From the NCBI GenBank assembly GCA_964495255.1, contig CAZBVC010000005.1:20496-84495 (forward strand): a stretch of DNA of 64,000 bases. The letters are read 5' to 3'. Position 1 is the first letter of the stretch; every line of letters begins with the position of its first letter. The notes beneath the pieces were generated by a model. The model saw only the letters and a program-made list of their open reading frames with translations, did not search any database and was not told where the DNA came from. This DNA comes from an uncultured Oscillospiraceae bacterium. Lineage in GTDB: Bacteria > Bacillota > Clostridia > Christensenellales > CAG-138. Both the position numbers and the translations under genes were made by a program. Shown piece by piece: positions 1 through 64,000 of this stretch.

Positions 1-847
1 GCAGCTCGGGCTGAGAAAGCCGCGCGCGCACGTCGGCGACAAACGCTGCAAAGCGCGCTTCGTAGGTTTCCGCGCTCAGCTCGAACCCCTCCGCCTCGCC
101 TTGATACCAAAGCATCGCTTTCGGATGCAGATCGTATTCGGACAGCATATCCATCATATTATCGGTCAAAGCGCCGTTCTCCGCCTTGTTCCACCAGCGC
201 AGCGGCGCGCCGCCGTAGGCGCACATCACAAGCCCGATGGGGTAGCCGAGCGTGCGTTTGAGTATTTTGGCAAAATGCAGCCAAGGCGTGTGGCCGGGGT
301 TGTGATTTTCAAAATGTCCCGTGTGGACGGAGGCGGTCGTATCGCCGAGCGGATGCGTGGCAAGATCCCATCTGCCGCTGTCGCGCAGAAGGTGTACGCC
401 GATCTCGGGCGGGTCGTCGATCGGGTCTTTGGAGCGTCCCGCCGCGTTGCTCTGACCCGCGATGACGAATACGTCGCCCACGCCGACGTTATGAATCATG
501 TCGCCGCGCGTGCAGGAAAGACCGTCCCAACCCTCATATTCCATGTAGGTTTCGATGCGGTACGGGCCGCCTGCGGGCACGCGGGGGAACGTGAGCTCCC
601 ATTCGGAATCGTTTTTAACGCTGCAAAGCGTCCAAGGCACAATGCTTTCGCCGCTGCTTTCCAGCGCGATGCGCGCCTTGACGACGACGGCGCCGCTGCC
701 AATCTCCGTAAACGTAAGCGGAAGCTCCTGGCTCAGACGCACGCGCTTACAGCGCCCAAACAGCGTGATCGCGGCAAAGCCGGAAGCGTCCTGCTGAAAG
801 ATCTGCCAAGGCGACGCGCCGCCCAAAATGGTTACGCCATAATCCAT
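1..847 (-). CDS. Sialate O-acetylesterase-like (SGNH/DUF303) carbohydrate esterase, 3' end beyond window
   Basis: Hand-translated minus frame from ATG at 847 (GAGGA RBS upstream): MDYGVTILGG...VFVIAGQSNAAGR...MLWYQGEAEG. The GQSN and W-x-QGE motifs fit this family. It is absent from the ORF track because it is cut by the window edge. Track ORF 101..871 + is its antisense shadow. Confidence 0.8.
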   Translation of the reverse strand, partial: MDYGVTILGGASPWQIFQQDASGFAAITLFGRCKRVRLSQELPLTFTEIGSGAVVVKARIALESSGESIVPWTLCSVKNDSEWELTFPRVPAGGPYRIETYMEYEGWDGLSCTRGDMIHNVGVGDVFVIAGQSNAAGRSKDPIDDPPEIGVHLLRDSGRWDLATHPLGDTTASVHTGHFENHNPGHTPWLHFAKILKRTLGYPIGLVMCAYGGAPLRWWNKAENGALTDNMMDMLSEYDLHPKAMLWYQGEAEGFELSAETYEARFAAFVADVRARLSQPEL

Positions 848-1021
848 ATCGTTATCCTCAAACCTTTATAGATTGTGCAAACGGGAGCATCCGGTTCCAT
901 CATATCATATGGCGTGCCGCCGCGCCATGGGCGCGATAATGCGGATTGCTCCCTCGTGTCGGAACGAAGCCCCGCCCCACAAGGGGCGGGGCTTCGCATG
1001 CGTTTCGTATACGGTGTTCGA

Positions 1022-2746
1022 TTAGCCGATTGCGCGCGCTGCGGCGATGGCTTCGTTTACCATGGTTTCCAGCGTCGCTGCGCCGGCGTTTTCGTAAGCC
1101 GCGACGTAGTCTGCCCAACCGGTTTCAACGTCCATCTGTCCGCCGAGCATCTGGGTGAGATATTCGTTGGTGAGGTCAACCAGCTTGGCGCGGATGTCCG
1201 CCGCTTCGGCAGGCAGGCTGATCAAGCCGTAGTAAGCGGGCAGGTATTCAACCGCCTCGTTCACAAAGCCGGAGACCACGCCCTTGGCGTAGGACCAAAG
1301 CTCTGCATCCTCTTCGGTCGCCCAGCTGTTGCTGTTGTCGATCGGCTTGGAAACCGCCGTCCACCAATCGTTGTTGGCGAAGTCCACTTCGTACTCGGTG
1401 CCGCTGAACAGATAGCTGAACCAAACGTACTTGCAGCGTCCGTCGCCGTAGCCGTAAGGCGCGGTCGCGGCGCTCCAGAAATCAGCGCCCTGATCGTCAC
1501 GATAGACATAGTTCGTGGTGTTGTGGAGCAGATCCTGCCCCTCGGTGCTCGCAAGGAACTCGACGAGATCCAGCACGCGGTCTGCATATTCGCAGGAGGT
1601 GGGGATGAAGTAGTGCGCGCCCACCCAGGTGCCCGTGGTGTAGGTCTTGCCGTAGTTGCCGTTCGAGGTCAGCGCGGTACCGAGCGTGAGGTCGCTGTAC
1701 TGCGCATCCGCATTGACAGCTTTCCAAGCAGTCTTGTAGAAGTCACGGAACTGACCGGGATAGCCGAAACCGAAGTCCATGGCGCCGATCTTGCCTTGAC
1801 CAAAGTCGGCGTATGCGTCGTCAAAATCGCTCTTGACGCCGATGCCGCTGTCCAAACCGCCGGTCTTATAAAGCTCGGCAAGCTGCTTGACAACTTCCTT
1901 GGAAGCGTCGCTCGTGGTGGCAAGCACCCATTTCTCGGAATCGGTACCGATTTCGCCCGTGGGAACGAAGCCCTGCCAGGCGTCGCCGTTCGGCGCGAGG
2001 ATCGTGGTACCCTGCGGCGCGGCGAGGGTCTTATCGATCTGGTTCCAGTTGGTGAGCTTGTCGTTGCGCGGCCACCAGCCGACTTTACCGGCTGCCCCTG
2101 CCGCGGACGCAAACGCGAGGAACTCCTCTACGGTCGCGGGAACCTTTCCGCCGTTGACTTCGTCCAGAATCGCCTGGTTGTAAGCGGGAACGCCCGCGAA
2201 GGCGGGATCCGCAAACGCCGCGATGCTGTAAATGGCGTATGCGTTCTCTGCGTCGCCCGTGTACAGCTCGTTGAGCTGCTTATACTCGGGGGTGTTGATG
2301 ATTTTGTACAGGGTGGGGTAACGCTCCGGTTCGGCGTTGATGATCTCGCTGATGTTGACAACCAGATCCTCCTCGACCCACTTGGCGATCTTGTCGGTCT
2401 CGCCCCAGGTGGGGAAGAGCTCCGCCGCGCCGCCGGTGTACAGCTCGGTCTGCATTCTGTCGTCGAAACCGTCGGTGCCCGTGTCATACTCGAGGGTGAC
2501 GCCGACCGCTTCTTCAATCGCCTTTTTGATGGGATCGTTTTTCATTCCCGTCACATCGTCTACGCTGTTGCCAAACTGGGCAAAGCGAACGTTGACCACG
2601 GGGATCTCCTCCGTTTTCACGGGCTCGGTCGCGGGTTCGGTCGCGGGCTCGGTCGCAGGCTCGGTCGCAGGCGTGGTTGCGGCTTTGCAGCCGAATACGG
2701 CGAGAACCATCACGACGCTCAAGAGCAGTGCCAATAGTTTCTTCAT
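1022..2746 (-). CDS. Large extracellular solute-binding lipoprotein of a carbohydrate ABC importer (LplA-like, 574 aa)
   Basis: Track ORF 1022..2803 trimmed to ATG 2746 (GGAGGA RBS). Signal plus lipobox MKKLLALLLSVVMVLAVFGC, then an (ATEP)x4 linker and a long family-1-type SBP body. Confidence 0.85.
   Translation of the reverse strand: MKKLLALLLSVVMVLAVFGCKAATTPATEPATEPATEPATEPVKTEEIPVVNVRFAQFGNSVDDVTGMKNDPIKKAIEEAVGVTLEYDTGTDGFDDRMQTELYTGGAAELFPTWGETDKIAKWVEEDLVVNISEIINAEPERYPTLYKIINTPEYKQLNELYTGDAENAYAIYSIAAFADPAFAGVPAYNQAILDEVNGGKVPATVEEFLAFASAAGAAGKVGWWPRNDKLTNWNQIDKTLAAPQGTTILAPNGDAWQGFVPTGEIGTDSEKWVLATTSDASKEVVKQLAELYKTGGLDSGIGVKSDFDDAYADFGQGKIGAMDFGFGYPGQFRDFYKTAWKAVNADAQYSDLTLGTALTSNGNYGKTYTTGTWVGAHYFIPTSCEYADRVLDLVEFLASTEGQDLLHNTTNYVYRDDQGADFWSAATAPYGYGDGRCKYVWFSYLFSGTEYEVDFANNDWWTAVSKPIDNSNSWATEEDAELWSYAKGVVSGFVNEAVEYLPAYYGLISLPAEAADIRAKLVDLTNEYLTQMLGGQMDVETGWADYVAAYENAGAATLETMVNEAIAAARAIG
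2621..2668 (-). repeat. Four tandem 12-nt units encoding the (ATEP)4 linker of the lipoprotein
   Basis: Plus strand reads gggctcggtcgc gggttcggtcgc gggctcggtcgc aggctcggtcgc. It is in frame within the SBP gene, directly after the lipobox Cys. Confidence 0.9.
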
Positions 2747-2851
2747 GCTGTTTATCCTCCTTGTTTTATCTCTGCGCGTGCGGATCAAATTACAGTTGCA
2801 CACGCAAAAAGCAAAATCGTCGGTACTCCGCGAAAAGCGGGCGGCAAAACC

Positions 2852-3787
2852 TCATTCCTTGATGGCGCCCAATGTAATGCCGCTCGTGAAATAGGGTTGC
2901 AGGAACGGGTATACGCACATAATCGGCACCATGGCGCAGATAATCGTAGCCATGCGCAGCGCCATCGGCGGCGGCAGTTCCAGCCCGAGCGACACGGCGC
3001 CGTTGCGCACCTGATTCATCATGGACTGGTCGACGAGCATCCTGCGCAGAATCCAAACAAAGGGTTGCAGGTTCGTCTTGTTGGAGATGAACATCATGTA
3101 GTTGTAATAGTCGTTCCAGTTGATGACGGCGACAAACAGCGCGATGGCCGCCAGCATGGAGCGCGAAACGGGAACGATGATGCGGAAGAACACGCCTACG
3201 TCCGTGCAACCGTCAATGCGCGCCGCCTCTTCAAGCTCCTTGGGAACCGAGTATGAGAAATAGTTGCGCATGATGATGAAATAGGTCACGTTGAGGCCGC
3301 TCGGGATCACCATGACCCAGAACGTGCGCAGAAGCCCCAAATCCTTATAGAGCATATACTGCGGGATCAGACCGCCCGTGAAAAACAGGCAGAAGACGAC
3401 TAGCGCGTTGATAAACCGCATACCTTTGACATGCGACTTGCTGCAAGCGTAGGCCATCGTGCTGGTAACGAGCATGGTCAGAACCGTAGCCAAAAAGGTC
3501 TTTGCCACGGAGATCCACATGCTGTTGACAAACGCCTTGGTCGTAAAGATCGCTTTATAGTATTGCAAATCGACGCCGCCCAAGGGCAAAAGCATCAAAC
3601 CGCCCTTGGCGTATTCGGAATAGGGCGTGATCGAGGCGATGAGCACATACCACATGGGATATACGCACAGAATCGCGAACAGGATGCAGAAGACGTATAT
3701 AAACACGTCGTAAAAGTTGAAGCCGAGCTTCGAGAGCATCGTGCGGCGATATTTGGTTTGGGGTGCTTTGTTTAACATGCCTTCCAT
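2852..3787 (-). CDS. Carbohydrate ABC transporter permease (LplC-like)
   Basis: Track ORF 2852..4027 trimmed to ATG 3787 (GAGGAGAGGAG RBS, 10 nt after the upstream stop). Multi-TM protein with a binding-protein-dependent transport inner-membrane signature. Confidence 0.85.
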   Translation of the reverse strand: MEGMLNKAPQTKYRRTMLSKLGFNFYDVFIYVFCILFAILCVYPMWYVLIASITPYSEYAKGGLMLLPLGGVDLQYYKAIFTTKAFVNSMWISVAKTFLATVLTMLVTSTMAYACSKSHVKGMRFINALVVFCLFFTGGLIPQYMLYKDLGLLRTFWVMVIPSGLNVTYFIIMRNYFSYSVPKELEEAARIDGCTDVGVFFRIIVPVSRSMLAAIALFVAVINWNDYYNYMMFISNKTNLQPFVWILRRMLVDQSMMNQVRNGAVSLGLELPPPMALRMATIICAMVPIMCVYPFLQPYFTSGITLGAIKE

Positions 3788-3797
3788 GCTCCTCTCC

Positions 3798-4811
3798 TCA
3801 GAAAATTCCCTGTACGTCGAGCTTGGAGACGAACTTGTTGGCAACCAGCACAACGACCAGTCCAAGCGTGTTGAACAGGAAGTTCGTTGCCGTAGACAGC
3901 TCAAAGTTGGTGCCGCCGCCCAAGCTCGTGCGGTAAATATAGGTGGACAGCACGTCGCCCGTGCTGAGGACATAGTTGCTGTAAAGGTTGTAAACCTGAT
4001 CAAAGTTGGATACGAACAGGCTCGCAAGCTGCAGGATCAGCATGATGCAGATGCTCGGCAGGATACGCGGCAGCGTAATATGAAGGAGCATATCCTTTCG
4101 GTTTGCGCCGTCGATCGCCGCGCTTTCGTACAGCGTCGGGCTGATGCCCGCAAGCGCCGCCAAATAAACGATCGTGCTGTAACCCGAGGTTTTGATGATG
4201 TTGGTGACGACCAAGATCGTTCGAAACAGCTTGGGGTTCGTCATAAAGTTGACGGGCGCGCCGCCGAGCTTGACGATAATCTGGTTGACCACGCCGCCGA
4301 GATCCGCGGTTGAAGGATATTCCAGAAAAACCTGCACAAGACCCGCAAAGATAACCCACGAAAGGAAGTAGGGAAGGTAAACGCAGGTTTGAACGATGCT
4401 CTTTGCCCGCTTTGCCCGCATTTCGTTGATCATCAGCGAAAGGAATATGGAAAACGTGAACCCGAATACCAAATGATAAACGTTGATGAGAATCGTGTTT
4501 TTGAAGGCGCGGATAAAGCTCGGGTCGGCGAACATCTCTCGAAAATGTTCCAGCCCGACCCATGGCGAACGAAGCACGCCGAGCCGCGGCGAATAGTCCT
4601 TGAACGCCAGCAGGATGCCGTACATGGGGCCGTAATCGAACAGCAGCAGGAAGCACAGCCCGGGTAAAACCAGCATGTACAGAAACCAGTTCTTGCGAAT
4701 GTATGCGGCAAATCGTTGCCAACGACCGCGCGGCATACCGCCGTTTGCAATCGTTCGTTTCGATCTCTCGTGTTTTTGCCCGGTTCGGGCGACGTTGACC
4801 ATTCCTTCCAC
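3798..4811 (-). CDS. Carbohydrate ABC transporter permease (LplB-like)
   Basis: GTG start at 4811 preceded by AAGGAG with 6-nt spacing. Basic N-terminus, then FLYMLVLPGLCFLLLFDYGPMYG and further TM segments. Confidence 0.85.
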   Translation of the reverse strand: MEGMVNVARTGQKHERSKRTIANGGMPRGRWQRFAAYIRKNWFLYMLVLPGLCFLLLFDYGPMYGILLAFKDYSPRLGVLRSPWVGLEHFREMFADPSFIRAFKNTILINVYHLVFGFTFSIFLSLMINEMRAKRAKSIVQTCVYLPYFLSWVIFAGLVQVFLEYPSTADLGGVVNQIIVKLGGAPVNFMTNPKLFRTILVVTNIIKTSGYSTIVYLAALAGISPTLYESAAIDGANRKDMLLHITLPRILPSICIMLILQLASLFVSNFDQVYNLYSNYVLSTGDVLSTYIYRTSLGGGTNFELSTATNFLFNTLGLVVVLVANKFVSKLDVQGIF

Positions 4812-4950
4812 GACCCGCTCCTTGCCAAATTATTAGTAATTATTAACGAACCGTTCCATGCCGAGATTTTCAACGAAAGCCGCCAAATCACAGGGCTATT
4901 CGTCGGAATTGTGCGACGTAACGCGATACGTCCGTCCTGTTTTCAAATGA

Positions 4951-4979
4951 ATCATACTAAATCTAAACACCGAAGTCAA
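4951..4979 (-). promoter_or_regulatory. Putative sigma-A promoter of the ABC/esterase operon
   Basis: On the minus strand: TTGACT (4979-4974), 17-nt spacer, TATGAT (4956-4951). Confidence 0.45.
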
Positions 4980-5061
4980 TACGGAACGACATAAAAACTC
5001 ATAAAATCGTTCAAATTCTTCGAAATTTTAGGCAGAATTTTGCTAATAACAAAGACTAATA

Positions 5062-5090
5062 TTGATTATTTACGTTGGATTATTTATAAT
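5062..5090 (+). promoter_or_regulatory. Putative sigma-A promoter of the 5155-14744 operon
   Basis: TTGATT (5062-5067), 17-nt spacer, TATAAT (5085-5090), about 65 nt upstream of ATG 5155. Confidence 0.5.
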
Positions 5091-5154
5091 GCGAATATGC
5101 GGGGGAGGCGGAGACGCCGTTCGCCCGCATGCTTCGGAAGGGAGCGTGAAGCGT

Positions 5155-6300
5155 ATGACGAAGAACATCGGGTTCATCGGTTACGGCCTGCGCTCGCGAA
5201 CGATGATGCAGGCGTTTTCCGCATTGGACGCGGATCTGCACGTCGCCGCGATTACCGACCCGCGCGCGGAGGAGATTCAAAGGGAGGTCGCGGAGGATCC
5301 GTTTTTTGACGGCGTGCGCTTTTACGACGCGCCCGAGAAAATGCTGGATAACGAGCGTTTTGACGGCGTTTTCGTCGGCACGCGCTGCTCAAAGCACGCT
5401 TCTCTTGCCGCGCTTGTGCTTGCGCGCGATGTTCCGCTGTTTCTCGAGAAGCCGGTCTGCATCAACGAGGAACAGTACGCGCTGCTCAAAAAAGCGGGCG
5501 CGGGCAAGGAGAAGCGCGTCGTCGTGTCGTTTCCGCTGCGCGTGAGCGCCGCAGTGCGCGAGATGAAGCGTATCGTGGACAGCGGCTCGCTCGGGCGCAT
5601 TACGATGGTGCAGGCGATCAACAACGTGCCGTACGGCAGCGTGTATTACCATAGCTGGTATCGTGATCCGACGGAAACGGGCGGATTGTTTTTGCAGAAG
5701 GCGACGCACGACGTCGATTATATTCGCTATCTCATCGGAGAAACGCCGATTGACGCGTTTGCGCGCACGGCGAAGCTGCATTTTCGCGGCGACAAGCCCG
5801 CCGACCTGCATTGTCCGGATTGTGAGGAATACCGCACCTGCCTCGAAAGCAGCTATGTCGTGGGACGTATATTAAAGGAAGACGTTCAGGGCGACTGCTG
5901 CTGCTTTGCGGTTGACACGGGCAACGAGGACGAGGCGAGCGCGATCTTTACCTGCGAAAGCGGCGCGATCATCAGCTACAATCAGAATTTTATGGTCAAG
6001 AAGGGCGCGGGACGGCGCGGATGCAGGCTCATCGGCGACGCGGGCAGCGCGGAATTCGACTTTTATACGGGCGTCGTGCGCGAGGATCGCTACTTTACGC
6101 CGCAGACCGTCACGCATACGTTCAGCCTCGGAAACGGCGCGCATTTCGGCGGCGACGAGCGCTTGGCGCAGGCGTTTTTGGACGTGATGGACGGCAAACC
6201 GTCCTCGTCGGATCTCACGGACGGGCTATCCAGCGCGGCGGTGTGTCTCGCGGCGCGCGCGTCCGCGGAAAGCGGCGGAATCGAGCGCGTGCGGCTGTGA
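5155..6300 (+). CDS. Gfo/Idh/MocA family NAD(P)-dependent oxidoreductase
   Basis: Track ORF 5062..6300 trimmed to ATG 5155 (GGAAGGGAG RBS). Rossmann motif IGFIGYG and FLEKPV (EKP motif). Confidence 0.85.
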   Translation: MTKNIGFIGYGLRSRTMMQAFSALDADLHVAAITDPRAEEIQREVAEDPFFDGVRFYDAPEKMLDNERFDGVFVGTRCSKHASLAALVLARDVPLFLEKPVCINEEQYALLKKAGAGKEKRVVVSFPLRVSAAVREMKRIVDSGSLGRITMVQAINNVPYGSVYYHSWYRDPTETGGLFLQKATHDVDYIRYLIGETPIDAFARTAKLHFRGDKPADLHCPDCEEYRTCLESSYVVGRILKEDVQGDCCCFAVDTGNEDEASAIFTCESGAIISYNQNFMVKKGAGRRGCRLIGDAGSAEFDFYTGVVREDRYFTPQTVTHTFSLGNGAHFGGDERLAQAFLDVMDGKPSSSDLTDGLSSAAVCLAARASAESGGIERVRL

Positions 6301-6339
6301 TCCATTCTTGAAAAGCGAAACGAACGGGAGGAAAGAAAC

Positions 6340-7179
6340 ATGCTGACGAATCTGGCGGAGATCTTGAAGGATACGCGAAAAAAGGGCTATGCGGTGGGCT
6401 TGTTCAACTGCGTAACGCTCGAAATGGTCAAAGGAATCCTCGAGGCGGCGGAGGAGATGAAAAGCCCCGTGATCATCGGGCCCGCGGAAAGGCTGTTAAG
6501 GAGCGCGAGCCTGGCGGACTATGCCGACATGATGCGCGGCATGGCGAAACGCTGCGGCGTGCCCGTCGTGCTGCATCTCGACCATGGGTTTACGCCCGCG
6601 CTCGTGCGCCAAGCGGTGGATCTCGGATTCGGCTCGGTCATGTACGATTGCAGCCTGCTTCCGTTTGAGGAGAACATCAAAAACGTGCGCGAGATGGCGG
6701 CGTATGCGCATCGGGCGGGCTGCTCGATCGAGGCGGAGCTGGGGCATGTCGGCTCCAACGGCTCGGCGGAGGACGCGGGCAGCGGCTCGATCTATACCGA
6801 TCCGAACGACGCGGCGCGCTATGCGTCCGAAAGCGGCTGCGACGCGCTTGCGGTCGCGGTGGGCACGGCGCACGGCGTATATAAGGAAACGCCGCGCCTT
6901 TCCTACGACGTTTTGGCGCAAATCGCTTCCGCATGCCAAACGCCGCTCGTTTTGCACGGCGGTTCGGGGCTTTCGGACGAGGCGTTTACCGAGACGGTGC
7001 GCTGCGGCGTTTCGAAGATCAACATCTTTACGCATAACAACCTGACTGCGGCGCGCGCGGCAAACGAGGCGTTTACCGAGGAAACGGGCGCGTTCGAGCT
7101 CATGCCGACCGTGATAAACGCGGTGCGGCGGGAAACCATGCATTTGATGACGGTGTTCCAAAGCGACGGAAAGGCGTAA
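6340..7179 (+). CDS. Class II (metal-dependent) ketose-bisphosphate aldolase family protein (FBA/KbaY/GatY/IolJ-like)
   Basis: 279 aa with LHLDHG and LHGGSG motifs and the typical N-terminus ...KKGYAVGLFN. Confidence 0.85.
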   Translation: MLTNLAEILKDTRKKGYAVGLFNCVTLEMVKGILEAAEEMKSPVIIGPAERLLRSASLADYADMMRGMAKRCGVPVVLHLDHGFTPALVRQAVDLGFGSVMYDCSLLPFEENIKNVREMAAYAHRAGCSIEAELGHVGSNGSAEDAGSGSIYTDPNDAARYASESGCDALAVAVGTAHGVYKETPRLSYDVLAQIASACQTPLVLHGGSGLSDEAFTETVRCGVSKINIFTHNNLTAARAANEAFTEETGAFELMPTVINAVRRETMHLMTVFQSDGKA

Positions 7180-7265
7180 TTCCTTTCAGACGGCAGGGAA
7201 CGCGGCCTGCGTCCGCCAAGGACGGGCGCGTTTTGAAGAACGAATGAACAGGGGAGGGAAAAGAC

Positions 7266-8756
7266 ATGCGGCGCGATCGGATACTCGTGTTCGACGTTGG
7301 GACAAGCGCGATCAAGACCGCGCTGTTCGACGCGGCGCTCAACCCGCTCGCCCTTTCCGCAACGGAATACCCGATGCGCGCTTCGGGCGCGTTTGTCGAG
7401 ACCCGGCCGACGGACTATCTCGACGCGATGGCAAAGGGCGTATCCAAGCTGAAAGAAACGGCGGACGTGTCGCGCGCGGCGGCAATCTGCATCACGACGC
7501 AGGGCGAAACGCTGCTTGCCGCGGATGAAGACGGCGCGGCGCTGTCTCCCGCGATCGTTTGGCTGGACGCGCGCGCTTTCGAGGAGGCAAAGCGATTGTC
7601 CGCCGCGTTCTCCGAAGAGACCTTCTATGAAACAACGGGGCTGCCCGAAATCACGGCTGCCCTGCCGCTTGCAAAGCTCATGTGGCTGAAACAAAATCAA
7701 CCCGAAGAATGGGAGCGTGCGCGGTATTTTCTTTTGCTGGAAGATTATCTTCGGTTTCAGCTGACGGGCGTTTGCGTTTCGCACGCGAGCCTTCTTACCA
7801 GCAGCGGCTATTTGAACGTCCGAACGGGAATGTATTGGAACGAGGCGCTTTCCTATGCGGGTGTGCCGCTCGAAAAGCTGCCCGAAATCGTTCCGTCGGG
7901 CGCGCAATGCGGCGTGCTTACGCGCTTTGCGGCGGCGGCGCTGGGCTTGGAAAGCGGCGTACCCGTCTACGCGGGCGCGATGGATCAAACGGCGGCGCTG
8001 CTGGCCGCTTCCTGCGGAAAAGCGGGTGCGGTCTGCGAAACAACGGGCACGGCGCACGTCGTCGCGGCGGCGACAAACGAGCCGTACTTCTCAAAAACAC
8101 AGCGATTGACCGTCTATCGCCACGCTTTAAGCGGGCAATATCTCTATCTGCCCATCGGGAATACGGCGGGCATGGCGTATCGCTGGTTTCGCAACACATT
8201 CGGGCACGAAAACGAGGATTACGCCTGCCTCGATCGTCTTGCCGAAACCGTGACGGCGGGCTGCGAAGGGGTAACGTTTTTGCCGTTTCTTTGCGGCGCG
8301 GCGGACCCGCTTTCCCTGCCGGACGCAACGGCGTGCTTTTTCGGGATGCGGCTGTCAACCACGCGGGCGCAGCTTGCGCGCGCCGTGTTGGAATCGACGG
8401 GCTATGAGCTTCGACTTTTTCTCGGGCTTTTGAAGGAGCGCGGCTGCCCGATTGACAGCGTCAGCGCGCTCGGCGGGGGCGCGACCAGCCCGCTTTGGCT
8501 GCAAATGCGCGCGGATATTGCCGAAACGACGCTGCATGTTCCCCGCGTGACGGAAGCGACCGCGGCGGGCGCGGCGCTTTTGGCGGGCTGGGGCGCGGGC
8601 TTGATCGAAAAGGGCGAATACCCGCGCATCCTGTCGGAGAAGCAAGCCGTATTCGAGCCGAATCCCGCAAACAAAGCGGCGTATGACGACGCGTTTTTAC
8701 GGTATCAGGCGCTGTGCAGGGCGCTGACCCCGCTCTTTGCGGGCAAAAAAATGTGA
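7266..8756 (+). CDS. FGGY family carbohydrate kinase
   Basis: 496 aa. N-terminal ILVFDVGTSAIKT actin-like ATPase motif and overall xylulokinase-like layout. Confidence 0.85.
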   Translation: MRRDRILVFDVGTSAIKTALFDAALNPLALSATEYPMRASGAFVETRPTDYLDAMAKGVSKLKETADVSRAAAICITTQGETLLAADEDGAALSPAIVWLDARAFEEAKRLSAAFSEETFYETTGLPEITAALPLAKLMWLKQNQPEEWERARYFLLLEDYLRFQLTGVCVSHASLLTSSGYLNVRTGMYWNEALSYAGVPLEKLPEIVPSGAQCGVLTRFAAAALGLESGVPVYAGAMDQTAALLAASCGKAGAVCETTGTAHVVAAATNEPYFSKTQRLTVYRHALSGQYLYLPIGNTAGMAYRWFRNTFGHENEDYACLDRLAETVTAGCEGVTFLPFLCGAADPLSLPDATACFFGMRLSTTRAQLARAVLESTGYELRLFLGLLKERGCPIDSVSALGGGATSPLWLQMRADIAETTLHVPRVTEATAAGAALLAGWGAGLIEKGEYPRILSEKQAVFEPNPANKAAYDDAFLRYQALCRALTPLFAGKKM

Positions 8757-8818
8757 TTTTGAACAGAAGTTTTGAACCGATCGCAACCATACAAACGATA
8801 CAAAGGAGAATTTAACCG

Positions 8819-10216
8819 ATGAACGAACCGAGAAAGCCGCGCCTTGGCGTGCTGGCGCTGATGCTCGAAGCATACGAGCCGCTGTTCCCCGGCATCACGG
8901 CGTCGCAGGAGCGCTATCTGACGGGCGTGCTGAACGCGCTCAAACAAACGGCGGATTTCGTGTTTCCCAAGATCGCCCTCTGCCGCGAGGATATCGAGGG
9001 CTTGGTCAAGCAGTATAATGCCGACGATCTGGACGGCGTCGTGATCTTCCTCCTGTCCTATTCGCAGGGGCAATACCTCGTTCGCGCCATGCAGGGGAAT
9101 CGTCTGCCGCTCGCGCTGGCGCTGATTCAACCCGACGAAACGGCGGACGAAGCGTTTGGTGAATGGGAGCTGACCGTCAATCAGGGCATTCACGGCTCGC
9201 AGGACAACGCAAACTGCCTCATGCGCGCGGGCATTCCCTGCGCGTTTTACGCGGGCAGCCGTCATGGCGACGGGCTCATGAAGTTCCTTGCGGATTTCGG
9301 CGCGGCGGCGCAAACGAAGCGCGCGCTGCAAACGATGCGCATCGGCGTGATCGGCAAGCTCGCGGGCATGGGGGACGTAATCACCGACGACATGGCGTTT
9401 TACCGCAAGCTCGGCCCGGAATTCGTTTACGATTCGATCGGCGCGGTGACGCGCTGCTGCGAGAGCGTTACAAAAGAGGAGATCGAGAAGCGCGTTTCGT
9501 TCGACCGAACGATCTTCGAGGTGGACGAGAAGCTGCCGCCCGAGCGCCACGCATACGCCGTGATGCTCTATCTGGGCTTGAAAAAGTATCTCGAAGAGAA
9601 CGGCTACGCGGGCTTTACGGCGCATTTTGAGGAATTTGGCGCGGACGGGCGCTATACGCAGCTACCCTTGCTTGCGGCGAGCCATCTGCTTGCCGACGGT
9701 TATGGTTACGCGGCGGAGGGCGACGCTTCCTGCGCGGCGATGGTCGCGGCGATGACGCTCCTTTGCGGGCAGGCGAACTTTTCCGAGATGTATATGATGG
9801 ATCTTGTGCGCGGCGCGATTCTGCTTTGTCACGCGGGCGAGGGAAACTGGGCGACGGCGCGGCGCGACAGGAAGCCGTTTTTGATGGATCGTGTGTTCAA
9901 CGAAGGAGGCTTGTCCAATCCGCCTACGCCGATCTTTACGCCCGAGCCTGGGCGCGCGAGCGTGATGAGCCTTGTGCATGTAAGCGGCGAAAGGTTCCGC
10001 CTTGTTTGCGCGCATGGTGAAATATTGGACGAATGCGGGCTGAAAAAATGCGACATGCCGTACCTGTTTTTCCGTCCCGATTCGGGCGTCGAGCCGTGCG
10101 TCAAGCGCTGGCTCGAACTGGGCGGCACGCATCACGAAACCATCGTGCAAGGCGACTTTGCATCGCGGATCCGCCTTTTCTGCCGCCTACTGGACGTTGA
10201 ACTTTGCGAGATCTGA
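8819..10216 (+). CDS. L-arabinose isomerase (AraA) family aldose-ketose isomerase, substrate unknown
   Basis: 465 aa. By-eye colinearity with AraA: FTAHFE, GYGYAAEGD, FSEMY, LCHAGEGN, GGTHHET. The Glu/Glu/His/His positions appear retained. Confidence 0.75.
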   Translation: MNEPRKPRLGVLALMLEAYEPLFPGITASQERYLTGVLNALKQTADFVFPKIALCREDIEGLVKQYNADDLDGVVIFLLSYSQGQYLVRAMQGNRLPLALALIQPDETADEAFGEWELTVNQGIHGSQDNANCLMRAGIPCAFYAGSRHGDGLMKFLADFGAAAQTKRALQTMRIGVIGKLAGMGDVITDDMAFYRKLGPEFVYDSIGAVTRCCESVTKEEIEKRVSFDRTIFEVDEKLPPERHAYAVMLYLGLKKYLEENGYAGFTAHFEEFGADGRYTQLPLLAASHLLADGYGYAAEGDASCAAMVAAMTLLCGQANFSEMYMMDLVRGAILLCHAGEGNWATARRDRKPFLMDRVFNEGGLSNPPTPIFTPEPGRASVMSLVHVSGERFRLVCAHGEILDECGLKKCDMPYLFFRPDSGVEPCVKRWLELGGTHHETIVQGDFASRIRLFCRLLDVELCEI

Positions 10217-10233
10217 TGAAAAGGGAGGAAACC

Positions 10234-11781
10234 ATGCTGCAAAACATTCGGCTTTCGTTGACGGATCTGGTCGGCAGGGACTATATTTGCGCGGTCTGTG
10301 CGGCGCGAAGCGCGCTGACGGGGGAGGATGAAAAGGCGCTGCTTGCGTATGCGAACACGCCCGTTGCGTTTTATCCCGAACCCTTTGCCGCACGACAGGA
10401 CGCGCTGATGGAGCGGATCGGGCGTTCGATCGCGCAGGCGTTCCCCGATGCGGATGCGGGCGCGCCGACCGATTCCTACCGCAAGGCGCAGCATAGCTTT
10501 GCCGCGCCGCTGTCGGCGTTCGGCTGCTTCCGCGTCGGCGAGGACGGCAGGCTGTATTTTGCGGGCAAGAGTGAGCATTATCATATTCCGCTCGGGCACG
10601 CGTTCCCCGGCTACGCGCTCATCGAGCGCGCAAAGGCGCTCGGCATTCCGAACGCGACACATAACAACACCCGCGGCTATATTACGCGCCTGACCGAGCG
10701 CCGGCTTGTCGCGGCGGCAAACGGGGTTGATCCCGACGACGCGAAGGCGATGGACGCGCTGCTGCAAAAGCGCGAAAGCGGCGTGTTGAATCGCGTCGTC
10801 AACCTGGAAACGGGTTCGCTCGCGGTCGAAGCGGCGCTGAAAATGATGCTCTCGCGCTTCTATCCGATCGACAAGGAGGAAGCGAAATATGCTTCCCGTG
10901 TGCCCGTGTTCCTCGTCATGGCGGATCACGCGGGCGGGATTACGGCGAATTATCACGGAACGACCGTGCTTGCGCAGACGCTGCGCGGGCTTTGGGGGAG
11001 CTATCTGAAAAAGGCGGAGGAGGCGGGACTTTACCGCGTGGTCGGCGTGCCGATCGGCGACGAAAAAGCGTTTGCCGCCGCCATAGAGAAATGGAACACG
11101 CCTCCGTTTAAGACGGCGGGCTTCTGCCATGAGATCATCATGATGAACTATGGCGGCATACGGCAGGAGGAAGCGTTTTTGCAGGCGGCTTACCGCATGT
11201 GCAAAGCGAGCGACACGCCCGTGCTCTGCGACGAAATCCAGTCCTGCGCATGGTACGACGGGCTGTTCCTTTTCCGCAAATACGGCTTGACGCCCGATTT
11301 TGTATCTGTCGGCAAGGGCTTCCCGGGCGGCAATTATCCCGCGAGCCGCATTTTGGTCAGCGGCGCGTTTGATTCTTTGAATCAGTTTGGCGCGCTGGTC
11401 ACGAACGGGCAGGAGGAGCTTGCGAGCCTCGCCTACCTCGTCACGATGGCGTTTATCGGGGAAAACAGGGCGCATATCGAAACCTGCGGCGCGTACTATC
11501 ATGAAAAGCTCGTTTCGCTTGCGAAGAAGCACGATTCCGTCTGCACGGGCTGCATGGGCGACGCGCATATGAGCGCGCTGTGTTTTTCGGATGTGAATCA
11601 GGCGGTTGCGTTCTGTACGCGGCTGCAAAATGAGTTCGGCGTGGATATCAGCGCGCAGACGTATAAACCGAGCTGTCCGCCCGTTGCGCTGACAAAGCTG
11701 CCGCTCATCGTGTCCGAACGGATGATCGACCTGCTCATTGCGGCGATGGATCGCTGCCTGAACGAAATGGAGAGGGAATAA
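10234..11781 (+). CDS. Class III (fold-type I) aminotransferase-like PLP enzyme, atypical
   Basis: Track ORF 10204..11781 trimmed to ATG 10234 (AAGGGAGG RBS). Has DEIQSC and VGKGFPGG (PLP-lysine context). The N-terminal extension is about 100 aa. Confidence 0.7.
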   Translation: MLQNIRLSLTDLVGRDYICAVCAARSALTGEDEKALLAYANTPVAFYPEPFAARQDALMERIGRSIAQAFPDADAGAPTDSYRKAQHSFAAPLSAFGCFRVGEDGRLYFAGKSEHYHIPLGHAFPGYALIERAKALGIPNATHNNTRGYITRLTERRLVAAANGVDPDDAKAMDALLQKRESGVLNRVVNLETGSLAVEAALKMMLSRFYPIDKEEAKYASRVPVFLVMADHAGGITANYHGTTVLAQTLRGLWGSYLKKAEEAGLYRVVGVPIGDEKAFAAAIEKWNTPPFKTAGFCHEIIMMNYGGIRQEEAFLQAAYRMCKASDTPVLCDEIQSCAWYDGLFLFRKYGLTPDFVSVGKGFPGGNYPASRILVSGAFDSLNQFGALVTNGQEELASLAYLVTMAFIGENRAHIETCGAYYHEKLVSLAKKHDSVCTGCMGDAHMSALCFSDVNQAVAFCTRLQNEFGVDISAQTYKPSCPPVALTKLPLIVSERMIDLLIAAMDRCLNEMERE

Positions 11782-11783
11782 CC

Positions 11784-12926
11784 ATGTCAAATCAAGTGAA
11801 ATTCGGCGTAATCGGCTGCGGACTCATGGGCCGCGAGTTTGCGAGCGCATCCATGCGCTGGCTGCATCTGAAAGCGGATCTGCCGCGCCCGACCATCGTC
11901 GCCGCATGTGACCTTTCGGACGCGAACCTCGATTGGTTCCGCCGCGACCCCGACGTGCGCTTTTTTTACCACGACTATCACGAGCTGCTGCAAAACTCCG
12001 AAATCGAAGCGGTTTACTGCGCCGTACCGCATCATCTGCACAGCGCGGTCTATTGCGACGTTATCCGCGCGGGCAAGCATCTGATCGGCGAAAAGCCGTT
12101 CGGCATGGACATTGCCGCGATGAAGGAGATTCGTGCGGCGATGGCGGAAAATCCGCAGGTGTTCGTGCGCTGTGCGAGCGAGTTTCCGTTCTATCCCGCC
12201 GTGCAGCAGATTGCGCGCTGGTACAAAGACGGCGCGTTCGGTCAGATTTTGGAGGCGCGCTTTGCCATCAAGCATTCGTCCGACATGGATCTGAACAAGC
12301 CGATCAACTGGAAACGCACGGTTTCGGCAAACGGCGAATACGGCTGTATGGGCGACCTTGGCATCCATACGCAGCATCTGCCGTTTCGACTGGGTCTAAA
12401 CCCGCAAACCGTAAGCGCGCAGCTCGCAAACCTTGTGAAAACGCGTCCCGATCGAGACGGAAACCCCGTGCCCTGTGAAACATGGGACAATGCGCTTTTG
12501 CTCTGCGGCGGCGAAAACGGCGCGGGCGACCGTTTCCCGATGCTGTTTGAGATGAAGCGCATGGCGCCCGGCTGCACGAACACGGTCGAATACGAAATCA
12601 GCGGGATGCTTTTTTCCGCACGGTTTACGACGGACGACCCCAACGCCGTTCACTTTACGAAAAACGACGGGCGCGAGCAGGCGTGGAGCCGCCTTGTGAT
12701 CGGCAACAAGCCCCTGTATCCCACCGTTACGGGCGATATCTTCGAATTTGGTTTTTCGGATTCGATTTTGCAGATGTTTGCCGCGTTCGTTTCCGAGCTG
12801 CGGGGCTTGCCCTGCGAATTCGGCTGCTTTACGCCCGACGAAGCGCTGGAAAGCCATCGCCTTCTGACCGCCGCGCTCGTTTCGGAGCGCGAGGGCCGCG
12901 CGGTTATGCTGAACGAGATCGATTGA
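11784..12926 (+). CDS. Gfo/Idh/MocA family oxidoreductase (second copy)
   Basis: KFGVIGCGLMG Rossmann motif and GEKP motif. Starts 3 nt after the upstream stop. Confidence 0.85.
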   Translation: MSNQVKFGVIGCGLMGREFASASMRWLHLKADLPRPTIVAACDLSDANLDWFRRDPDVRFFYHDYHELLQNSEIEAVYCAVPHHLHSAVYCDVIRAGKHLIGEKPFGMDIAAMKEIRAAMAENPQVFVRCASEFPFYPAVQQIARWYKDGAFGQILEARFAIKHSSDMDLNKPINWKRTVSANGEYGCMGDLGIHTQHLPFRLGLNPQTVSAQLANLVKTRPDRDGNPVPCETWDNALLLCGGENGAGDRFPMLFEMKRMAPGCTNTVEYEISGMLFSARFTTDDPNAVHFTKNDGREQAWSRLVIGNKPLYPTVTGDIFEFGFSDSILQMFAAFVSELRGLPCEFGCFTPDEALESHRLLTAALVSEREGRAVMLNEID

Positions 12927-12953
12927 GAAACCACATCGGGAAGGAGGCTTCGT

Positions 12954-14744
12954 ATGGAACGGTTCGGACACGGAATTGCCGCGCTTGACGCAGAGAGAAC
13001 CACGCTCTATGTCCCAAAGCAGCGTCCCGGGTTTGTCGCCTGGGCGAGCGCGTTTACCTTTCCCGACGGCAGGATCGGGCTTTCGTTCAAGGAGACGGTG
13101 CGCGGAAAGGATCCCGCGTATCGCGCGCCGAAGCTGGAACTGGGCGAGGCGGTCGGCGCGCCCGTATCGTATTGCTCCGTGGAGTGCGGGAGCGAGACGG
13201 AGCGTTCCTATCGCGTATACGGCGTTTCAAGCGACGGCGGAAAAACGTTTCATGAGACGGGGCGCTGTCCGCTGGACGAAGGCGCGTTTTGCAACGTGGG
13301 TTTACGGGACGGCACGCTGATCGGCTATGACGTTGCGCGCGTCAACGCGGCGGGAACGGGCTGGTGCGAATTCATCCGTGTCAGCCGCAGCACGGACGGC
13401 GGCACGACGTGGGAGACGGCCGCGCATCTGCTGGACGGTACCGCACCGTATCTTTGGCGCGTGCGCACGCTGCGCGACGGCACGATACTGCTCCTGCTCA
13501 GCCTATACGGAACGCCTTGGGGCGAGGGGAAAGCGCGAACGACGCGCAACACGATGCTGCCGGGCGAAACCTACCAAAACAAAATTCAAACCTGCTTTCT
13601 CAGCGGAACGGACGGCGTGCATTTTTCGGGGCCGCATTATGTTTTACCCGGCATCGGCGCGCATGAGTACGACGTTGCGGAGTGTGCGGACGGGCGGCTT
13701 TTGTTCCTCGCGGGGGACGTGCAGGCGACGCCCGTCGGCAGGCAGTTTGTCACGCGGCAGGGCGATGCGTATATAAACGGCACGCTTTACGGAATCAAGC
13801 GCGGCGCGCCAACCAATCCGCAGCGGGATAAGCAGGGCGGGTTCGTGCCCGAAAGCGTGGTCATGCTGGAAAACGATCTGCTCGTCGGAAGCCGCCGCGG
13901 CAAGCCCTATTCCGCAAGCAACGATTACGGCGAGAACTGGTACGAGATCGACGGACTGCCGCATAGCCTGTATCAGCCGTTTATGATCGCGCAAAGCGAC
14001 CAAACGGTGCTGAATTTCGGGCATGTCGGCGGGGACGACGCGTTCGGGCAGCAGGACATGGTGATCGGCGTCGATCGTTTCCGCGTGGAAAACCATCTGC
14101 CCGAAGCCTGCGCGCTGACGCTCTCGCGCGACATGGACGCGGCGCATAAGCAATATCAAAACGCATATTCCGCGCGTCTGACGGTCGGGGAAGAAGCCGC
14201 TGTGGGCGAGGCGGTGTGTTTTCGAGCGTCTTCGTTCTGGAACGCGGACGGAACGGTCAACACCGCGCCGCAGGACGACGCGCCATATCAGATTTGCGCG
14301 GTCACGGACGAAAACGGCGTTGCGACGGCGCGCTTTCCGATGTTCGACAACATTCCCGACATTCATTTTTACTATAACATCGACGTGGTGTTCCGCCCGA
14401 AGCACACGGGAAAGGCGCCATGCGACGGCCCCATGATGTGCGAGGCGGCGATGACCCCGCGGCGCTTCTGCCGCTATCCGTATGAGACGTATCTTGCGGG
14501 CGGCAAGCTGTATCTTTCGCCCGATTTCCTCGCGCGCTTTCCGAACGCGATTACGCTGCTCGAACCGCTTTATGGCGGCGACGGCGTGGCGGATGGCGTT
14601 TTGCCCGAGGATTTGATCGAGGCACTGGAAAAAACGCGCGTTTTGCAAAAAACAGACGCGGGACTGCTTTGGTACAAGAGCACGCACGCGGAAAAACCGC
14701 TTTTGGAAGCGGCGCCGATGGGCAGCGGCGACTGGTATGAATAA
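12954..14744 (+). CDS. BNR/Asp-box repeat beta-propeller protein (sialidase-like fold), no signal peptide
   Basis: 596 aa with a GGAAGGAGG RBS. Three Asp-box motifs: SSDGGKTF, STDGGTTW, SNDYGENW. The N-terminus MERFGHGIAALDAE is not a secretion signal. Confidence 0.75.
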   Translation: MERFGHGIAALDAERTTLYVPKQRPGFVAWASAFTFPDGRIGLSFKETVRGKDPAYRAPKLELGEAVGAPVSYCSVECGSETERSYRVYGVSSDGGKTFHETGRCPLDEGAFCNVGLRDGTLIGYDVARVNAAGTGWCEFIRVSRSTDGGTTWETAAHLLDGTAPYLWRVRTLRDGTILLLLSLYGTPWGEGKARTTRNTMLPGETYQNKIQTCFLSGTDGVHFSGPHYVLPGIGAHEYDVAECADGRLLFLAGDVQATPVGRQFVTRQGDAYINGTLYGIKRGAPTNPQRDKQGGFVPESVVMLENDLLVGSRRGKPYSASNDYGENWYEIDGLPHSLYQPFMIAQSDQTVLNFGHVGGDDAFGQQDMVIGVDRFRVENHLPEACALTLSRDMDAAHKQYQNAYSARLTVGEEAAVGEAVCFRASSFWNADGTVNTAPQDDAPYQICAVTDENGVATARFPMFDNIPDIHFYYNIDVVFRPKHTGKAPCDGPMMCEAAMTPRRFCRYPYETYLAGGKLYLSPDFLARFPNAITLLEPLYGGDGVADGVLPEDLIEALEKTRVLQKTDAGLLWYKSTHAEKPLLEAAPMGSGDWYE

Positions 14745-14777
14745 GCGGACGCGGTAAAAGCGCGCGTCGGGGCAAGC

Positions 14778-14804
14778 AAAAGGAGCGGACGACCCGCTCC
14801 TTTT
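14778..14804. terminator. Bidirectional rho-independent terminator between convergent genes
   Basis: AAAAGGAGCGG-acgac-CCGCTCCTTTT: a perfect 11-bp stem with an A-tract on one side and a T-tract on the other. Confidence 0.8.
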
Positions 14805-14839
14805 CAGTCTGTCGAAAAACGTGGTTCTACACAAAACCG

Positions 14840-15598
14840 TTATCCGCGCAGCGCGGGCAGACCCGCGTTTGCGCCCGCAAGCAGCAGCCCGACGTCGCTG
14901 TTCCACATGTTCATTTGCATACCCGCCTTGATCCAGGGCAGAAGCGGAGCGGCGGAGCCGAAATGCGCGCCGCTGAATTTGTCGTGCTTCGCGGCGGACG
15001 CGACGACCGCAGCGATTGCCGAAACGATCTCGGGATCGTCAAATTGCCCGAGCTTGCCATAGTCCTGGCTTAGGTCGTTGGGCCCGATCAGCGCAACGTC
15101 AACGCCGTCAACCGCCATGATCTCGTCGATATGCCGAACGCCCGCTCGGCTTTCGATTTGGCAGAGCAAAAGCGTTTCGTCGTTGGAAGCGGACATATAT
15201 TCGCGCCCGTTCACCTTGCGAAAATCCGTGTGCGGGCGGGAAAGCGACACGCCGCGATGCCCAAGCGGGGCGTATTTTGTACAGTCAACGAGCATACGCG
15301 CCTGTTCCGCCGATTCCGTGTTGGGCAAAAGCAGCCCGTTCGCGCCCATCTCTATATATTTCAGCGCGTGCTCGCGCCGCATTTCGGGGATGCGCACCAA
15401 GGCAGGCATACCGATTCCGCGCGCAACGGCGATCAAATTCGCCGCCTCCCGCGTGGTGAAGGAACCATGCTCGCAGTCGATGATGAAAAAGTCGAAGCCC
15501 GCGTTTTGCATGAGCTTTGCAAGATCCACGCAGGAAAACGTCGTTACCATGGTGCCAATCAGCTTTTCGCCGCCGCGCAGCCGTGCTTTCAGGTTCAT
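14840..15598 (-). CDS. HpcH/HpaI family 2-keto-3-deoxy-acid aldolase
   Basis: Track ORF 14840..16144 trimmed to ATG 15598 (252 aa). Motifs FFIIDCEHG, CQIES, IGPNDLS. Confidence 0.8.
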   Translation of the reverse strand: MNLKARLRGGEKLIGTMVTTFSCVDLAKLMQNAGFDFFIIDCEHGSFTTREAANLIAVARGIGMPALVRIPEMRREHALKYIEMGANGLLLPNTESAEQARMLVDCTKYAPLGHRGVSLSRPHTDFRKVNGREYMSASNDETLLLCQIESRAGVRHIDEIMAVDGVDVALIGPNDLSQDYGKLGQFDDPEIVSAIAAVVASAAKHDKFSGAHFGSAAPLLPWIKAGMQMNMWNSDVGLLLAGANAGLPALRG

Positions 15599-15626
15599 AC
15601 GGTTCAGCCCCTTTCCGATTGCCGTT

Positions 15627-16640
15627 TCACGCAAGGTCGATAAGCGCGACGGATTCGATCGAGCAAGGATCGCTCTTGGCAAGCGCCTCGACCTCTGCGC
15701 GCGTGGGCAGCGCAAAACCGATTGCCCCGCGCTTTTTGACCACAAGCGTTCCCGCACAGTTGCAAAACAGCGCCGCGTCCCGAAGCGACATGCCGCGCTG
15801 CAAAGCGCAAAGAAGCGCCGCGTCGAACGTATCGCCCGCGCCCGTTGGGTCGATGACGGGAACGTCGATCCCGCCGCATAAAACAACGCTGCCGCCGGCG
15901 CTGAGAACCGCGCCGTCCTTATCCCGCGTGAGCGCAACGACGGAGGGTCCCATCGCGTGCAGCGCGCGCAGAACGTTGCCGACGGTCTGTTCGCCCGTAA
16001 TGAAGCGCGCCTCGTCCAGCGTGGGCGCAACGACGTCCGCCAAACACAGCGCGTCGCGCATACGCGTTTGCGCCGCCTCGCTTTGACCCATTTCGAAGCG
16101 AATGTTCGGATCAAAGCTGAACAATACGCCGTTTGCCTTGGCAAAACGCGCCGCCGCCATGCTCGCCTCGCGCATCCGCTCGTTGAGTTCGAGCAGCATG
16201 CCGGGAAAGTGAAGCGCGTAAGCCCGCTTCAAATAGGCGTAATCCAGCTCGTCCTCGCCAAAGCGGCTGCCGACCGAATCGTTGCGGTAATATTGATAGT
16301 TGCGCTTACCGCTTCCGAGATGTTCCAAAAACGCAAGCCCGATTTGCCCCTCGTCGGAATGAACGACGCGGCTCAAATCGACGCCCGTTTCCGCGATCGT
16401 GTCGTAAACCATGCGGCTCAACGCGTCGTTGCCGATCTTGCCGAGAAAGCCGCTTTTCGCGCCCAAAAGCGCCGCCGCGCATGCGCAGATGCCCGCGCTG
16501 CCGCTCGCCGTTTTGAGCACGGTGCCCGGCGATGCAATACGCCCGTCAAAATCGGTCGGGATCAAATCGACGAGAAGCTCCCCCAGCGTCAAGATGATTC
16601 CGTTCGGGTTTGCGGAGCGTGCAATACTGTTGTAATCCAT
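15627..16640 (-). CDS. PfkB family sugar/keto-deoxy-sugar-acid kinase
   Basis: Track ORF starts at TTG 16694. I prefer ATG 16640 (MDYNS...). Ribokinase-like signature VIDPTGAGDTF near the C-terminus. Confidence 0.8.
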   Translation of the reverse strand: MDYNSIARSANPNGIILTLGELLVDLIPTDFDGRIASPGTVLKTASGSAGICACAAALLGAKSGFLGKIGNDALSRMVYDTIAETGVDLSRVVHSDEGQIGLAFLEHLGSGKRNYQYYRNDSVGSRFGEDELDYAYLKRAYALHFPGMLLELNERMREASMAAARFAKANGVLFSFDPNIRFEMGQSEAAQTRMRDALCLADVVAPTLDEARFITGEQTVGNVLRALHAMGPSVVALTRDKDGAVLSAGGSVVLCGGIDVPVIDPTGAGDTFDAALLCALQRGMSLRDAALFCNCAGTLVVKKRGAIGFALPTRAEVEALAKSDPCSIESVALIDLA

Positions 16641-16722
16641 ATCCACCACCGATGCGCTGCCGCGCTTTCTTATTCGGACTTTGTATGTTGACAATCAAAA
16701 AACACTAAAAGTTCTAATCAAT

Positions 16723-16752
16723 AATATAGCAAATAACTAATAATCTTGTCAA
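16723..16752 (-). promoter_or_regulatory. Putative promoter of the PfkB-HpcH operon
   Basis: Minus strand: TTGACA (16752-16747), 18-nt spacer, TATATT (16728-16723). The spacer contains an ATTATTAG motif. Confidence 0.5.
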
Positions 16753-16776
16753 GGAACGCGGACGATTCTTTCGACG

Positions 16777-16807
16777 TTTCTTGCAAATTAAGCGAATATG
16801 CAAGAAA
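16777..16807. promoter_or_regulatory. Inverted repeat (9-bp arms), candidate operator
   Basis: TTTCTTGCA-13 nt-TGCAAGAAA in the divergent LacI/PfkB intergenic region. Confidence 0.35.
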
Positions 16808-16843
16808 ACACAGCAAAACTAATGAAATCGCACGTTTTTTTGT

Positions 16844-16872
16844 TTGACAAGAACGGCGGCGTACTCTATAAT
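16844..16872 (+). promoter_or_regulatory. Consensus sigma-A promoter of the LacI-family regulator operon
   Basis: TTGACA (16844-16849), exactly 17 nt, TATAAT (16867-16872). Confidence 0.6.
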
Positions 16873-16936
16873 TTTATTAGATTTATTAGCCGATGCGAAT
16901 CGGTCTGATCGGATTTGTTAATAGGAGCATATTTAT

Positions 16937-18043
16937 ATGAACGCCAAGAAAAAAGTTACGTCCGGCGACGTCGCCGCGCGCGCGGGCGTCTCGCAGTCCG
17001 CCGTCTCGCTGATTTTGAACGGCAGCAGCAAGGTCGTGTTCAACGAGGAGACAAAGGAGCGCGTGATTGCCGCGGCGGCGGAGCTCGGTTACCAAACGCC
17101 GAAACGAAAAAGGCGGCGCGCTGCGGAAAAGGGAGGTCTGCTCCTTTTGTTTACGCCGACGCTCGTCAACCCGTTTTACGCGGAGATTGTGCAGACGACC
17201 GAGACATACGCCGAGGCGTGCGGCTATCGCGTGCTCGTATGCAACACGCTTCGCAAACCCGAGCTGGAACGCTATTATCTCGATATGTTTCTCAACAGCC
17301 GCATCGACGGCATCATTTATACGTTTTTACCGAGCTTTCCCGAGCGCATCGAGGCCTTGTGCGGCAGCGTACCCGTCGTGCTGATCGGCGAGAAGCGCTC
17401 CAACGCCTCCATTTGCTCCATCGAGCTGTCCAACGAGCGGGCGGGCGCCATCCTTGCCGACCATTTGTATCAGCTTGGGCATCGCGCGTTCGCGTTTATT
17501 TCAACGCCGTTCAACCAGCTCACGCTTGCGCGTCAGCAGCGGCTGGAAGGTATACGGCAGTTTGCGCGGCAGCACGCGCTTCCCGCAAGCTGTTTGACGA
17601 TACTCGTTCCCGATTCCCAAACGGAAACCGACAGCCCGCATGGCGACATCCCGTATGAATACGCGATCGGCAGAAGCCTGATCGGGCGCGCGCTGGACAG
17701 CGGCTTGAACGCGACGGCGATCATCGGCGTAAACGACATGACCGCGTCGGGCGTAATATCGGAGCTGAAAGCGCGCGGGTTCGCCGTCCCGCAGGATTTC
17801 TCCGTTTGCGGGTTTGACAATATCTTTCCGTCGCTGATTTCTCACCCGCCGCTGACCACGATCGATCACTATCTCGAGGTGCGCTGCAAAGCCGCGGTGG
17901 ATATGATTCTTTCGCAGAAGCGCGATATGTTGGAAACGCCCGTGCAGCCGATCATCAATAAGGTCGAGTATTCGCCTCGGCTGATCGTTCGGGAATCGAC
18001 GGGCGTTGCGCGGCAGGGCGCGGCAAAGGGGGAGAACGCATGA
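16937..18043 (+). CDS. LacI family transcriptional regulator
   Basis: N-terminal HTH VTSGDVAARAGVSQSAVSLILNG, followed by a periplasmic-binding-protein-like sugar-sensor domain. Confidence 0.9.
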   Translation: MNAKKKVTSGDVAARAGVSQSAVSLILNGSSKVVFNEETKERVIAAAAELGYQTPKRKRRRAAEKGGLLLLFTPTLVNPFYAEIVQTTETYAEACGYRVLVCNTLRKPELERYYLDMFLNSRIDGIIYTFLPSFPERIEALCGSVPVVLIGEKRSNASICSIELSNERAGAILADHLYQLGHRAFAFISTPFNQLTLARQQRLEGIRQFARQHALPASCLTILVPDSQTETDSPHGDIPYEYAIGRSLIGRALDSGLNATAIIGVNDMTASGVISELKARGFAVPQDFSVCGFDNIFPSLISHPPLTTIDHYLEVRCKAAVDMILSQKRDMLETPVQPIINKVEYSPRLIVRESTGVARQGAAKGENA

Positions 18044-18942
18044 TTCGGCGGCGTGACGCAGAGAAACCGGACGCTTTGCCGCTCGTTGTGCCTACGACGC
18101 GCCGTGCGCTGTTTCGGCAGGCGCTCTCCGTGCGGTTCGGCTCAATGATTCCGATCAACCTCGTGTGCTTCCTGTTCTACCTGCCCGCGCTCGTTTGGAC
18201 GGAAATGTCGCTTCGCGCGATTCCGACGACGGATGGGGGAAACGCGGCGACCTTTGCATCCGAACAGTTGATCGGCTCGTATCTGTTCGGGCTTTTGATC
18301 TGTTTCACGATTGCGGGCCCGATGCAGGCAGGGCTGGCGCGGCTCATGCGAAACTGGGCGCGCGGCGAAAACTGCTATCCGTGGGATACGCTTTTTGGCG
18401 GCATGAAGCAGAATTTGGGACAGAGCCTGCTTGCGGGGGCGCTGTCGGGCGTCGTTCCGCTGCTTTCGTACAGCGTGTTTGCCTATTACGGGCAGATGAG
18501 CGAGACGGCATCGCTGCTGTATTTGATTCCGCTTGGTCTTTGCGGCGTTTTCAGCATCATACTTATCATGATGCTGAATCTGATTTGGACGCTCATGGTC
18601 ACCTATACGCTGCCGTTCGGGCGGCTGATCAAAAACGCGTTTTTGCTTACGATTCTCGAATTGCCGCGGAGTTTTTTGATGATGCTTTGCTCGCTGATCC
18701 CCGCTTTGATCGCGTTCGGGCTGTCGTTTCTGCTTCCGTCCCATACGGGGCTGATCGTCGTGCTGTGCGGCCTGTACTACGCCGTGATCGGGCTCGCGCT
18801 CGATCGCTTCCTCGCCGCGTCGTTTGCCAATCGCGCGTGCGAGAAGCATATGAACAGCCGCATCGAGGGGGCGCGCGTGGACATCGGGCTTGCGTCCGAG
18901 CGGGTCGCAAACCCGGCGGAGACGCAGGAAAAGGCGGGCTGA
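18040..18942 (+). CDS. Polytopic membrane protein, YesL/DUF624-like
   Basis: 300 aa with several TM segments. ATGA overlap with the LacI gene. This family commonly accompanies sugar-utilisation regulators and ABC systems. Confidence 0.6.
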   Translation: MIRRRDAEKPDALPLVVPTTRRALFRQALSVRFGSMIPINLVCFLFYLPALVWTEMSLRAIPTTDGGNAATFASEQLIGSYLFGLLICFTIAGPMQAGLARLMRNWARGENCYPWDTLFGGMKQNLGQSLLAGALSGVVPLLSYSVFAYYGQMSETASLLYLIPLGLCGVFSIILIMMLNLIWTLMVTYTLPFGRLIKNAFLLTILELPRSFLMMLCSLIPALIAFGLSFLLPSHTGLIVVLCGLYYAVIGLALDRFLAASFANRACEKHMNSRIEGARVDIGLASERVANPAETQEKAG

Positions 18943-19090
18943 CAAGGGCGGAAGCGCCGACGCTGCAAAAAGCGTGCTTCACACGGAAAAGACGGTTGTT
19001 TTTTGTATGGCGATCCGACGGAAACGGCGATATGATAGCAGCGTTAAGGTTTTGGTTCGTTATGAATCATGAAAACAGGAGGATATCATC

Positions 19091-20329
19091 ATGGCACAGA
19101 AAGTTATGAAGGGCGACGCTTCGGGTCGCGGCGCGGTCGAAGGCTACCGCGTTTCCATTCCCTCGCGTCAGCGTCCGTATACCGAGGCGGAGATCGCGGT
19201 CGTCGTAGACGCGATGCGTAATGTCGAAGGGCAGACGCAGGGCGACAAGCAGGAGCAGTTCCAAAAGGATTTTGTGGCGTTTACGGGCGCGAAGCACGCG
19301 TTCGCGGTTGCAAACGCAACGGATGCGCTGAGTCTTGCTGCGACGCTGTGCGGCGTCAAGCCGGGCGACGAGGTTATTATTCCCGCGTACACGTTCTGCG
19401 CGTCGGCGATTCCGTTCGGCAAGGCGGGCGCGAAGATCGTTTGGTCGGATATCGACCCCGAGACTTGGGTTGCCGACCCGAAGGACATCGAGCGCAAGAT
19501 CACAGAAAAGACCCGCGCCATCGTCGTTGTGCATCTGCTCGGCATGCCCTGCGATATGCCCGCCGTGATGGCCGTTGCAAAGAGGCATAACCTCAAGGTC
19601 GTCGAGGATTGCGCGCAGGCGCTCGACGCCCGCATCAACGGGCAGCACGTCGGCACGTTCGGCGACTACGGCTGTTTCAGCTTCCACGGCGCAAAGACCA
19701 TGACCACGCTGGGCGAGGGCGGCATGCTGACCGTTTCCTCGGATGCGGACGCGGCGCTCGTGCCCGGCATTCGCCATAACGGCTGCTGCGGGTTCCATTA
19801 TGAGCGCGCGCGCTACTGGGTGCCCGCGATGAGCAACGTGGATATGGATATCGAGGGCTTCTGGCCGAACAACTTCTGCATCGGCGAGGTTCAGTGCGCT
19901 TTGGGCAGCGAGGAACTGAAATCTCTTACCGCGTGCTCGGATCGGATCATCGCGCAGAACGACAGGCTTCGCGAGCTGCTTGCCGACGTGCCCGAGATCA
20001 CGTTCAACAAGATTCCCGTGGGCTATCGCCATGTGCGCCATCAGTATGTGCAGCATTTTGACGGCAGCGCGTTCGGCAAGGATCGCAACGATCTGCTCGA
20101 TCTGCTGACAAAGAAATACGGCATCCGCAGCATCGTGCAGTATTACCCGCTGTATCGCTATCCGCTGTTTCAAAAGCTCGGCTGCGGCGAACATGATTGC
20201 CCCGTGCTGGAAGGCTGGTGGGACAACACGTTCTCCGTACCGATGTGGTGCGGCATGGACGACGAAACGCTCGTTACCATCGCGGATTCCGTGAAAGCAG
20301 CCATTGCGGATTTGAAGGCGGCGAAATAA
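19091..20329 (+). CDS. DegT/DnrJ/EryC1/StrS family (sugar/cyclitol) aminotransferase
   Basis: 412 aa with an AGGAGG RBS. Motifs NATDAL and FSFHGAKTMTTLGEGG (PLP-lysine context). Confidence 0.85.
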   Translation: MAQKVMKGDASGRGAVEGYRVSIPSRQRPYTEAEIAVVVDAMRNVEGQTQGDKQEQFQKDFVAFTGAKHAFAVANATDALSLAATLCGVKPGDEVIIPAYTFCASAIPFGKAGAKIVWSDIDPETWVADPKDIERKITEKTRAIVVVHLLGMPCDMPAVMAVAKRHNLKVVEDCAQALDARINGQHVGTFGDYGCFSFHGAKTMTTLGEGGMLTVSSDADAALVPGIRHNGCCGFHYERARYWVPAMSNVDMDIEGFWPNNFCIGEVQCALGSEELKSLTACSDRIIAQNDRLRELLADVPEITFNKIPVGYRHVRHQYVQHFDGSAFGKDRNDLLDLLTKKYGIRSIVQYYPLYRYPLFQKLGCGEHDCPVLEGWWDNTFSVPMWCGMDDETLVTIADSVKAAIADLKAAK

Positions 20330-21237
20330 TGAACGGCGGCGCAAAGCAAATCAAGGGCGGGGTACTTGTCCCCGCCTTTTCGCCCTGCGCGGCGGACGAT
20401 ACGTTTCTTCCCGACGCGTTTGCTTCGTCGCTTGACGCGCTGTTGTCGGAGCAGCTCGACGGCGCGTATCTTTGCGGCGGCACGGGCGACGGCGCGAACA
20501 TGCGCGTAGACGAGCGCAAAGCCGCTATGCGCATCGGCGTGGAGCTGTGCAAAAAGCACGGGAAGATCTCGCTTTGTCAGGTTGGGGCGAACACCATGCG
20601 CGAGGCGCTGGAATTGGCGGAATATGCCGCAGCGTGCGGCGCGGACGGCATATCCAGCATACCGCTTGCAGGCTATTCGCATGCGGATCAGCTGAATTAC
20701 TACAAGGCGATTATCCGCGCATCCGGCCATATGCAGACGGTTTTATACTATATGCCGCAGCCGGGCGCGACCTTCACGCTTTCCGAGGTATTGGAGACGC
20801 TTTCCATCGACGGCGTAACGGGCGTGAAATGCTCGACGAACGACTTCTTCTTTACGCAGCAGCTCATGGAAGCCAAGCCGAAGAACGTTGTGCTGTTCAG
20901 CGGCAAGGACGAATACCTTGCGCCCGCCGTCGTACACGGCGCGGAGGGCGGCATCGGTATGTGGGCGACGGTGTTTCCGCGCGTATACGCCGCGATCTAT
21001 CATAAAGCGAAGGCGGGGGCGCTGGATGAGGCGTTCAACCTGCAACGCGACCTCAACGCGCTTTGCTGCGTGGTCATGCGCCGCGGCCTGCCGGAAAGCT
21101 ACGCCTGTATCCTGCATTATCTCGGCAAGCCTGATTGTGTGTTCCGCAGACCGCAGCCGCGTTTCGACAAGGCGTTTTACGACGCGTTTCTTCCCGAAGC
21201 GGCGCCGCTGATCGACAAACTGATTTTGGACGCCTGA
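20329..21237 (+). CDS. DapA/NanA family class I (Schiff-base) pyruvate lyase
   Basis: Track ORF 20197..21237 trimmed to ATG 20329 (TAATG overlap with the upstream gene), 302 aa. Motifs GGTGDG, LYYMP and GVKCS. Confidence 0.8.
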   Translation: MNGGAKQIKGGVLVPAFSPCAADDTFLPDAFASSLDALLSEQLDGAYLCGGTGDGANMRVDERKAAMRIGVELCKKHGKISLCQVGANTMREALELAEYAAACGADGISSIPLAGYSHADQLNYYKAIIRASGHMQTVLYYMPQPGATFTLSEVLETLSIDGVTGVKCSTNDFFFTQQLMEAKPKNVVLFSGKDEYLAPAVVHGAEGGIGMWATVFPRVYAAIYHKAKAGALDEAFNLQRDLNALCCVVMRRGLPESYACILHYLGKPDCVFRRPQPRFDKAFYDAFLPEAAPLIDKLILDA

Positions 21238-21256
21238 ACGGCAAAAGGAGAACGGC

Positions 21257-22174
21257 ATGAACAGAATTCCCAAAACGGAGATCGAACTGTTTCCGATTAC
21301 GCTCGGAACCATGACTTACGGCTCGCCCGTCGCGTTTGACGACGCGGTGCGGCTGACCGAATACGCCGTTTCGCGCGGCGTCAACCTCATCGACACGGCG
21401 AACATGTACGAGGGCTATAACCGTTATGCGGGCAGCGCGGGCGGCGTGGCGGAGGAGATCATCGGCAAGGCGCTTTCGTCCATCCCGCGCCAAAGCGTGA
21501 TGATCGCCACAAAGGTCGGCATGAAGGTCGGCACGGCGGCGGAGGATGAGGGAACCTCTCCCGCGGCGATCAAGAAGCAGCTCGACAAGAGCCTTTTGCG
21601 CCTGAAAACGGACTATATCGACTTGTATTATCTGCATCGTCCCGACGCGAGCGTTCCGTATGCGGAGATCGTTTCCGCGTTGGCGGACGCAATCAAGGCG
21701 GGCAAAATCCGCCATTACGGCGTGAGCAACCATTCCGCCGAGCAGCTTGCCGCGCTTTTGCAAGCGGCGGACGAGAACGGCTTGCCGCGTCCCGTGGTCT
21801 GCCAGCCGCCGCTGAGTTTCCTCAGACAGGACGCGCTTTCCGCGCTCCTTCCGCTTTGCGCAAAGGAGGAAATTGCGGTCATTCCGTATCAGATCTACCA
21901 AGGCGGCTTGCTGACGGGCAAGTATCAGCGCGGCATGGAGGCGCCCGCGGGTTCCCGAGCGGCGGAAAAGCCGGATTGGCTCGGCCTGCCGAATGCGGAG
22001 TTGTTCGACAAGCTGGAAGCGTTTGAGGCGACCGGGCGCGAGCGCGGGCTGACCATGGCGCAGTACGCCGTGCGTTGGGTGCTGGAACAACCCGCCGTGG
22101 TTTCCGCGATCGTGGGCGTGAAGACAAATGCACAGGTGGACGCCGCGATCGAGGCGGTGAACGCGGGCAACTGA
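21257..22174 (+). CDS. Aldo/keto reductase
   Basis: 305 aa. LIDTANMYEGY, DLYYLHRPD and HYGVSNHS are typical AKR motifs. Confidence 0.9.
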   Translation: MNRIPKTEIELFPITLGTMTYGSPVAFDDAVRLTEYAVSRGVNLIDTANMYEGYNRYAGSAGGVAEEIIGKALSSIPRQSVMIATKVGMKVGTAAEDEGTSPAAIKKQLDKSLLRLKTDYIDLYYLHRPDASVPYAEIVSALADAIKAGKIRHYGVSNHSAEQLAALLQAADENGLPRPVVCQPPLSFLRQDALSALLPLCAKEEIAVIPYQIYQGGLLTGKYQRGMEAPAGSRAAEKPDWLGLPNAELFDKLEAFEATGRERGLTMAQYAVRWVLEQPAVVSAIVGVKTNAQVDAAIEAVNAGN

Positions 22175-22406
22175 GTCTTTCTTCCCCCAAAATCAAGTTC
22201 CAACGCAAGCGGCGCTTTTTAAGGCATCGCTTTTTCGATGCGTTTCGGCAAGCAAACGTCAATCGTGCGCGGAAAACGGAGAACATTTCAAGGCGATTCG
22301 CAAAAAACGCCCTACGACTGCGCATATCACGCATGGACGCCCATACAAACCTGTGTTATATTCTACGTATGGAAAATGTGCAAAATAACATTATGGATCA
22401 AAACGC

Positions 22407-22973
22407 ATGAACGTATATGACTTTGACGGAACAATCTACAAAAGAGATTCGAGCGCGGACTTCCTCTTTTTTGCGCTGCGCCGCCGCCCCGCGCTGCTGC
22501 GCTATTGCGTTCGGCAGGCGTTCGGCGCGCTTCGGTACGCGACAAAACGGATCACGCTGACGCGGTTCAAGTCCGAGCTTTTCTGCTTTATGAACGGCGT
22601 TTCGGATGCGGAAGCTCTCGTTGCCGCGTTTTGGGACGCGAAGCAGGGCGGCGTTCACGCGTGGTATCTCGCGCAAAAGGATCCCGAGGACGTCGTGATT
22701 ACCGCGTCGCCCGATTTCCTCGTGCGCCCGATGTGCAGACGCCTCGGGTTGACGCATATCATTTGCAGCGAGGTCGATCCCCATACGGGGCGCTGGCTTA
22801 CCGAAAACAACAAAGGCACGGTTAAAACCTCTCGCTTCTTCGCGGCGTTTCCCGATGGAACGATCGACAAATTCTATTCGGATTCCCTTTCGGACGCGCC
22901 GCTTGCCGCGCTTGCAAACGAAGCCTATTTCGTGCGCGGGGAAACGCTCGCGCCATGGACAGAAGCGCGGTAA
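22407..22973 (+). CDS. HAD-superfamily (subfamily IB-like) phosphatase
   Basis: Motif I DFDGT at residues 5-9. 188 aa. Confidence 0.75.
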   Translation: MNVYDFDGTIYKRDSSADFLFFALRRRPALLRYCVRQAFGALRYATKRITLTRFKSELFCFMNGVSDAEALVAAFWDAKQGGVHAWYLAQKDPEDVVITASPDFLVRPMCRRLGLTHIICSEVDPHTGRWLTENNKGTVKTSRFFAAFPDGTIDKFYSDSLSDAPLAALANEAYFVRGETLAPWTEAR

Positions 22974-23077
22974 CAGGCAATTCGTTACACACAAAGAATT
23001 TCGACCGTAAGCCGAATTTTGTCATAACAGCGCTTGACGGTGATATACGCGGGGCGATGGGGGTATAATCGGCGGAA

Positions 23078-23323
23078 TCAACCGCCGCCGCACACGGGAA
23101 AGATCCCAAGCTCCGATGAATCGGGCAGGGGCAAATTGCGTTTGAGCGTTTCCACGCGCGCGCCGTTCAGCGTAATCATGCTCGCCTTCATGAGCTTATG
23201 CGCTTCCTTGCCGTATGCTTTCTGCACATAGTCCAGCGCCGCGCCGAGCGTGCTCAAATCGGCGGATTCCTCCGCACACTTGGTATAGGTTCGGATTTTT
23301 CCGTAATAGGTCAGCGTGATCAT
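23078..23323 (-). CDS. MoaD/ThiS-like beta-grasp sulfur-carrier protein
   Basis: Track ORF 23078..23734 trimmed to ATG 23323 (AGGAGG RBS). 81 aa ending in ...FPVCGGG. Sits directly downstream of the AOR gene. Confidence 0.7.
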   Translation of the reverse strand: MITLTYYGKIRTYTKCAEESADLSTLGAALDYVQKAYGKEAHKLMKASMITLNGARVETLKRNLPLPDSSELGIFPVCGGG

Positions 23324-23334
23324 GAGAAAGCCTC

Positions 23335-25221
23335 CTATTCGATGCCGAGCTGCTTCTTTTTGCGCGCCGTCGGCACGCCGTTTTTGTCCCAACCGCGCAC
23401 ACGGTAATACATCGGCAGCATTTTGTCGAGCGGCACCTTGGAATCGGGCTTGTCCGCTTCCTGCAACTCGTCCGTCAATCGCGCGGGCAGCGCGTCGTCC
23501 GCGCCGGTCAATCCCTCGCGCAGGGAAAAGAGCCGCTCGGTGTTGTAGCCGCGCTCGCCGATCTGCATGAGCTTGCCCGTCGTCATCTTCATGCCCGTGA
23601 CCATGCCAAGCACGGCGGACTGCGGCGCAAGATACATCGTGTTGAACGGTAAAAGCCCCGGCATGAGCCACCAAATGGGGCGCAGCACCGCGCGCACGCC
23701 GAGCAGCAGCTTGTTGACCAGCTTTGTGACCCAATGCGTGGACCCGAGCGAGAACAGGAACGCGGGAATGACCGCATAGCAGGTGAACAAACAGAAGCCG
23801 CAGGCGGAGATCGCCTCCATCAGGTTTTGGAACATGACGGTCAGCTCCGCCTTGCCCTTTGGCGTCTGGCGATCGACCTCGATGACGCCGACGGACTCGA
23901 ACAAAGCGAGATAGCCGCCGTTTAGGTGGCAGCCGCCGCGATTCGACGTTGCGTAGCCGAGCCCGAGCCCGACGGAATGCCGCGGCTCATACGAGGCGAG
24001 CTCGAGCCCCTTTGCGTTGATGGCGAATTCCTTGCCGCCGTATTTCTCCGCAAGCCATTTGCTCCCGTTTGCAAGCTCGTCTCCGACGCCCTCGCGATTG
24101 GCGATCATCCAAATGATATCCTTGATGTTGTCCGTTTTGCCAAAGCGCAGACCGAAGTCCGCCATGCCCTTTTCTTGCAGCTCCATGGCGAACGACACCG
24201 TGCCCGCAAGCGAGATCGTATCGATCCCCCAAAGGTCGGCATAGTAGTTCATACGGTTGATAAAGTCCAAATCGTTGTTGCCGATGTTGCTGCCGAACAG
24301 CCCGACGATCTCATATTCGGGCCCCTTGACCTCCTTGCCCTCGACCATGACGCGGCGCGCGCAGCGGATGGGGCAGCTCACGCAGCCGTAGTTGCGAACC
24401 AGATACTTGTCCGAAAGCGCTTCGCCCGATATATCGCGCGCGTGTTCATAGCGCCCGTAGGTGAAGTTATGCGTCGGCAGCGCGCCCGAGCCGTTTGCCG
24501 CGGAAACAAGCCCCGCCGTTCCGTAGGTCGGCATGGAATAGCCCGTCATGGGATGATTTTTCAAGAACGCGACCCATTTTTTGACGTATGCGTCAAACTT
24601 CTCCTTTTCCGCGACGGAGGTCTTTTTTGTGCCGAAGGCGACGAGCGCTTTGAGGTTTTTGCTTCCCATGACCGCACCCGCGCCGCAGCGTCCCGCCACG
24701 CGGTCGCCCGAAACGGCGCACGCATAGCGAACCATGTGCTCGCCCGCCTGCGCGATGACGAGCTTGCCCCAGGGCTTCGGAAATTGCGCTTGGATCTCCT
24801 CGGCGTCCATGCCCATATAGGCGGAGGCGTCCTTGATGGTCACATCGCCGTCCAGTATTTCGATATAGCAAGGCGTTTCGCTTCTGCCAGTGATGATTAC
24901 GCCGTCGTATCCCGCCGCTTTGAGCATCACGCCGAACTGTCCGCCGCAGTTGCTCGAAGCGACGCCGCCCGTCATGACGTTTTTGAACGACAGGTTGAAG
25001 CGGCTGGACGACGGCGCGCCCGTTCCGTTGACGGACCCCGTGTTGATGATGAGCACGGCGTCGGGCGAGAGCGGGTCGGTACCCTGCGGCAAAAGGTCGG
25101 TGAGCAGCTTGCCGCCCAGTATTTTTCCGCCGATATATTGGGTGAACAGCGCTTCGCTGATCGGATAATCGCTTGTTTCGCCCGTCGTCAGGTTGATGCG
25201 CTTATAGGTCGGCAGAATCAT
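23335..25221 (-). CDS. aor: Aldehyde:ferredoxin oxidoreductase family (tungsto/molybdopterin) enzyme
   Basis: Track ORF 23335..25608 trimmed to ATG 25221 (628 aa). The N-terminus MILPTYKRINLTTGE... and the overall AOR layout were recognised by eye. Confidence 0.85.
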   Translation of the reverse strand: MILPTYKRINLTTGETSDYPISEALFTQYIGGKILGGKLLTDLLPQGTDPLSPDAVLIINTGSVNGTGAPSSSRFNLSFKNVMTGGVASSNCGGQFGVMLKAAGYDGVIITGRSETPCYIEILDGDVTIKDASAYMGMDAEEIQAQFPKPWGKLVIAQAGEHMVRYACAVSGDRVAGRCGAGAVMGSKNLKALVAFGTKKTSVAEKEKFDAYVKKWVAFLKNHPMTGYSMPTYGTAGLVSAANGSGALPTHNFTYGRYEHARDISGEALSDKYLVRNYGCVSCPIRCARRVMVEGKEVKGPEYEIVGLFGSNIGNNDLDFINRMNYYADLWGIDTISLAGTVSFAMELQEKGMADFGLRFGKTDNIKDIIWMIANREGVGDELANGSKWLAEKYGGKEFAINAKGLELASYEPRHSVGLGLGYATSNRGGCHLNGGYLALFESVGVIEVDRQTPKGKAELTVMFQNLMEAISACGFCLFTCYAVIPAFLFSLGSTHWVTKLVNKLLLGVRAVLRPIWWLMPGLLPFNTMYLAPQSAVLGMVTGMKMTTGKLMQIGERGYNTERLFSLREGLTGADDALPARLTDELQEADKPDSKVPLDKMLPMYYRVRGWDKNGVPTARKKKQLGIE

Positions 25222-25649
25222 ACGGTTTCCCCCCGATCCGATTGCATTGCGATGGCATGCAGCGGGCAGACGCGTTCGCACAGCGCGCAGCCAACGCAGC
25301 TTTTTGCGTCGAACAGCTCCGCGAACACATGGATGTCGCCCCGATAGGTTGGCAGCGAAATCCGAAGCGCGTCCTTTCCGCAGGTTTCGACGCACATGCC
25401 GCATGCGCTGCACAGCGTTTGATCGACGGAGGGCTTTTTCCACGCGGCTTTCGGCAGCTTGACGCAGACGGCGCCATGCTCGTCCAGAATCGCGCCCTTG
25501 TTGCAGAAGTTGCCGCACACGCCGCAATCCACGCAGCGCTTGGCGTTGACGGCGTGTTGCTGCTTTACCGCCCCCGTGATCGCCCCGACGGGACAGTTGC
25601 GCGCGCAAAGCGTGCAGCCGATGCAGCTTTCCGTGATGGTATGCGCCAT
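25218..25649 (-). CDS. Polyferredoxin with four Cys-cluster motifs
   Basis: Track ORF trimmed to ATG 25649 (143 aa). Motifs CIGCTLCARNCP, CVDCGVCGNFC, CSACGMCVETC, CVGCALCERVCP. ATGA overlap with the AOR start. Confidence 0.85.
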   Translation of the reverse strand: MAHTITESCIGCTLCARNCPVGAITGAVKQQHAVNAKRCVDCGVCGNFCNKGAILDEHGAVCVKLPKAAWKKPSVDQTLCSACGMCVETCGKDALRISLPTYRGDIHVFAELFDAKSCVGCALCERVCPLHAIAMQSDRGETV

Positions 25650-25706
25650 AAAAACGACGTCCTTTCCTTCGAACTTGTGCGTTTTGATTGGATTTGTCTT
25701 TACACC

Positions 25707-25734
25707 ATTATATATGTAAAAATCATTTCTGCAA
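25707..25734 (-). promoter_or_regulatory. Putative promoter of the ferredoxin-AOR-MoaD operon
   Basis: Minus strand: TTGCAG (25734-25729), 16-nt spacer, TATAAT (25712-25707). Confidence 0.5.
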
Positions 25735-25817
25735 ACCATATCCGAAAAAACGTTTCTGTTCATGAGAAAACGCGCACGCTTATGTGACGTCGCGTTCTTC
25801 CCCTTTTTTTTGAAGTA

Positions 25818-25826
25818 TGCTATGAT
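25818..25826 (+). promoter_or_regulatory. Extended -10 element (TGcTATGAT) upstream of fbp
   Basis: TG at 25818-25819 and TATGAT at 25821-25826, preceded by a T-rich tract. It overlaps the ATG at 25822, which argues against that start codon. Confidence 0.4.
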
Positions 25827-25857
25827 ACAGAAAACCGTTCTTCGGAGGTATGGCATC

Positions 25858-27810
25858 GTGGCAGATCGTGCTTTGCGTTACCTGCGTCAACTGGCGCGCG
25901 AGTATCCGACCATTCAAGCGGCGAGCGCCGAAATCATCAACCTGACGGCGATTCTGAACCTGCCCAAGGGCACGGAACACTTCATGAGCGATATTCATGG
26001 GGAAAGCGAGGCGTTCCGACATATCATCAACAACGGGTCGGGCGCGGTTGCGGACAAGGTGATGCAGGCGCTTGGCGATTCGCTGACCGCCTCCGAGCGA
26101 AAGGCGCTCTGCGCGCTGATTTACTATCCGCGGCAAAAGCTCGCCGAGGCGCGCGCAAACGAAAGCGACCTGTCCGACTGGTATCGCGTTACGCTTTTAC
26201 GGCTCATCGCGGTTTCCCGCGTGTCGGCGTCCAAGTATTCCCGCTCAAAGGTGCGCAAGGCGCTGCCGCGCGAATTCGCGTATATTTTCGAAGAGCTGCT
26301 CAATACGGGCGATGCGAACGGTAAGAAGGAGCTTTATTACAGCAACATCATCGACGCGGTCATCAAAACGGGCTGTTGCGACGATTTTGTCATCGCGTTT
26401 GCAACGCTCATTAAGCGCATGACCGTCGATCAGCTTCATATTCTCGGCGATATATTCGACCGCGGCCCGCATGCGGACGAAATCTTGGATCAGCTCATGC
26501 TGCATCACAACGTCGATATCCAATGGGGCAATCACGACGTTTTGTGGCTCGGCGCGGCGGCGGGAAGCCGGGTTTGCGTCGCCACGGCGGTTAAGAACTG
26601 TCTGCTGTACGATAATTTGGATATGCTGGAAAACGGATACGGCATCAACCTGCTGCCGCTTGCGCGGTTTGCGACGGAGCGATACGAGGATTCCGAGGTG
26701 TTCGCGCCGCGCTCTTTGCCGGACGAACCGTTCAAAACGCGCGACACGGGTCTCTACTCCCGCATGCACAAGGCGATGAGCGTCATCATGTTCAAACTGG
26801 AGGGGCAGATCGTTCATCGCCGCGCCTGCTACGATATGATCGATCGCGACATGCTCGCCCGCGTGGATTGGGCAAAGGGCACGATTTTGATCGACGGAAA
26901 AGAATACCCCCTGCGCGAAACGGATTTTCCGACCATCGACCCCGCCGCGCCGAACGTGCTGACCCCCGAGGAGGAAGGGCTCATTCGCCAGCTTACGACC
27001 GCCTTTATGCATAGCGAGAAGCTGCAATCTCACGCGCGCTTCCTCTGCCGCGTGGGCTCGGTTTACCGCTGCTGCAACGGCAATTTGCTCTATCACGGCA
27101 GCGTTCCGTGCGACTTTGCGGGCGAGTTTTTAACGTTCACGATGAGCGGGAAGAAGCTTGCGGGCAAGTCGTTTTTCGATTATGCCGACCGTACCGCGCG
27201 GCAGGCGCTGTTTGCGGGCGAGGGCACGCGGGAACGGGAAGCGGCGCGCGACTTTCTTTGGTTTTTGTGGTGCGGGCGCAATTCGCCCGTGTTCGGGCGC
27301 GACCATATCGCAACGTTCGAGCGCGCGCTTCTTTCGGATAAAGAGACTTGGAAGGAGCCGAAGAATCCCTATTACGAGCATTGCAACGAGGAAGCGTTCT
27401 GCATGAGGCTCCTTTCGGAATTCGGCATGGATAAGCCATGGAGCCGCATCGTCAACGGGCATATTCCCGTCAAGGCGCGCGAGGGCGAGAGCCCGCTTAA
27501 AGCCAACGGCAAGCTCATCATGATCGACGGCGGCTTCTGCAAAGCGTATCAAAGCCAAACGGGCATCGCGGGCTATACGATGTTTTTCAATTCCAGCGGC
27601 ATCTACATCGCCGCGCACGAGCCGTTTTCGGGCACGGCGGACGCTGTGGAAAACGGGCGCGACATTACCTCGCATACCGTGCGCGTGGAAGCGTTTCCGC
27701 AGCGCGTGATGGTCGCCGATATCGACACGGGCGCGGACATTCGCGAGCGCATCGCGGATTTGTTGCTTTTGCTCGAAGCGTTTCGCGACGGGCGTATCAA
27801 AACACGGTAA
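25858..27810 (+). CDS. fbp: Fructose-1,6-bisphosphatase class 3
   Basis: YLRQLAREYPTIQAASAEIINLTAILNLPKGTEHFMSDIHGE is the family N-terminus. GTG 25858 is preferred (GGAGG RBS 9 nt upstream). The track ORF begins at 25762. Confidence 0.9.
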   Translation: MADRALRYLRQLAREYPTIQAASAEIINLTAILNLPKGTEHFMSDIHGESEAFRHIINNGSGAVADKVMQALGDSLTASERKALCALIYYPRQKLAEARANESDLSDWYRVTLLRLIAVSRVSASKYSRSKVRKALPREFAYIFEELLNTGDANGKKELYYSNIIDAVIKTGCCDDFVIAFATLIKRMTVDQLHILGDIFDRGPHADEILDQLMLHHNVDIQWGNHDVLWLGAAAGSRVCVATAVKNCLLYDNLDMLENGYGINLLPLARFATERYEDSEVFAPRSLPDEPFKTRDTGLYSRMHKAMSVIMFKLEGQIVHRRACYDMIDRDMLARVDWAKGTILIDGKEYPLRETDFPTIDPAAPNVLTPEEEGLIRQLTTAFMHSEKLQSHARFLCRVGSVYRCCNGNLLYHGSVPCDFAGEFLTFTMSGKKLAGKSFFDYADRTARQALFAGEGTREREAARDFLWFLWCGRNSPVFGRDHIATFERALLSDKETWKEPKNPYYEHCNEEAFCMRLLSEFGMDKPWSRIVNGHIPVKAREGESPLKANGKLIMIDGGFCKAYQSQTGIAGYTMFFNSSGIYIAAHEPFSGTADAVENGRDITSHTVRVEAFPQRVMVADIDTGADIRERIADLLLLLEAFRDGRIKTR

Positions 27811-27865
27811 TCAAATCTGCCCGATAAAGCGAAAGTCAGTTTCTGCGAAACGCCGAACGCCGTTT

Positions 27866-28528
27866 TTACGCCGCCACGTTATGCAGAAGCAGAATCGCCG
27901 CGCAGAGCGCATATGTTCCGATCAACATCAGCGCCATACTGATAGCCCATTTGCCGCCTTTGTCGAACCCGTAAAAGTCGTCCCAGCCCTTTTTTTCGAT
28001 CGCGTCGGAGCAGCCGCTCGCATCAACTTTGCCTTCCCCGATAAAAACCACCATAACAAGGTACAGCACGCCGTAGACAAGCGTCGGCAGCAGACCGAGC
28101 AGCGTCCGCGCCCATGGAAGCGGCGCGCTTTTTTCCAAAAAACAGAACGAAACGACGGCGAGCAGCGGCCCGATCAGGTGCAGAAACAGTCCTTCGTTTG
28201 CGAACATGACCCCATAACCGGAGGACGGCCCCAGAAAAACCACGACCGTCAGAAACGTGACCGCAACCGCGACGGTTCCGACATACTTGATCAAAGCGGC
28301 CCAATCGGGAAGCGCCGCGCCGCCGTGCGACAGGAGCAAAGCGTCGCAAACGACGATTGTCAGCGCCGCCGCGCCCGAAAGCAGGTTGGAAAGCGTCGTG
28401 AAATAGCGAAAGGCGTGCGCGCCGCTTCCGACGTCCTTTTTGTTTCGGCGCACGGTCTGCACAACGGCGACGGTCGTCCAACAGGCGATAACGGCGTTGC
28501 AGAGCAGCGAAAGAATGATTTTGACCAT
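27866..28528 (-). CDS. Integral membrane protein (possibly Pr6Pr/AIG1-like family)
   Basis: Track ORF 27866..29296 trimmed to ATG 28528 (AAGGAGGG RBS), 220 aa. About 6 TM segments and an FRYFTTLSNLL motif. Confidence 0.6.
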   Translation of the reverse strand: MVKIILSLLCNAVIACWTTVAVVQTVRRNKKDVGSGAHAFRYFTTLSNLLSGAAALTIVVCDALLLSHGGAALPDWAALIKYVGTVAVAVTFLTVVVFLGPSSGYGVMFANEGLFLHLIGPLLAVVSFCFLEKSAPLPWARTLLGLLPTLVYGVLYLVMVVFIGEGKVDASGCSDAIEKKGWDDFYGFDKGGKWAISMALMLIGTYALCAAILLLHNVAA

Positions 28529-28684
28529 GATACCCTCCTTGATGCGGAACTGCCGATTTTCTCTATTGTAACATGTTTTTCGCCGCAAATTTCCTTTTTT
28601 CGCGGCGAACGCCATTTGGTTATCAATCGATTTGCCCGATGTGGTATAATCGTCACGGCGCAACGCGCATAGGGGGAGAAACGC

Positions 28685-29392
28685 ATGTATCAATACTTGT
28701 TGTGGGACGTTGACGGTACGATTCTTGATTTTTTGGCGGCGGAAGCATACGCGATCCGCACGCTGTTTGGAAAGTTCGGGCTCGGCGTTTGCACCGATGA
28801 AATGGTGCGCGCCTATTCGCAGATCAACGTAGAATTCTGGCAAGCGCTCGAACGAAACGAAATGACCAAGACGGAGATTCTGGTTGGCAGATTTCGCGCG
28901 TTTTTCGAGCGATACGGTATCGACCCGACGCTGGCGGAGCCCTTCAACCATGCTTATCAAACCGCGTTGGGCGACCATATCGTGTTCATCAGGGATGCGG
29001 AGGAGACGCTGCGCGCCGAAAAAGGACGGTATACGCTCGCCGCCGTGACCAACGGAACCAAGGTAGCACAGACCAAGAAACTTGCGCGGTCGGGGCTGGA
29101 TCAAATCTTCGACGCGGTGTTTATCTCCGAGGACGTCGGCTTTGAAAAGCCCAATGCGGCGTATTTCGAGACGGTTTTTCGCAACCTGGGCGTTACGGAT
29201 AAGCGCAGCGTCCTTCTGATCGGGGACTCGCTCACCGGCGATATGCGGGGCGCCGCGAATATGGGGATAGACGCCTGCTGGTTCAACCCGAACCACGCCG
29301 TCAACGCGCCGAACGTGCCGATCACCTACGAGATCGACGATTTAAGCAAGCTCGCGGCGATTTTGGAGCGTGACGCCGCGCGCACGTCTTAA
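28685..29392 (+). CDS. HAD-IA hydrolase, YjjG-like nucleotidase family
   Basis: Motif I DVDGT at residues 8-12, TNG (motif II), and GDSLTGDMRGAANMG (motif IV region). Confidence 0.8.
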   Translation: MYQYLLWDVDGTILDFLAAEAYAIRTLFGKFGLGVCTDEMVRAYSQINVEFWQALERNEMTKTEILVGRFRAFFERYGIDPTLAEPFNHAYQTALGDHIVFIRDAEETLRAEKGRYTLAAVTNGTKVAQTKKLARSGLDQIFDAVFISEDVGFEKPNAAYFETVFRNLGVTDKRSVLLIGDSLTGDMRGAANMGIDACWFNPNHAVNAPNVPITYEIDDLSKLAAILERDAARTS

Positions 29393-29418
29393 CGCGCGGT
29401 ATGTCAAACAAACCCAAA

Positions 29419-29446
29419 CAGCGTGCTTGATGAATCGAACACGCTG
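29419..29446. terminator. Hairpin terminator shared by convergent genes
   Basis: CAGCGTG-14 nt-CACGCTG, followed by ccttttctcgtctttt on the plus strand and tttgggtttgttt on the minus strand. Confidence 0.55.
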
Positions 29447-29481
29447 CCTTTTCTCGTCTTTTCGCGGTAAGAAACGACCTC

Positions 29482-32400
29482 CTACGGCGTGACGGTGATC
29501 GCGATCGTCTGCGTTGCGCCGCCGTCCTTGGACGCGCAGGTGAGGAGGATCGTCTTTTCGGCGGTTACGCGCTTTGTCGTGACGACGCCATAGCTCGATA
29601 CGCTCGCGTAGGGCAGATCCTGCGGACGCAAAGACCAGGTTACTGTTTTTGACGTTGCGTTCGCGGGCGCAAGCGAAGCGCGGATCGTGAGCTGCTTTCC
29701 GCCCGTTACCGTTGACAGACCGGTTGCGGACGTAAGCGTTATGTCGCTGACCTTTCGCACGATCGATATCTTCGTCGTTATGCTTTTCCCGCTGCCGTCC
29801 GACGCCTTTGCCGTAATCGTCACCGTACCCGTGCGATAGTTGCCGTAGCGGTCGAGTTGCGCCGTCACCACGCCGTTTGCGTCCACAACGGCGATTGTGC
29901 TGCTGCTGCTCGACCAAAGCCATGCTTGCAGCGCGGTTGTCGGCAGGCTTTGCGCCGCGAGCGCGAGCGTCGTTTCGTTCGCCGTGAGGTTCAGCGTGAG
30001 CGTTTTTCCGCTGACGTTTGCGCCGCCCGCCGTGATCTGTACTGCCGTCGTTGACGGCAGGATCGTGATCGCCTGCGTCGCGGTGAGCGCCTTATTGTCG
30101 TCGGATACGACCGTTACCGTCACCTGCCGCGGCGCCGTTACCGCTTTTGCCGTCAGCACGCCCGCCGCGCTGATCGACGCATACGGCGCGTCGCCCGTAT
30201 GTAAGCGCCACGCGACCTTTTGGTTCGTCGGGAGATAACTCCCGAAGTTGGGCAGCAGCGTCAGCTGTCCGCCGCCGCGCGTCGTGAACGTGTTTGTTTT
30301 GGAGCGAATGCCGATTTCCTTTGCGTGCGCGAGCACCGTTACCTTGAAGCTCGCCGCTTTGCCGCTGCCGTCCTTCGCCTTGGCGGTGATCGTTACCGTA
30401 CCCGCTTTGACAAGGTGCAGCGTTCCGTCCTGTTCCATATAGGCCGCGCCGCTCGTGCTCGTCGGGCTCCAAACAACGGCGGGGTTCGCATCGGACGGAT
30501 AGATCGCGGTTTCGAGCGAAACGGTGGGGGAGTCGTTTTTGTCGATGACCAAAGTCGTATTCTCGATCGGTTGACCGCTGCGCGTAACGGACAGGTTCTC
30601 GGCGATCGGGTATATCGTTACGTCCATGGTTCCGAATTTGCCGCTGCCGTCCTTCGCGGTGGCATACACGGTGATTGTGACGGGTGTCGTGACGGCTTTC
30701 TTTGCCGTGAGAACGCCTGTTGCGCTGATTGACGCGACCGACGCGTCGGACAGCTCCCATTTCACCGACTTGCTCGTCGCGTCGGCGGGCAGCACAGCCG
30801 CCTTGAACGTCAGCGTTTTGCCCGCGGATACCGCGCTGCCGCCCGACAGCGTTACGCTCTGCGCCATGGTCACGATTTTGAGCGTGATCGTCGCCGTGCG
30901 CCCGCTCGATGTTGCCGTAATCGTGACCGAGCCGTTCCGTTTCAACGTTACAAGCCCGTTTGCGTCAACCGCAGCGTAGACCGAGCTGCTTGATTTCCAT
31001 GTTGCGGCCGCGTTTTCGGCGGAACCGAGCATGCGTGCGGAAAGCTGCACGGCGCCTTCGCTGCGCGCGTGAACGAGCGTTTTCTTCGTTACGATCGAGC
31101 CAAGGTCGTCCAGTATGTTGAGCAGCGTGTCGCTGGCGGGCAGAATGCGAACGTCATAGTTCGCGTACGCGCCGCCGTTGTCCGCCGCTTTCGCGAGAAT
31201 CGTCACCGTGTGCGGCTCGTATACGGTCTTTGCCGTAACTCTGCCCGCGCTCGATACGCTCGCGAACGCCGCGTCGGTCGGGTCGGATAAGCTCCATTGG
31301 ATCGTTTTGTTCGTCGGCATATTGGTGTATGCGGTTTTGAGTTGCAGATACTTGCCCGAGCGAATCGCGTTTAGACTCGGATCGTTCGTAATCGTCAGCC
31401 CCGTCATGAGCGTGCCGATGACGAGCGTCGTCGATGCGGATTGACCGCTGCCGTCCTTCGCCGTCGCCGTGATCGTGACCTTGCCCGCTTTTTTCGGCGT
31501 AACGACGCCGCTTTGATCCACCGTTGCGATCAGCGAGCTGCTCGTTTTCCAGGTTACGGTTTGGAAGGCGTCGGCGGGCTGCGCTTCGGCGGCAAGCGAG
31601 ATTGACGCCGTGCCGAGCGCGACGGGGTGGGTAACGCCGCTCCACAGCGCGCCTGCGCTGCGAATAACCAGCCGTTGAACCGTCGGGCGCAGCGTGATTT
31701 CAACGCTGTCGCTTGCCGTCGGGTTTGCCTTGACCGTTGCCGTAACCGTGATCGTTGTGCTTTCGGGCACGGCGCGCGTGGCGAGCTTACCCGTGCTCGA
31801 AATCGACGCGTAAGGCAGGGCGTTTTCGCTCAGGCTCCAAACAAGCGTTTTATCCGTCAAGGCGGCGTTGGTCGTTACGTCGTTTGTCAGTTGCAGACTC
31901 GCGCCGCCGCGCAGCTCGGTCGTTGCAGCGGCGATGTTCACTGCCTGCGCGAGCTTTGCAAATTGCAGCTTGACCGTCGCGGTCTTGTTGCTGCCGTCTT
32001 TCGCCTTTGCCGTCAGCGTAACCGTGCCCGCCTTGCCCTTGAAGCCGCTTATCGTAATCGTGCCGTCGCCGTGATCGGTGCATGTCGCATACGCGTTTGA
32101 AAGGTCGCTGTCCGTCCAAACGCAGGCTTGCGCCGCATCGGCGGGGTACAGCTCCGCATCGAGCGTCAGCTCCGTTACGTTTGGGTCGTTCAGGTCGAGG
32201 CATATGGTTTTGCCCGTTTCGTAAGCCTCGCCGCGCTTGATGGATAGGCTGTCAACGAGCGGTACGATCGTGATCTCGTGCTCGGCGCTTTCGCAGTTGC
32301 CGTCCTTTGCGATCGCCTTAACGCGAACCACGGTCTCCTGCGTGACCGCCTTCGCCGTGAGCAATCCCGTGCTCGAAAGCGCGGCGCAGGAGGTGTATTC

Positions 32401-33125
32401 GCCGTCCATATACCACGTTACGCCGAGGTTGTTCGGCGCGTCGCCCGTAAACGACGCCGTGAGCTGCGTCTTTTTGCCCGACGTGAGCTTTCCGCCCGCG
32501 CCGAGCGCGTCGCCGACAGTGAGCCCCTGCGAGAGCTTGACCACGTTGATTTTGACCGTCGCGGTCTTGTTGGAGCCGTCGGTGGTCGCAGCGGTTATAT
32601 TCGCCGTTCCGGTGCGGAGCGCGATGAAACGCAGCTCGCCGAACGTTTGGTCGTAATAGACCGATGCGACGGCGGGGTTGCTCGATACGATCTTAAAATC
32701 GCCATATGTTGCGCTCGGCTGCGTCTCGACGCCCATGATCAGCGCGTGCGCGTTCCCGTCTCCATATGGGATCAGGTTGTCGGCGTCGTTCAGATCGATC
32801 GACATCACGGCGGGCGCGGGCTCGCCGTCTTCGTCGGTAAAGAACACGCGCAGTGCGAGCGGCAGAATGCGAATCACCTTTTTAACCTGCATGGCGCTGA
32901 CACTCGGCGCAGAGCCGACAACGACGATGCTCTGTTCCTCCGTTACCGCTTTTGCCGTCACGTTGCCCTTCGCGTCGATTGCGGCGTACCGTTCGCCGCC
33001 CGCCTCGATCGTCCATACCGAGGCCGCGTCCGATACGTCCGCGCCCTTGGAGCTCGTTAGCTGCATATGGATCGATTTACCGGCGGTCACATACCAATCT
33101 CCCTGTATGCTCAACGAAACCAAGC
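29482..33125 (-). repeat. C-terminal array of roughly 13-14 diverged Big_2-type Ig-like domain repeats (protein-level repeat)
   Basis: Units of about 90 aa recur from ...GLVSLSIQGDWYVTAGKSIHMQL... to the C-terminus (...TQTIAITVTP). The DNA copies are diverged and not identical. Confidence 0.7.
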
Positions 33126-36100
33126 CGATCGACGCCCCGAAGAGCGGGCCTCCGAACGTCAAATTGCCGTGCTGCCATTCGGTTTCCTGCCCGTCGGGAT
33201 AGCATACGATAAAGTCGTCCGCGTTGCCGTAGAAGGCGTAATCGCCGAGATCCGACGGAGGATTGCCGAGAAAGTTGGCGATTCGCAGCTTGATGCATCC
33301 GTAAAACGCATAATTCTGTATCGAATCGACGTTTCTGCCGAACGTAACCGTTTCGAGCTGACGATAGCCCCGAAACGCGCCTTCCGCAATCGTAACGACG
33401 GGCTTTTGCCTGATCGTATCGGGAATCACGAGGTCGCGTATCGAGCGGTTTGTGCTGCCCGAAATAACGACGCTTTCCCCATCGGCGGACAGGTAATAGA
33501 CGAACCCGCTGTCCTCCGACCAAACGGCATACAGCGTCAGGCTGTCGCCCTCGACGGCGGAGAGATCGCAGGTTTGACCTCCCTGATACAGCGCGGTTTC
33601 CGCATCCTCGCTCGTCGCCCAGCCTTCGAAGATCGAGTTTTCCTTATTCGGCAGCACCGCGCTGAGGCTTGCATTCGCGCGATCCAATACGACTTGATCT
33701 GCGGGAACGGAGTTTGCGCCGTCCGCGCTGTAACGAATCGTCAGGGATGCGCCCACGCCCGTATCTTCAAACGCGGTCAGCGGGTATCCCTTGAAAAGGC
33801 CCGTATTCGTCGGATCCCAGCTTGCCTTTTGGGAGGCGGGATAATAGACGTGAACCGAGCTGCCGTAGGAAAACGTGCTTCCGTCGGAGAACGTGGGCTT
33901 TTCCCCGAGGAAGGTAATCGAAGTAAGTGTGCCGATCGCGAATGCATTGCTGCCGATCGAACGCACCTGCGCGGGGATGACCAAGGACGCGAGCTGCATG
34001 TCGGAGAAAGCATACCAGCCGATCGACGTCAGGCTGTTTGGCAGATTCAGCTCTCGGATATACGGATTGCCCGTAAAGGCATAGTCCGAGATGCTCGTTA
34101 CGCCGTCGGGAACGGTAAACGAGGCGTCCTTTTTGCCGTTCGGATAGGCAAGAAGCGTCGTGCCGCTCTTGTTGTAAAGAACGCCGTCGATCGAGCGGTA
34201 ATTCTCGCTTTCGTCGCTCACGTTGATGCGTTCCAGCGCGCTCATATTGGCGAAAATACCCGAGCCGGATCGGTCGGCGATCATGCGCACGCAGCTCGGA
34301 ATCATGATCGATTTCACGGTGTCGTTGTCAAACGACGGGACGCCCGTAAAGCCGTGTTCCGTGACCGAGCAATCGGGGAAGGTTTCGCAAACGTGGGAAG
34401 AATCGCCGTCATGGAAACAGATATATCGGAAAGAACGCAGAGACGCGACCGTTTTCCCGTTGATTTGGGACGGGATGATCAGCATTTCGCCCGTGCCCGA
34501 ATAGTCGTCGATTACGATCTCGTCGTTCGCAAGCTCGTCCGCGTAGATCTTGTTCCAAATCTCCGTTTTCCCGCTGTAAGTGTGGTAGGACAAGCCGCCG
34601 ATGACGCCCGCGCCCGCTTCCGACACGGTGCGCGACCAAACGGGGGTCAACGCGATGAGATCGCAGCTGCAATAGATCGTGTCGCCCGGCTGATAATCGA
34701 CCTGTCCGTCGTCGTCAAGCGACCAGCCGACAAACGTATAGCCCGCGCGCACGGGCGTAAACGTGTCAAGCGTGACCGTCAGCCCGATCAGCCCTCCCGC
34801 GCTGTTGAAACGGGGATCCCACTCGCCGCTTCCGTCGTCATAGGTTCCGTCCGATTTGATTTGGTCGTACAGAATGGTGCAAAGATAGGGATCCAGCACC
34901 GCGTGCAGCACGAGGTCATGGTTCACGTCGGCCGGAATCGCACCGCCGGGATAATAGATCGTTCCGTCGTCCGTTTCCCAATACAGAAAATCGTGGTATT
35001 GCGAGAAGGGAATCAGGTCGGAAATTATTTGCGCCAAATTATGGTGCTTGAGCCCTGCCGGGGGGACGTTCGTACAACCGGGCGCATCAAAAGAAATGGA
35101 ATAGAAGGGGGATTCGATCGAAAACAGACCGTAGTCAATGCGCTTCCGTTCCGTGGTCATTTCATCCTTCGCATAGATCGTGATTTTGTAAAAGCAGCCC
35201 GACGCAAGGCTGGAAAGATCGACATATTGGTTCAATACGGACTCTATCGAAATCTCGTATCCGTCAACGGCAACGGTTTTCTCGAAGTCAGGGATTTTTA
35301 TGGTGCTGCATTCGATCAGGACAGTTACTTCCTTCACTTTATAGTTGGATTTGATCGTTCCGCTGATGGTGAACGGATCGCCCCAAAGCAGCATTTTACG
35401 AGGCAAAACGATATTTTCACCGCGCAGATCCGTCTGAACGGCTTTGAAAACAAGGTTGTCCGCGTAAACATACAGACCCGCAAGCGAGCCGCTCTTGATC
35501 TTGACCCAGGCGTTTCCCTTGCTGTTTGTAACGGAGCATTCGGTTTCGATGGTATCGCCCGCGAGGATTGTTACGCCGCGCTGCGTCGCAATGTCCGTCG
35601 CCGTGGAAAACGGCTCGGATCGAACGGCGACGCCGTTTCGCTTAAAGGTGTATGCCGTCGTATCGGTCGCGGTTTCGGTCCAAGCATATTCCACGTTGCC
35701 CGAAAAGATATATTTATTTTGAAACGCTTCGCTGCCCGCGATATGGTACCATGTGCTGCCAAGCCTGTTGACCAGCTTATAGTCGAATTTGACCGTTTGA
35801 CCCTTGTGTGTCGTAATGCCGTACTGCGTGGTCAGATTGGTGCTGTTTGTCGAGTAGGGGCGCGACCAAACCGACACGCTGTCCTTGGTGAGCTTATAAA
35901 CGCCGGCGACCGTGCGATCGATGCTTCCCGAATAGTCGTATTCCGCGCCGTCGCTCGACCGGCAGAAGCCGTCCGAGCCATAGTCGTGCACATGGTCGAT
36001 CGACGGGCTGATCCAAACATAGCATTTGTTTTGCGCATATGTCCTGCCGTTGTCGTTAATCCAATCGTTGATGGTCGATATGGAGGCTTCCGCAATGTGA

Positions 36101-37788
36101 ATAATGTTTTTTTGTGGGCTGTTGCATTCGATATAGCCTACGGTGTCTCCCTCAACCTTATAGATAAAGATCGAATGCGAGCCGGCGCGCGAGCCGTCGA
36201 TTCGGCAAATATCGCCGGGCTTGACGCGGAAGTCGGCGGCAACCTGATTGACGCGTTCCCAATCGCCTACGACCTTTCCGTTGTCTGTATTCGTATCTCT
36301 CGGAAGCGTGCCGAATACGATTGTCGCGATGTACATGGAAAAGCCGGCGCATTCGATGGCGTTCCCCATGTTCAAGCCTGTGAAATGATTTGACGTTCCC
36401 GATGACGAACCGGTCAGGCAGCTCGTATAATCGTTCGCCGTGATGCTGTCGATCATGGAGGCGACGCTGTAATTCGCGTTCCAAAAAACCTGCGGAATGT
36501 TATTGCTGCCACCAAGCTTGCGCCCCTGAATGATATGCGCGTAATAGGCTTCCACGGTTTTTGTGACCTGTTCGCAGGTCGGATGCGGGTCGGGCGTTAT
36601 CGTCAGGCTGACGCGCTGTATGGCGTCGTTCACCGTGAGCTCCAGCGCCGCGCTTGCCGCGCCTGCATCCTGCGCCGTCGCGGTTATGGTCACGCTGCCG
36701 CCGCAAAGAGGCGTTACGAGCCCGTTTTCATCAACCGTCGCGATTGATTCGTCGCTGCTCGTCCAGGCAAGAGTCTTGTTTGCCGCGTCCTCGGGCAGCA
36801 CGGCGGCGGTCAGTTGCAGCGTCTGAGTCAGATCGACGCAATCGGCGTCGTCGGGCGCAGACAGCGTGATCGACGAAACAAGGATGGGTTCTTCGGGGTC
36901 GTCGTCGCCCGCGTCGGTCGGTTTTGCTTTTAGCGTGAAGTAGGCGTATCGCGTAATCGGCTCCCCGCCCGCCGCGACGGAGACGGCGCAGCGATAGAGG
37001 TCGTTCACGCCGAGCATGTCGTTCTCCGCCGTGAGCTTCAGCGCCCGCTTGGCTGCCGTATCGTTTATCGTTGGATCAAGATCGACATACTTGTCTGCGT
37101 TCTCGCTTTGCGCATCATATCGCTGCCAAATAAAGGAAACGGCGCCGTTTGTTTCATAGGTCGGCTCGAGCTCGATCTCGTCGCCCGCCGCGCTCTCGAT
37201 CTTGTAATGCACCGCGCCGTCCGCATCGATCGTGTCGCCGTCGGCAAATACGGTAAATGCAAACGCGAGCGTTTCCGTTTCGGCGGGCTCGGGCGCGTTC
37301 CCCGCCGCAACCGTAACGGTCAGTTCGCCGTATGCGCCGCTTCCGTCAGCCGCCGTTGCGCGGATCTTTGCGCTTCCCGCAGAGAGCGCCGTCACAAGTC
37401 CGTTTTCGTCAACCGTTGCGACCGCCAAAGCATCGCTTGTCCAGACAACGGCGGGATTCGTGGCGTCGCTCGGCAGCGCAGCAGCATCCAGCCGCAGCGT
37501 GTCGCCCACGGTGAGCGACATAGAAGCGTTTTCCTCGTGCGTTCCCACCGTGACGGAGACAACCGCGACCGTTTCGAGCGGCAAATCCTTCGCATCGGAT
37601 GGGTCTGCGGACGATTCGGGTTCGTCCTGCGTTTCCGTTGCGGCGGGCAGGCTGCAATCGCCGTCGTGTCCGTCGGGAAGGGTACAGCCCTCCGTCTGCG
37701 TACAGGCTTCGCCTTCCGCCATCGCGGAAACGGGCAGCATCGATAATACGAATACGACCGCAAGGAACAAAGAAAGAACGCGTTTCAT
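29482..37788 (-). CDS. Giant secreted multidomain surface/adhesin-like protein (2768 aa): Big_2 Ig-like repeats, papain-like Cys/His domain, SH3b-like, Listeria-Bacteroides (Flg_new) repeats, BspA-type LRRs
   Basis: Track ORF trimmed to ATG 37788 (GGAGG RBS). Signal peptide MKRVLSLFLAVVFVLSMLPVSAMA. Many ...A-x-V-x-P-x-(D/N)A-x-N/D-K-x-(V/L)-x-W-x-S(S/D)... Big_2-type units. GW/W-ending Flg_new-like units (e.g. GYTFVGWSLDDDG...TPVW). LRR_5-like blocks (IPxxVxxIxxxAFxxC). Confidence 0.9.
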   Translation of the reverse strand: MKRVLSLFLAVVFVLSMLPVSAMAEGEACTQTEGCTLPDGHDGDCSLPAATETQDEPESSADPSDAKDLPLETVAVVSVTVGTHEENASMSLTVGDTLRLDAAALPSDATNPAVVWTSDALAVATVDENGLVTALSAGSAKIRATAADGSGAYGELTVTVAAGNAPEPAETETLAFAFTVFADGDTIDADGAVHYKIESAAGDEIELEPTYETNGAVSFIWQRYDAQSENADKYVDLDPTINDTAAKRALKLTAENDMLGVNDLYRCAVSVAAGGEPITRYAYFTLKAKPTDAGDDDPEEPILVSSITLSAPDDADCVDLTQTLQLTAAVLPEDAANKTLAWTSSDESIATVDENGLVTPLCGGSVTITATAQDAGAASAALELTVNDAIQRVSLTITPDPHPTCEQVTKTVEAYYAHIIQGRKLGGSNNIPQVFWNANYSVASMIDSITANDYTSCLTGSSSGTSNHFTGLNMGNAIECAGFSMYIATIVFGTLPRDTNTDNGKVVGDWERVNQVAADFRVKPGDICRIDGSRAGSHSIFIYKVEGDTVGYIECNSPQKNIIHIAEASISTINDWINDNGRTYAQNKCYVWISPSIDHVHDYGSDGFCRSSDGAEYDYSGSIDRTVAGVYKLTKDSVSVWSRPYSTNSTNLTTQYGITTHKGQTVKFDYKLVNRLGSTWYHIAGSEAFQNKYIFSGNVEYAWTETATDTTAYTFKRNGVAVRSEPFSTATDIATQRGVTILAGDTIETECSVTNSKGNAWVKIKSGSLAGLYVYADNLVFKAVQTDLRGENIVLPRKMLLWGDPFTISGTIKSNYKVKEVTVLIECSTIKIPDFEKTVAVDGYEISIESVLNQYVDLSSLASGCFYKITIYAKDEMTTERKRIDYGLFSIESPFYSISFDAPGCTNVPPAGLKHHNLAQIISDLIPFSQYHDFLYWETDDGTIYYPGGAIPADVNHDLVLHAVLDPYLCTILYDQIKSDGTYDDGSGEWDPRFNSAGGLIGLTVTLDTFTPVRAGYTFVGWSLDDDGQVDYQPGDTIYCSCDLIALTPVWSRTVSEAGAGVIGGLSYHTYSGKTEIWNKIYADELANDEIVIDDYSGTGEMLIIPSQINGKTVASLRSFRYICFHDGDSSHVCETFPDCSVTEHGFTGVPSFDNDTVKSIMIPSCVRMIADRSGSGIFANMSALERINVSDESENYRSIDGVLYNKSGTTLLAYPNGKKDASFTVPDGVTSISDYAFTGNPYIRELNLPNSLTSIGWYAFSDMQLASLVIPAQVRSIGSNAFAIGTLTSITFLGEKPTFSDGSTFSYGSSVHVYYPASQKASWDPTNTGLFKGYPLTAFEDTGVGASLTIRYSADGANSVPADQVVLDRANASLSAVLPNKENSIFEGWATSEDAETALYQGGQTCDLSAVEGDSLTLYAVWSEDSGFVYYLSADGESVVISGSTNRSIRDLVIPDTIRQKPVVTIAEGAFRGYRQLETVTFGRNVDSIQNYAFYGCIKLRIANFLGNPPSDLGDYAFYGNADDFIVCYPDGQETEWQHGNLTFGGPLFGASIGLVSLSIQGDWYVTAGKSIHMQLTSSKGADVSDAASVWTIEAGGERYAAIDAKGNVTAKAVTEEQSIVVVGSAPSVSAMQVKKVIRILPLALRVFFTDEDGEPAPAVMSIDLNDADNLIPYGDGNAHALIMGVETQPSATYGDFKIVSSNPAVASVYYDQTFGELRFIALRTGTANITAATTDGSNKTATVKINVVKLSQGLTVGDALGAGGKLTSGKKTQLTASFTGDAPNNLGVTWYMDGEYTSCAALSSTGLLTAKAVTQETVVRVKAIAKDGNCESAEHEITIVPLVDSLSIKRGEAYETGKTICLDLNDPNVTELTLDAELYPADAAQACVWTDSDLSNAYATCTDHGDGTITISGFKGKAGTVTLTAKAKDGSNKTATVKLQFAKLAQAVNIAAATTELRGGASLQLTNDVTTNAALTDKTLVWSLSENALPYASISSTGKLATRAVPESTTITVTATVKANPTASDSVEITLRPTVQRLVIRSAGALWSGVTHPVALGTASISLAAEAQPADAFQTVTWKTSSSLIATVDQSGVVTPKKAGKVTITATAKDGSGQSASTTLVIGTLMTGLTITNDPSLNAIRSGKYLQLKTAYTNMPTNKTIQWSLSDPTDAAFASVSSAGRVTAKTVYEPHTVTILAKAADNGGAYANYDVRILPASDTLLNILDDLGSIVTKKTLVHARSEGAVQLSARMLGSAENAAATWKSSSSVYAAVDANGLVTLKRNGSVTITATSSGRTATITLKIVTMAQSVTLSGGSAVSAGKTLTFKAAVLPADATSKSVKWELSDASVASISATGVLTAKKAVTTPVTITVYATAKDGSGKFGTMDVTIYPIAENLSVTRSGQPIENTTLVIDKNDSPTVSLETAIYPSDANPAVVWSPTSTSGAAYMEQDGTLHLVKAGTVTITAKAKDGSGKAASFKVTVLAHAKEIGIRSKTNTFTTRGGGQLTLLPNFGSYLPTNQKVAWRLHTGDAPYASISAAGVLTAKAVTAPRQVTVTVVSDDNKALTATQAITILPSTTAVQITAGGANVSGKTLTLNLTANETTLALAAQSLPTTALQAWLWSSSSSTIAVVDANGVVTAQLDRYGNYRTGTVTITAKASDGSGKSITTKISIVRKVSDITLTSATGLSTVTGGKQLTIRASLAPANATSKTVTWSLRPQDLPYASVSSYGVVTTKRVTAEKTILLTCASKDGGATQTIAITVTP

Positions 37789-37861
37789 CTGTTTGCCTCC
37801 AAAGAAAAATGCGACGTCTGCGGGGAGGGAGAACGATTGATCTCCACATTTATACATTAAT

Positions 37862-37889
37862 ATTATACATCACTTTTGGATTTTGTCTA
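37862..37889 (-). promoter_or_regulatory. Putative promoter of the giant-protein gene
   Basis: Minus strand: TAGACA (37889-37884), 16-nt spacer, TATAAT (37867-37862), about 70 nt upstream of the ATG. Confidence 0.5.
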
Positions 37890-37930
37890 TTTCGTATTGC
37901 GATGCGGACGAAGACGTATACAAAGCGAAG

Positions 37931-37967
37931 TCCCAAAGCAGCTTCTCCCGCGAAGGTTGCTTTGGGA
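37931..37967 (-). terminator. Long hairpin downstream of the ABC permease gene (possible terminator, weak U-tract)
   Basis: TCCCAAAGCA...TGCTTTGGGA: a 10-bp perfect stem that extends with G-U pairs. On the minus strand it is followed by cttcgctttgt. Confidence 0.35.
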
Positions 37968-38085
37968 TTCGCTCGAATGCATCTTGGGTTTTGCCGCCTG
38001 TTTGGGCGCGAGCTCCATCGCCGCCCGAGCGCGCGACAGGAAAGGCTTGCTCGCTGCTTCAAACGCGAAGCGTCATATGCGCGCG

Positions 38086-38910
38086 CTATCCCCTGCCGCG
38101 GGTTAGGCGCTTTTCCAAAGACGCTACGCCGTAGTACATCAGCGCGGCCAGGAAACAAAGGATAACGATGCTCGCCATGACCAGATCGAGCTTAAACACC
38201 TGCCCGCCGTAAACGATTAGGAAGCCGAGCCCCGACTTGGATACCAGATATTCGCCGACGATGACGCCGACCCAGCTCATCGAAACGGAGATTTTGAGCG
38301 CCGCGACGATCGTCGGCACGCTCGCGGGCAGAACGACAAGGCGGAAGATTTGCAGCTTGCTTGCGCCAAGCGTGCGCATGAGGAATTGCTTATCCTGCGT
38401 TTCGGCAAGAAAGCCCGAAAGCACGGACACGATCGTGACAACGAGCGAAACGAGCACCGCCATCACGATGATCGAGCCGATCCCTGCGCCGATCCATACG
38501 ATCAAAATCGGGCCGAGCGCGATCTTCGGCAGCGCGTTGAGCACGACGAGATACGGATCGAGGATGCGGCAGAGCGTGTTGCTCCACCAAAGCGCGGCGG
38601 CGCAAAGCGTGCCAAGCAGCGTGCCGAGCAAAAAGCCCGCGACGGTTTCAAACAGCGTTACGCCGACATGCGTAAACAGCTCGCCGCTTTGCCAAAGCCG
38701 CGTGATCGTGGCAAGCACGCGCGACGGACTGCTTGCGATGAACGGATCGACAAGCCCCGCGCGCGCGGCAAGCTCCCAAACGAGAACGAACGCCAAAAGA
38801 AGCGCGATGCGCATACGAACGATCAGGCGTTCCTTGCGGCGAAGGGCGGAGAGATACGCCTCGCGATGCGGGGACAGACGCTGCGGCTCGATCGCGCTAT
38901 TCTGCTTCAC
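38086..38910 (-). CDS. ABC transporter permease, NitT/TauT (nitrate/sulfonate/bicarbonate-type) family
   Basis: 274 aa. LLAFVLVWELAARAGLVDPFIASSPSRV... and LNALPKIALGPILIVWIG are typical SsuC/TauC-like signatures. Confidence 0.8.
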   Translation of the reverse strand: MKQNSAIEPQRLSPHREAYLSALRRKERLIVRMRIALLLAFVLVWELAARAGLVDPFIASSPSRVLATITRLWQSGELFTHVGVTLFETVAGFLLGTLLGTLCAAALWWSNTLCRILDPYLVVLNALPKIALGPILIVWIGAGIGSIIVMAVLVSLVVTIVSVLSGFLAETQDKQFLMRTLGASKLQIFRLVVLPASVPTIVAALKISVSMSWVGVIVGEYLVSKSGLGFLIVYGGQVFKLDLVMASIVILCFLAALMYYGVASLEKRLTRGRG

Positions 38911-39733
38911 AGTGGTTCAGCTCCTTCCATACGGCGTTGAAAAGCGGCGAAAACCGCGCGTCGCTTCGGCGCGACAGGGGACATTCATCGGGCAAAAACG
39001 TCGAGACATGCTCGGAAAAGAGCCGCGCGGGACGTTCGGAAAACACGAGTACGCGGTCGGACATGGCAACCGCCTCCGAGATGTCGTGCGTCACGAGAAC
39101 CGCCGTTTTGTTCTCGCGGCGAATGATGCCGTAAACCTCGTCGGACAAGCGCAGACGCGTTTGAAAATCGAGCGCGGAAAACGGCTCGTCAAGCAGCAGC
39201 AGGGTCGGCTCGAACGCGAGCGTGCGAATCAAGGCGACCTTTTGCCGCATACCGCCCGACAGCTGCCGCGGGTGGCGCAGACGAAACTCGTTAAGCCCGT
39301 ATCGATCCAGAAGCGAAAGCGCGTAATCGCGTCGTTCGGGCGTGACCATGCGCTTAACCTCGAGACCCAGCAGCACGTTTTCCTCAACGGTGCGCCAATC
39401 CAGCAGGCAGTCGCGCTGCAACATATAACCGACCTTTGGCGCGGGAGCGTCGTTCGCTTGCGTAAGGCAAACCGTTCCGAACGACGGCTCCATCAGCCCG
39501 GCCAGCAGGGAGAGCACGCTCGTTTTCCCGCAGCCCGACGGCCCGACGATCGATACGAATTCTCCCTCGTAAACCCGAAAGCTCAAATCGCGAATCGCCT
39601 CGGTCTCCGACGCGCGCTCCTGATAAAAAAGCCCGACGTGTGAAAGTTCCGCCATAACGGTATCGACGTTTCCCGCGCGGTCAACGTCCAAAACGGCGTC
39701 GGGACGTGCCGTCGCCATATTACATTTCTCCAT
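38897..39733 (-). CDS. ABC transporter ATP-binding protein (SsuB/TauB-like)
   Basis: Track ORF trimmed to ATG 39733 (GGAGG RBS, 5-nt spacing). Walker A GPSGCGKTS, signature LSGGMRQKV, Walker B LLLLDEPF. Confidence 0.85.
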   Translation of the reverse strand: MEKCNMATARPDAVLDVDRAGNVDTVMAELSHVGLFYQERASETEAIRDLSFRVYEGEFVSIVGPSGCGKTSVLSLLAGLMEPSFGTVCLTQANDAPAPKVGYMLQRDCLLDWRTVEENVLLGLEVKRMVTPERRDYALSLLDRYGLNEFRLRHPRQLSGGMRQKVALIRTLAFEPTLLLLDEPFSALDFQTRLRLSDEVYGIIRRENKTAVLVTHDISEAVAMSDRVLVFSERPARLFSEHVSTFLPDECPLSRRSDARFSPLFNAVWKELNHCEAE

Positions 39734-39857
39734 AGGAACCTCCAATTTACAAATCCATACCCTTATCCTATGAACGGAAGCGGTCAATGCGTGTAAGCGG
39801 GAAAACGCACGCAAAAGCGCGCATCCACATAGGATAGGATGCGAGGGAGGCTGTGGT

Positions 39858-40058
39858 ATGCTTGAAACGGTCTATGGAAAATGCTGCGGCGGAAAGAAGG
39901 GAAGGAAGCGCTGTTATCAGAAAAGCGCGTTCGGATTCGTCTGCATTGCGGCAGGCGTAATCCTGCTTTTTTGCTGCACGCCGTGCTGGTTTATCGCGTT
40001 TCTCATCGCCTGCGCGCTGCTGATTCTCGGATGCGCGCTGCTGCTTTGCAAACGCTAG
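39858..40058 (+). CDS. Small cysteine-rich hydrophobic protein (66 aa, 10 Cys)
   Basis: GGGAGG RBS 7 nt upstream of the ATG. Basic N-terminus with CC, then two hydrophobic segments studded with Cys (LLFCCTPCWFIAFLIACALLILGCALLLC). Confidence 0.5.
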   Translation: MLETVYGKCCGGKKGRKRCYQKSAFGFVCIAAGVILLFCCTPCWFIAFLIACALLILGCALLLCKR

Positions 40059-40223
40059 GAAAACAAAAAAAACGCCGAAGCCGATAAAGCTTTCCGCGTC
40101 GTCAACGACAACGCCGGGGCAGCGCATAACGTCGTCGAGACGCCCCGCCGCGTTTTCGGCGTTCGTCACGCCGTTTTCATCCGCCCGCCGAAAAAACGCG
40201 CGGAGCTTCTCTTTCATAATCGT

Positions 40224-40898
40224 TTATTGCTTGGAAATCTCCGTTCCGAACACAAAGCGCGTAAACAGCGTTTTTGTGCGCTCCGCGCCGAGCGCCTTGA
40301 CAAACGCGTCGGTGGAAGGGCCTCCGTTTTGCAGAAGCCCGCTGACGTAAGAAGCCGCATTAGCCTGCTTTTCGGCGCTTTTTTGCGCGTTTAGCAGCGG
40401 CTTTTCCTGCGCGAGCGTCAAATACGCGTCAAGCGCGGCGAAGAACACTTCGTTCAGGCGCGGCAGAGCGGTCTTTTTTGTCTTTTTGGCAAAGGAAGCG
40501 GACAGCTTGATGGGATCGTACCAGTGCTCGCCCAAGTCGTGATCGGGCAAACAGGCGACGCTTTCCTTTACGGCAAGCAGCGCGCAGTCGTCAAACGCGG
40601 CGGGTTCCAGCATCGTGTCGTAATACTCCGTAAGCACCGTATGGTTGCCCATGGCGGAGATGCCGTCGTAGGAAAACAGCGGTACGTCGCGCAGATACGC
40701 GTTGATGACGAGCGTATCCATGCGCATGAGCCCCGCCATCGCCTTGCCGCGCAGAATCGACACGCTGCCGAGCCCTTCGGCAAAGCAGCAGGTAAGCTCC
40801 ACCGTCAGCGGGAACGCCTTAAAATGCGCGTATTCGCCTGCGTCCCGCGGGGTTATGGGGAAGGCGGCGGAGATTCTTTCTAACGCCTCCCGCATCAT
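40224..40898 (-). CDS. Hypothetical protein with by-eye resemblance to ferredoxin-dependent bilin reductases (PcyA/PebA-type fold)
   Basis: 224 aa. LTVELTCCF...MDTLVINAYLRDVPLFSYDGISA... parallels PcyA IENRCYQ...[25 protein letters not shown]. The C-terminus ...FVKALGAERTKTLFTRFVFG parallels ...[20 protein letters not shown]. The comparison is from memory and was not searched. Confidence 0.45.
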   Translation of the reverse strand: MMREALERISAAFPITPRDAGEYAHFKAFPLTVELTCCFAEGLGSVSILRGKAMAGLMRMDTLVINAYLRDVPLFSYDGISAMGNHTVLTEYYDTMLEPAAFDDCALLAVKESVACLPDHDLGEHWYDPIKLSASFAKKTKKTALPRLNEVFFAALDAYLTLAQEKPLLNAQKSAEKQANAASYVSGLLQNGGPSTDAFVKALGAERTKTLFTRFVFGTEISKQ

Positions 40899-41533
40899 GC
40901 CTTCGCTCCTTTTTGGAGCGCGTCGGGCTCTTCAAGCCCCGCTTTATGCAGGATGAGCGAGCCGAACAGCAGCGCGCCCTGCCCCAGAATGTTCGTACCC
41001 TGCGCGATCCAGTTCATGGACGCCTGCGTAAAGTCGCGCGAGGAGAGATAGCCCATCGTAAGCATAAACACGCACGACAGGAGGAACAGTACGATCGCGA
41101 GCGGGCGCTTCATGCGCTTTGCGGCAACGCAAAGACAGCCGCAGATGCCGAATGTGCCGATCACGTTCAAAACGACAAAGATCATACTGCTTTCATATAC
41201 GAAAGGCGCGGCGACGGCGTAGGCGGTGTTGCCCTGCTTATGCGTCAAAAGCGCGACGAGCGCGATGAAAGCAAGCAGGAAGCCCGTCGCTTGCAGGGGG
41301 AAGAAGCAGCGGTTGAGCGCGACGAAATCGCATATGTTCAGCGCGTACAGCAGCTTCCAGAGCGCCTTATACGCACCCGCGATGATAATCATCAGCGTGC
41401 CCGCGGCAAACAGCGCGAACGCGCCCTTGCTCATTTTGTTGTACAGGTCGCGCATGAGCAAGACCGCCGTCGCGGCAAACAGCAATACAGGGATAAAGTC
41501 TACAAGCGCCATGGGCAAATTGATTCCGTTCAT
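40895..41533 (-). CDS. Integral membrane protein, unknown function (about 6 TM)
   Basis: Track ORF 40895..41755 trimmed to ATG 41533 (212 aa). Its stop overlaps the start of the next gene (ATGA). Confidence 0.65.
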   Translation of the reverse strand: MNGINLPMALVDFIPVLLFAATAVLLMRDLYNKMSKGAFALFAAGTLMIIIAGAYKALWKLLYALNICDFVALNRCFFPLQATGFLLAFIALVALLTHKQGNTAYAVAAPFVYESSMIFVVLNVIGTFGICGCLCVAAKRMKRPLAIVLFLLSCVFMLTMGYLSSRDFTQASMNWIAQGTNILGQGALLFGSLILHKAGLEEPDALQKGAKA

Positions 41534-41585
41534 TGCTTTTTCCTTTCGGGTCGATGGGGAAAGCGGCTGCAAATTCTGCCGCGCT

Positions 41586-42380
41586 TTATTTCTTTGCCTC
41601 TTTGGCAAGATGATAGATCGGCAAAAGCGGAAGAATGATCGGCGTTTTGTCGGCATAGGCGCGGTATGCGGGCAGATTCCCGTAGCGCTCCTCCTGCCGC
41701 TTTTCGAGCCGTTCGGCGCCGTTGAACATGATGAACACGATGGCGACGTAGGCAAGGCTCGCCATCAGCCATTGTCCCGGGCCGGAAAGCGCGGTCAGCC
41801 CGCCGATCAATACGCCTGTCCAAAAGAGGATCTCGCCAAAGTAGTTCGGGCAGCGAACGATCTTGTATAAGCCCTTTGTGGCGACCATGTTCGGCTCGAG
41901 CTTCTTCTGCGCGCTTTTTTGCTGATCCGCAATCGTTTCGACGATCAGTGCGATCAGGCTGACGCAAACGCCGATCCAAGGCAGAACGGCGTCGCCCGCG
42001 CCGTTATATTGGCGATAGAACACGGGGCTTGCCTGCGCGACGTACAGCGCCGCGACACAAAGCCAGATGAACGCCTTAACGAAGATCGGCATGGCTTTTT
42101 CCGCGGTGGTCGCTTCGGTCAGCGTTTTGCGGTAGGCGGCGTTTTTGATTTCGCGGTAGAGCAGAAAGCCGGACAGCCGCGCGCCGTATACGATGAACAG
42201 CGCGCATTGGACAACATGCACAAGCTGCATTTGCCTGCCGAAGAGAACGATCAGCGCAACGCCTATGCCCGATATGGCGAAACCATAGCCGATGGAGAGA
42301 AAGTATACGAATTTGTAGAACCCGACGCTCGAAAGCACCGCCGCGACGACGGCGAGGATCCAAAGATATTCCCAACCCAT
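41586..42380 (-). CDS. DUF1295 / steroid 5-alpha-reductase-like membrane protein
   Basis: 264 aa polytopic protein. The C-terminal motif KGLYKIVRCPNYFGEILFWTG is typical of this family. Confidence 0.75.
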   Translation of the reverse strand: MGWEYLWILAVVAAVLSSVGFYKFVYFLSIGYGFAISGIGVALIVLFGRQMQLVHVVQCALFIVYGARLSGFLLYREIKNAAYRKTLTEATTAEKAMPIFVKAFIWLCVAALYVAQASPVFYRQYNGAGDAVLPWIGVCVSLIALIVETIADQQKSAQKKLEPNMVATKGLYKIVRCPNYFGEILFWTGVLIGGLTALSGPGQWLMASLAYVAIVFIMFNGAERLEKRQEERYGNLPAYRAYADKTPIILPLLPIYHLAKEAKK

Positions 42381-42415
42381 GCAAAAACCTCCTTAACGGT
42401 TGTCGGCAAGAGCCG

Positions 42416-43255
42416 TCAAAAGCTCTTTTTGATGTATTCGGCAAAGCTGTGCTCGCCATAGCAAACGTCGCCCACCATGGGCTCGGTCAGCGTCCACTTG
42501 CTGAAACGAATAATCGCTTCCTTGCCGTTCTTTTTGAGCTTGTTGACGAACGCGAGCACGTCGAAGAGGAACACAGGCGCGCGCTTGATAACGGCTTGCT
42601 TGCCCGCCGCGGCAAAGCACATGCGCGCGATTTCCTCATAGGTGTAGGTTTCCTTGCCGCCGATGGAGACGGTTTGGTTCTCGTCGCCCATGTGCTTAAC
42701 GATATAGTCCGCGAAGTCGGGCGTGTCGATGACGTTCGCGCTGACGGGGTCGTTGCCCAAAAGTGTGACCTCGCCCTTTTCGATCATGGGCTTAAACACC
42801 TTGACGATGTCGTAAAAATATCCCGTCGGGCGATAGATGATATAGGGGACGCCGCTCTTTTTCAGCTCCTCCTCCATGAGATATTTCGCGTGCAGCATGG
42901 GCACCTTGGGCGCCTTGTCCGCTTTTAGCACGGAGATGTAAACGAATTTCTTCACGCCTGCGCGCTTTGCCTCGTTGAGCAGGTTCAGGTTGCCCTGATA
43001 ATCAATTTGATAATTGGTCACGGTCGCGGAGGTCTTGGTTAACCCTACCGTCGTGACGACCGCGTCCGCGCCGTCGCAAAGCCCTTTCAGCGCATCGGGA
43101 TCGGTCACGTCCAGCTTACGGAACGTATACTTGCCGACAAGACCCAAATCCCGCTCGATCATGTCCGCCGCGACGACCTCGTGCCCCGCTGCGAGCAGAG
43201 CGCGGAAGATGTCGCTGCCCAGGTTGCCGTATGCCCCTGCCAATACGATTTTCAT
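42416..43255 (-). CDS. NmrA-like/atypical SDR NAD(P)H-binding protein (DVR/BciA- and BLVRB-like branch)
   Basis: MKIVLAGAYGNLGS Rossmann motif. The region RPTGYFYDIVKVFKPMIEKGEVTLLGND...IGGKETYTYEEIA... and the C-terminus YGEHSFAEYIKK resemble divinyl-chlorophyllide 8-vinyl reductase as I recall it. Confidence 0.7.
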   Translation of the reverse strand: MKIVLAGAYGNLGSDIFRALLAAGHEVVAADMIERDLGLVGKYTFRKLDVTDPDALKGLCDGADAVVTTVGLTKTSATVTNYQIDYQGNLNLLNEAKRAGVKKFVYISVLKADKAPKVPMLHAKYLMEEELKKSGVPYIIYRPTGYFYDIVKVFKPMIEKGEVTLLGNDPVSANVIDTPDFADYIVKHMGDENQTVSIGGKETYTYEEIARMCFAAAGKQAVIKRAPVFLFDVLAFVNKLKKNGKEAIIRFSKWTLTEPMVGDVCYGEHSFAEYIKKSF

Positions 43256-43460
43256 AGTGTCGTTCCTCCCCGATTTTGAATGTGTAATAAATTACTTTGC
43301 GTGGTTCGTGATGCATTCGCTCGGCTGTCCCGCTCGCGCGCATGACGCGTGTAAGACTATACGTTTTCCGCGCAAAGCGAAGCATACGTCGAAACGGAAT
43401 AAACCTCCGGGGGTTTCGACGCCCGAATCCCCCCAAAGGGTTTTTGACAGAATGAAGGGC

Positions 43461-44387
43461 TCACTTACCCTTTTCCTTGCTGCGCTTGTCGTTGATGATA
43501 TCCATATGCTCCGCGGTGATAAGCGTTACGTCATGCGCGCGCGCCCATTCCACGCAGCCTTTGAGCGCGGTGGGAAGGAAGATGCGTGGAACCTTGATGA
43601 GCTTCATGCAGGCTTCGTCCGTAAACTTGATCACGTCGTCCGCACGGCCCGCCGCGTATTTGACGGATTCGAGGCTCGCTTCGCGGACGGGCAGAAGCTC
43701 GGGGCGCGGGCGGCGATGGCGCGTATACCAGAAGTTCTTGCTGTCGCGATAGCCATAGTCCACGGGAACGCGCGGGAAGTCGCCCGCCTTGACGCCGTTT
43801 AGGATCGCGCTGTAATAGCGCTGTTTCATTAAGATTTTGTCCACGCGCAGGATAAAATGCGCGCCGAACGGGGATGTGATGCCGTTAAAGTCGTGATATG
43901 GGGCGGGATAGCCGTTCAGCTCGCCCGGCTTGTCGTTTTCCGCGCCGTCCAGCTCGCGCATCCAGGTGCACTCCATGACCTGAAACGATTCCGCGATGAC
44001 CAGCGGGAATTTCTCGTCCGGATGCTCCGCCGCCATTTGACCCTCTTCGAGCGTATAGATGCAGCCTTTCATTTTCTCGGCGGGCTTGTCGCCGGGGAAT
44101 CCCATGCGAACGGCTTCCTTAAAGAAGCGCTTGTCGTCGGGGATGAAGTTGAGCGCGCATTTGCCGTAGCGCAAGAGATGCTGGGCGGTGTTGGAGGAGT
44201 TGCGCGTGCAGAGCAGCATGGCGTAATAGTCTCGCCCCGCGATGTAGTACGGCGCAACGAGCGAATACGGCCCGAGCGACGTGCTGCCGTCCTCCGCAAC
44301 GGTGCTGACCATTACGGTCGGCATGGGGAAGAACGCAGACGTTTGGTAGAAGTTATCCACGATTCGGAGATTCTGAAAGCTGGACAT
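43461..44387 (-). CDS. Flavin-reductase-like split-barrel domain protein with C-terminal extension
   Basis: 308 aa. FPMPTVMVSTVAEDGSTSLGPYSLV...CALNFIPDD matches the Flavin_Reduct-type pattern. Confidence 0.65.
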   Translation of the reverse strand: MSSFQNLRIVDNFYQTSAFFPMPTVMVSTVAEDGSTSLGPYSLVAPYYIAGRDYYAMLLCTRNSSNTAQHLLRYGKCALNFIPDDKRFFKEAVRMGFPGDKPAEKMKGCIYTLEEGQMAAEHPDEKFPLVIAESFQVMECTWMRELDGAENDKPGELNGYPAPYHDFNGITSPFGAHFILRVDKILMKQRYYSAILNGVKAGDFPRVPVDYGYRDSKNFWYTRHRRPRPELLPVREASLESVKYAAGRADDVIKFTDEACMKLIKVPRIFLPTALKGCVEWARAHDVTLITAEHMDIINDKRSKEKGK

Positions 44388-44418
44388 AATGGATGGCCCC
44401 CTTTTTTTGATGCGATGC

Positions 44419-44961
44419 TCAGGATCGCTTTTCGTTCAGAACGCGTGCGCAAATACGCAGAAACGCGTCAAACTTCAAATCGGAATCACCCGCGCAGGTG
44501 AGGACGTTCTCCGCGAAGAATACGTCCAAGGGCTCCGTTTCATGCGGATGAAAGCGCAAAAGCACGGGGCGGATGCAGGCGGAAAGCTGGCGAACAAGCA
44601 GGTTATGTCGGCTGCCGTATTCCGTTTTTGCGCCGGGCGAAAACGTATAGCCCGACCAAACGGCGCGGTATTCGCCGTAAAAGCGGGATACGCCGCCGTA
44701 AAGCGCCGAAAGCGCGTCAAGTACGTTTTTGGTCTCCTCGCAGGCGGACTGCATACAGCCCAGCTCGCGGTTCCAATCCGCAAGCATGACGGACGCAACG
44801 AGCATATCCTTGGACGGGAAATAGTTATAGATCGTTCCGACGGCGACGCCGCACGCGCGCGCAACGCTGCGGATGCCAAGGGCGGCATAACCGCGACATA
44901 GCAGCTCCGTTTTCGCGGAGGACAGGATGGATTCGCGCAGATTTTCAATTCGCTTCGGCAT
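44419..44961 (-). CDS. TetR/AcrR family transcriptional regulator
   Basis: Track ORF trimmed to ATG 44961. HTH region GIRSVARACGVAVGTIYNYFPSKDML. Confidence 0.85.
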   Translation of the reverse strand: MPKRIENLRESILSSAKTELLCRGYAALGIRSVARACGVAVGTIYNYFPSKDMLVASVMLADWNRELGCMQSACEETKNVLDALSALYGGVSRFYGEYRAVWSGYTFSPGAKTEYGSRHNLLVRQLSACIRPVLLRFHPHETEPLDVFFAENVLTCAGDSDLKFDAFLRICARVLNEKRS

Positions 44962-45005
44962 AGATAGACCCTCTCGGCCCGTCGTTGTACGAACGTTCAA
45001 AGTTC

Positions 45006-45025
45006 TATATGAACATGTTCATATA
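45006..45025. promoter_or_regulatory. Perfect 20-bp palindrome, candidate TetR operator
   Basis: TATATGAACA|TGTTCATATA lies immediately downstream of the minus-strand -10 box. Confidence 0.55.
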
Positions 45026-45026
45026 A

Positions 45027-45055
45027 AGTGTATGCACATTACGTTTCATTGTCAA
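45027..45055 (-). promoter_or_regulatory. Putative promoter of the TetR (44961) transcription unit
   Basis: Minus strand: TTGACA (45055-45050), 17-nt spacer, TACACT (45032-45027). Confidence 0.5.
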
Positions 45056-45127
45056 GACGCGTTTTCGGAAGATGGAAAATATATTTGCGCGAAATAATAC
45101 TGCGGCGCGCGCAAGCGAAAAAAACGC

Positions 45128-45183
45128 TTGCAATCGGGTCGCGGCGTGCTATACTGCAAATAGTGACGTGAACTGTCGTTCAC
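45128..45183 (+). promoter_or_regulatory. Putative promoter plus downstream inverted repeat for the second TetR operon
   Basis: TTGCAA (45128-45133), 16-nt spacer, TATACT (45150-45155), then GTGAAC-tgtc-GTTCAC (45168-45183). Confidence 0.45.
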
Positions 45184-45235
45184 AAATATTCTATGCGCTT
45201 GTCATGTTCGAATCCGATGCGTTGCGAGATGAAAT

Positions 45236-45928
45236 ATGCTGAAAAAACTGAACGATCGGAAAATCAACGAAATACTGGAAATCGGCATACGCGAGTTTGC
45301 GTCCCGCGGGCCCGAAAAAGCGCGAATCAACGAAATTGCGCGTAAGGCGGACGTCAGCGTCGGGGTGCTGTATAAGTATTTCGAGAATAAGGACGCGCTG
45401 TTTCTCGCGTGCGTGGAGCATGCCTTGCTCGCGCTCGACGAGGCGGTGACGAGCGCGCTTTCGGGCGATTTGCCCATAATGGAGCGCGCGGAGAAGCTCG
45501 TTCGCGCCGTGCTGAAAAGCGCGCGAGAAAAACCCGCCTATCATATTTTGTATCATGAGATCACGTCGGGCGGATGCAGGGAATATGCGCCGCGCTTTGC
45601 GGAGCGGATCGAGGGCGCGACCGCGCGGGCATACACCGCCATGCTTTCTTCGGCAAAGCGGGACGGCGGCGTGCGCGCGGACATGGACGAGCGGCTTTTC
45701 GCGTTCCTTTTCGACAATCTTTTGATGATGCTGCAATTCTCCTATGCCTGCGATTACTATAAAGAGCGGTTTTCGCTTTACCTCGGCACGGATGCAAACG
45801 GGGAAGCGGCGGCGTCTGACGAGGCGGTTGTTTCCGCGTTTTTGGCGTTTGTTTCGTCCGCGCTGGGGGTTGAGGCGACGGGGGATGGGGACAAACGAAA
45901 AGTCGAATCGAAGGGGGAGGGCGTATGA
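45236..45928 (+). CDS. TetR/AcrR family transcriptional regulator
   Basis: HTH region INEIARKADVSVGVLYKYFENKDAL. 230 aa. Confidence 0.85.
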   Translation: MLKKLNDRKINEILEIGIREFASRGPEKARINEIARKADVSVGVLYKYFENKDALFLACVEHALLALDEAVTSALSGDLPIMERAEKLVRAVLKSAREKPAYHILYHEITSGGCREYAPRFAERIEGATARAYTAMLSSAKRDGGVRADMDERLFAFLFDNLLMMLQFSYACDYYKERFSLYLGTDANGEAAASDEAVVSAFLAFVSSALGVEATGDGDKRKVESKGEGV

Positions 45929-47529
45929 CGTATATCCTTGCCTATGACGTCGGTACGACGGGGGTTAAAACCTGTTTGTTTCGCGTGGAGCGGAAGATCG
46001 AGCTTGTTGCGAGCGCACAGCGGGGCTACGGTCTGTATATCCTCGAAAACGGCGGCGCGGAGCAGGACGCGAACGAATGGTGGGACGCCATGTGCCAAAC
46101 CACGCGCGAGCTGTTCCAAAAGGCGGATGTTTCGCCCGCAGAGGTGAGCGGCGTATCCTTTTGCTCACAGATGCAGGGGTTTGTTGCGGTGGACAAGGAC
46201 GGAAACGCGCTGCGTCGACCCATGAGCTATATGGATCAGCGCGCGAAGGCGGAGGTCAGGGCGGGCATAGCCAACGGCGTCAGGATTGCGGGGGCGAACA
46301 TCTTCAAGCTGATTCCGAGCGTCCTTATTACGGGCGCGGTGTCGTCCAGCGTGAAGGATCCGCTCTGGAAATATAAATGGGTGGAGGCGCACGAGCCCGA
46401 GGTTTTTGCGCGCATCCATAAATGGCTGGACGTGAAGGAGTATCTCATTTGCCGCTGTACGGGCGAATGCGTCATGACGGAGGACTCCGCGTATTCGACG
46501 TTCTTATACGACACGCGAAAGGGCAAAGAGGGTTGGAGCAAAACGCTTTGCCGCATATTCGGCGTCAATATAGCGCACCTGCCGCGCATCATCAAAACGA
46601 CGGATCAAGCGGGGTCATTGACAAAACAGGCGGCGGAGGAGCTGGGCCTGCGCGCGGGAACGCCCGTGTTCGGCGGCGGCGGCGACGCGACGCTGATCGG
46701 GATCGGCGCGGGCTGCACGGAGGTCGGCGAAACGCATATCTATTCGGGCACATCGGGCTGGGTATCAACGATCGTGGATCGCCAGCTTGTGGACGCGGAC
46801 GCGATGATCGCCGCAATCGTGAGCGCGCAGCACGGCAGGTATAACTATTTTGCGGAGATGGAGACCGCGGGCAAGTGCCTCGAATGGGTCAAGGAGCATC
46901 TTGCGCTGGACGAGATCGGCGTTTACCTCAAAAAACAGCACGTCGCCGAGGGGCAGGAGGCGACCTACGCGAGCCTTTACGATTATTTGACCGAGACGAT
47001 TCGCAAAATGCCGGCGGGCGCGGGCGGGGTGATCTTTACGCCGTGGCTGCATGGCAACCGCTGCCCGTTCGAGGATCCGAACGCGGCGGGCATGTTCTTC
47101 AACATCCGTCTGGAAACGGGGAAAACGGAGATGATCCGCGCGGTGCTGGAAGGCGTTTGTCACCATCTGCGCTGGATGCTCGAATGTCAGGATCGCAAGA
47201 TCAAAACGTCAAACTCGATCCGCTTTGTGGGCGGCGGCGCGCTTTCGGACGTGACCTGTCAGATTTTGGCGGATATGACGGGGCGCACGATCGAGACCGT
47301 CGCGTCCCCGCAGAACGTCGGCTCGGTGGGTGCGGCGGCGGTCGCCTGCGCGGGGCTGCATATGATCGACGGATTGGGCTGCGTGCGCGAGATGATCCCC
47401 GTTGCGGCGACGTATCGGCCGAACGCGGCGAACAAAGCGGCATACGACCGATCCTATGCGGTATTCAAGAAGCTGTATCGGGCGAATCGGGCGCTGTTTG
47501 CGACAATGAACGGAGGAGCGGACGACTGA
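45925..47529 (+). CDS. FGGY family carbohydrate kinase
   Basis: ILAYDVGTTGVKTCLF N-terminal motif. 534 aa. ATGA overlap with the TetR gene. Confidence 0.85.
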   Translation: MTYILAYDVGTTGVKTCLFRVERKIELVASAQRGYGLYILENGGAEQDANEWWDAMCQTTRELFQKADVSPAEVSGVSFCSQMQGFVAVDKDGNALRRPMSYMDQRAKAEVRAGIANGVRIAGANIFKLIPSVLITGAVSSSVKDPLWKYKWVEAHEPEVFARIHKWLDVKEYLICRCTGECVMTEDSAYSTFLYDTRKGKEGWSKTLCRIFGVNIAHLPRIIKTTDQAGSLTKQAAEELGLRAGTPVFGGGGDATLIGIGAGCTEVGETHIYSGTSGWVSTIVDRQLVDADAMIAAIVSAQHGRYNYFAEMETAGKCLEWVKEHLALDEIGVYLKKQHVAEGQEATYASLYDYLTETIRKMPAGAGGVIFTPWLHGNRCPFEDPNAAGMFFNIRLETGKTEMIRAVLEGVCHHLRWMLECQDRKIKTSNSIRFVGGGALSDVTCQILADMTGRTIETVASPQNVGSVGAAAVACAGLHMIDGLGCVREMIPVAATYRPNAANKAAYDRSYAVFKKLYRANRALFATMNGGADD

Positions 47530-47530
47530 T

Positions 47531-48541
47531 ATGGAGGAAGGATTTGTTTTAATGGATGCGCAGCGCGCGAAGGAAGCGGTTGCGAGCGCGGGGCGCAGGC
47601 TGCTGGATACGGGGCTCGTCACACGCACATGGGGCAACGTCAGCTGCCGCGTGGACGCAGACACGTTCGCCATTACGCCGAGCGGACTGGGCTACGAGCA
47701 TATGACGGCGGACGACGTCGTGCTGTATCATATGGAAAGCGGCGCTTTTGAGGGCGCGCATCAGCCGTCCTCCGAGAAGGGCGTGCACGCTGCGGCATAC
47801 AAGCGTTTTCCGAACGCGGGCTTCGTCATCCATACCCATCAGGATTACGCGAGCGCGCTCGGGCTTGCGGGCTATGAGCCGCTGCTGACCAAAGACGCCA
47901 TGAGCGATTGCCTCGGCGGCGTGGCTTGGGCAAAATACGGTCTGCCCGGCACGAAAAGGCTTGTTCAAAACGTGACAGATGCGATGCAGGGCGGCGCACA
48001 CTGCGTTCTGATGGCGCATCACGGCGCGTTGATCATCGGGCAAAGCGCCAAGGAAGCGTTTTCCCGCGCGGAAGAGCTGGAACGCGCCTGCATGGCGGCG
48101 TGCAAGGGGCAGCCCGAGCAAACGTCGGAAACGGGCGATGCGCTGAACGCGCTCGTTACGCAGCTTGCGGCGGACGGGACGGTTTTTGCGGCAGACGCGC
48201 CGAGCATAATCGCGGCGTCGATGCAGAAAGCGGGGGTTTGCGCGCAGCTCGACGACATGGCGCAAATGCTCGGCTATCGCATCCGATGCGTCAAGCCGAA
48301 CGCGGACGCGGTTTCCCGCGCGCTTCAAAAGCGGGACGCGGTTCTCGTCGAGTGCTTGGGCGCTATCTGCCGCGGCAAAACGGAAGGGGACGCGCATGCG
48401 CTTTGCCTGCTGGTAAGGAAGGCGTGCGTCTGTTTCCTGCATACGCGCGTATGCGGCGAAAAGGCGACGCTTTCGCGGCTCGACGCCGCGCTCATGCACG
48501 CGGTGTATCGGCTCAAATACGCAAAAAAGATCGGGGGATGA
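47531..48541 (+). CDS. Class II aldolase/adducin-fold protein with a second, degenerate half (336 aa)
   Basis: The N-terminal half has GNVSCRV, ITPSGLGYE and VIHTHQDY (His-x-His metal motif). The C-terminal half (about 150 aa) is related in length but lacks the His motif. Confidence 0.75.
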   Translation: MEEGFVLMDAQRAKEAVASAGRRLLDTGLVTRTWGNVSCRVDADTFAITPSGLGYEHMTADDVVLYHMESGAFEGAHQPSSEKGVHAAAYKRFPNAGFVIHTHQDYASALGLAGYEPLLTKDAMSDCLGGVAWAKYGLPGTKRLVQNVTDAMQGGAHCVLMAHHGALIIGQSAKEAFSRAEELERACMAACKGQPEQTSETGDALNALVTQLAADGTVFAADAPSIIAASMQKAGVCAQLDDMAQMLGYRIRCVKPNADAVSRALQKRDAVLVECLGAICRGKTEGDAHALCLLVRKACVCFLHTRVCGEKATLSRLDAALMHAVYRLKYAKKIGG

Positions 48542-49053
48542 AGGGTATGGAAGAAAGCAAAATCAATCAGGCAAGCGGCAAAAAGGAACTTTGGCGAACG
48601 ATCAAGTTCGTGTTGTTTTCCATCAGCGCGGGCGTGATCCAAATCATCAGCTTCACGCTGCTCAACGAGCTGGTGCATTGGCCGGGCTTTGCGGCGAACG
48701 CCGAATACGGGCCGAACTACTTTATCGCGCTGTTGCTTTCGGTCATTTGGAATTTCACGTTTAACCGCAAGTTCACCTTCCAGTCGGCAAACAACGTACC
48801 CGTCGCGATGCTGAAAGTGCTGGGCTATTACGCGGTGTTCACGCCGCTGTCCATCTGGTGGGGCGTGGCGCTGACGCAGGCGGGCTGGAACGAATACGTC
48901 GTTTTGATCGGCACCATGCTGATTAACTTTGTAACCGAGTTCCTTTTCGACCGCTTCATCGTGTTCCGCGCGACGCTCGATACGAACGAGATCGCGCAAA
49001 AGGAGCGCGAGAAAGCCGCCAAAGCCGAGCAGACGGGGAAGGACGAAGCATAA
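48538..49053 (+). CDS. GtrA family membrane protein
   Basis: Track ORF 47908..49053 trimmed to ATG 48538 (ATGA overlap; ATG 48547 is also possible). FVLFSISAGVIQIISFTLL...NFTFNRKFTF is the GtrA-like pattern. Confidence 0.75.
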   Translation: MKGMEESKINQASGKKELWRTIKFVLFSISAGVIQIISFTLLNELVHWPGFAANAEYGPNYFIALLLSVIWNFTFNRKFTFQSANNVPVAMLKVLGYYAVFTPLSIWWGVALTQAGWNEYVVLIGTMLINFVTEFLFDRFIVFRATLDTNEIAQKEREKAAKAEQTGKDEA

Positions 49054-49111
49054 AGCGTAGATTTCACCCTATATTCTGTCATATTGGGCGGAAATATGCT
49101 ATAATGCTCTT

Positions 49112-49771
49112 ATGATACAGAAGAAACGCACCGATTTCGGAAAAGCGAAGCGCAAGGTCGTTCGAACGGTCGCAGGCGCGCTTGCAGCGGCGTCCGTTGT
49201 GATCGGGTCGCTGTTTGCTTCGCCCGACGATCTCATGCAATCGGAGGACGCTTCCGCCCCCTCCTGCACGGCGCCCGCTGCGCAGATCGAAACGGACGAC
49301 GGAACGCGGCGCAGGCAGAACGCGCAAACCGTGAAAAATACCGTTGTCGAACGTATGCGCGGCTTCTTTCTCTCCTGCCCGTATACGGTGCGCGGCGTTG
49401 TCGTGCTGCCGCTCTGGGCGCTCGGGAAGGGCGTCCTGACGTTGGGCTCTGCGGTATTGACCGCGCTTTCGCCGTTTTTCCGTGGCGCGCTCGGGTTTCT
49501 CCTGAACGCATTGCTGCTCGTTGGCGTATTCTTGCTTTTGTACAAATTGATTTTCCCCCATGCGAGCGTCAAAAAGCTGTTGTCGCGCAAAAACCTGATT
49601 CTGATGTGTTCCGCAGCGCTTGCTTTGACTGCCGCCGACGCGCTTTTGAAGCTCTGGTGGGAGGATTATTCGCTCATCAGCACGGCGATCAAGGCGGGCG
49701 TCGGGCTGATTTGCCTCACGCTGATCGCCTTTCGCGTGTTTGGCAAGCGCAGAAAGCCTGCCGCCGCGTAA
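49112..49771 (+). CDS. Membrane protein, unknown function
   Basis: 219 aa. Basic N-terminus, a TM segment, an acidic/Ala-rich linker, then 3-4 more TM segments. Confidence 0.6.
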   Translation: MIQKKRTDFGKAKRKVVRTVAGALAAASVVIGSLFASPDDLMQSEDASAPSCTAPAAQIETDDGTRRRQNAQTVKNTVVERMRGFFLSCPYTVRGVVVLPLWALGKGVLTLGSAVLTALSPFFRGALGFLLNALLLVGVFLLLYKLIFPHASVKKLLSRKNLILMCSAALALTAADALLKLWWEDYSLISTAIKAGVGLICLTLIAFRVFGKRRKPAAA

Positions 49772-49860
49772 ATCTCCTTCGTTAACGATTCTTATGTTCG
49801 GAAACGCATATTACAATTCGCATACGCCGCAGAAAACGCACTTTGCTTGGAGGATTCTTT

Positions 49861-51306
49861 ATGTTTTGGACGATTCTATGCTGCCTGTTGGGCGCGCTTG
49901 CGCTGCTGCTGCTGCTCGTCGCTGTCGTTCACACGCTATTGATGAAGCTGCCGGTTCGGCAAAAGCCGCGCGCGGTCGACGCGGCAGAGTCGCAATACCA
50001 TGCCGAGCGGCTTGCCGAGATGATACGCATTCCGAGCGTGAGCAAAAACGAGGACGACGACCTTTCCGAATTTTATGCGCTGCATGGCGTGCTGGAAACG
50101 CTCTTTCCGCGCGTGCATGCGACGCTGGAACGCACCGAGCTGAACGGTACGCTTCTTTACCGCTGGGCGGGGAAGGACTCGACCAAGGCGCCGATCCTGT
50201 TCATGGCGCATCAGGACGTCGTGCCCGCGCCGAGCGAGGGCTGGACGCATCCGCCGTTCGCGGGCGAGATCAAGGACGGCGTTTTGTTCGGACGCGGCAC
50301 GATGGACAGCAAGTGCAACATCTATACGCAGCTTGAAGCGATCGAGGAGCTGCTCGAAACGGGCTTTGTCCCGCCGTGCGACGTGTATGTCGAAATGGCG
50401 ATCAATGAGGAAACGGGCGGCAACGGCGCGCCCTCCGCCGCGGCATATCTCAAAGAGAAGGGCGTTTCCTTCGCGCTTGCGCTCGACGAGGGCGGAACGA
50501 TTCTGGATCGTCCCATGGCGGGCATGGATCGCCCCTACGCGGTCATCGGCGTCGGCGAAAAGGGCTATTTGGACGTGAAGTTTACCGCCAAGGGCTACGG
50601 CGGGCATTCGAGCACGCCGCCGCGCAACACGCCGCTTGCGAGGCTTGCCGCGTTCGTCAACGAGGTGGAGAGGAAACAGCCGTTTTGCTCGAAGCTCTCG
50701 CCCGAGGTCGCCGAAATGCTGACCTGCCTTTCGGGCAGCTTCGGCTTCGGTATGCGGCTTTTGCTCGGCAACCTGTGGCTGTTTCGCCCGCTCGTCGTGC
50801 TGCTCATGCCGAGAATATCCAATTATGGCGCTGCGCTCATGCGCACGACCTGCACGTTTACCATGTGCGGCGGATCCGACGCGTGCAACGTGATTCCGGC
50901 CGAGGCGTATGTGGTTGCGAATTTGCGCCTGTCCGCGCATCAGGGCGTCGACGCGTGCAAAGAGATTCTTTCGCGCTATGCAAAAAAACATGATTTGACC
51001 ATGACCATATTACAGCAGCGCGACGCGTCGCCCTTTGTGGATCTGAACGGAAAGGCGTATACGGACGTTTGCGCGGCGATTCGCAGCTATTTCCCCGATA
51101 TCGGCGTCAGCCCGTATTTGATTCTGGGCGGTACGGACGCGCGGCATTTTTACGGCGTTTGCGCCGCTCCGCTTCGCTTTTCCCCGATTCGCATGACCTC
51201 CGCGCAGGAGCATACCTGCCATGGCGTGGACGAGAACGTTTCGGCTGCGTCGCTGACGGAGGCGGTCGGCTTCTATCGCTTCTTTATGGAAACATACCAG
51301 CCGTAA
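49861..51306 (+). CDS. M20 family metallopeptidase with N-terminal membrane anchor
   Basis: Track ORF trimmed to ATG 49861 (GGAGG RBS). IRIPSVS and FMAHQDVVPA motifs and an N-terminal TM helix. Confidence 0.8.
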   Translation: MFWTILCCLLGALALLLLLVAVVHTLLMKLPVRQKPRAVDAAESQYHAERLAEMIRIPSVSKNEDDDLSEFYALHGVLETLFPRVHATLERTELNGTLLYRWAGKDSTKAPILFMAHQDVVPAPSEGWTHPPFAGEIKDGVLFGRGTMDSKCNIYTQLEAIEELLETGFVPPCDVYVEMAINEETGGNGAPSAAAYLKEKGVSFALALDEGGTILDRPMAGMDRPYAVIGVGEKGYLDVKFTAKGYGGHSSTPPRNTPLARLAAFVNEVERKQPFCSKLSPEVAEMLTCLSGSFGFGMRLLLGNLWLFRPLVVLLMPRISNYGAALMRTTCTFTMCGGSDACNVIPAEAYVVANLRLSAHQGVDACKEILSRYAKKHDLTMTILQQRDASPFVDLNGKAYTDVCAAIRSYFPDIGVSPYLILGGTDARHFYGVCAAPLRFSPIRMTSAQEHTCHGVDENVSAASLTEAVGFYRFFMETYQP

Positions 51307-51402
51307 ATAATCCAATCGTTGCAAACAAGCCATAACGCATGAGCCGCGGCGCAAGGAAAGCGCAGCGGCTCTTGCCGAATTGATCGGGAAACAGGGAATC
51401 AT

Positions 51403-52512
51403 TTATTCGTATACGCGCGGCACACGGCCGTCGATCGAGAGCAGAATTTCATAGCTGATCGTGCCCGCCCGCTCTGCAAGCTCGTCGGCAGTAATCGTTT
51501 CGCCGCCCTGCGTGCCGATGAGCACAACCTCGTCCCCGACCTTCGCGTCGGGAATGCCGCTTATGTCGACCATCATCTGATCCATGCAGATCGTGCCGAC
51601 CTGACTTGCGCGCTTTCCGCGCAAAAGCACCTCCGCCTTGCCGGAGAGACAGCGCTTATAGCCGTCGCCATAGCCGACGGGCAGCGTCGCGATGCGCGTA
51701 TCCGCTTCCGTAACGTAGGTTAAGCCATAGCTCACGCCCTCGTGCGCGGGCACGGTTTTGATATGCGAAATCGCAGTTTTCCAGCTCATGACGGGGCGTA
51801 AATCGACGCCATCCACGGCATAGCCGCGCGGGTTGCAGCCGTACATCGCGATGCCGCCGCGCACCATGCCGAATTGCAGCTCGGGCATTTCGAGCGCCGC
51901 CGCGCTGTTGCTTGCGTGCAGAATCGGGCGATAGCCGCGCGAGTGCGCCAGCTCGGCGTAAGCGCGGAACCGCTCCGCCTGCAACAGCGTAAAGCGCTTG
52001 TCGTCCCGCTCGGACACGGCAAAGTGCGTGAACATACCGTCAAAAACAAGGTTGGGGCAGGAAGGAAGCGCATCAAGCGCGCGGGTGAATTCGGCTTTGT
52101 CCGTAAACCCGATACGGTTCATGCCCGTATCAATCTTAAAATGGAAGCGGCAGGTCTTGCCCGCTTTTTTTGCGAACGCTTGCAGGGCGAACAGCGAATC
52201 CGCCGTAAAGAGCGCGGGGATCAGGTCGTTTTCTACCGCGAGCGGCATATGCGCTTCGTCCGTTGCGCCAAGCAGGAGAATCGGCGCGGCGACGCCGCTT
52301 TCACGCAGACGCACGCCCTCCTCGACGAACGCGACGGCGAGATAGGCGGCCCCGCTTCGGAGCGCGACCTTTGCGATTTCCTCCATGCCGTGCCCGTAGG
52401 CGTTCGCTTTCACGACGGCGAGATATTTCGTTTGCGGCTTGAGCTTTCCGCGGATCAGTTCGATGTTGTGAGCAAGGTTTTCTGTTGAAACCACGGCGTA
52501 TGTCGAACGCAT
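51403..52512 (-). CDS. alr: Alanine racemase
   Basis: 369 aa. AVVKANAYGHG (PLP-lysine motif) and overall Alr layout. Confidence 0.9.
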   Translation of the reverse strand: MRSTYAVVSTENLAHNIELIRGKLKPQTKYLAVVKANAYGHGMEEIAKVALRSGAAYLAVAFVEEGVRLRESGVAAPILLLGATDEAHMPLAVENDLIPALFTADSLFALQAFAKKAGKTCRFHFKIDTGMNRIGFTDKAEFTRALDALPSCPNLVFDGMFTHFAVSERDDKRFTLLQAERFRAYAELAHSRGYRPILHASNSAAALEMPELQFGMVRGGIAMYGCNPRGYAVDGVDLRPVMSWKTAISHIKTVPAHEGVSYGLTYVTEADTRIATLPVGYGDGYKRCLSGKAEVLLRGKRASQVGTICMDQMMVDISGIPDAKVGDEVVLIGTQGGETITADELAERAGTISYEILLSIDGRVPRVYE

Positions 52513-52644
52513 GCTTTGTTACCTCGATTGCATTTATTGCATTTCGTTTTTTTCGTTCTCTATCATACACGCTTTCTCCGCGCTTTTCAAATGGATAAGA
52601 ACGCTTCTTCCGACATAGAGTGTTTCGTAAGGAGCGTGAACGTT

Positions 52645-53367
52645 ATGGCAGACGAAATGAACCTGAATCCGTTTACCTCGCGCGAGCCGCAGGGGCAAAG
52701 CGGAAGGCGTTCGGCGCAGTATGCGGCATATACGCGCAGAACCTCGGCGCAGCGCCGCGCGGGAAAACCCCGAGCGGGCAGTATGTGGGCAAAGATCGCC
52801 ATCTGCATCGCGCTGCTTGCCGTCGCGCTGCTTGCGGAGTCGCTCATGCTGCGCGGCGGCAAGAGAAATACCGCTTCGCCCAAAACGGAGGAGAAAACCG
52901 TTGCGGCAAGCGTGGACGGAGCGGGCGAAACGGAATCGGGCGACGAGGGCGAAACGCTCGGGCGGCTCCGATTTGTCGGCGCGAGCGGGGTCAAGAGCGT
53001 GTTTGCCGTGTCGCAGCGCTGGGATATGCCCGTCGCCGCCTATACAGCCGCAAAGACGATCGAGGACGACACCACGCTGTATATCAAGGCGGAGGCGGGG
53101 GAACAGATTCGCGCAAGCGCGGCGGGCGAGGTGCGAACGGTCGGTTCGGACGAGGTTTACGGCGCGTATGTGCGTGTCGTCAGCGGAAGCGACGTGGAAA
53201 CGATATATGCGCATATAGACGGCGTTTGCGTCGAGGAGGGGCAGCCGGTTTTGGCGGGCGATCTGCTCGGCACGGTCTGCGCGGACGGGCAGCTGTATGT
53301 TTCCGTATCGGTGGGCGGCGCGCCTGTCGATCCAAGCGCGTATTTGAACCTTCAAGCAGATGAATAG
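52645..53367 (+). CDS. spoIVFA: SpoIVFA-like membrane protein with degenerate LytM/M23 domain
   Basis: Track ORF trimmed to ATG 52645 (AAGGAG upstream). One TM helix. The C-terminal M23-like domain lacks the HxH/HLH metal motifs (QLYVSVSVGG where HLHFE is expected). It overlaps the spoIVFB-like gene. Confidence 0.65.
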   Translation: MADEMNLNPFTSREPQGQSGRRSAQYAAYTRRTSAQRRAGKPRAGSMWAKIAICIALLAVALLAESLMLRGGKRNTASPKTEEKTVAASVDGAGETESGDEGETLGRLRFVGASGVKSVFAVSQRWDMPVAAYTAAKTIEDDTTLYIKAEAGEQIRASAAGEVRTVGSDEVYGAYVRVVSGSDVETIYAHIDGVCVEEGQPVLAGDLLGTVCADGQLYVSVSVGGAPVDPSAYLNLQADE

Positions 53368-54262
53368 CGTTGTCGTTTGCAATGTGCGCGGCGTCGAGCT
53401 GCGCGTACACCCGCTTTTGACGCTCGTTTTGGCGGCGGCGTGCGTTCTGGGCAGGCTGGACGAGCTTGTACAGGCGCTGTTTGCGCTGCTTTTGCACGAA
53501 TGTGCGCATGCTTTGGCGGCATGGGCGTTCGGCGGAAAAATTCGCGCGATGGAGATTTTGCCGTTCGGCGCTGCGCTGCGCATGGACAAAGCGGTGTTTT
53601 CGGAATGGGGCGTCGCGGCGGCGGGCCCGATCATGAGCTTTGTCGTTGCGGGCGTAACGGCGATCTTCTGCACGCTTTCGCCCTATACGAACGCGCGGCT
53701 CAAAGGCTTTCTCGCGTTCAACCTGACGCTTGCGGTGATCAACCTGCTGCCCGCGCTGCCGCTCGACGGCGGACGCGTGGTCAAAAGCCTTATTCAGCCG
53801 CGCGCGGGGCTTTCGTTCGCCGTGAAGATGACCGGCTGGGCGGGCGTGGCCGCAGGAAGCGCGATGCTTGTGATCTTTGCCCTGCTTTTGCACTTTGGAG
53901 CGACCAACCTGACGCTTGCCGTTATGGGAATATTCTTGCTTGCGGCGGCGATTCATGAGCTGCGCGCGCTGCCCGAGGGGCGGCTTGCCGAGCTGAACGG
54001 GCGAGCGGACGCGCTTCTTGCGGGCGAGGGCGTAAGCGTCAATCAGTTTGCGGCGCATATGACCATGCCCGCCGCGGACGCGCTGAGGCTCGTCAAACGC
54101 AACCGCTACTTGGTGATTCGCGTGCTGGACGACGAACTTTCCCTGATCGGCGAGCTGGACGAGACGGCGCTCGTTTTGGGTATGGCGCGGCTGGGCACGA
54201 ACGCGAGCGTCGGCGCGATCCTGCGCGTTTCGCGGCGGGCAAAAGCGAAGAATGCGATTTGA
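53360..54262 (+). CDS. spoIVFB: Site-2 (M50) intramembrane metalloprotease, SpoIVFB-like, with C-terminal CBS-like region
   Basis: HECAH (HExxH) and NLLPALPLDGGR motifs in TM segments. Confidence 0.85.
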   Translation: MNSVVVCNVRGVELRVHPLLTLVLAAACVLGRLDELVQALFALLLHECAHALAAWAFGGKIRAMEILPFGAALRMDKAVFSEWGVAAAGPIMSFVVAGVTAIFCTLSPYTNARLKGFLAFNLTLAVINLLPALPLDGGRVVKSLIQPRAGLSFAVKMTGWAGVAAGSAMLVIFALLLHFGATNLTLAVMGIFLLAAAIHELRALPEGRLAELNGRADALLAGEGVSVNQFAAHMTMPAADALRLVKRNRYLVIRVLDDELSLIGELDETALVLGMARLGTNASVGAILRVSRRAKAKNAI

Positions 54263-54332
54263 CCGAACGCGTCTCTTGTGGTAAACTTCGATTGCGGGTA
54301 AGCGTGTTTGCCCGAAAACAGGCGCAAGGACG

Positions 54333-56126
54333 TTGGAAAGATTGAAACAGGAAACGCTGACAGGCTTGCTGAAACGCGTGGAAAAGCCCGCGCGATATAT
54401 CGGATCCGAACTAAACGAGATCGTCAAACCCGAGGCGGACGTCCGATTCGGGTTACTGTTTCCGGACGTTTATGAAATCGGGATGTCGCACTTGGGCTCG
54501 CGCATCCTCTACCATGTGTTGAACGGAGAGGACGGCGTCGCGTGCGAGCGCGCCTACGCCCCTTGGTCGGATATGGAAAAGGCGCTGCGGGAAGCGGGCG
54601 AACCGCTGTTTTCGCTCGAAACGAAGCGACCGCTTTGCGATTTCGATATTCTCGGATTCTCGCTTCTCTACGAGATGTGCTATACGAACATCCTGCAAAT
54701 GCTCGACCTTTCGGGTATTCCGTTTGAAGCGCGCGCGCGCGGCGAGGAAGCGCCCTTGATCGTTTGCGGCGGGCCGTGCGCCTGCAACAGCGAGCCCATT
54801 CTGCCGTTTTTCGACGCGATTATGATCGGCGACGGCGAGGATATGGTGCTCGAACTCGTGCGCGCCTACCGGCAAAATAAGGAAAGCGGCGGATCGAAGC
54901 GCGATTTGCTCAAAACCCTGTCAAAGTTGCGCGGGTTTCTCGTGCCGAGCGAGTTGAAACCGAATCAAACCGTCGTGCGCCGCATCGTGAACGATCTTGA
55001 CCGCGCGACGTTTACGGGCAAGCCGATCGTGCCGTATATGAGCATCGTGCATGATCGCGTGGCGCTCGAGGTCATGCGCGGCTGCACGCGCGGCTGCCGC
55101 TTTTGTCAGGCGGGCTACATCTACCGCCCCGTGCGCGAAAGAAGGAGCGAAACGCTCATGCGCCTTGCACGCGAGCAAATCGCCTGCACGGGCTATGACG
55201 AGGTTTCGCTTTTGAGCCTCAGCACGGGCGACTATTCCGAGGTGCATACGCTTGTGCCGGAGATCATCCGCGAAATGGCGAAAAACAAGGTTTCCGTCGC
55301 GCTGCCGTCCCTGCGGGTGGATTCCGAGCTGGCGGCGGATCTCTCCGTGATGCAGACCGTGCGCAAGGCGGGCTTGACGTTCGCGCCGGAAGCGGGTACG
55401 CAGAGACTGCGGGACGTCATCAACAAAAACGTCACCGAGGAGGACGTGCTTCGCGCCGCGGGGGACGCGTTCGAGGCGGGCTGGAGCGGCGTGAAGCTGT
55501 ATTTCATGATCGGTCTGCCGACGGAGACGGATGAGGACATTCTCGGCATCGCGGAGCTGGTCAAAAAGATCGCGGCGCGGTTTTACGCTTTGCCGAAAGA
55601 GAAGCGCGGCAAGGGTCTGCGCATGACGGTCAGCGTTTCAACGTTTGTGCCGAAGCCGTTTACGGCGTTTCAATGGTGCGCGCAGGATTCCGCAGAGGAG
55701 ATTCGCCGCAAGCAGGAGCTGCTCCGTGCGGCGCTCAAAGGCGTTCGCGGCGCGGAGCTGCATTGCCATTACAGCCTGCTTTCCGTGCTGGAAGCGGCGT
55801 TTTCGCGCGGCGATGGACGGCTTGCCGACGTGCTGAAAAGGGCATACGAGAAAGGCTGCCGCTTCGACGCATGGACGGAGCAGTTCCGCCCGAACGCGTG
55901 GAAAGAGGCGTTTATGGAATGCGGACTGGACGAGACGGAATACGCCGAGCGAACGTTTGCAAAGGATGAGGTTTTGCCTTGGGAGCAGGTGGACATGCTT
56001 GTAACAAAGCGCTATCTGCGGGGCGAATATGAAAAGGCGGTCTTGGGAGAGACCACGCGGGATTGCCGCGCGGGATGCAACGGCTGCTTCGGAGCGCATT
56101 ATGAAACTGATTGCGGCTTATTCTAA
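54333..56126 (+). CDS. TIGR03960-type B12-binding-domain radical SAM protein
   Basis: VEKPARYIGSELN N-terminus and the CTRGCRFCQAG radical-SAM cluster motif. TTG start as in the track (uncertain). Confidence 0.85.
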   Translation: MERLKQETLTGLLKRVEKPARYIGSELNEIVKPEADVRFGLLFPDVYEIGMSHLGSRILYHVLNGEDGVACERAYAPWSDMEKALREAGEPLFSLETKRPLCDFDILGFSLLYEMCYTNILQMLDLSGIPFEARARGEEAPLIVCGGPCACNSEPILPFFDAIMIGDGEDMVLELVRAYRQNKESGGSKRDLLKTLSKLRGFLVPSELKPNQTVVRRIVNDLDRATFTGKPIVPYMSIVHDRVALEVMRGCTRGCRFCQAGYIYRPVRERRSETLMRLAREQIACTGYDEVSLLSLSTGDYSEVHTLVPEIIREMAKNKVSVALPSLRVDSELAADLSVMQTVRKAGLTFAPEAGTQRLRDVINKNVTEEDVLRAAGDAFEAGWSGVKLYFMIGLPTETDEDILGIAELVKKIAARFYALPKEKRGKGLRMTVSVSTFVPKPFTAFQWCAQDSAEEIRRKQELLRAALKGVRGAELHCHYSLLSVLEAAFSRGDGRLADVLKRAYEKGCRFDAWTEQFRPNAWKEAFMECGLDETEYAERTFAKDEVLPWEQVDMLVTKRYLRGEYEKAVLGETTRDCRAGCNGCFGAHYETDCGLF

Positions 56127-56784
56127 GGGACGCGAGGTCGCGTTCGTATCGCATTTGGACGTGCTGCGAACCTTGCAGCGCGCGTTTCGGCGCGCGAACG
56201 TTCCGCTCGCTTTTTCGCAGGGGTTCAACCCGCATCCGCTGCTTTCGTTCGCAACCGCGACCGGCACGGGTATGTCGAGCGATTTCGAGTGGTTCGAGGT
56301 GCAGCTTTCCGAGGAGATGACGCCAAACGCGTTTGTGATAGCGGTGAACGGCGCGCTGCCGAACGGGTTTTCGGTGCGCGACGCGTTCGTGCCGCCCGAG
56401 GGGTTCGGCTCGCTTGCGTCGAAGCTGACGAGCGCAATCTACGAGGTTCAGCTGTCGCTGGATTGCGGCGTCGATCAAACAAAGTTCGAAGCCATGCTCA
56501 AAGACATGCTTTCGGGCGAAATTATCGTTAACAAGCGGACAAAGAGCGGGATTCGTCCCGCCGACATTCGTCCGCAAATTCTGCGGGTCTCCGTGGAGAA
56601 GGTCGGGGACGGGTCAGCCGCCCTCCGTGTTCTGGGCAAATTGCAAGCCGATGGCGGTCTGCGTGTCGAGCTGTTCATCGACGCGTTGAACGAGCGTTTC
56701 GGCGTTCATGCCGTCGCTGAGGTTAACCGTGCGGGCATGTTTTTTGCCGCAGATGGTCTTCTTCCGCGCTTGCCGGCGGAATAG
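56101..56784 (+). CDS. TIGR03936/DUF2344 radical-SAM-associated protein
   Basis: Track ORF trimmed to ATG 56101. FVSHLDVLRTLQRAFRRANVPLAFSQGFNPHP is the family signature. Confidence 0.85.
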   Translation: MKLIAAYSKGREVAFVSHLDVLRTLQRAFRRANVPLAFSQGFNPHPLLSFATATGTGMSSDFEWFEVQLSEEMTPNAFVIAVNGALPNGFSVRDAFVPPEGFGSLASKLTSAIYEVQLSLDCGVDQTKFEAMLKDMLSGEIIVNKRTKSGIRPADIRPQILRVSVEKVGDGSAALRVLGKLQADGGLRVELFIDALNERFGVHAVAEVNRAGMFFAADGLLPRLPAE

Positions 56785-56798
56785 AAAGAGAAGGGAAA

Positions 56799-58307
56799 AT
56801 GAATAAGGAAATTCTGGTGGATGCGAACGGGTTTGCGACCCGCGTCGCAGTGGTTGAGGACGGCGCGCCCGTCGAGCTGTACGTTGAGCAGGAGGGCTCG
56901 CAAAGACTGGTCGGCAACATTTATAACGGCAAGGTGCAAAACGTTCTGCCCGGCATGCAGGCGGCGTTCGTGGACATCGGGCTGGAACGCAACGCGTTCT
57001 TATACGCGGGCGACATCGTAATGAGCGACGACCCAGACGACGAGATCGAAGCCATGCCTGTTTCGCGCAGCATCGGCGATTTGGTCAAGCCGGGGCAAAC
57101 GATCATGGTGCAGGTGGCGAAGGATCCTGTCGGCACGAAGGGTGCGCGCGTTACCACGCATATCACGCTTGCGGGCAGGTCGCTCGTTTTGATGCCGACG
57201 ATGGACTATGTCGGCGTATCGCGCCGCATCGATAAGGACGACGAGCGGCAGCGTCTGCGGAAAATACTGACCGAGCTGAAGCCCGAAAACATGGGCGTTA
57301 TCGTTCGCACGGCGTCCGCGGGCAAACCGCGCGAAGCGTTTGCCGAGGATATGGAAAGCATCATGGGTCTTTACCGCGAGATCGTCAGGCGCGCGGCGGA
57401 TCGTAAGGCGCCCGCGCTGCTGCACGCGGAGCAATCGCTTTTGTTCCGCACGGTGCGCGATTTGCTTATGAAGGACGTGGATCGCGTGTTTGTCAACGAT
57501 TCGGATACCTACGAGCAGCTGCGCGAGATCGCCGACGTGATGGCGCCGAAGCTCAAAGCGCGCATCCTGCTCAAAGAGAGCGAGGCGCTGTTCGACCGCT
57601 ACGACACCGAGGGGAAGATCGACAAGGCGCTGCTGCGGAAGGTTTGGCTCAAAAGCGGCGGCTATCTCGTCATCGACAAGACCGAGGCGCTGACCTGCAT
57701 CGACGTAAACTCCGGCAAGTTCGTCGGCAAGGACAATCTGGAAAAGACGATTACCGCCGTCAACTGCGAGGCGGCGAAGGAAATCGCGCGGCAGCTTCGC
57801 CTGAGGGACTTTGGCGGCATCATCATCATCGACTTTATCGACATGGAGAAAGAGTCCAACCGCTCGCTCGTTCTGAACACGCTCAAAACCGCGCTGAAAG
57901 ACGACCATACGCGCTCGCATGTGTTCGGCTTTACGCACCTTGGGCTGGTTGAAATGACGCGTAAGAAAACGGGGCGCAGCATCGTGGACACCTTGCAGAC
58001 GACCTGCCCGTACTGCGGCGGCGACGCGCGCGTGCTCGCGGCGGAGACGATGGTGACACGCGTGCGCAAGCAGGCGTTGCAGGTGATGAAAGGCTCGCAG
58101 AACAAGCGCATGCTGATCGAGGTGCATCCCGACGTGCTTGCCGCGATGGAGGCCGCCGAAAAGAAGCATGGGCATATCTTCCCGACGGAAGCGGGCGGAA
58201 CGTACTATGTGCGCGCGAATCCGTCGCTGCATATCGAGAAGTTTACCGCGCGTCCGTTGGCGGAGCGCCGCGTCGCCGAGGCGCAGAAGGACTGCAAGGT
58301 TTTCTGA
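56799..58307 (+). CDS. rng: Rne/Rng family ribonuclease (RNase G-like)
   Basis: S1-domain N-terminus GNIYNGKVQNVLPGMQAAFVDIG, then VIDKTEALTCIDVNSGKF and a CPYCGG Zn-link-like motif. Confidence 0.9.
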   Translation: MNKEILVDANGFATRVAVVEDGAPVELYVEQEGSQRLVGNIYNGKVQNVLPGMQAAFVDIGLERNAFLYAGDIVMSDDPDDEIEAMPVSRSIGDLVKPGQTIMVQVAKDPVGTKGARVTTHITLAGRSLVLMPTMDYVGVSRRIDKDDERQRLRKILTELKPENMGVIVRTASAGKPREAFAEDMESIMGLYREIVRRAADRKAPALLHAEQSLLFRTVRDLLMKDVDRVFVNDSDTYEQLREIADVMAPKLKARILLKESEALFDRYDTEGKIDKALLRKVWLKSGGYLVIDKTEALTCIDVNSGKFVGKDNLEKTITAVNCEAAKEIARQLRLRDFGGIIIIDFIDMEKESNRSLVLNTLKTALKDDHTRSHVFGFTHLGLVEMTRKKTGRSIVDTLQTTCPYCGGDARVLAAETMVTRVRKQALQVMKGSQNKRMLIEVHPDVLAAMEAAEKKHGHIFPTEAGGTYYVRANPSLHIEKFTARPLAERRVAEAQKDCKVF

Positions 58308-58366
58308 CCGCTCGGAATCCCTGCGGCATGCGCGCATAGGAATTTGTTTGGATTCGGTTTCATGAA

Positions 58367-58395
58367 TTGACAACCTCTGACGGTTCACCTATAAT
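58367..58395 (+). promoter_or_regulatory. Perfect consensus sigma-A promoter
   Basis: TTGACA (58367-58372), exactly 17 nt, TATAAT (58390-58395). Confidence 0.65.
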
Positions 58396-58481
58396 GTTTG
58401 AGTCGGTTTTATGGCATGGCGAACACCCAAAACATTCGATCGGTCCGCAAAATACGAAACGATTTCAAGCGAGGGAGACCA

Positions 58482-58682
58482 ATGTTGACGCAGCCTCAAA
58501 CGATGCAGGAGATCGAGCAAAGTGTGCTGGAACTGCTGAAAGACGGGTCGATGACCCAAGCCGACCTTTGCGACCATTTTCGCAACTATTGGATCGCGGG
58601 CGACGCCATACGCAATTTGGAACGGAAGGGCGCCATCGTCCGAAGCAAGCATGGCAGAACGAACATGATCGAGTTGAAATAG
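58482..58682 (+). CDS. Small winged-helix-like protein (66 aa)
   Basis: Track ORF trimmed to ATG 58482 (GAGGGAGA RBS). MQEIEQSVLELLKDGSMTQADLCDHF...RNLERKGAIV resembles a wHTH. Confidence 0.55.
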   Translation: MLTQPQTMQEIEQSVLELLKDGSMTQADLCDHFRNYWIAGDAIRNLERKGAIVRSKHGRTNMIELK

Positions 58683-58730
58683 AGCGTCCGTCCGCGAGAC
58701 GTTTTCTGCGGAACAAGAGATGAAAGCATG

Positions 58731-58758
58731 AGAGCCGCTCGGAAACGGGCGGCTCTTT
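58731..58758 (+). terminator. Hairpin terminator after the small wHTH gene
   Basis: AGAGCCGC-tcggaaacgg-GCGGCTCT, followed by a short U-tract (tt). Confidence 0.45.
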
Positions 58759-58979
58759 GCGTGAGGAAGCATGGACATATTGACAAACTTCGATGAATCC
58801 TTTCAATCTGTTACAGCCGTTTATTCGACAACGGGTATAACCGCCGACGGATAAATCATCAAGAGGAGATCCCCCAAAGATTGACATTGAGCTGTAATAA
58901 TCTTGTTTCGTCTGATTCGCAACGTCCCGCAGCGCAAGTATGTTTGGCGACACGGGGCGTTATCCATGCGGAGAATGCG

Positions 58980-61394
58980 TTACGGTTGTTCTTTTCGGCG
59001 TATGCCAAGCCGCCTGCGAAGGAATTGTCCATTGAGCAGATCAACGATCGCGTCCAGCGCTTCCGCCGTGACGCCGCCTGACAAGAGCAGCATACGCAGC
59101 GGCGCGTCGGACATCATTTCATCCACCATTTTGAGCATCAGAGGGTCGTCGCCGAGCATTTTCTTTGTTTGCTTGTTCATCACGCGGGCGAGGACGCGGC
59201 CGAGCCGTTTATCCTGAATGTCGGAGAAGGTGGAATTGCGCGTGTGCGGCGTTCCGGCAATGCGCTCACGCGGCGGGAGCGCACGGCCGAGCAGCGCGGT
59301 AAACGCGCCGTCCGTTACGTTTTGTATGCCATCGGAAAGATCGTAGTAGCAGGGCGCGCTTTCGCGGTAATCCGGCACGGGATCGTCCAACGTGTCGGCG
59401 TGCTCCGCATGGAGCGTTGCCTCGCATCGAACGTCCCGGCTGGAAGCGCAGATACGGACGCCGTAAACGCCGTTCTCTGTGCGCCATGCCTGATGCCGAA
59501 CGTCATAGAAGGCAAGATCGCGCGCGGTGAGCGTGAACGTCGCCGTGGCGCGCTCGCCGGGCTTGAGGACGAACTTTTCAAAGCCCTTCAGCTCCTGCGC
59601 CGCCTTGAAGAGGGCGGACGCGGGCGGAGCGACGTAGAGCTGCACGATCTCCGCGCCTTCCCGATCGCCCGTGTTTACCACGTCTACCGATACGGTTGCG
59701 ACGTTTTCGACGTTGCCCGAAATGCGGAGGTTTTCGTAAGCAAACGATGTGTACGACAGACCGTGACCAAACGGGTAACGCACGGGTTTGTTTGCCGTAT
59801 CGTAATAGCGGTAGCCAACAAAGATGCTTTCGCGGTATTCGACCGTTTTTGCGTAGCCGGGGAAATATGGATAGGAGGGGTTGTCCTCCAGCCTAAGGCA
59901 CCACGTTTCCGCAAGCTTTCCGCATGGGGAAGCAAGGCCGAGCAGCAGATCCGCGATTGCGCCCGCACCGGCCTGCCCGCCGAGATAACCAAGCAGAATC
60001 GCCCGCGCGGAGCTTTCCCAGCCAAGGTCGATCACCGAGCCGCCGGAGAGAATCACAGCAACGTTGGGGTTGACCTTGGCGACGCGCTCGATCAGCCGAA
60101 TATGGCTCTCGGGCATGGAGATCTTTTGCCGATCAAAGCCCTCGGATTCATAGGCGTCGGGCAAACCGACGAAGAGATAAACAATCTCCTTCCCCTCGGC
60201 AATGCGGCAGGCCTCGGCGAGCTTTTCTTCATTCGGCGTATCGCTTTCCATGTCGTAGCCGTCGGCATAGTCGAACGACAATCCGAGCTTTGCCAATTCG
60301 TCGCATGCGTTGTCAAGCTGCGTAGGGTTGATCTTGGAGCTGCCCGCGCCCTGATAGCGCGGGGTCTTGGCGAACGCGCCGATGACCGCGGCGGGCTGCG
60401 AAGCGTTGCCGGGAAGCAGCGCGCCGTCGTTTTTGAGCAAAACGGCGCTTTCGCGCGCTGCGCGCCTTGCAAGCGCATGGTGCGCGCCCTTCGTCCCTTC
60501 GGCGGGCTGCCGCTGTTGGGATTTCAAAATCAGCTCGACGATGCGCACGGCGCTTTCGTCCAGCGTCTCGCTGCCGAGCGTGCCGACGCGAACGGAGGCG
60601 GCGACAGCTTTGTCATCGGCGTTCGCCGGGCCGGGCATCTCCAAATCCATACCCGCGCGCACCGCCGGCACACGATCGTTCGTGCCGCCCCAATCGGACA
60701 TGACGAGGCCGTCAAAGCCCCATTCGCCGCGCAGGATATCGGTAAGCAACATACGGCTGTCGCTCGCGTATGCGCCAAAGAGCTTATTATACGAGCTCAT
60801 GACCGTCCATGGACGCCCCTTTGTAACCGCGCGCTCGAATGCGGAGAGATAGATCTCGCGGAACGCGCGCTCGTCGCAGACGGACTCGGTGGTCATGCGG
60901 CGCGTTTCCTGATTGTTGAGCGCGAAGTGCTTGACCGATACGCCTACGCTTTGGCTCTGCACGCCGCTGATAAAGGCGGCGGCAAGCTCGCCCGCAAGGC
61001 AAGGATCCTCGCTGAAATATTCAAAATTCCGCCCGCAAAGCGGACTGCGCTTGATGTTGATCCCCGGACCGAGCACGACCGCGACGTCCTCCTCGCGGCA
61101 TTCCTCGCCGATCGCCTCGCCGATTTGATTGAGCAGCGCGCGATCGAACGAGCAGGTCGTAGCGGAGGCGGTTGGGAAGCAGGTGGCGGGCACGCTGCTG
61201 TTGATGCCGAGATGATCCGCGCTTTCCGCCTGCTTCCTTAGGCCGTGCGGGCCGTCGGTCACCATAATACGCGGCAAGCCCAGCCGTTCCAACCCTTTTA
61301 TATGCCAAAAATCGGCGCCCGAGGTAAGAGCGGCCTTTTCTTCGAGCGTCATTTGCGCAACCAATGCGAGCGCCCGTTGGTGTAGCTGTTCCAT
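58980..61394 (-). CDS. Glycoside hydrolase family 3 beta-glucosidase-like enzyme (804 aa, cytoplasmic)
   Basis: N-terminus MTLEEKAALTSGADFWH, DGPHGLRKQ, the nucleophile region MSDWGG and a C-terminal Fn3-like domain. No signal peptide. Confidence 0.9.
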   Translation of the reverse strand: MEQLHQRALALVAQMTLEEKAALTSGADFWHIKGLERLGLPRIMVTDGPHGLRKQAESADHLGINSSVPATCFPTASATTCSFDRALLNQIGEAIGEECREEDVAVVLGPGINIKRSPLCGRNFEYFSEDPCLAGELAAAFISGVQSQSVGVSVKHFALNNQETRRMTTESVCDERAFREIYLSAFERAVTKGRPWTVMSSYNKLFGAYASDSRMLLTDILRGEWGFDGLVMSDWGGTNDRVPAVRAGMDLEMPGPANADDKAVAASVRVGTLGSETLDESAVRIVELILKSQQRQPAEGTKGAHHALARRAARESAVLLKNDGALLPGNASQPAAVIGAFAKTPRYQGAGSSKINPTQLDNACDELAKLGLSFDYADGYDMESDTPNEEKLAEACRIAEGKEIVYLFVGLPDAYESEGFDRQKISMPESHIRLIERVAKVNPNVAVILSGGSVIDLGWESSARAILLGYLGGQAGAGAIADLLLGLASPCGKLAETWCLRLEDNPSYPYFPGYAKTVEYRESIFVGYRYYDTANKPVRYPFGHGLSYTSFAYENLRISGNVENVATVSVDVVNTGDREGAEIVQLYVAPPASALFKAAQELKGFEKFVLKPGERATATFTLTARDLAFYDVRHQAWRTENGVYGVRICASSRDVRCEATLHAEHADTLDDPVPDYRESAPCYYDLSDGIQNVTDGAFTALLGRALPPRERIAGTPHTRNSTFSDIQDKRLGRVLARVMNKQTKKMLGDDPLMLKMVDEMMSDAPLRMLLLSGGVTAEALDAIVDLLNGQFLRRRLGIRRKEQP

Positions 61395-61526
61395 TCGATT
61401 CTTCCTTTCCCTTATTGTGCGATTCAGTCGGCAGACGATCCCGATACGGCGTATCGACTTGGCGGGCGACCGCCTTGTGAGGGGAATCGCCCGCCGAGAA
61501 TCGGATCGTTGATGCGCGTGCGTGCG

Positions 61527-62216
61527 TTAATACTTTCCGCCGAGCGCCGCTTCGGCTTCCTCACGCGTAATCTCGCCGGCGTTGCATCTCGCCATGATCT
61601 GTACGTCCTTATCGCGCAGCTTGTACATGCGCAGCACAATCAGCGAAATCGCCGAGCCGATGGTGGGCGTGACGGCATAAATCAGCCAGAGCTTGTCCGA
61701 TAAACCGGGAAGCTGCGCCGCGCCTTCGCCCGAAACAAAGCCTGCCAGCGCCAGCAGGAACGTGCCGAGCGCAGTCGCAATCGCGGTCATGAGCTTGACC
61801 GAGAAGGTTTGCAGCGAGAACGCGATGCCGGAGGCGTTGATGCCAGTCTTGTACATGCCGTATTCCGCACAGTCCGGCGTAAACATGAACATCAAAATGG
61901 TCGTAACGCCGAGCGGGATGGCTTTGAGGAACGTCAATACGAGGAACAGCGTAAGGTCTTTGTACCCGACGAAACAGATTACGACGCCGAGCACGGTCAT
62001 CACGACGGTAGACCAGAAGTACAGCAGAAATTTGTCGACCTTCTTGCAGATCTTCGGAATAAAGACGCCGAGGATAATCGCCGGAAGAAGGCTCGCCAAT
62101 GAAAGAATAGACTGCATGGATTCCGCGCCGAGGCAATGCCGCGCAAAGTACATGCCGAGCGTGGTGGAGAGGTTGGTGGAGTAGGAGATGAACAGGGACA
62201 GATAATAAAAAGGAGC
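61527..62216 (-). pseudogene. 5'-truncated glycoside-pentoside-hexuronide (GPH):cation symporter (C-terminal half only)
   Basis: About 230 aa, corresponding to the last six or so TM helices of a transporter that is normally about 450-470 aa. The ORF's apparent N-terminus (to 62246) runs into unrelated lower-GC sequence. Confidence 0.7.
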
Positions 62217-62236
62217 AGAGGGAATTTGTAAGCGCG

Positions 62237-62710
62237 ATGAAATCACTTACATCAGCGCTTGATCCTACGCGGCCTGTGGTGGATAACGACGGGTGGGAGC
62301 ATGTAAACAGCGATTTGTTGACAATTCACGACTATGCGTCGGACGAAGCGATCCTACAAAAGCGTTATTCGATGCTTGAACAAATCATATCAGCCCGACC
62401 TGGTGGGCGTGCTATCTATGCAGAAGGTGCTGCATATCATGGGGAACCAATTATCCTTTCAGAATTTGGCGGAATCTCCTTTGGGGAAAAATGTCAAGGA
62501 GCATGGGGCTATTCCGTCGCAAAAAATCAGGAGGACTTTTTATTGCGCTTAAAGGCGGTATTTCGCCCTATACAAGATTCTCCCGTGCTGCAAGGCTACT
62601 GCTATACGCAGTTTACAGACGTCGACCAGGAAACGAATGGGCTTCTGACTTATGATCGCAAACCGAAGGTACCGCTCGAAACAATTGCCTCTTTACTCTC
62701 GCATCAATAA
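62237..62710 (+). pseudogene. 5'-truncated GH2 family glycosidase fragment (C-terminal part of the catalytic barrel)
   Basis: LDPTRPVV..., ILSEFGG (nucleophile region) and YCYTQFTDVDQETNGLLTYDRKPK match the end of GH2 barrels (compare E. coli GUS). Only 157 aa. Homology seems to begin near 62222. Confidence 0.7.
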
Positions 62711-63057
62711 CCACAATCGCGTTTTGCTCGATTTGGAACGTTGCTGCATCAGAAAAAGCAGGTTCCGGAGTACTTTGCTCTGCAAATACGTAAGCGTAAA
62801 GCCAACGAACGTCTATACAGCCAGGCGTAATCTTAGACAATTGATGGTGGAAGATAGATGCCTCTAGATGGTTTGCGATATCTTATTTGGGATAGCCTCG
62901 TGAGTTAGCCCTGCAGAGCGTACTGGGGTGGGGGCTTTCCCAAACCTTCGTGCAGGCAAGCAAAAGTGTTCCTTATGTTTGCCGCCGCAACAAAGGATGG
63001 ATTCTTTTTGTTTTTGTATTCTTGTTGTAAGAATGACCGTGTGTTATAATCCTAATT

Positions 63058-63894
63058 ATGAAGCGCGAAGTCTATTGTAAGCACAAAAGCAGTTTTGATC
63101 TTAGCTTGGACTATTGTGGTACGGAGACATGCAGTCCTGATTTCTATATGCCGCCGCATATTCGTAATGAGTATCTAGTTCATTATGTTTTGGACGGGAG
63201 CGGAACGTTTACTACGCCGCAGAAAGAATATGTTTTACGCAAGGGCGACGTTTTTTTGATATATCCGGGCTGCCCAACCAGCTATCATACCAGCCCAACA
63301 GAGCCGCTTCGGTTTTCATGGTTCAGCTTTTCCGGGTTGCAGGCTTCTTCCGTCATTCCTTTTTTGGGTTTTACTCCTGATTCGTGTGTGCGACAGCAGG
63401 ATCGCCAATACTCGATTCATGCAGAAATTTTAACCTGTATCGATATAATGGACACCACCCCATTTTGCAGCTCGCTGCTTTTATTATCGCATCTATATAA
63501 ACTCTTTTATCTGCTTTCTGAATCCTGCCACACAATTTCCACCAAGCGCAGCATAGTACAAGAACACATCCAAAATGCAACAACCTATATACAACTCAAC
63601 TACATCAAACCAATAACGGTGAATGACATCGCGATATTTGTCGGACTTGAGCGGAGTTACTTTTCGAAAGTCTTCCGAAATTGTACAGGGATGACTGCGC
63701 AGCAATACTTGATGAAGACGCGAATCGAGCAAGCAAAGCTTCTTCTGAATCAAACTGCCTATTCCGTTAAGGAGATCGCATTCTACATCGGCTTCACTGA
63801 TGAATGCTACTTTTCCCGCGTATTCAAAAAAACAGTTGGGACATCGCCCAGCCGGTATCGTTCGCTAACCCCGCCTGTCGTAGGCACTGAATAA
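63058..63894 (+). CDS. AraC family transcriptional regulator (cupin sensor + HTH_18)
   Basis: The N-terminal cupin part has YLVHYVLDGSGTF...GDVFLIYPG. The C-terminal part has two HTH motifs (...YFSKVFRNCTGMTAQQY..., ...YFSRVFKKTVGTSPSRY). GC content is clearly lower than the rest of the window. Confidence 0.85.
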   Translation: MKREVYCKHKSSFDLSLDYCGTETCSPDFYMPPHIRNEYLVHYVLDGSGTFTTPQKEYVLRKGDVFLIYPGCPTSYHTSPTEPLRFSWFSFSGLQASSVIPFLGFTPDSCVRQQDRQYSIHAEILTCIDIMDTTPFCSSLLLLSHLYKLFYLLSESCHTISTKRSIVQEHIQNATTYIQLNYIKPITVNDIAIFVGLERSYFSKVFRNCTGMTAQQYLMKTRIEQAKLLLNQTAYSVKEIAFYIGFTDECYFSRVFKKTVGTSPSRYRSLTPPVVGTE

Positions 63895-64000
63895 TCAGGC
63901 GATAAGAGCGCGCATGAAACTTCTTTTTCAGTGCCATTTCAAACCCCGGTTGCAAGCTGTTTGAGTTGCAAAATGAACCTTGTATCTGTCGAGCCTCCAA

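Follow-up and report, generated by a model that had tools for sequence, protein, structure and literature searches.

A gene island pairing a DegT-family aminotransferase with a NanA-like lyase and an aldo/keto reductase, probably for degradation of sialic-acid-like sugars

Enzymes of the DegT family are almost automatically annotated as participants in the biosynthesis of cell-surface or antibiotic sugars. Several described systems resemble the locus considered here. In Shewanella, free Kdo is oxidized by KdnB to 8-oxo-Kdo and then transaminated by KdnA to Kdo8N. The mosA/mosB rhizopine locus of Sinorhizobium has a DHDPS-family (DapA-like) gene beside that of a DegT-like aminotransferase whose substrate is a nucleotide-free polyol ketone; it is biosynthetic, makes scyllo-inosamine, and contains neither an aldo/keto reductase (AKR) nor glycosidases. 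The nan cluster for sialic acid utilization combines NanA, NanK, NanE, sialidase and NanS.

The window, that is, the whole 64,000-nucleotide stretch of DNA analyzed, contains a DegT-lyase-AKR triad for which no paper describing a corresponding pathway was found in the literature. It shares with mosA/mosB the DHDPS-DegT gene pairing, a likeness offered only as a lead. Like the nan cluster, the surrounding island brings an importer together with a sialidase-fold protein, a SASA-family esterase and a NanA-like class I pyruvate lyase, but it is devoid of NanK, NanE and a ROK kinase, and the usual steps are replaced by two aminotransferases, GFO/IDH enzymes, the AKR and an isomerase-kinase-aldolase branch. 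At the level of genes, the window repeats the KdnA/KdnB type of pairing, having an aminotransferase, an oxidoreductase and an enzyme for the C3-C4 bond of an ulosonic acid, whereas the oxidoreductase is an AKR and not an Fe-alcohol dehydrogenase (Fe-ADH), and the setting is of a catabolic type (importer, lyase, kinases). KdnA (PDB 5k8b) itself is no closer to the window DegT than other enzymes of the family (125 bits versus 156 for the best).

The DegT-lyase-AKR triad and the surrounding island

A DegT gene overlapping a NanA/DapA-like lyase gene by TAATG and followed by an AKR gene had been reported in the preliminary description; the DegT gene is intact, and every coordinate was borne out (Table 1): the TAA stop of DegT occupies positions 20327-20329 and the lyase ATG positions 20329-20331. 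The overlap itself is not conserved, being TGATG in one relative (L023), and in eight other genus relatives with inspected junctions the two genes are separated by 20-110 nt, the lyase gene having its own GGAG. The triad is a single block of an island of approximately 27 kb, which begins some 3.7 kb to the left of the window and ends at position 22174. The LacI and YesL-like pair noted earlier upstream of DegT was also confirmed, the membrane protein being a weak MusI-family match that fits YesL; its gene is retained upstream of DegT in genus relatives. Likewise, the genes annotated in the window island include no dehydratase, nucleotidyltransferase or glycosyltransferase, as had been stated.

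Table 1. Features of the island and its control regions (positions in the window unless indicated otherwise)
Feature	Position	Strand	Evidence or remark
SASA remainder, then GH42/GlmA-like protein and small BNR_2 propeller	left of window (G000 C5:16794-21342)		tblastn
SASA-family (sialate O-acetylesterase-type) gene, 5' part	2..847	-	tblastn of locus representatives vs own genome; Pfam SASA on representative
Large solute-binding lipoprotein of ABC importer	1022..2803	-	47-75% identical proteins beside permeases in 12 loci
Two ABC permease genes (BPD_transp_1)	2852..4811	-	Pfam; conserved in 13-17 loci
Tandem TTATTAG-N3-TTATTA word	4830..4845	+	divergent permease/GFO1 control region
GFO/IDH/MocA oxidoreductase 1 (GFO1)	5062..6300	+	Pfam; 60-69% identical, 11 loci
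Class II ketose-bisphosphate-type aldolase	6340..7179	+	Pfam, NCBIfam cbbA subfamily
FGGY sugar kinase	7266..8756	+	xylulokinase-like, under equivalog cut-off
L-arabinose-isomerase-like (AraA-like) aldose-ketose isomerase	8819..10216	+	
Atypical class III aminotransferase-like protein, N-terminal extension	10204..11781	+	
GFO/IDH/MocA oxidoreductase 2 (GFO2)	11784..12926	+	restricted to genus and L029
Cytoplasmic six-bladed propeller, sialidase-like fold, C-terminal domains	12954..14744	+	model pLDDT 85
HpcH/HpaI class II pyruvate aldolase	14840..15598	-	Pfam, NCBIfam
PfkB kinase, sugar or keto-deoxy-acid	15627..16694	-	
Consensus sigma-70 promoter (TTGACA-17-TATAAT) directly followed by tandem TTATTAG-N2-TTATTA word	16844..16888	+	
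LacI-family regulator	16937..18043	+	PF00356, PF13377, PF00532 (HTH and periplasmic-binding-protein-like effector domain)
Membrane protein, weak MusI-family match (ABC-importer accessory, YesL-like)	18040..18942	+	
DegT-family PLP aminotransferase, putatively catabolic clade	19091..20329	+	412 aa; PF01041 E 8e-86
DHDPS/NanA-family class I pyruvate lyase	20329..21237	+	PF00701 E 7e-37
Aldo/keto reductase, conserved DegT partner	21257..22174	+	PF00248 E 6e-69, 232.7 bits
Weak hairpin GCATCG-CTTTTT-CGATGC	22224..22241	+	3' of AKR; unflagged by terminator scan

The DegT protein matches PF01041 at 288.9 bits (cut-off 19.8) over profile positions 5-359 of 360. Its PLP lysine K202 (SFHGAKT) and aspartate D173 (EDCAQ) are invariant in all 82 aligned sequences, Lys instead of His at the PLP position (SFHxxK) being the feature that tells a transaminase from a 3-dehydrase, and the GEGG motif is also present. 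These residues and the fold are common to the nucleotide-sugar C4 aminotransferases PseC, WecE, perosamine synthase and ArnB, the best sequence and fold matches, with identity of only 24-33%. The predicted model (pTM 0.80) has the fold type I sugar-aminotransferase fold, with target-normalized TM-scores of 0.73-0.87 for the first 20 PDB matches, among them Fic25, WecE and perosamine synthase; the solved structures do not discriminate, as the DegT folds all score alike, with 24-32% identity. The window protein differs from the C4 aminotransferases by two private insertions, by the lack of a nearby dehydratase or nucleotidyltransferase partner, and by Cys in place of a motif Arg: the generic N-S-R-L-D motif, whose Arg is found in 96% of 45 generic members, is replaced with N-F-C-I-G in this protein, in its fellow clade members and in the sister clade. 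No solved chain carries the clade-specific loop. Assignment to a named nucleotide-sugar aminotransferase (PseC, WecE, ArnB, LegC or DesI) was rejected, since all NCBIfam equivalog cut-offs were missed (PseC, the best, 221.7 bits against 423.5; PRK11706, 212 against 375; ArnB, 158 against 631).

The lyase retains the Schiff-base Lys167, Tyr140, the GTG carboxylate loop (T52-G53) and the GKDE (GxDE) motif, which align with the GVKYT, YAIP and GFDE motifs of Staphylococcus aureus NanA; the GAIGST stretch of the latter corresponds to GGIGMW. Its scores are far under the NanA equivalog cut-offs (128.4 versus 281 and 117.5 versus 382 bits), and it was not assigned to NanA. In the AKR, the N-terminal LIDTANMY represents the DTAxxY motif with the Asp and Tyr of the catalytic tetrad, the two tetrad residues examined.

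Among the other island products, the solute-binding lipoprotein has no Pfam match and likely starts at an internal MKKLLALL followed by a Cys lipobox, and the starts of the two permease genes, whose ORF calls (2852-4027 and 3798-4811) overlap, are provisional. The 692-aa protein resembles GH42/GlmA-type enzymes, judging by its Atlas look-alikes. The top PDB matches of the large propeller model are GH33 sialidases (E about 1e-12). The small BNR_2 protein has YHMPSL at the putative place of the RIP motif of GH33 sialidases, which speaks against the pathway proposed below.

Phylogenetic and genomic context of the DegT clade

Orthologs of the window DegT form a sharply bounded clade (31 members, SH-aLRT 99, 62-89% identity) from at least six phyla: Bacillota, Chloroflexota, Actinomycetota, Spirochaetota, Planctomycetota and Armatimonadota. 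The preliminary description had suggested degradative use of the DegT family, and comparative genomics supports it, as members of the clade are found beside ABC importers, LacI, GntR or AraC regulators, glycosidase-like propellers, an esterase and pyruvate aldolases. The consensus order is ABC importer, DegT, lyase, AKR, sialidase-fold propeller, SASA esterase and GH42-like protein, with an opposite block of GFO/IDH, class II aldolase, FGGY kinase, AraA-like isomerase and class III aminotransferase. The window genome possesses every gene of this consensus island, the triad being displaced by approximately 14 kb from the importer. An AKR gene is present in 25 of 33 clade loci and a DHDPS-type aldolase gene in 23. 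Adding the locus with HpcH as the sole aldolase found (L005) and that with a NeuB-like protein as the sole candidate (L027), 25 loci have a DHDPS-type, HpcH or NeuB-like gene. Moreover, the DHDPS slot is filled by three lineages with mutual identity of only 21-35%. Thus, a reaction of a 2-keto-3-deoxy acid seems to be needed, rather than one given protein. AKR, DHDPS, SASA and propeller neighbors are absent from all 45 generic DegT loci, and the sole such neighbor among 51 other DegT loci sampled is an AKR at a sister-clade locus (L051).

The survey of homolog neighborhoods proposed earlier came out in favor of the degradative reading and not of the O-antigen or capsule setting that had been named as its refutation: it placed glycan-biosynthesis neighbors in a separate sister clade (43-50% identity), with two Anaerolineae loci excepted. 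The sister clade has the same private loop, WVPAMS-VD...GFWP-NFCIGE, and its neighbors are NeuB, CMP-transferase, GT2, Wzy and flippase genes. An Fe-ADH gene adjoins four of its members, three of which are also adjoined by NeuB; like KdnA/KdnB, these loci pair a DegT-family enzyme with a dedicated alcohol/aldehyde oxidoreductase, presumably for work on a free ulosonic acid without a nucleotide carrier. In a further relative (46% identity) DegT is fused to Fe-ADH, and the locus contains NeuB, a KdsC/KDN-9-P-type phosphatase, CMP-transferase, Wzy and flippase, but no 4,6-dehydratase. The fused Fe-ADH has its closest relatives among primary-alcohol/aldehyde enzymes rather than among those for secondary alcohols. 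Within the window clade itself, the annotated neighbors include no 4,6-dehydratase, nucleotidyltransferase or glycosyltransferase, except at the two Anaerolineae loci (L025 and L030), where the opposite strand carries a NeuB-like gene, a CMP-transferase-HAD fusion and a sulfotransferase gene; salvage is thus possible at these loci.

DegT is present in 12 of 24 genomes of the genus. The propeller and class III aminotransferase accompany it in 11 of these 12 and in none of the 12 genomes without DegT, and the co-occurrence persists where 870 kb separate the genes (G421) or where they are split between contigs (G403); this profile overstates independence, as the genomes are kin. No match to NeuB or NanE was detected in the window genome (83% complete; NanE judged against its cut-off), therefore DegT would build no nonulosonic acid here. 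The usual sialic, pseudaminic and legionaminic acids carry N-acyl groups, yet the island has no conserved N-deacylase; hence either the substrate has a free amine, or the deacylase is unrecognized or encoded elsewhere; NagA genes are present in the window genome outside the island. Free-amine intermediates also fit with the recurrence of an aminoglycoside-type N-acetyltransferase at five loci.

Proposed pathway and alternative explanations

The above analysis suggests that the triad belongs to a widespread uncharacterized sugar-degradation island, in which DegT and the AKR probably strip the amino group from an imported sialic-acid-like acid. We infer, with moderate confidence, that the triad is the deaminating and cleaving branch of this conserved island; the substrate class (ulosonic acid or its aldose), the catabolic direction and the order of reactions are part of this reading. 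An oligosaccharide bearing a sugar of the sialic-acid-like type (2-keto-3-deoxy, ulosonic), in which the amino group is free, would be imported by the ABC transporter and dismantled by the cytoplasmic sialidase-fold propellers, SASA esterase and GH42-like hydrolase. With a 2-oxo acid as acceptor, DegT would then remove the amino group and generate an aldehyde or ketone, which the AKR would reduce to a hydroxyl with NAD(P)H. The DHDPS/NanA-type lyase, possibly together with HpcH, would cleave the 2-keto-3-deoxy acid to pyruvate and an aldose destined for the AraA-like isomerase, FGGY kinase and class II aldolase. Amino-group removal, coupled to pyruvate-lyase cleavage, might take place on the ulosonic acid or on its aldose. 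By analogy, the AKR-DegT pair would run the KdnB/KdnA chemistry in reverse. This scheme gives no step to the class III aminotransferase or to the two GFO/IDH enzymes.

An oxidative route, which we regard as rather unlikely, would use GFO/IDH (or SDR and lactonase) to turn a hexosamine or 6-deoxyhexosamine into a 2-amino-2-deoxy-aldonate, from which DegT, as an ammonia-lyase/dehydratase or as a transaminase on an alpha-amino acid, would form a 2-keto-3-deoxy acid; the DHDPS-type aldolase would then yield pyruvate and glyceraldehyde or lactaldehyde, and the AKR would reduce the aldehyde. The DegT-lyase-AKR gene order would coincide with this pathway, GFO1 is conserved in 11 loci, L-2-keto-3-deoxyfuconate aldolases of the DHDPS family are known in anaerobes, and the module is adjoined by SDR, NAD-epimerase-type dehydrogenase and Lactamase_B_3 lactonase-like genes in Anaerolineae and other loci and by an MR_MLE dehydratase gene in L020. 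The GH42/GlmA-like protein is a further lead, the substrates of GlmA being free-amine glucosaminides. However, the window DegT has the full hallmarks of DegT aminotransferases (SFHxxK, GEGG) and, to our knowledge, the family has no alpha-amino-acid lyase. The NeuB-linked and Fe-ADH-fused closest relatives suggest a carbonyl/alcohol site of an ulosonic acid rather than an alpha-amino acid, and DegT-AKR adjacency is kept where DHDPS is missing or elsewhere (L005, L024 and L044).

The fused Fe-ADH, being of the primary-alcohol/aldehyde type, also argues against action of DegT after the lyase, on the amino-aldose (4-amino-4,6-dideoxyhexosamine) of a pseudaminic/legionaminic-type diamino nonulosonic acid or on another free 4-amino sugar, for example Ara4N, as does the absence of a conserved N-deacetylase. 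Here a PseC/LegC/ArnB-type step would be reversed on a nucleotide-free sugar and the AKR would reduce the 4-keto sugar, feeding the isomerase-kinase-aldolase branch; PF01116 aldolases, however, normally require a distal anionic group. The top NCBIfam match of DegT is PseC, though far under the cut-off, C4 aminotransferases (WecE, perosamine synthase and ArnB) head its structural matches, two aminotransferase-reductase pairs (class III aminotransferase-GFO2 and DegT-AKR) would suit a diamino sugar, and the AraA-like isomerase and FGGY kinase suit a 6-deoxyhexose or pentose. In addition, Clostridium flagella commonly bear pseudaminic acid (PMC13317340). On balance, we consider this route improbable. 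Construction or remodeling of an amino sugar from an imported precursor for a surface glycan would agree with the biosynthetic sister clade, with the opposite-strand NeuB-like, CMP-transferase-HAD and sulfotransferase genes of L025 and L030, and with the overwhelmingly biosynthetic nature of the DegT family. It is nevertheless very unlikely, given that glycosyltransferase, nucleotidyltransferase, flippase and polymerase are absent from the window genome and consensus loci, NeuB was not found in this genome, the regulators are of the LacI/GntR/AraC sugar-utilization type, and the neighbors are hydrolases, kinases and aldolases.

If the preferred reading, removal of the amino group from a sialic-acid-like acid, is correct, the DegT family is active in degradation too, through a clade inside an import-and-cleave island, and thousands of annotations such as 'perosamine synthetase' or 'dTDP-4-amino-4,6-dideoxygalactose transaminase' would be corrected; the transaminase-reductase pairs would stand in for the textbook NanK/NanE/NagA/NagB steps. 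The island occurs in gut genera including Subdoligranulum, Christensenella and Allofournierella, and therefore may mark an unrecognized nutrient niche, possibly of bacterial sialic-acid-like sugars. We tentatively extend this to undescribed free-amino ulosonic or nonulosonic acids widespread in bacterial glycans. These would be made by the sister clade, whose Fe-ADH and DegT would oxidize and transaminate after NeuB as in Kdo8N synthesis, and eaten by gut, wastewater and soil anaerobes with a dedicated pathway, where DegT and the AKR would reverse the amination and supply a plain KDN/Kdo-type acid to the lyase. The DegT family would thereby gain its first catabolic member, and a new nutrient niche based on sialic-acid-like sugars would come to light. 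The alcohol-dehydrogenase-fused biosynthetic sister clade offers a concrete route to finding the sugar.

Candidate control regions

Tandem TTATTAG words occur twice in the 64 kb, with none expected by chance, and mark just the two control regions of the island; the word before LacI is also conserved in L019 and L022. Control of the DegT, lyase and AKR genes by LacI is plausible, and the hairpin downstream of the AKR gene may represent the operon end. In genus relatives, DegT is separated from the membrane protein gene by an AraC gene.

The triad and its transcription signals

Open reading frame listing and profile searches bore out the genes of the preliminary description and their positions (see the table), as well as its observation that the aminotransferase and lyase genes overlap in the sequence TAATG, the last base of the one stop codon being the first base of the next start codon. 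All three enzymes of the triad look intact: the DegT protein has retained its PLP lysine (SFHGAKT), the aspartate of EDCAQ and the GEGG motif; in the lyase, the Schiff-base Lys167 and Tyr140 are preserved together with the carboxylate loop and a NanA-like GxDE motif; and the DTAxxY motif is present in the aldo/keto reductase (AKR). None of the three scored above any NCBIfam equivalog cut-off, the best matches (PseC for DegT, NanA for the lyase and Tas for the AKR) each being far under threshold. The HAD-IB gene that follows demonstrates no conservation in relatives and is probably separate from the island described below.

Features of the window considered in this analysis
Feature	Position	Remarks
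SASA gene, 5' end	2-847	
Tandem TTATTAG word	4830-4845	permease/GFO1 control region
Tandem TTATTAG word	16874-16888	directly 3' of the -10 box of the LacI promoter
LacI regulator	16937-18043	Pfam, NCBIfam
Membrane protein	18040-18942	weak MusI-family match (ABC-importer accessory)
DegT aminotransferase	19091-20329	PF01041, E 8e-86
DHDPS/NanA-family lyase	20329-21237	PF00701, E 7e-37
Aldo/keto reductase	21257-22174	PF00248, E 6e-69
HAD-IB gene	22407-22973	3' of a weak hairpin and a promoter-like site

A perfect TTGACA-17-TATAAT promoter precedes the LacI gene, and a divergent promoter, which scores 11/12, points toward the PfkB gene. The 148-nt gap between the membrane gene and DegT was found to contain no promoter-like site, and its RNA fold is no stabler than that of shuffled sequences (z 0.06) and has no terminator-like stability; a single transcript running from LacI to the AKR is thus plausible in this genome. 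In genus relatives, an AraC gene in the opposite orientation stands between the membrane gene and DegT, and there the triad must therefore be able to use its own promoter. Two wastewater metatranscriptome runs yielded contigs identical to parts of the membrane gene, DegT, the lyase and the AKR; none of these contigs spans a gene junction, and DNA carry-over is possible.

The control regions contain no convincing palindromic LacI operator, and the tandem direct word TTATTAG alone was found in the search. It has exactly two copies in the 64 kb (none expected), both in control regions of the island, and the copy at the LacI promoter is kept in two relatives. The usual LacI operators are palindromic, whereas this word is a direct repeat. 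The two copies suggest that one regulator may serve the whole island. Just 3' of the island lie an aldehyde:ferredoxin oxidoreductase gene with a polyferredoxin ORF (23078-25608, minus strand) and a Firmicute class 3 fructose-1,6-bisphosphatase gene (25762-27810, plus strand).

A larger island and its common gene order

From the compared gene neighborhoods, we infer that the module is part of a transferable, multi-phylum catabolic island bigger than first described. Upstream in the window, the minus strand encodes ABC permeases with a large, 590-aa binding lipoprotein, as well as an HpcH aldolase and a PfkB kinase. The plus strand carries the GFO/IDH/MocA oxidoreductase GFO1, a class II aldolase, an FGGY kinase and an AraA-like isomerase, followed by an atypical class III aminotransferase (AT3), a second oxidoreductase (GFO2) and a 596-aa BNR propeller. 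For comparison, 80 DegT-related loci were taken from species-representative genomes and further loci were added by exact-protein and plasmid look-ups; all ORFs of the collected loci were compared with the proteins of the window.

Many Clostridia share a common order of these genes, with the class III aminotransferase, AraA-like isomerase, FGGY kinase, class II aldolase and GFO1 on one strand. The other strand begins with two permeases, the binding protein, DegT, a DHDPS-type lyase and the AKR, and continues with a 600-aa propeller, a SASA esterase, a 692-aa protein and a small BNR_2 protein. The genome studied here also has the SASA, 692-aa and small BNR_2 genes, immediately left of the window, with housekeeping genes farther out. 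This conserved order and the genes remaining on the left indicate that DegT, the lyase and the AKR were in this genus excised as one block from their place next to the binding protein on one side and the propeller on the other; at a distance of about 14 kb, the block now follows LacI and the membrane gene. Membrane gene, DegT, lyase and AKR succeed one another in that order in 14 genus-level loci, namely those with the upstream flank examined; in the relative's locus L023 the membrane gene was not detected. Of the genus-level loci examined, L023 alone shares with the window an overlap of the stop and start codons. A minimal form is observed in Anaerolineae, comprising the binding protein, two permeases, (MFS), a BT1020-like propeller, DHDPS, DegT and AKR with a GntR regulator. 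A full consensus locus, L001 (OY725846.1 24457-43662), was also found on a 386-kb record that lacks annotation and is listed as 'plasmid 12' of a cultured organism, Subdoligranulum variabile.

Within the genus, DegT is present in 12 of 24 genomes. The propeller and the class III aminotransferase accompany it in 11 of the 12 DegT-positive genomes and in none of the 12 DegT-negative ones, and this co-occurrence holds when the genes are 870 kb apart (G421) or on different contigs (G403). Since these genomes are kin, it is supportive, not decisive.

A specialized DegT-AKR pair and a generic aldolase slot

The identity of DegT proteins to that of the window drops stepwise, from 62-89% to 43-50% and then to 42% or less. 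In a quick maximum-likelihood tree the first group forms one clade (SH-aLRT 99), referred to here as catabolic, whose nearest kin are two clades of the 43-50% group (joint support 98); a long branch separates them from generic DegTs. The taxonomy of the catabolic clade is mixed: an Actinomycetota row falls within Clostridia and a Spirochaetota row within Chloroflexota, which fits transfer of the locus. Class-wide sampling found the DegT gene in only 2 of 399 genomes, which speaks for a patchy distribution and for nothing beyond it. An AKR accompanies DegT in 25 of the 33 clade loci and a DHDPS-type gene in 23 of them, many of the 33 being on short contigs. Outside this clade, the sole sampled DegT locus with such neighbors is L051 of the sister clade, which has an AKR, and none of the 45 generic DegT loci has them. 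No PDB chain was matched by residues 215-290 of DegT, the segment peculiar to the clade.

Across the catabolic clade DegT is 62-89% and the AKR 49-72% identical, whereas the DHDPS partner represents three lineages that are 21-35% identical to one another: one is that of this genus, a second, NanA-like, is found in most Clostridia and Actinomycetota, and the third, in Anaerolineae, resembles DapA. The catalytic Lys, Tyr and Thr are retained in each lineage. The partner has been replaced non-orthologously across loci, and a specific complex is for that reason not proposed; in L005 the only aldolase found is a class II HpcH enzyme, in L027 a NeuB-like protein follows DegT, and the window encodes one aldolase of each type, DHDPS and HpcH. 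This variation implies that what the pathway would require is the release of pyruvate from a 2-keto-3-deoxy acid by whichever aldolase is available, and not one particular aldolase. DegT and the AKR thus appear to be a specialized pair and the aldolase slot generic, so that the predicted core of the island is this pair tied to pyruvate-aldolase chemistry. NeuB-family proteins of 272-294 aa without an SAF domain are encoded near catabolic-clade DegT genes in three loci (L025:14114-14998, L027:11229-12047 and L030:9006-9890); in L025 and L030 the NeuB-type gene shares the strand opposite DegT with genes for a CMP-transferase-HAD fusion and for a sulfotransferase.

The sister clade and the direction of the pathway

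Four members of the sister clade, which occurs in glycan-type loci, adjoin an Fe-alcohol dehydrogenase (Fe-ADH) gene, and three of these also adjoin NeuB, where CMP-transferase, GT2 and LicD genes are found as well. When longer forms were sought, a natural 753-aa DegT/Fe-ADH fusion emerged, P0122 (L104:8001-10262), whose DegT domain aligns without gaps with the window protein over 391 residues, at 46% identity. The locus of P0122 encodes a NeuC-like epimerase, a CMP-transferase, a KdsC/KDN-9-P-type phosphatase, NeuB, Wzy, a flippase and methyltransferases; no 4,6-dehydratase was found there. P0122 is a candidate for the synthesis of an amino-ulosonic acid not yet described. The Fe-ADH domains are closest to primary-alcohol/aldehyde enzymes. 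The catabolic and sister clades have two common insertions (232-237 and 249-259) and a near-identical loop, and in both Cys, at residue 263, replaces the Arg of the generic N-S-R-L-D motif. KdnB and KdnA oxidize and then transaminate free Kdo, and to our knowledge theirs is the only characterized system of this logic; KdnA is not a close relative of the window DegT and is no nearer to it than other solved DegT structures. The sister clade would aminate a free ulosonic acid after NeuB, and the catabolic clade, in which an AKR replaces the Fe-ADH, would carry out this two-step chemistry in reverse.

An ulosonic-acid theme is supported by the propeller fold, the esterase and the accompanying propellers. 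The model of the 596-aa propeller (pLDDT 85) best matches GH33 sialidases (E about 1e-12), with matches also to pseudaminidase, KDNase and GH93; SASA is the sialate O-acetylesterase family; and BNR_2 or BT1020-like propellers are found in several loci. Sialidases carry an RIP motif. The small BNR_2 family, whose member left of the window (C5:16794-17837) is 85% identical between distant Clostridia, reads YHMPSL by eye at the presumed position of this motif; the protein may therefore not be a true sialidase, which counts against the theme. Common nonulosonic acids are N-acylated, and no N-deacylase is conserved in the island loci. An aminoglycoside 3-N-acetyltransferase-family gene recurs in five catabolic loci (including L019:13211-14110 and L048:7832-8755, minus strand), directly 3' of the AKR in one genus relative, and was not found in the genome studied here. 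Its recurrence argues for free-amine intermediates, not for their origin. The same genome (83% complete) gave no NanE or NeuB match, and encodes NagA elsewhere, outside the island. The main rivals are an oxidative hexosamine route, where DegT would make the keto-deoxy acid from an amino-aldonate, and a pathway where DegT would act on an amino-aldose after the lyase.

The use of the DegT family in the degradative direction, proposed earlier from the catabolic-type context, is supported by a consistent comparative-genomic picture. Sequence searches of solved structures with DegT, the lyase, the AKR, GFO1, AT3 and the propellers returned family-level matches only. The module is not described in the literature searched on DegT in sialic-acid catabolism, on use of nonulosonic, pseudaminic or legionaminic acids, or on amino-sugar transaminase pathways, pseudaminidase and Kdo catabolism.

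Two other arrangements of DegT genes were observed. P0123 (856 aa) joins a GFO/IDH/MocA oxidoreductase to a DegT aminotransferase of the generic kind, which shares 37% identity with the window protein, and URO-D-like proteins (uroporphyrinogen decarboxylase family) adjoin DegT in two unrelated glycan-type loci (L039:11269-12474 and L051:7253-8485).

Follow-up and report, generated by a model that had tools for sequence, protein, structure and literature searches.

On balance, we favor the view that the 2,768-residue protein described here is a surface protein retained non-covalently on the wall of its own cell, and not by sortase. In this model, the ~290 kDa polypeptide would be exported via the Sec pathway and its signal peptide then cleaved. 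The N-terminal third would form an endolysin-like cassette composed of a CHAP/NlpC-P60-type hydrolase, two SH3b/GW-like modules, and an Ig-like domain. Within this cassette, the SH3b/GW-like pair may bind peptidoglycan or a teichoic-acid-like wall polymer, and the substrate groove of the hydrolase could possibly aid wall binding. The three Flg_new repeats, the two BspA-type LRR blocks, and the stalk of 13 Big_2 domains would constitute an outward-facing ligand-binding or spacer region, with the stalk of alternating domains estimated to be roughly 45–50 nm long. Such an attachment would be akin to that of InlB, Listeria Ami and Auto, the staphylococcal Atl-type autolysin-adhesins, and Lactobacillus SlpA. 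Because there are only two SH3b/GW-like modules, the attachment is probably reversible, with a fraction of the protein being shed.

The gene was identified in a 64-kb window (the whole stretch of DNA that was analysed), and its features are collected in Table 1. The longest frame, 29482..37857 on the minus strand, comprises 2,791 codons when counted from the first ATG, while the ATG at 37788 behind the GGAGG sequence gives the 2,768-residue product that had been proposed in a previous sequence-only reading of this DNA. The −10 box of the promoter is followed 5 nt later by the other in-frame ATG, the upstream one at 37857, which favors the start at 37788. A promoter scan of the region returned 3 sites, compared to 0.4 expected from shuffles. 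The same reading had assigned the gene a promoter of its own and a bidirectional terminator. The former agrees with the σ70-like site listed in Table 1, and a candidate for the latter is a convergent hairpin with a folding energy of −25.3 kcal/mol (z = −2.2 on the strand of the gene and z = −1.1 on the plus strand). This hairpin was picked up by reading and folding the sequence; the consensus terminator scan did not detect it because its loop is long.

Table 1. Features of the gene and of its predicted product (positions in the window; aa, residues of the product).
Feature	Position	Strand	Remarks
Coding sequence	29482..37788	-	2,768 aa plus stop codon; uninterrupted across three assemblies
σ70-like promoter, TAGACA-16-TATAAT	37862..37889	-	11/12 matches
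Ribosome-binding site GGAGG	37796..37800	-	7 nt upstream of ATG 37788; read from sequence
Hairpin, candidate bidirectional terminator	29419..29446	.	T-runs on both strands; between this gene and the convergent HAD-hydrolase gene
Predicted Sec signal peptide, aa 1-24	37717..37788	-	A-x-A site SAMA↓EG; read from sequence; no lipobox
Cys/His motif, aa 25-46, C29-x5-C35-x5-H41-x3-C45	37651..37716	-	Read from sequence
Big_2 domain 1, aa 80-162	37303..37551	-	Pfam E 3.7e-16; own-copy HMM
Beta-rich domain between both N-terminal Big_2 domains, aa 164-307	36868..37299	-	Ig-like by eye (W...YRC motif)
Big_2 domain 2, aa 308-388	36625..36867	-	Pfam; own-copy HMM
Divergent CHAP/NlpC-P60-like cysteine hydrolase domain, aa ~400-595	36004..36591	-	Proposed catalytic residues C480, H538, E554/N556
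SH3b/GW-like module 1, aa 625-702	35683..35916	-	Profile and fold matches; single-domain model pLDDT 90
SH3b/GW-like module 2, aa 708-786	35431..35667	-	More divergent; register shared with module 1 and with 35 homologous repeats
Ig-like beta-sandwich (module C), aa 795-895	35104..35406	-	Model pLDDT ~85-95; fold matches FN3/Ig-like
Flg_new x2 (Listeria-Bacteroides / InlB B-repeat), aa ~897-1052	34633..35100	-	Pfam E 1.2e-9, two stretches; TIGR02543
BspA-type LRR_5 block 1, aa ~1090-1320	33829..34521	-	Pfam E 9.9e-20; partial match to LRR part of HupY/LrrG
Third, weaker Flg_new, aa ~1350-1423	33520..33741	-	Pfam E 3.1e-5, 24.5 bits; just below cut-off 27
BspA-type LRR_5 block 2, aa ~1428-1545	33154..33507	-	Pfam E 2e-9, 37.9 bits
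13 Big_2 domains, aa 1558-2768	29485..33117	-	Two alternating subtypes; own-copy HMM; reaches last residue

The protein is repetitive, the DNA has a G+C content of 58–61%, and an antisense ORF of 1,108 codons is found at 33067..36393, all of which could suggest that the frame is an artefact, namely a chimera assembled across the Big_2 repeats, a pseudogene produced by fusion, or a frame that is open by chance because the DNA is rich in G+C. However, an interruption was looked for in independent assemblies and none was found: the frame is uninterrupted in the Logan assemblies SRR8925823 and SRR29243445, each differing by 1 nt, and identical in the NCBI contig of 84,880 bp. Three independent assemblies therefore agree to within 1 nt on an uninterrupted 8.3-kb ORF, and four more metagenome contigs carry identical 3' parts of the gene. 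Samples with the gene also include ERR13731071, ERR13731087, ERR4678636, and ERZ15185968. Furthermore, the repeats share just 15–47% protein identity, which is too divergent for mis-assembly, and Pfam E-values on the coding strand are as low as 4e-71. The artefact reading is already effectively refuted, and we give it next to no credence.

The neighboring genes encode a HAD hydrolase, an ABC transporter, an FBPase, and an AFOR-type oxidoreductase. A phage-borne or defence-island origin was considered and dropped, since the surrounding genes are housekeeping and sugar metabolism genes. No relative of the gene was found near the neighboring FBPase in a set of 80 FBPase-carrying genomes (≤73% identity). 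The source species is absent from the GTDB representatives, and the nearest relatives of the host are Christensenellales MAGs whose FBPase identity is likewise at most 73%.

At the N-terminus, the predicted signal peptide MKRVLSLFLAVVFVLSMLPVSAMA is followed by EGE after the cleavage site and is the sole hydrophobic segment of the whole protein (aa 1–24). Directly behind it lies the Cys-rich segment EGEACTQTEGCTLPDGHDGDCS (aa 25–46). Both elements had been named in the sequence-only reading and both are present. The lipobox pattern [LVI][ASTVI][GAS]C is absent; the c-region reads PVSAMA↓EGEAC, with the first Cys at +5 after the A-x-A site.

We searched the whole protein and nine sub-segments for Pfam anchor domains with hmmscan at E-values up to 5, which returned no SLH, CW_binding_1 (choline-binding), CW_binding_2, LysM, or PG_binding_1 domain. 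Regular-expression and hydropathy scans for LPXTG yielded a single internal string, LPTTA at aa 2615, which has no hydrophobic tail. No C-terminal TM helix was found, and the end of the protein (...IAITVTP) falls inside a Big_2 domain. NCBIfam gave no sorting-signal model and no T9SS or PEP-CTERM match. These scans support the statement of the sequence-only reading that the protein carries no LPXTG signal, SLH domain, choline-binding repeats, or C-terminal TM helix, and the protein is without a covalent or canonical anchor. Its further statement that there are no other cell-wall-binding repeats is not supported, given that the SH3b/GW-like pair matches the GW modules of InlB at the profile level and its first module matches wall-binding folds. 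A candidate cryptic anchoring domain is therefore present in the form of this pair, which directly follows the CHAP-like domain and is predicted to bind. We note that the earlier reading had itself listed SH3b-like modules, yet did not count them as wall-binding.

Retention could alternatively be provided by a partner, either a surface protein or an S-layer protein, binding the C-terminal Big_2 array, by a signal peptide left uncleaved and serving as a membrane anchor, or by the N-terminal Cys/His motif. The Big_2 array reaches the last residue, the usual place of anchors, the CCHC-like motif right behind the signal peptide is without an explanation, and dockerins occur in some relatives, attaching via a protein partner. 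Nevertheless, we consider these routes unlikely: the A-x-A site of the signal peptide is canonical, searches of this protein for a dockerin, cohesin, SLH, or similar domain found none, and no candidate gene for a retention partner was found within the 64-kb window. To our knowledge, Big_2 domains have not been described as wall anchors.

The non-covalent wall attachment that we favor centers on a region that domain databases do not recognize. As a single sequence, aa 395–900 matched nothing in Pfam, NCBIfam, or PDB sequences, and gave PHROGs matches only at E > 0.004. A word-indexed homologue search with the same residues returned no match, the identical protein included, which we take as a limit of sensitivity or coverage and not as a sign of uniqueness. 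Pfam CHAP (PF05257) did not match aa 395–625 even at E ≤5, and homologues of the hydrolase domain gave weak Pfam CHAP matches (E 1e-3 to 3e-4) that are below the cut-off. The hydrolase profile, when compared with PDB sequences, matched 5d74 at E 1.9e-4, with weaker matches to CHAP L2, NlpC/P60, Spr, and MepS. The best PDB match by Foldseek was the CHAP+SH3b lysin Ly7917 (E 1.5e-6), aligned over both domains, and the best BFVD viral fold matches were endolysins and CHAP proteins.

The AlphaFold model of the hydrolase domain (pLDDT ~85–93) places C480 at the start of a helix (479–492); H538 opens a strand, and E554/N556 lie on the strand that follows. This geometry of the proposed catalytic residues is consistent with the CHAP/NlpC-P60 papain fold, and the domain resembles characterized CHAP/NlpC-P60 members at the superfamily level only. 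Among 40 distant homologues, C480 is conserved in 93%, H538 in 100%, E/D554 in 95%, and N556 in 82%. The papain-like Cys/His domain of the sequence-only reading is thus supported by profile and fold searches as well as by residue conservation, and with its Cys-His-Glu(Asn) set intact the domain may be catalytically active as an amidase or endopeptidase.

Profile and fold searches also back the SH3b-like modules of that reading, which number two. A profile of 37 SH3b-like repeats matched InlB at E 7.4e-6, and the three matched stretches (aa 376–430, 445–507, and 528–593) coincide with GW1–3; at the profile level, the modules are similar in sequence to the GW modules of InlB. The same profile matched SH3b wall-binding domains (8b2f, 8b2s, 8b2h) and SlpA 7qeh. 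For module 1, the top fold match was the teichoic-acid-binding domain of SlpA (8alu, TM 0.65, rmsd 2.3 Å), and the other matches were 5jqc (a Listeria autolysin), 7aqh, 5d74, and 9kz1, with the wall-binding domains of phage 2638A, Ly7917, and PlySb among them. These top matches are all SH3b-type wall or teichoic-acid binders, with weak Foldseek E-values of at least 0.018, and the modeled SH3-like beta-barrel of module 1 resembles known wall-binding domains. Module 2 modeled poorly (pLDDT 30–60) and shares an invariant Trp with module 1 and the 35 homologous repeats. The Gly-Trp dipeptide of GW modules is kept in neither copy, its place being taken by Y (QNKYIF, AGLYVY); relatives carry D-G-x-W at the equivalent position. 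With just 2 copies, the pair does not amount to a tandem GW array. Pfam GW and SH3_3 (PF08239) matched neither module, and an hhalign comparison of the repeat profile with the genuine SH3_3 domain of P0010 was not significant (E 0.43).

GW modules hold InlB non-covalently on lipoteichoic acid, and retention grows with copy number, such that InlB (3 modules) is partly released and Ami (8 modules) is fully bound (PMC4010754). For Ly7917, the ligand of the SH3b domain is a peptidoglycan stem fragment (PMC11740692). A pair of modules is few for firm retention, and the partial release seen at low GW copy number (PMC4010754), together with the lack of a covalent anchor, would also suit a released exoprotein that is not kept on the producer and whose cassette is aimed at the walls of other cells. 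Such a protein might be a giant enzyme that lyses or antagonizes bacteria, or else an inter-species or matrix adhesin bridging partner cells. The nearest folds are those of phage lysins, whose SH3b domains are directed at the wall of the target cell. We find this explanation doubtful, though less so than the alternative modes of retention, since there is no adjacent immunity-like or toxin-system gene among the neighbors described above, LRR_5, Flg_new, and Big_2 arrays are typical for cell-attached surface proteins, and stand-alone cassette proteins resemble ordinary secreted autolysins. Slightly less probable than the alternative modes of retention is that the cassette is a targeting head for the envelope of another organism, making the protein a giant contact adhesin or lysin with which a Christensenellales-like gut bacterium would adhere to partner or competitor cells or attack them. 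Bolder still, the papain-fold domain would form a covalent, sortase-independent bond between the protein and peptidoglycan.

The relatives of the cassette bear on both retention and release. Homologues of the Ig-like module C stand in tandem beside CHAP domains in other proteins, and the enzyme/SH3b/Ig-like cassette occurs elsewhere as stand-alone secreted proteins of 380–490 aa. Relatives pair the cassette modules with CHAP, Peptidase_M23, Peptidase_C39_2, SH3_3, and PG_binding_1, and some carry a dockerin, ricin-lectin, or PG_binding_1 domain in place of the SH3-like arrays. This would place the catalytic module in several targeting contexts, as might be expected of a released exoprotein. 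Across 64 relatives, neither an LPXTG motif nor a C-terminal TM helix was found, and 54 of them have signal peptides. Three small families that Pfam, NCBIfam, and PHROGs do not catalogue travel together and are candidates for domain libraries: the CHAP-like hydrolase (signature YWN...QCxGFA...PGD...HSxFVYK...IECN), the GW-related SH3b repeat (signature WSRPYSxNST...NLWYKLSDGxWVYSGNV), and the Ig-like companion domain.

The order of domains given by the sequence-only reading is essentially right according to Pfam, the own-copy HMM, and the profile and fold searches, and all the modules that it listed were recovered; it left out the beta-rich domain at aa 164–307 and the Ig-like domain at aa 795–895. 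The former, which matched no Pfam, PHROGs, or PDB sequence entry, may be Ig-like. The two N-terminal Big_2 domains, the three Flg_new repeats, and the two BspA-type LRR blocks are all found at the positions in Table 1, with the Pfam LRR_5 matches lying at about aa 1222–1318 (71 bits) and aa 1449–1521 (38 bits). The Pfam Big_2 match has an overall E-value of 3.8e-71. Self-BLAST gave nothing usable, and Big_2 copies were counted with an iterated HMM built from the protein's own copies. This gave 13 C-terminal domains ending at residue 2768, compared to the previous estimate of about 13–14 running to the very end. One copy, at about aa 1650–1751, is degenerate. Identity among the C-terminal domains is 29–47% within a subtype and about 15–30% between subtypes. 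Since the cassette is in the N-terminal third, the Big_2 stalk would end free and would not join a tip domain to the wall. A free-ending Big_2 stalk is the reverse of the usual adhesin layout and speaks against the favored model.

The architecture is unique and its central families are uncatalogued, yet the kind of system is known and the novelty is modest; it is an unusual mosaic built from ordinary parts. Of practical importance, a large 'anchorless' surface protein of a little-studied gut Clostridia lineage can bear a putative wall-binding cassette that is invisible to domain databases (506 residues here), and surfaceome prediction based on LPXTG, SLH, CWB, and LysM would wrongly count such proteins as released. 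For its uncultured human/animal-gut lineage, the protein is a candidate adhesin or autolysin, and it does not overturn current understanding.

Several known systems share parts of this architecture. The BspA-type LRR proteins, such as Tannerella forsythia BspA and streptococcal HupY/LrrG, likewise combine LRR_5 blocks with Big_2 domains. BspA and HupY/LrrG rely for their anchoring on a T9SS C-terminal domain or LPXTG motif, both of which are absent from the present protein, and its score against the HupY/LrrG equivalog NF047961 was 45.9 bits, with 67 LRR residues aligned, versus a cut-off of 1,250. Lactobacillus SlpA (PDB 8alu, 7qfg, 7qeh) has teichoic-acid-binding SH3b-like domains that are the top structural match of module 1. 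However, identity is 16–17%, and SlpA is a self-assembling S-layer protein with assembly domains that the present protein lacks.

The CHAP+SH3b phage endolysins, including Streptococcus suis Ly7917 (PDB 5d74/5d76) and PlyB-like lysins, match aa 395–700 best, both by fold and by profile, and have the same order of a Cys/His hydrolase followed by SH3b. In contrast to the present protein, they lack a signal peptide and measure about 250 aa; identity is 11–19%, the Pfam CHAP model misses the domain of the present protein, and its gene is chromosomal, located among housekeeping genes and not in a prophage. The Listeria proteins Ami, Auto, and IspC combine a peptidoglycan-hydrolase domain with SH3-like repeats, through which the enzyme is fixed non-covalently to the wall, and have a secondary role as adhesins. 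The same combination of hydrolase, SH3-like repeats, non-covalent wall attachment, and secondary adhesin role is found in staphylococcal Atl, AtlE, and Aae. These autolysin-adhesins differ in that they use amidase_2 or glucosaminidase catalytic domains, are far smaller, and have no LRR_5, Flg_new, or Big_2 extension.

InlB of Listeria monocytogenes (PDB 1m9s) differs in being a 630-aa protein with classical internalin LRRs instead of BspA-type LRR_5, with its GW modules at the C-terminus, and without a catalytic domain or Big_2 array. The present protein also has 2 modules versus 3 and does not conserve the GW dipeptide. Nevertheless, InlB is likewise secreted without an LPXTG motif and combines LRRs, a Flg_new B-repeat, and SH3-like wall-association modules, all three GW modules are matched by the SH3b-like profile of the present protein, and retention of InlB itself is non-covalent and partial.

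The gene for the 2,768-residue mosaic protein lies in a single uninterrupted minus-strand frame (29482..37857 in the six-frame ORF list) with 2,791 codons from its first in-frame ATG at 37857. Gene calls in public assemblies begin the protein at this upstream ATG, yielding 2,791 aa. The start at ATG 37788, which has GGAGG 7 nt to its 5' side and gives the 2,768 aa stated in the sequence-only reading, appears more credible, because the upstream ATG (37855-37857, -) has no ribosome-binding site and begins 5 nt past the end of the predicted -10 box, so that the transcript probably starts at or after 37857. On consensus features, the gene's own promoter and bidirectional terminator, both proposed from the sequence, are plausible. 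The putative terminator hairpin folds more weakly on the opposite strand, which carries a convergent HAD-hydrolase gene across a gap of 89 nt. Opposite the HAD-hydrolase gene, and overlapping it, runs a 476-codon ORF (27866-29296, -), of which publicly available gene calls keep only the last 220 codons (27866-28528), with a weak match to a Pr6Pr-family membrane protein model.

When interruptions were sought in independent assemblies, the 8,376-nt frame was found unbroken in two Logan metagenome assemblies (SRR8925823 and SRR29243445, 1 nt different each). An identical protein is encoded on an 84,880-bp NCBI contig, and its 3' part is matched exactly on four shorter contigs that come from other samples; three proteins make up its 90% cluster. 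The ORF is genuine, and we give almost no credence to the artefact reading, against which the C-terminal Big_2 array also speaks. Its domains alternate strictly between two subtypes ('...SISSTGxLTAKAVT...' and '...IATVDxNGVVT...GTVTITAKAxDGSGK'), making about 6.5 two-domain super-repeats, with identities of 29-47% within a subtype versus about 15-30% between subtypes. Judged by these identities, the array is an old two-domain super-repeat, and recent duplication or mis-assembly is rejected. An antisense 1,108-codon ORF (33067..36393, +) inside the gene is most likely a shadow of the Ala/Thr/Gly/Val-rich coding frame in DNA of 58-61% G+C. AT skew falls to -0.26 across 30-32 kb.

Pfam mapping recovered the two N-terminal Big_2 domains, three Flg_new copies and two LRR blocks named earlier, and the 13-14 C-terminal Big_2 domains, correctly placed to the end of the protein, settle at 13. 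The predicted signal peptide (MKRVLSLFLAVVFVLSMLPVSAMA, cleaved before EGE) is the sole hydrophobic segment, and is directly followed by a C-x5-C-x5-H-x3-C motif (aa 25-46; 37651-37716, -).

Features of the giant gene and its product
Feature	Position	Strand	Basis
σ70-like promoter, TAGACA-16-TATAAT	37889..37862	-	11/12 consensus matches
Big_2, two copies	aa 80-162, 308-388	-	Pfam and HMM of own copies
Beta-rich domain, no family assigned	aa 164-307	-	Pfam, PHROGs and PDB searches
Database-blank stretch	aa 395-900	-	No Pfam, NCBIfam or single-sequence PDB match; PHROGs only at E > 0.004
Module B, two SH3b-like copies	aa 625-702, 708-786	-	Profile and model
Module C, Ig/FN3-like sandwich	aa 795-895	-	Model fold matches
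Flg_new, two copies	aa 897-1052	-	Pfam
LRR_5 blocks	aa ~1090-1320, ~1428-1545	-	Pfam
Flg_new, third and weaker copy	aa 1350-1421	-	Pfam
Big_2 array, 13 domains	aa 1558-2768 (last residue); 29485-33117	-	HMM of own copies
Hairpin, T-runs on both strands	29419-29446	both	-25.3 kcal/mol, z -2.2 on the giant gene's strand

A word-indexed homologue search with the blank stretch gave no match despite an identical protein in the collection, and a blank there does not mean absence. When 1.84 billion cluster representatives were searched exhaustively with HMMER, the giant protein came back together with no more than 64 distant relatives (best E 5e-20), and local iteration over these separated three modules. 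Modelling of individual modules, one of the checks proposed earlier, yielded matches for A, C and the first copy of B.

Module A (aa ~400-595) corresponds to the papain-like Cys/His domain of the sequence-only reading, and several lines of evidence support that call. Conservation across 40 homologues covers C480, G525-D526, H538, E/D554 and N556, and an AlphaFold model built with their alignment (pLDDT 85-93) places C480 at the opening of a helix and H538 and E554 on consecutive strands, the papain-fold arrangement. Its best Foldseek match in the PDB is the Streptococcus suis phage lysin Ly7917 (CHAP+SH3b; E 1.5e-6), with an alignment spanning both domains, and top viral structure matches are a "PlyB-like endolysin", "CHAP domain protein", "lysin" and "cell wall hydrolase". 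The family profile likewise found the Ly7917 entry among PDB sequences (E 1.9e-4), followed more weakly by another CHAP lysin, NlpC/P60, Spr and MepS; Pfam CHAP gave only sub-threshold scores on the homologues. By sequence and model, module A is a divergent CHAP/NlpC-P60-like hydrolase of predicted activity. Searching the annotated collection with the profile gave 14 unnamed proteins, among them fusions to PG_binding_1, dockerin or ricin-lectin domains. Dockerin-like ends or PG_binding_1 or ricin-lectin domains occur in the distant relatives P0017, P0032, P0049, P0053, P0054, P0057, P0063, P0069 and P0075-P0077, so other Clostridia join the same catalytic module to several targeting or anchoring devices.

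The SH3b-like modules noted earlier are likewise supported. In relatives as many as nine copies of the repeat (WSRPYSxNST...NLWYKLSDGxWVYSGNV) stand in one array, and a 37-copy profile matched Internalin B (InlB) at E 7.4e-6 over three stretches at the positions of its three GW modules, followed by the SH3b cell-wall-binding domains 8b2f, 8b2s and 8b2h. Copy 1, modelled as a single domain (pLDDT 90), best matched the Lactobacillus SlpA teichoic-acid-binding domain (TM 0.65, rmsd 2.3 Å) and a related SlpX domain; a Listeria autolysin ranked second, followed by wall-binding domains of phage 2638A endolysin, Ly7917 and PlySb. This list is functionally coherent despite weak E-values (at least 0.018), which are to be expected at 78 residues. 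Copy 2 aligns in register with the repeat but modelled poorly. Ahead of each repeat, relatives carry a Cys/His 'knuckle' linker, C-x-H-x-Y-x-GG-x-C-x2-C-x-YEYP, degenerate in the giant protein (HVHDYGSDGFCRSSDGAEYDY; aa 596-622; 35923-36003); these linkers and the motif after the signal peptide may both be small elements stabilised by metal or disulfides. Module C recurs elsewhere as tandem copies beside CHAP domains. Stand-alone predicted secreted proteins of 380-490 aa carry all three modules (e.g. relatives P0005, P0014 and P0023), which therefore make up an autonomous cassette grafted into the giant protein.

The claim that no cell-wall anchor is recognisable holds for covalent anchors and catalogued wall-binding repeats: a sequence scan of the giant protein found no lipobox, C-terminal hydrophobic stretch or sorting motif, the lone LPXTG-like string being an internal LPTTA, and LPXTG motifs and C-terminal TM helices are likewise missing from all 64 relatives. 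The SH3b-like modules, already listed in that reading, are nevertheless candidate anchors by profile, model and analogy. In Ami, Auto and staphylococcal autolysins, GW/SH3b modules give a non-covalent hold on lipoteichoic acid or peptidoglycan. GW modules tie InlB non-covalently to lipoteichoic acid, and retention grows in proportion to the number of modules: InlB has three and occurs in the supernatant as well as on cells, and Ami has eight and occurs on cells only (PMC4010754). The Ly7917 SH3b domain binds a peptidoglycan stem fragment (PMC11740692). We lean toward a model in which the protein would be exported by Sec and docked reversibly on the wall by the SH3b/GW-like pair beside the CHAP-like domain, with the Flg_new and LRR_5 domains and a Big_2 stalk of roughly 45-50 nm displayed outward. 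Such a layout is unusual, since the proposed wall-binding cassette lies within the first third of the protein and the stalk has a free end. Together with the small number of modules and the folds that resemble endolysins, it keeps alive a rather unlikely alternative, in which the protein would be released and the cassette directed at other cells. Some other means of retention is less likely still, and improbable in our judgement, and an artefact is more improbable again.

The window is chromosomal, with sugar kinases and isomerases, ABC transporters, alanine racemase, RNase E/G, a GH3 glycosidase and a Firmicute-type FBPase, and no sortase, S-layer, secretion-system or phage genes lie within its 64 kb. 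The nearest FBPase relatives among GTDB species representatives, from Christensenellales/Christensenellaceae MAGs, are only 70-73% identical, which points to an uncultured Clostridia lineage outside that set. None of 80 loci with a related FBPase has a relative of the giant gene nearby, and on this sequence comparison the gene is lineage-specific. At the right end (62001-64000), G+C falls to 0.46, versus 0.54-0.62 elsewhere, over an AraC-family regulator gene (63058-63894) and a region adjoining a truncated-looking MFS_2 transporter ORF (61527-62246).

The giant protein falls outside the thresholds or defining motifs of the curated CHAP, SH3_3 and GW families and the HupY/LrrG equivalog; its predicted fold, profile and putative catalytic residues nevertheless place it in the matching superfamilies. 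What is new is the unique architecture and three uncatalogued central families, built on principles already familiar, a result of use when surfaceomes of gut Clostridia are annotated and no surprise to the specialist. By analogy, its closest counterparts in function would be InlB and the GW/SH3b-anchored autolysin-adhesins, while CHAP+SH3b endolysins and BspA-type LRR/Big_2 proteins resemble it in parts.

Follow-up and report, generated by a model that had tools for sequence, protein, structure and literature searches.

FDBRs are known as makers of chromophores in phototrophs, in the phages of these organisms and in a few aerobic heterotrophs. The locus described here raises the question of whether a protein from a putative gut-type anaerobe, encoded in the window (the whole 64-kb stretch of DNA that was analysed), truly belongs to the superfamily of these proteins and, if it does, what it may be doing in such a host. 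The gene has an ATG start and was assigned on the strength of a structural model, of Foldseek and hhalign comparisons, and of the PF05996 matches of its relatives:

40224..40898, minus strand: gene for the FDBR/RCCR-fold protein, 224 amino acids

A protein of 223 residues from public assemblies (P0001) is identical to the window protein from the second Met onward. The GC content of the window is 55–62%, with many spurious overlapping ORFs, and is uniform over the region of the FDBR-like gene.

The window protein gave no Pfam-A or NCBIfam match even at E ≤ 10, and no meaningful match in a sequence search of the PDB. An AF2 model, built on 42 relatives from the homologue search, had a pLDDT of 96.4 and a pTM of 0.93, and showed central antiparallel strands followed by long C-terminal helices. 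When this model was compared with the PDB using Foldseek, only FDBR, RCCR or PcyA-type complex subunits, and no unrelated fold, were found among the 44 matches at E ≤ 1e-3. The best was GtPEBB (E 2.8e-9), followed by tomato HY2 (4.3e-9), the PcyA proteins of Nostoc and Synechocystis (6e-9 onward), PebA (1e-7), RCCR (3e-7 to 2e-5) and PebS (2e-6); PcyA-type subunits of the algal Ycf2/Orf2971-FtsHi complexes (8xks_P, 8xqw_H) were also present. For PebB, HY2, PcyA, PebA, RCCR and PebS together, the E values extended up to 2.5e-5. The matches had TM scores of 0.6–0.78 at 10–18% identity, and the best ones 0.75–0.78 at 13–15%. The next fold in the list, with no other fold scoring better, was coproporphyrinogen oxidase (HemF/CPO, an enzyme that requires O2), a distant member of the same fold whose E values of 3e-3 to 0.2 are much weaker than those of the FDBRs. 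CPO forms dimers, and its active site lies on the other face of the sheet (PMC13446030).

A profile–profile alignment agreed with the structural comparison. Using hhalign, 235 family members were aligned with eight FDBRs (Synechocystis PcyA and seven phage PcyA, PcyX and PebS sequences), giving a probability of 94.6%, an E value of 1.4e-8 and 212 aligned columns. The PcyA reference is 100% identical to chain 2D1E_A, and its residue numbering was confirmed by the E76Q and D105N mutant chains. In addition, 12 of the 42 relatives matched PF05996 (Fe_bilin_red) at E ≤ 1. Against a gathering threshold of 31 bits, P0102 (41% identity to the window protein) scored 32.6 bits over its full length, and P0100 scored 28.8 bits; judged from these sequences, membership of the window protein in PF05996 is transitive only, via its relatives.

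It could be objected that the ORF, or its resemblance to FDBRs, arose by chance in GC-rich sequence, as the composition of the window and its crowd of spurious overlapping ORFs might suggest. However, the conserved homologues, which share invariant motifs, number in the hundreds, the confidence of the model is very high, and the fold and profile matches are significant; on the grounds of the homologue families, the AF2 confidence and the Foldseek matches this explanation was rejected, and we give it practically no weight. A sequence-only reading of this DNA had proposed an FDBR-type fold in a gut-type anaerobe, and AF2, Foldseek and hhalign agree on it: it is near certain that the window protein is a true member of the FDBR/RCCR fold superfamily, though one that has diverged deeply.

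The protein has a large family, which the sequence-only reading had missed together with the conserved TetR-regulated operon described below. A word-indexed search returned 118 homologous clusters, 33–86% identical to the window protein and about 216–224 residues long, all annotated as unnamed or 'hypothetical' and all from Oscillospiraceae, Ruminococcaceae or Clostridia MAGs. A profile search of 1.84 billion representatives enlarged the FDBR-like family to about 716 clusters at 50% identity (E ≤ 1e-3), 247 of which reach E ≤ 1e-30, and when each GTDB species was represented by one genome, at least 451 of the species genomes scanned encoded a relative. Among the best 80 loci from these genomes, 77 are labelled MAG. 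Apart from one Bacilli label and one unclassified source, these 80 belong to Oscillospiraceae, Lachnospiraceae, Christensenellales and unclassified Clostridia or Eubacteriales, and all sources that are named are the gut, the rumen or the faeces of goats, deer, yaks, horses, chickens or humans. Because tblastn of plasmid and phage collections gave no match, the gene shows no sign of mobility. The FDBR-like family is thus a large clade seen here only in Clostridia of animal gut and rumen.

An FDBR-type fold outside phototrophs and their phages had been considered unusual in itself, a view that is outdated, since the FDBR-like proteins pre-1 to pre-3 have been known from heterotrophs since 2023 (Rockwell et al., PMC10151467), and pre-PcyA proteins were characterised in 2026 (Frascogna et al., PMC13446030). 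The window protein resembles the pre-PcyAs in having an FDBR fold in a non-photosynthetic bacterium, in lacking His88 and Glu76, and in carrying an acidic residue at the Asp105 position. The hosts differ, being Proteobacteria, Myxococcota, Acidobacteria, Planctomycetes and similar groups for the pre-PcyAs and Clostridia for the window family. Moreover, the pre-PcyAs reduce biliverdin to phytochromobilin or PEB, and their clusters carry haem oxygenase, BBAG globins, V4R and FeS proteins, none of which stands beside the window gene. Neither Firmicutes nor Clostridia are mentioned in the main text and supplement of PMC10151467 or in the main text of PMC13446030, and nothing of relevance on clostridial bilin reductases or on DUF1295 operons turned up in a literature search. 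The FDBR phylogeny of 2026 does contain two newly found, uncharacterised and unstable clades with unnamed hosts, and it is therefore possible that specialists have already sighted this family.

Three acidic positions are central to the question of function:

40665..40667, minus strand: codon (gac) of D78, equivalent to PcyA Asp105, from the alignment of PLFSYD with PLFGCD
40716..40718, minus strand: codon of D61, sequence-aligned equivalent of PcyA His88 and of the PEBB Asn, from ungapped alignments
40626..40628, minus strand: codon of E91, a near-invariant acid specific to the family, on the strand that follows D78, called from the alignment

By-eye alignment had placed SYDGI opposite GCDIV, with the catalytic Asp105 position kept, and this register was borne out: hmmsearch, hhalign and MAFFT --add all put P73-L-F-S-Y-D78 opposite P100-L-F-G-C-D105 of PcyA. 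Asp occupies the D78 position in 226 of the 235 relatives. The central acidic residue of the catalytic FDBRs (Asp105 in both PcyA and PebS) is thus kept. The C-terminal tail had also been said to match the family, and indeed ...LFTRFVFG aligns with ...YMSQVLFD of PcyA.

The same reading held that the His88 position is not His. While this is confirmed, the register was off by one residue, D61 rather than T62 being aligned with His88. In hhalign and MAFFT, no gap separates the G56-L57/G83-L84 anchor from the PLF anchor, and since the segment between the two anchors is equally long in both families, D61 is the His88 equivalent; an independent phmmer alignment of P0102 with GtPEBB, also ungapped there, puts the D61 position at the same site, with an Asn as its partner. 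It should be noted that the DSSP strand limits are ambiguous and would also allow T62 as the equivalent, the residue being other than His either way. The D61 position is Asp or Glu in 199 of the 235 relatives (85%). In contrast, the idea that a missing His signals new chemistry does not hold. Outside PcyA the loss of His88 is the rule. GtPEBB has Asn at the aligned position, and according to Rockwell et al. (2023, PMC10151467) the residue is Asn in pre-2 and Thr in pre-3, with neither present in pre-1. Because His88 and Glu76 are specific to PcyA among the FDBR lineages (PMC10151467), the loss of His88 is no evidence of new chemistry.

The other positions of the FDBR site are altered. PcyA His74 lies opposite S47. 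PcyA Glu76 is opposite L49 (Met in the family consensus), so that both proton donors of the PcyA type, His88 and Glu76, are absent. The second catalytic Asp of PebS, PebA, PebB and HY2-type FDBRs is absent as well, the Asp of the 'DP' motif of PebS and PEBB being opposite G193 of an invariant GGPSTD motif (DP corresponding to G193-P194). In all, three of the four known proton-donor positions of FDBRs are changed in the window protein. PcyA Val225 is opposite A198, PcyA Trp154 is opposite the invariant W126, and the propionate ligands of PcyA are not conserved in the alignment. The family has features of its own, namely near-invariant E91 and Y93, an H-W-Y-D motif (125–128), and near-invariant K138, K177 and K201. 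The E91 position is Glu in 225 of the 235 relatives and lies opposite Ala118 of PcyA according to hhalign and the inferred strand register, and has no counterpart there.

Strand alternation would put S76, T87, E91 and Y93 on the same face of the sheet as D78, the aligned equivalent of Asp105, whose face holds the bilin in PcyA; D61 would lie on that face only if the ungapped His88 alignment holds. The near-invariant W126-Y127-D128, K138, K177, K201 and G192-G193-P belong to the loop and the helices by which the FDBR pocket is covered.

Taken as a whole, the protein shares with PcyA and the other FDBRs of PF05996 (PcyX, PebA, PebB, PebS, HY2) the alpha/beta/alpha fold, a similar length, the PLFxxD segment with its central Asp, the W...I.FS segment and the C-terminal ...G...LF tail. 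It differs in that the identity is only 13–16% and the Pfam threshold is not reached, in having Asp/Glu for His88, Met/Leu for Glu76 and Gly for the 'DP' Asp, and in adding the invariant Glu91 and the HWYD motif. It also differs in its setting, an operon of membrane and NAD(P)H- or flavin-reductase-type proteins in anaerobic gut Clostridia, with no haem oxygenase as a partner.

In this operon, the FDBR-like gene is the last of six co-directional genes on the minus strand. Upstream of it lie, in order of transcription:

45027..45055, minus strand: promoter-like site TTGACA-17-TACACT, a pattern match only (consensus scan, 10/12)
44419..45000, minus strand: TetR-family regulator, first gene of the operon (PF00440 at 3.5e-13)
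43461..44387, minus strand: Flavin_Reduct-like split-barrel protein, 308 amino acids (PF01613 at 6e-4, below the cutoff)
42416..43255, minus strand: NmrA-like/NAD_binding_10 atypical SDR (from Pfam)
41586..42380, minus strand: DUF1295/steroid-5-alpha-reductase-like membrane protein (PF06966 at 7e-30, PF02544 at 3e-5)
40895..41533, minus strand: six-helix membrane protein (6-TM), 212 amino acids (P0267 100% identical; AF2 model)

The promoter-like site is just upstream of the TetR gene, which holds the same operon position in four related loci (L001, L004, L098 and L099). Conservation of the other genes was assessed by tblastn of the window proteins against 88 related loci, the counts being affected by contig ends, which account for many of the misses. 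On this basis, the six-gene order is kept in 56–70 of the 88 loci, where the identity of the FDBR-like protein is 41–60%; the gene offsets are nearly constant across the loci, and conservation is higher for the neighbouring proteins than for the FDBR-like one. The Flavin_Reduct-like gene was found in 56 loci (63–90% identity), the NmrA-like gene in 62, the DUF1295 gene in 68, and the 6-TM gene, adjoining the FDBR-like gene, in 70. The stop of the 6-TM gene overlaps the start of the FDBR-like gene by 4 nt (ATGA), and this overlap recurs among the loci.

As regards the proteins themselves, the Flavin_Reduct-like protein had a weak, marginal PDB match to the FMN-binding protein 1eje, and the DUF1295 protein a weak match to 7c83. 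The nearest PDB entries of the NmrA-like protein are YtfG/QOR2, triphenylmethane reductase and NDUFA9; it was considered as a possible bilin reductase of the ChuY/BLVRB type, but no such resemblance was found at E ≤ 0.01, QOR2 and triphenylmethane reductase being closest. The 6-TM protein was modelled as six long helices (AF2, pLDDT 83.7). It matched no Pfam or NCBIfam family, Pfam scans of 30 homologues likewise gave none that was consistent, and a fold search against the PDB returned only GPCR and rhodopsin bundles at chance level (E ≥ 0.077). Its family, with 3902 clusters at 90% identity, is much larger than that of the FDBR-like protein.

The association is not obligatory. The first four structural genes of the operon occur in L098 without the FDBR-like gene, which is therefore optional in the operon. 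In some Lachnospiraceae, the FDBR-like gene stands alone after obg-yhbY-nadD-yqeK-rsfS, and in a distant subfamily it is paired with a PAP2 lipid phosphatase; the neighbours of family members outside the operon are housekeeping or unrelated genes and give no functional clue. A few relatives, at least P0254 and P0255, have an N-terminal membrane anchor and strongly positive N-termini. Their charge distribution predicts an extracellular domain, and with such a placement ferredoxin would be out of its reach.

None of the genes expected around a chromophore-making FDBR was detected. O2-dependent haem oxygenase is not expected in strict gut anaerobes, and neither the operon, nor the Pfam-scanned ORFs of the 64-kb window, nor the called genes of related loci yielded a haem oxygenase, BBAG, phytochrome or lyase gene. 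The same was true of ChuW-type and BilR-type genes in the operon, the Pfam-scanned ORFs and the related loci, of V4R and CBCR genes in the operon, the 64-kb window and the Pfam tables for the called genes of eight related loci, and of tetrapyrrole-synthesis genes in the 64-kb window. The rest of the window encodes sugar metabolism, a giant surface protein and an aldehyde:ferredoxin oxidoreductase, the last of which fits a ferredoxin-based anaerobe.

These data bear directly on the most obvious reading of the fold, namely that the protein is a classical FDBR which, like pre-PcyA, converts biliverdin into a phytobilin for a photoreceptor or a globin. The common fold, the central Asp and the one relative that passes the PF05996 threshold speak for it. 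However, neither the operon, nor the window, nor the eight related loci contain haem oxygenase, BBAG, V4R, phytochrome or CBCR genes, the hosts are strict gut anaerobes, and Glu76, His88 and the 'DP' Asp are all lost. Because neither a source of biliverdin nor an acceptor for the product is encoded nearby, and because three of the four proton-donor positions are changed in a protein from strict anaerobes, we consider a phytobilin role very unlikely. As the operon has no haem oxygenase, the FDBR-like protein is most likely concerned with a pigment-like molecule that is imported, and not with the making of a chromophore.

The window protein is probably a reductase that works without a cofactor, or else a binder, its ligand being conjugated and carboxylated, e.g. 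a bilin from the host or its diet. The overall explanation that we tentatively prefer is a ligand reductase coupled to the operon, not an enzyme of chromophore synthesis. A flat, conjugated, carboxylate-bearing ligand would be bound between the beta-sheet and the C-terminal helices as in FDBRs, its carboxylates being held by the near-invariant K138, K177 and K201. The protein, which would have no cofactor of its own, would reduce or protonate this ligand with electrons from ferredoxin or flavodoxin and protons from D78, D61 and possibly E91. It would act at the membrane and under TetR control, in concert with the 6-TM protein and three further proteins of reductase type, and would hand the ligand to these partners or take it from them. 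The ligand would most plausibly be a linear tetrapyrrole derived from host or diet, or a related breakdown product. Since the characterised members of the FDBR/RCCR/CPO fold all bind tetrapyrroles (PMC13193486) and the family was found here only in bacteria of gut and rumen, a linear tetrapyrrole is the most economical guess for the substrate. A substrate different from those of known FDBRs is plausible, on account of the operon context and the altered pocket, not of the missing His. Counting against the preferred explanation are the absence of the other FDBR proton donors, the loss of the PcyA propionate ligands, the optional and sometimes solitary occurrence of the gene, the probably extracellular relatives, and an NmrA-like neighbour that resembles quinone and dye reductases rather than ChuY/BLVRB.

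For these reasons, namely the optional gene, the affinity of the NmrA-like protein, the lost propionate ligands and the anchored relatives, two rival explanations are still alive. The protein might not be catalytic at all, serving instead as a ligand-binding or escort subunit that holds a hydrophobic or tetrapyrrole ligand or docks on the 6-TM protein, with the chemistry left to the other enzymes of the operon. The conserved 4-nt overlap with the 6-TM gene would fit such a role, as would the dispensability of the gene in some operons and the relatives that are probably extracellular and membrane-anchored. There are also precedents, given that PcyA-type proteins are subunits of the Ycf2/Orf2971-FtsHi complexes (8xks_P, 8xqw_H) and that pre-3 variants bind cyclic tetrapyrroles (PMC13446030). 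On the other hand, the near-invariant D61, D78 and E91, together with Y93, H125 and D128, resemble a catalytic or proton-relay site, and in some genomes the gene stands alone; we regard this role as unlikely, though far from negligible.

Alternatively, the protein might be a reductase or isomerase acting on a conjugated lipid-like substrate other than a tetrapyrrole (e.g. a quinone, polyene, isoprenoid, steroid, bile acid or conjugated fatty acid) in a membrane-associated pathway of detoxification or modification. TetR regulators are typical of responses to hydrophobic ligands, and one presides over this operon, whose NmrA-like protein has quinone and triphenylmethane reductase affinity and whose DUF1295 protein is steroid-5-alpha-reductase-like. 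DUF1295-type proteins have been described as ene-reductases (PMC8597850), and the distant subfamily pairs the gene with a lipid phosphatase. Nevertheless, tetrapyrroles are what all characterised members of the fold (FDBR, RCCR and CPO) act on (PMC13193486), the radical mechanism by which FDBRs work without a cofactor depends on the extended pi system of the substrate, and the presence of three invariant lysines points to a ligand with two or more carboxylates. A substrate of this lipid-like kind therefore seems rather improbable to us.

Two known systems help to place the preferred explanation, that of an operon-coupled ligand reductase. RCCR, compared by fold only, is a ferredoxin-dependent, cofactor-free reductase with the same fold and similar Foldseek scores, and it acts on a linear tetrapyrrole catabolite in degradation, not in chromophore synthesis. 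It differs in being a plant and algal enzyme of about 270–320 residues, compared with 224 for the window protein, and its substrate requires the oxygenase PAO, which is not expected in anaerobes. BilR and BilV, which reduce bilirubin, have gut Clostridia and bile-pigment reduction in common with what is proposed here (PMC10769871, PMC13252198, PMC13526984). They are flavin/FeS enzymes of the OYE family with an unrelated fold, and no BilR-like gene is present in the window; the link between the FDBR-like family and bile pigments is a hypothesis. In its most specific form, the family in gut Clostridia would reduce the bile pigments of the host in a ferredoxin-dependent way and, together with its four-protein operon, would form a branch of the FDBRs that is anaerobic and needs no haem oxygenase; it would carry out a step of bilin catabolism that is not yet assigned, which could be the conversion of urobilinogen into stercobilinogen or the reduction of biliverdin or anaerobilin. 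As of mid-2026, the enzyme that converts urobilinogen into stercobilinogen was still missing (PMC13278186, PMC13526984); tentatively, it has been linked with Lachnospiraceae. The family could also represent the early-branching 'archae-FDBR' sought by FDBR researchers. We consider these most specific readings distinctly improbable.

The new points of this work are the scale of the family and its conserved operon context. In this family, a retained Asp of the catalytic type goes together with an acidic pocket that has been rebuilt and with membrane and reductase-type proteins as conserved partners. The family also brings to light a widespread operon of five genes, one of them for a 6-TM protein without a recognisable fold relative. 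As a candidate for the unassigned steps of bile-pigment or chlorophyll-catabolite reduction in the gut, it offers a proposal that is testable but speculative. With this family, the FDBR superfamily would gain a habitat, and probably also a catabolic role, that is new to it.

The gene encoding the FDBR-like protein is directly preceded in its operon by the gene for a membrane protein, the start of which is conserved at an ATG at 41533, while the mechanical ORF is longer, extending to 41755 from a TTG:

40895-41533 (-): six-helix membrane protein, 212 aa; gene overlapping the start of the FDBR-like gene

This protein belongs to no family in Pfam or NCBIfam, and a fold search of the PDB gave no significant match. 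Its homologues form 3902 clusters at 90% identity, and it represents a large uncharacterised membrane-protein family of its own. The module of TetR, flavin-reductase-like, NmrA-like, DUF1295 and six-helix protein genes (41586-45000, (-), in the window; related loci L098 and L099) is a conserved and widespread operon, three products of which are reductase-type proteins, and it is also found without the FDBR-like gene.

The FDBR-like gene, in turn, occurs in other settings. In the distant P0110 subfamily (34% identity; loci L006-L008), it lies directly 3' of a gene for a PAP2-family membrane phosphatase, which takes the place of the six-helix protein and DUF1295 genes. In some Lachnospiraceae (L024, L036 and L040) it is solitary, directly behind the housekeeping run L21-L27-obg-yhbY-nadD-yqeK-rsfS.

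Some family members (P0254, P0255 and P0240; locus L100, 6001-6825) carry an N-terminal transmembrane anchor. Because 5-6 Lys/Arg residues precede the anchor, the FDBR-like domain of these members is predicted from sequence to lie on the cell exterior. P0254, P0255 and P0240 retain D78 (the equivalent of PcyA Asp105) and the family-specific E91, with GGISTD replacing the family motif GGPSTD and AWYD replacing HWYD.

In two unrelated loci, L001 and L004, genes of the URO-D family (PF01208) are located no more than a few kb from the operon. These genes resemble corrinoid methyltransferase systems more than haem synthesis; in L001 they are grouped with B12-binding and pterin-binding genes. No URO-D-family gene is close to the operon in the window, and the proximity in L001 and L004 is probably a coincidence.

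Two ORFs that overlap each other, just past the 3' end of the FDBR-like gene, represent competing gene models:

39858-40058 (+): 66-aa ORF, Cys-rich hydrophobic peptide
39768-40217 (-): 149-aa ORF

Public gene calls disagree by assembly, with the 66-aa gene annotated in L095 and L097 and the 149-aa gene in L096.

Five further ORFs are long (379-620 aa) and match nothing in Pfam at the thresholds given here:

875-2737 (+): no match at E <= 1e-5
12954-14744 (+): no match at E <= 1e-5
27866-29296 (-): no match at E <= 1e-3
52534-53673 (-): no match at E <= 1e-3
53180-54427 (-): no match at E <= 1e-5

In this GC-rich window, they may be partly spurious antisense ORFs and partly uncharacterised genes. 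Three other ORFs have domain or product assignments:

29482-37857 (-): 2791-aa ORF with Big_2, BspA-type LRR, Listeria-Bacteroides repeat and hyaluronate-lyase-like domains
23335-25608 (-): aldehyde:ferredoxin oxidoreductase (AFOR_N/C)
25762-27810 (+): Firmicute-type fructose-1,6-bisphosphatase

The first is probably a giant adhesin or enzyme of the cell surface, and the other two are consistent with an anaerobic, ferredoxin-using Firmicute host.
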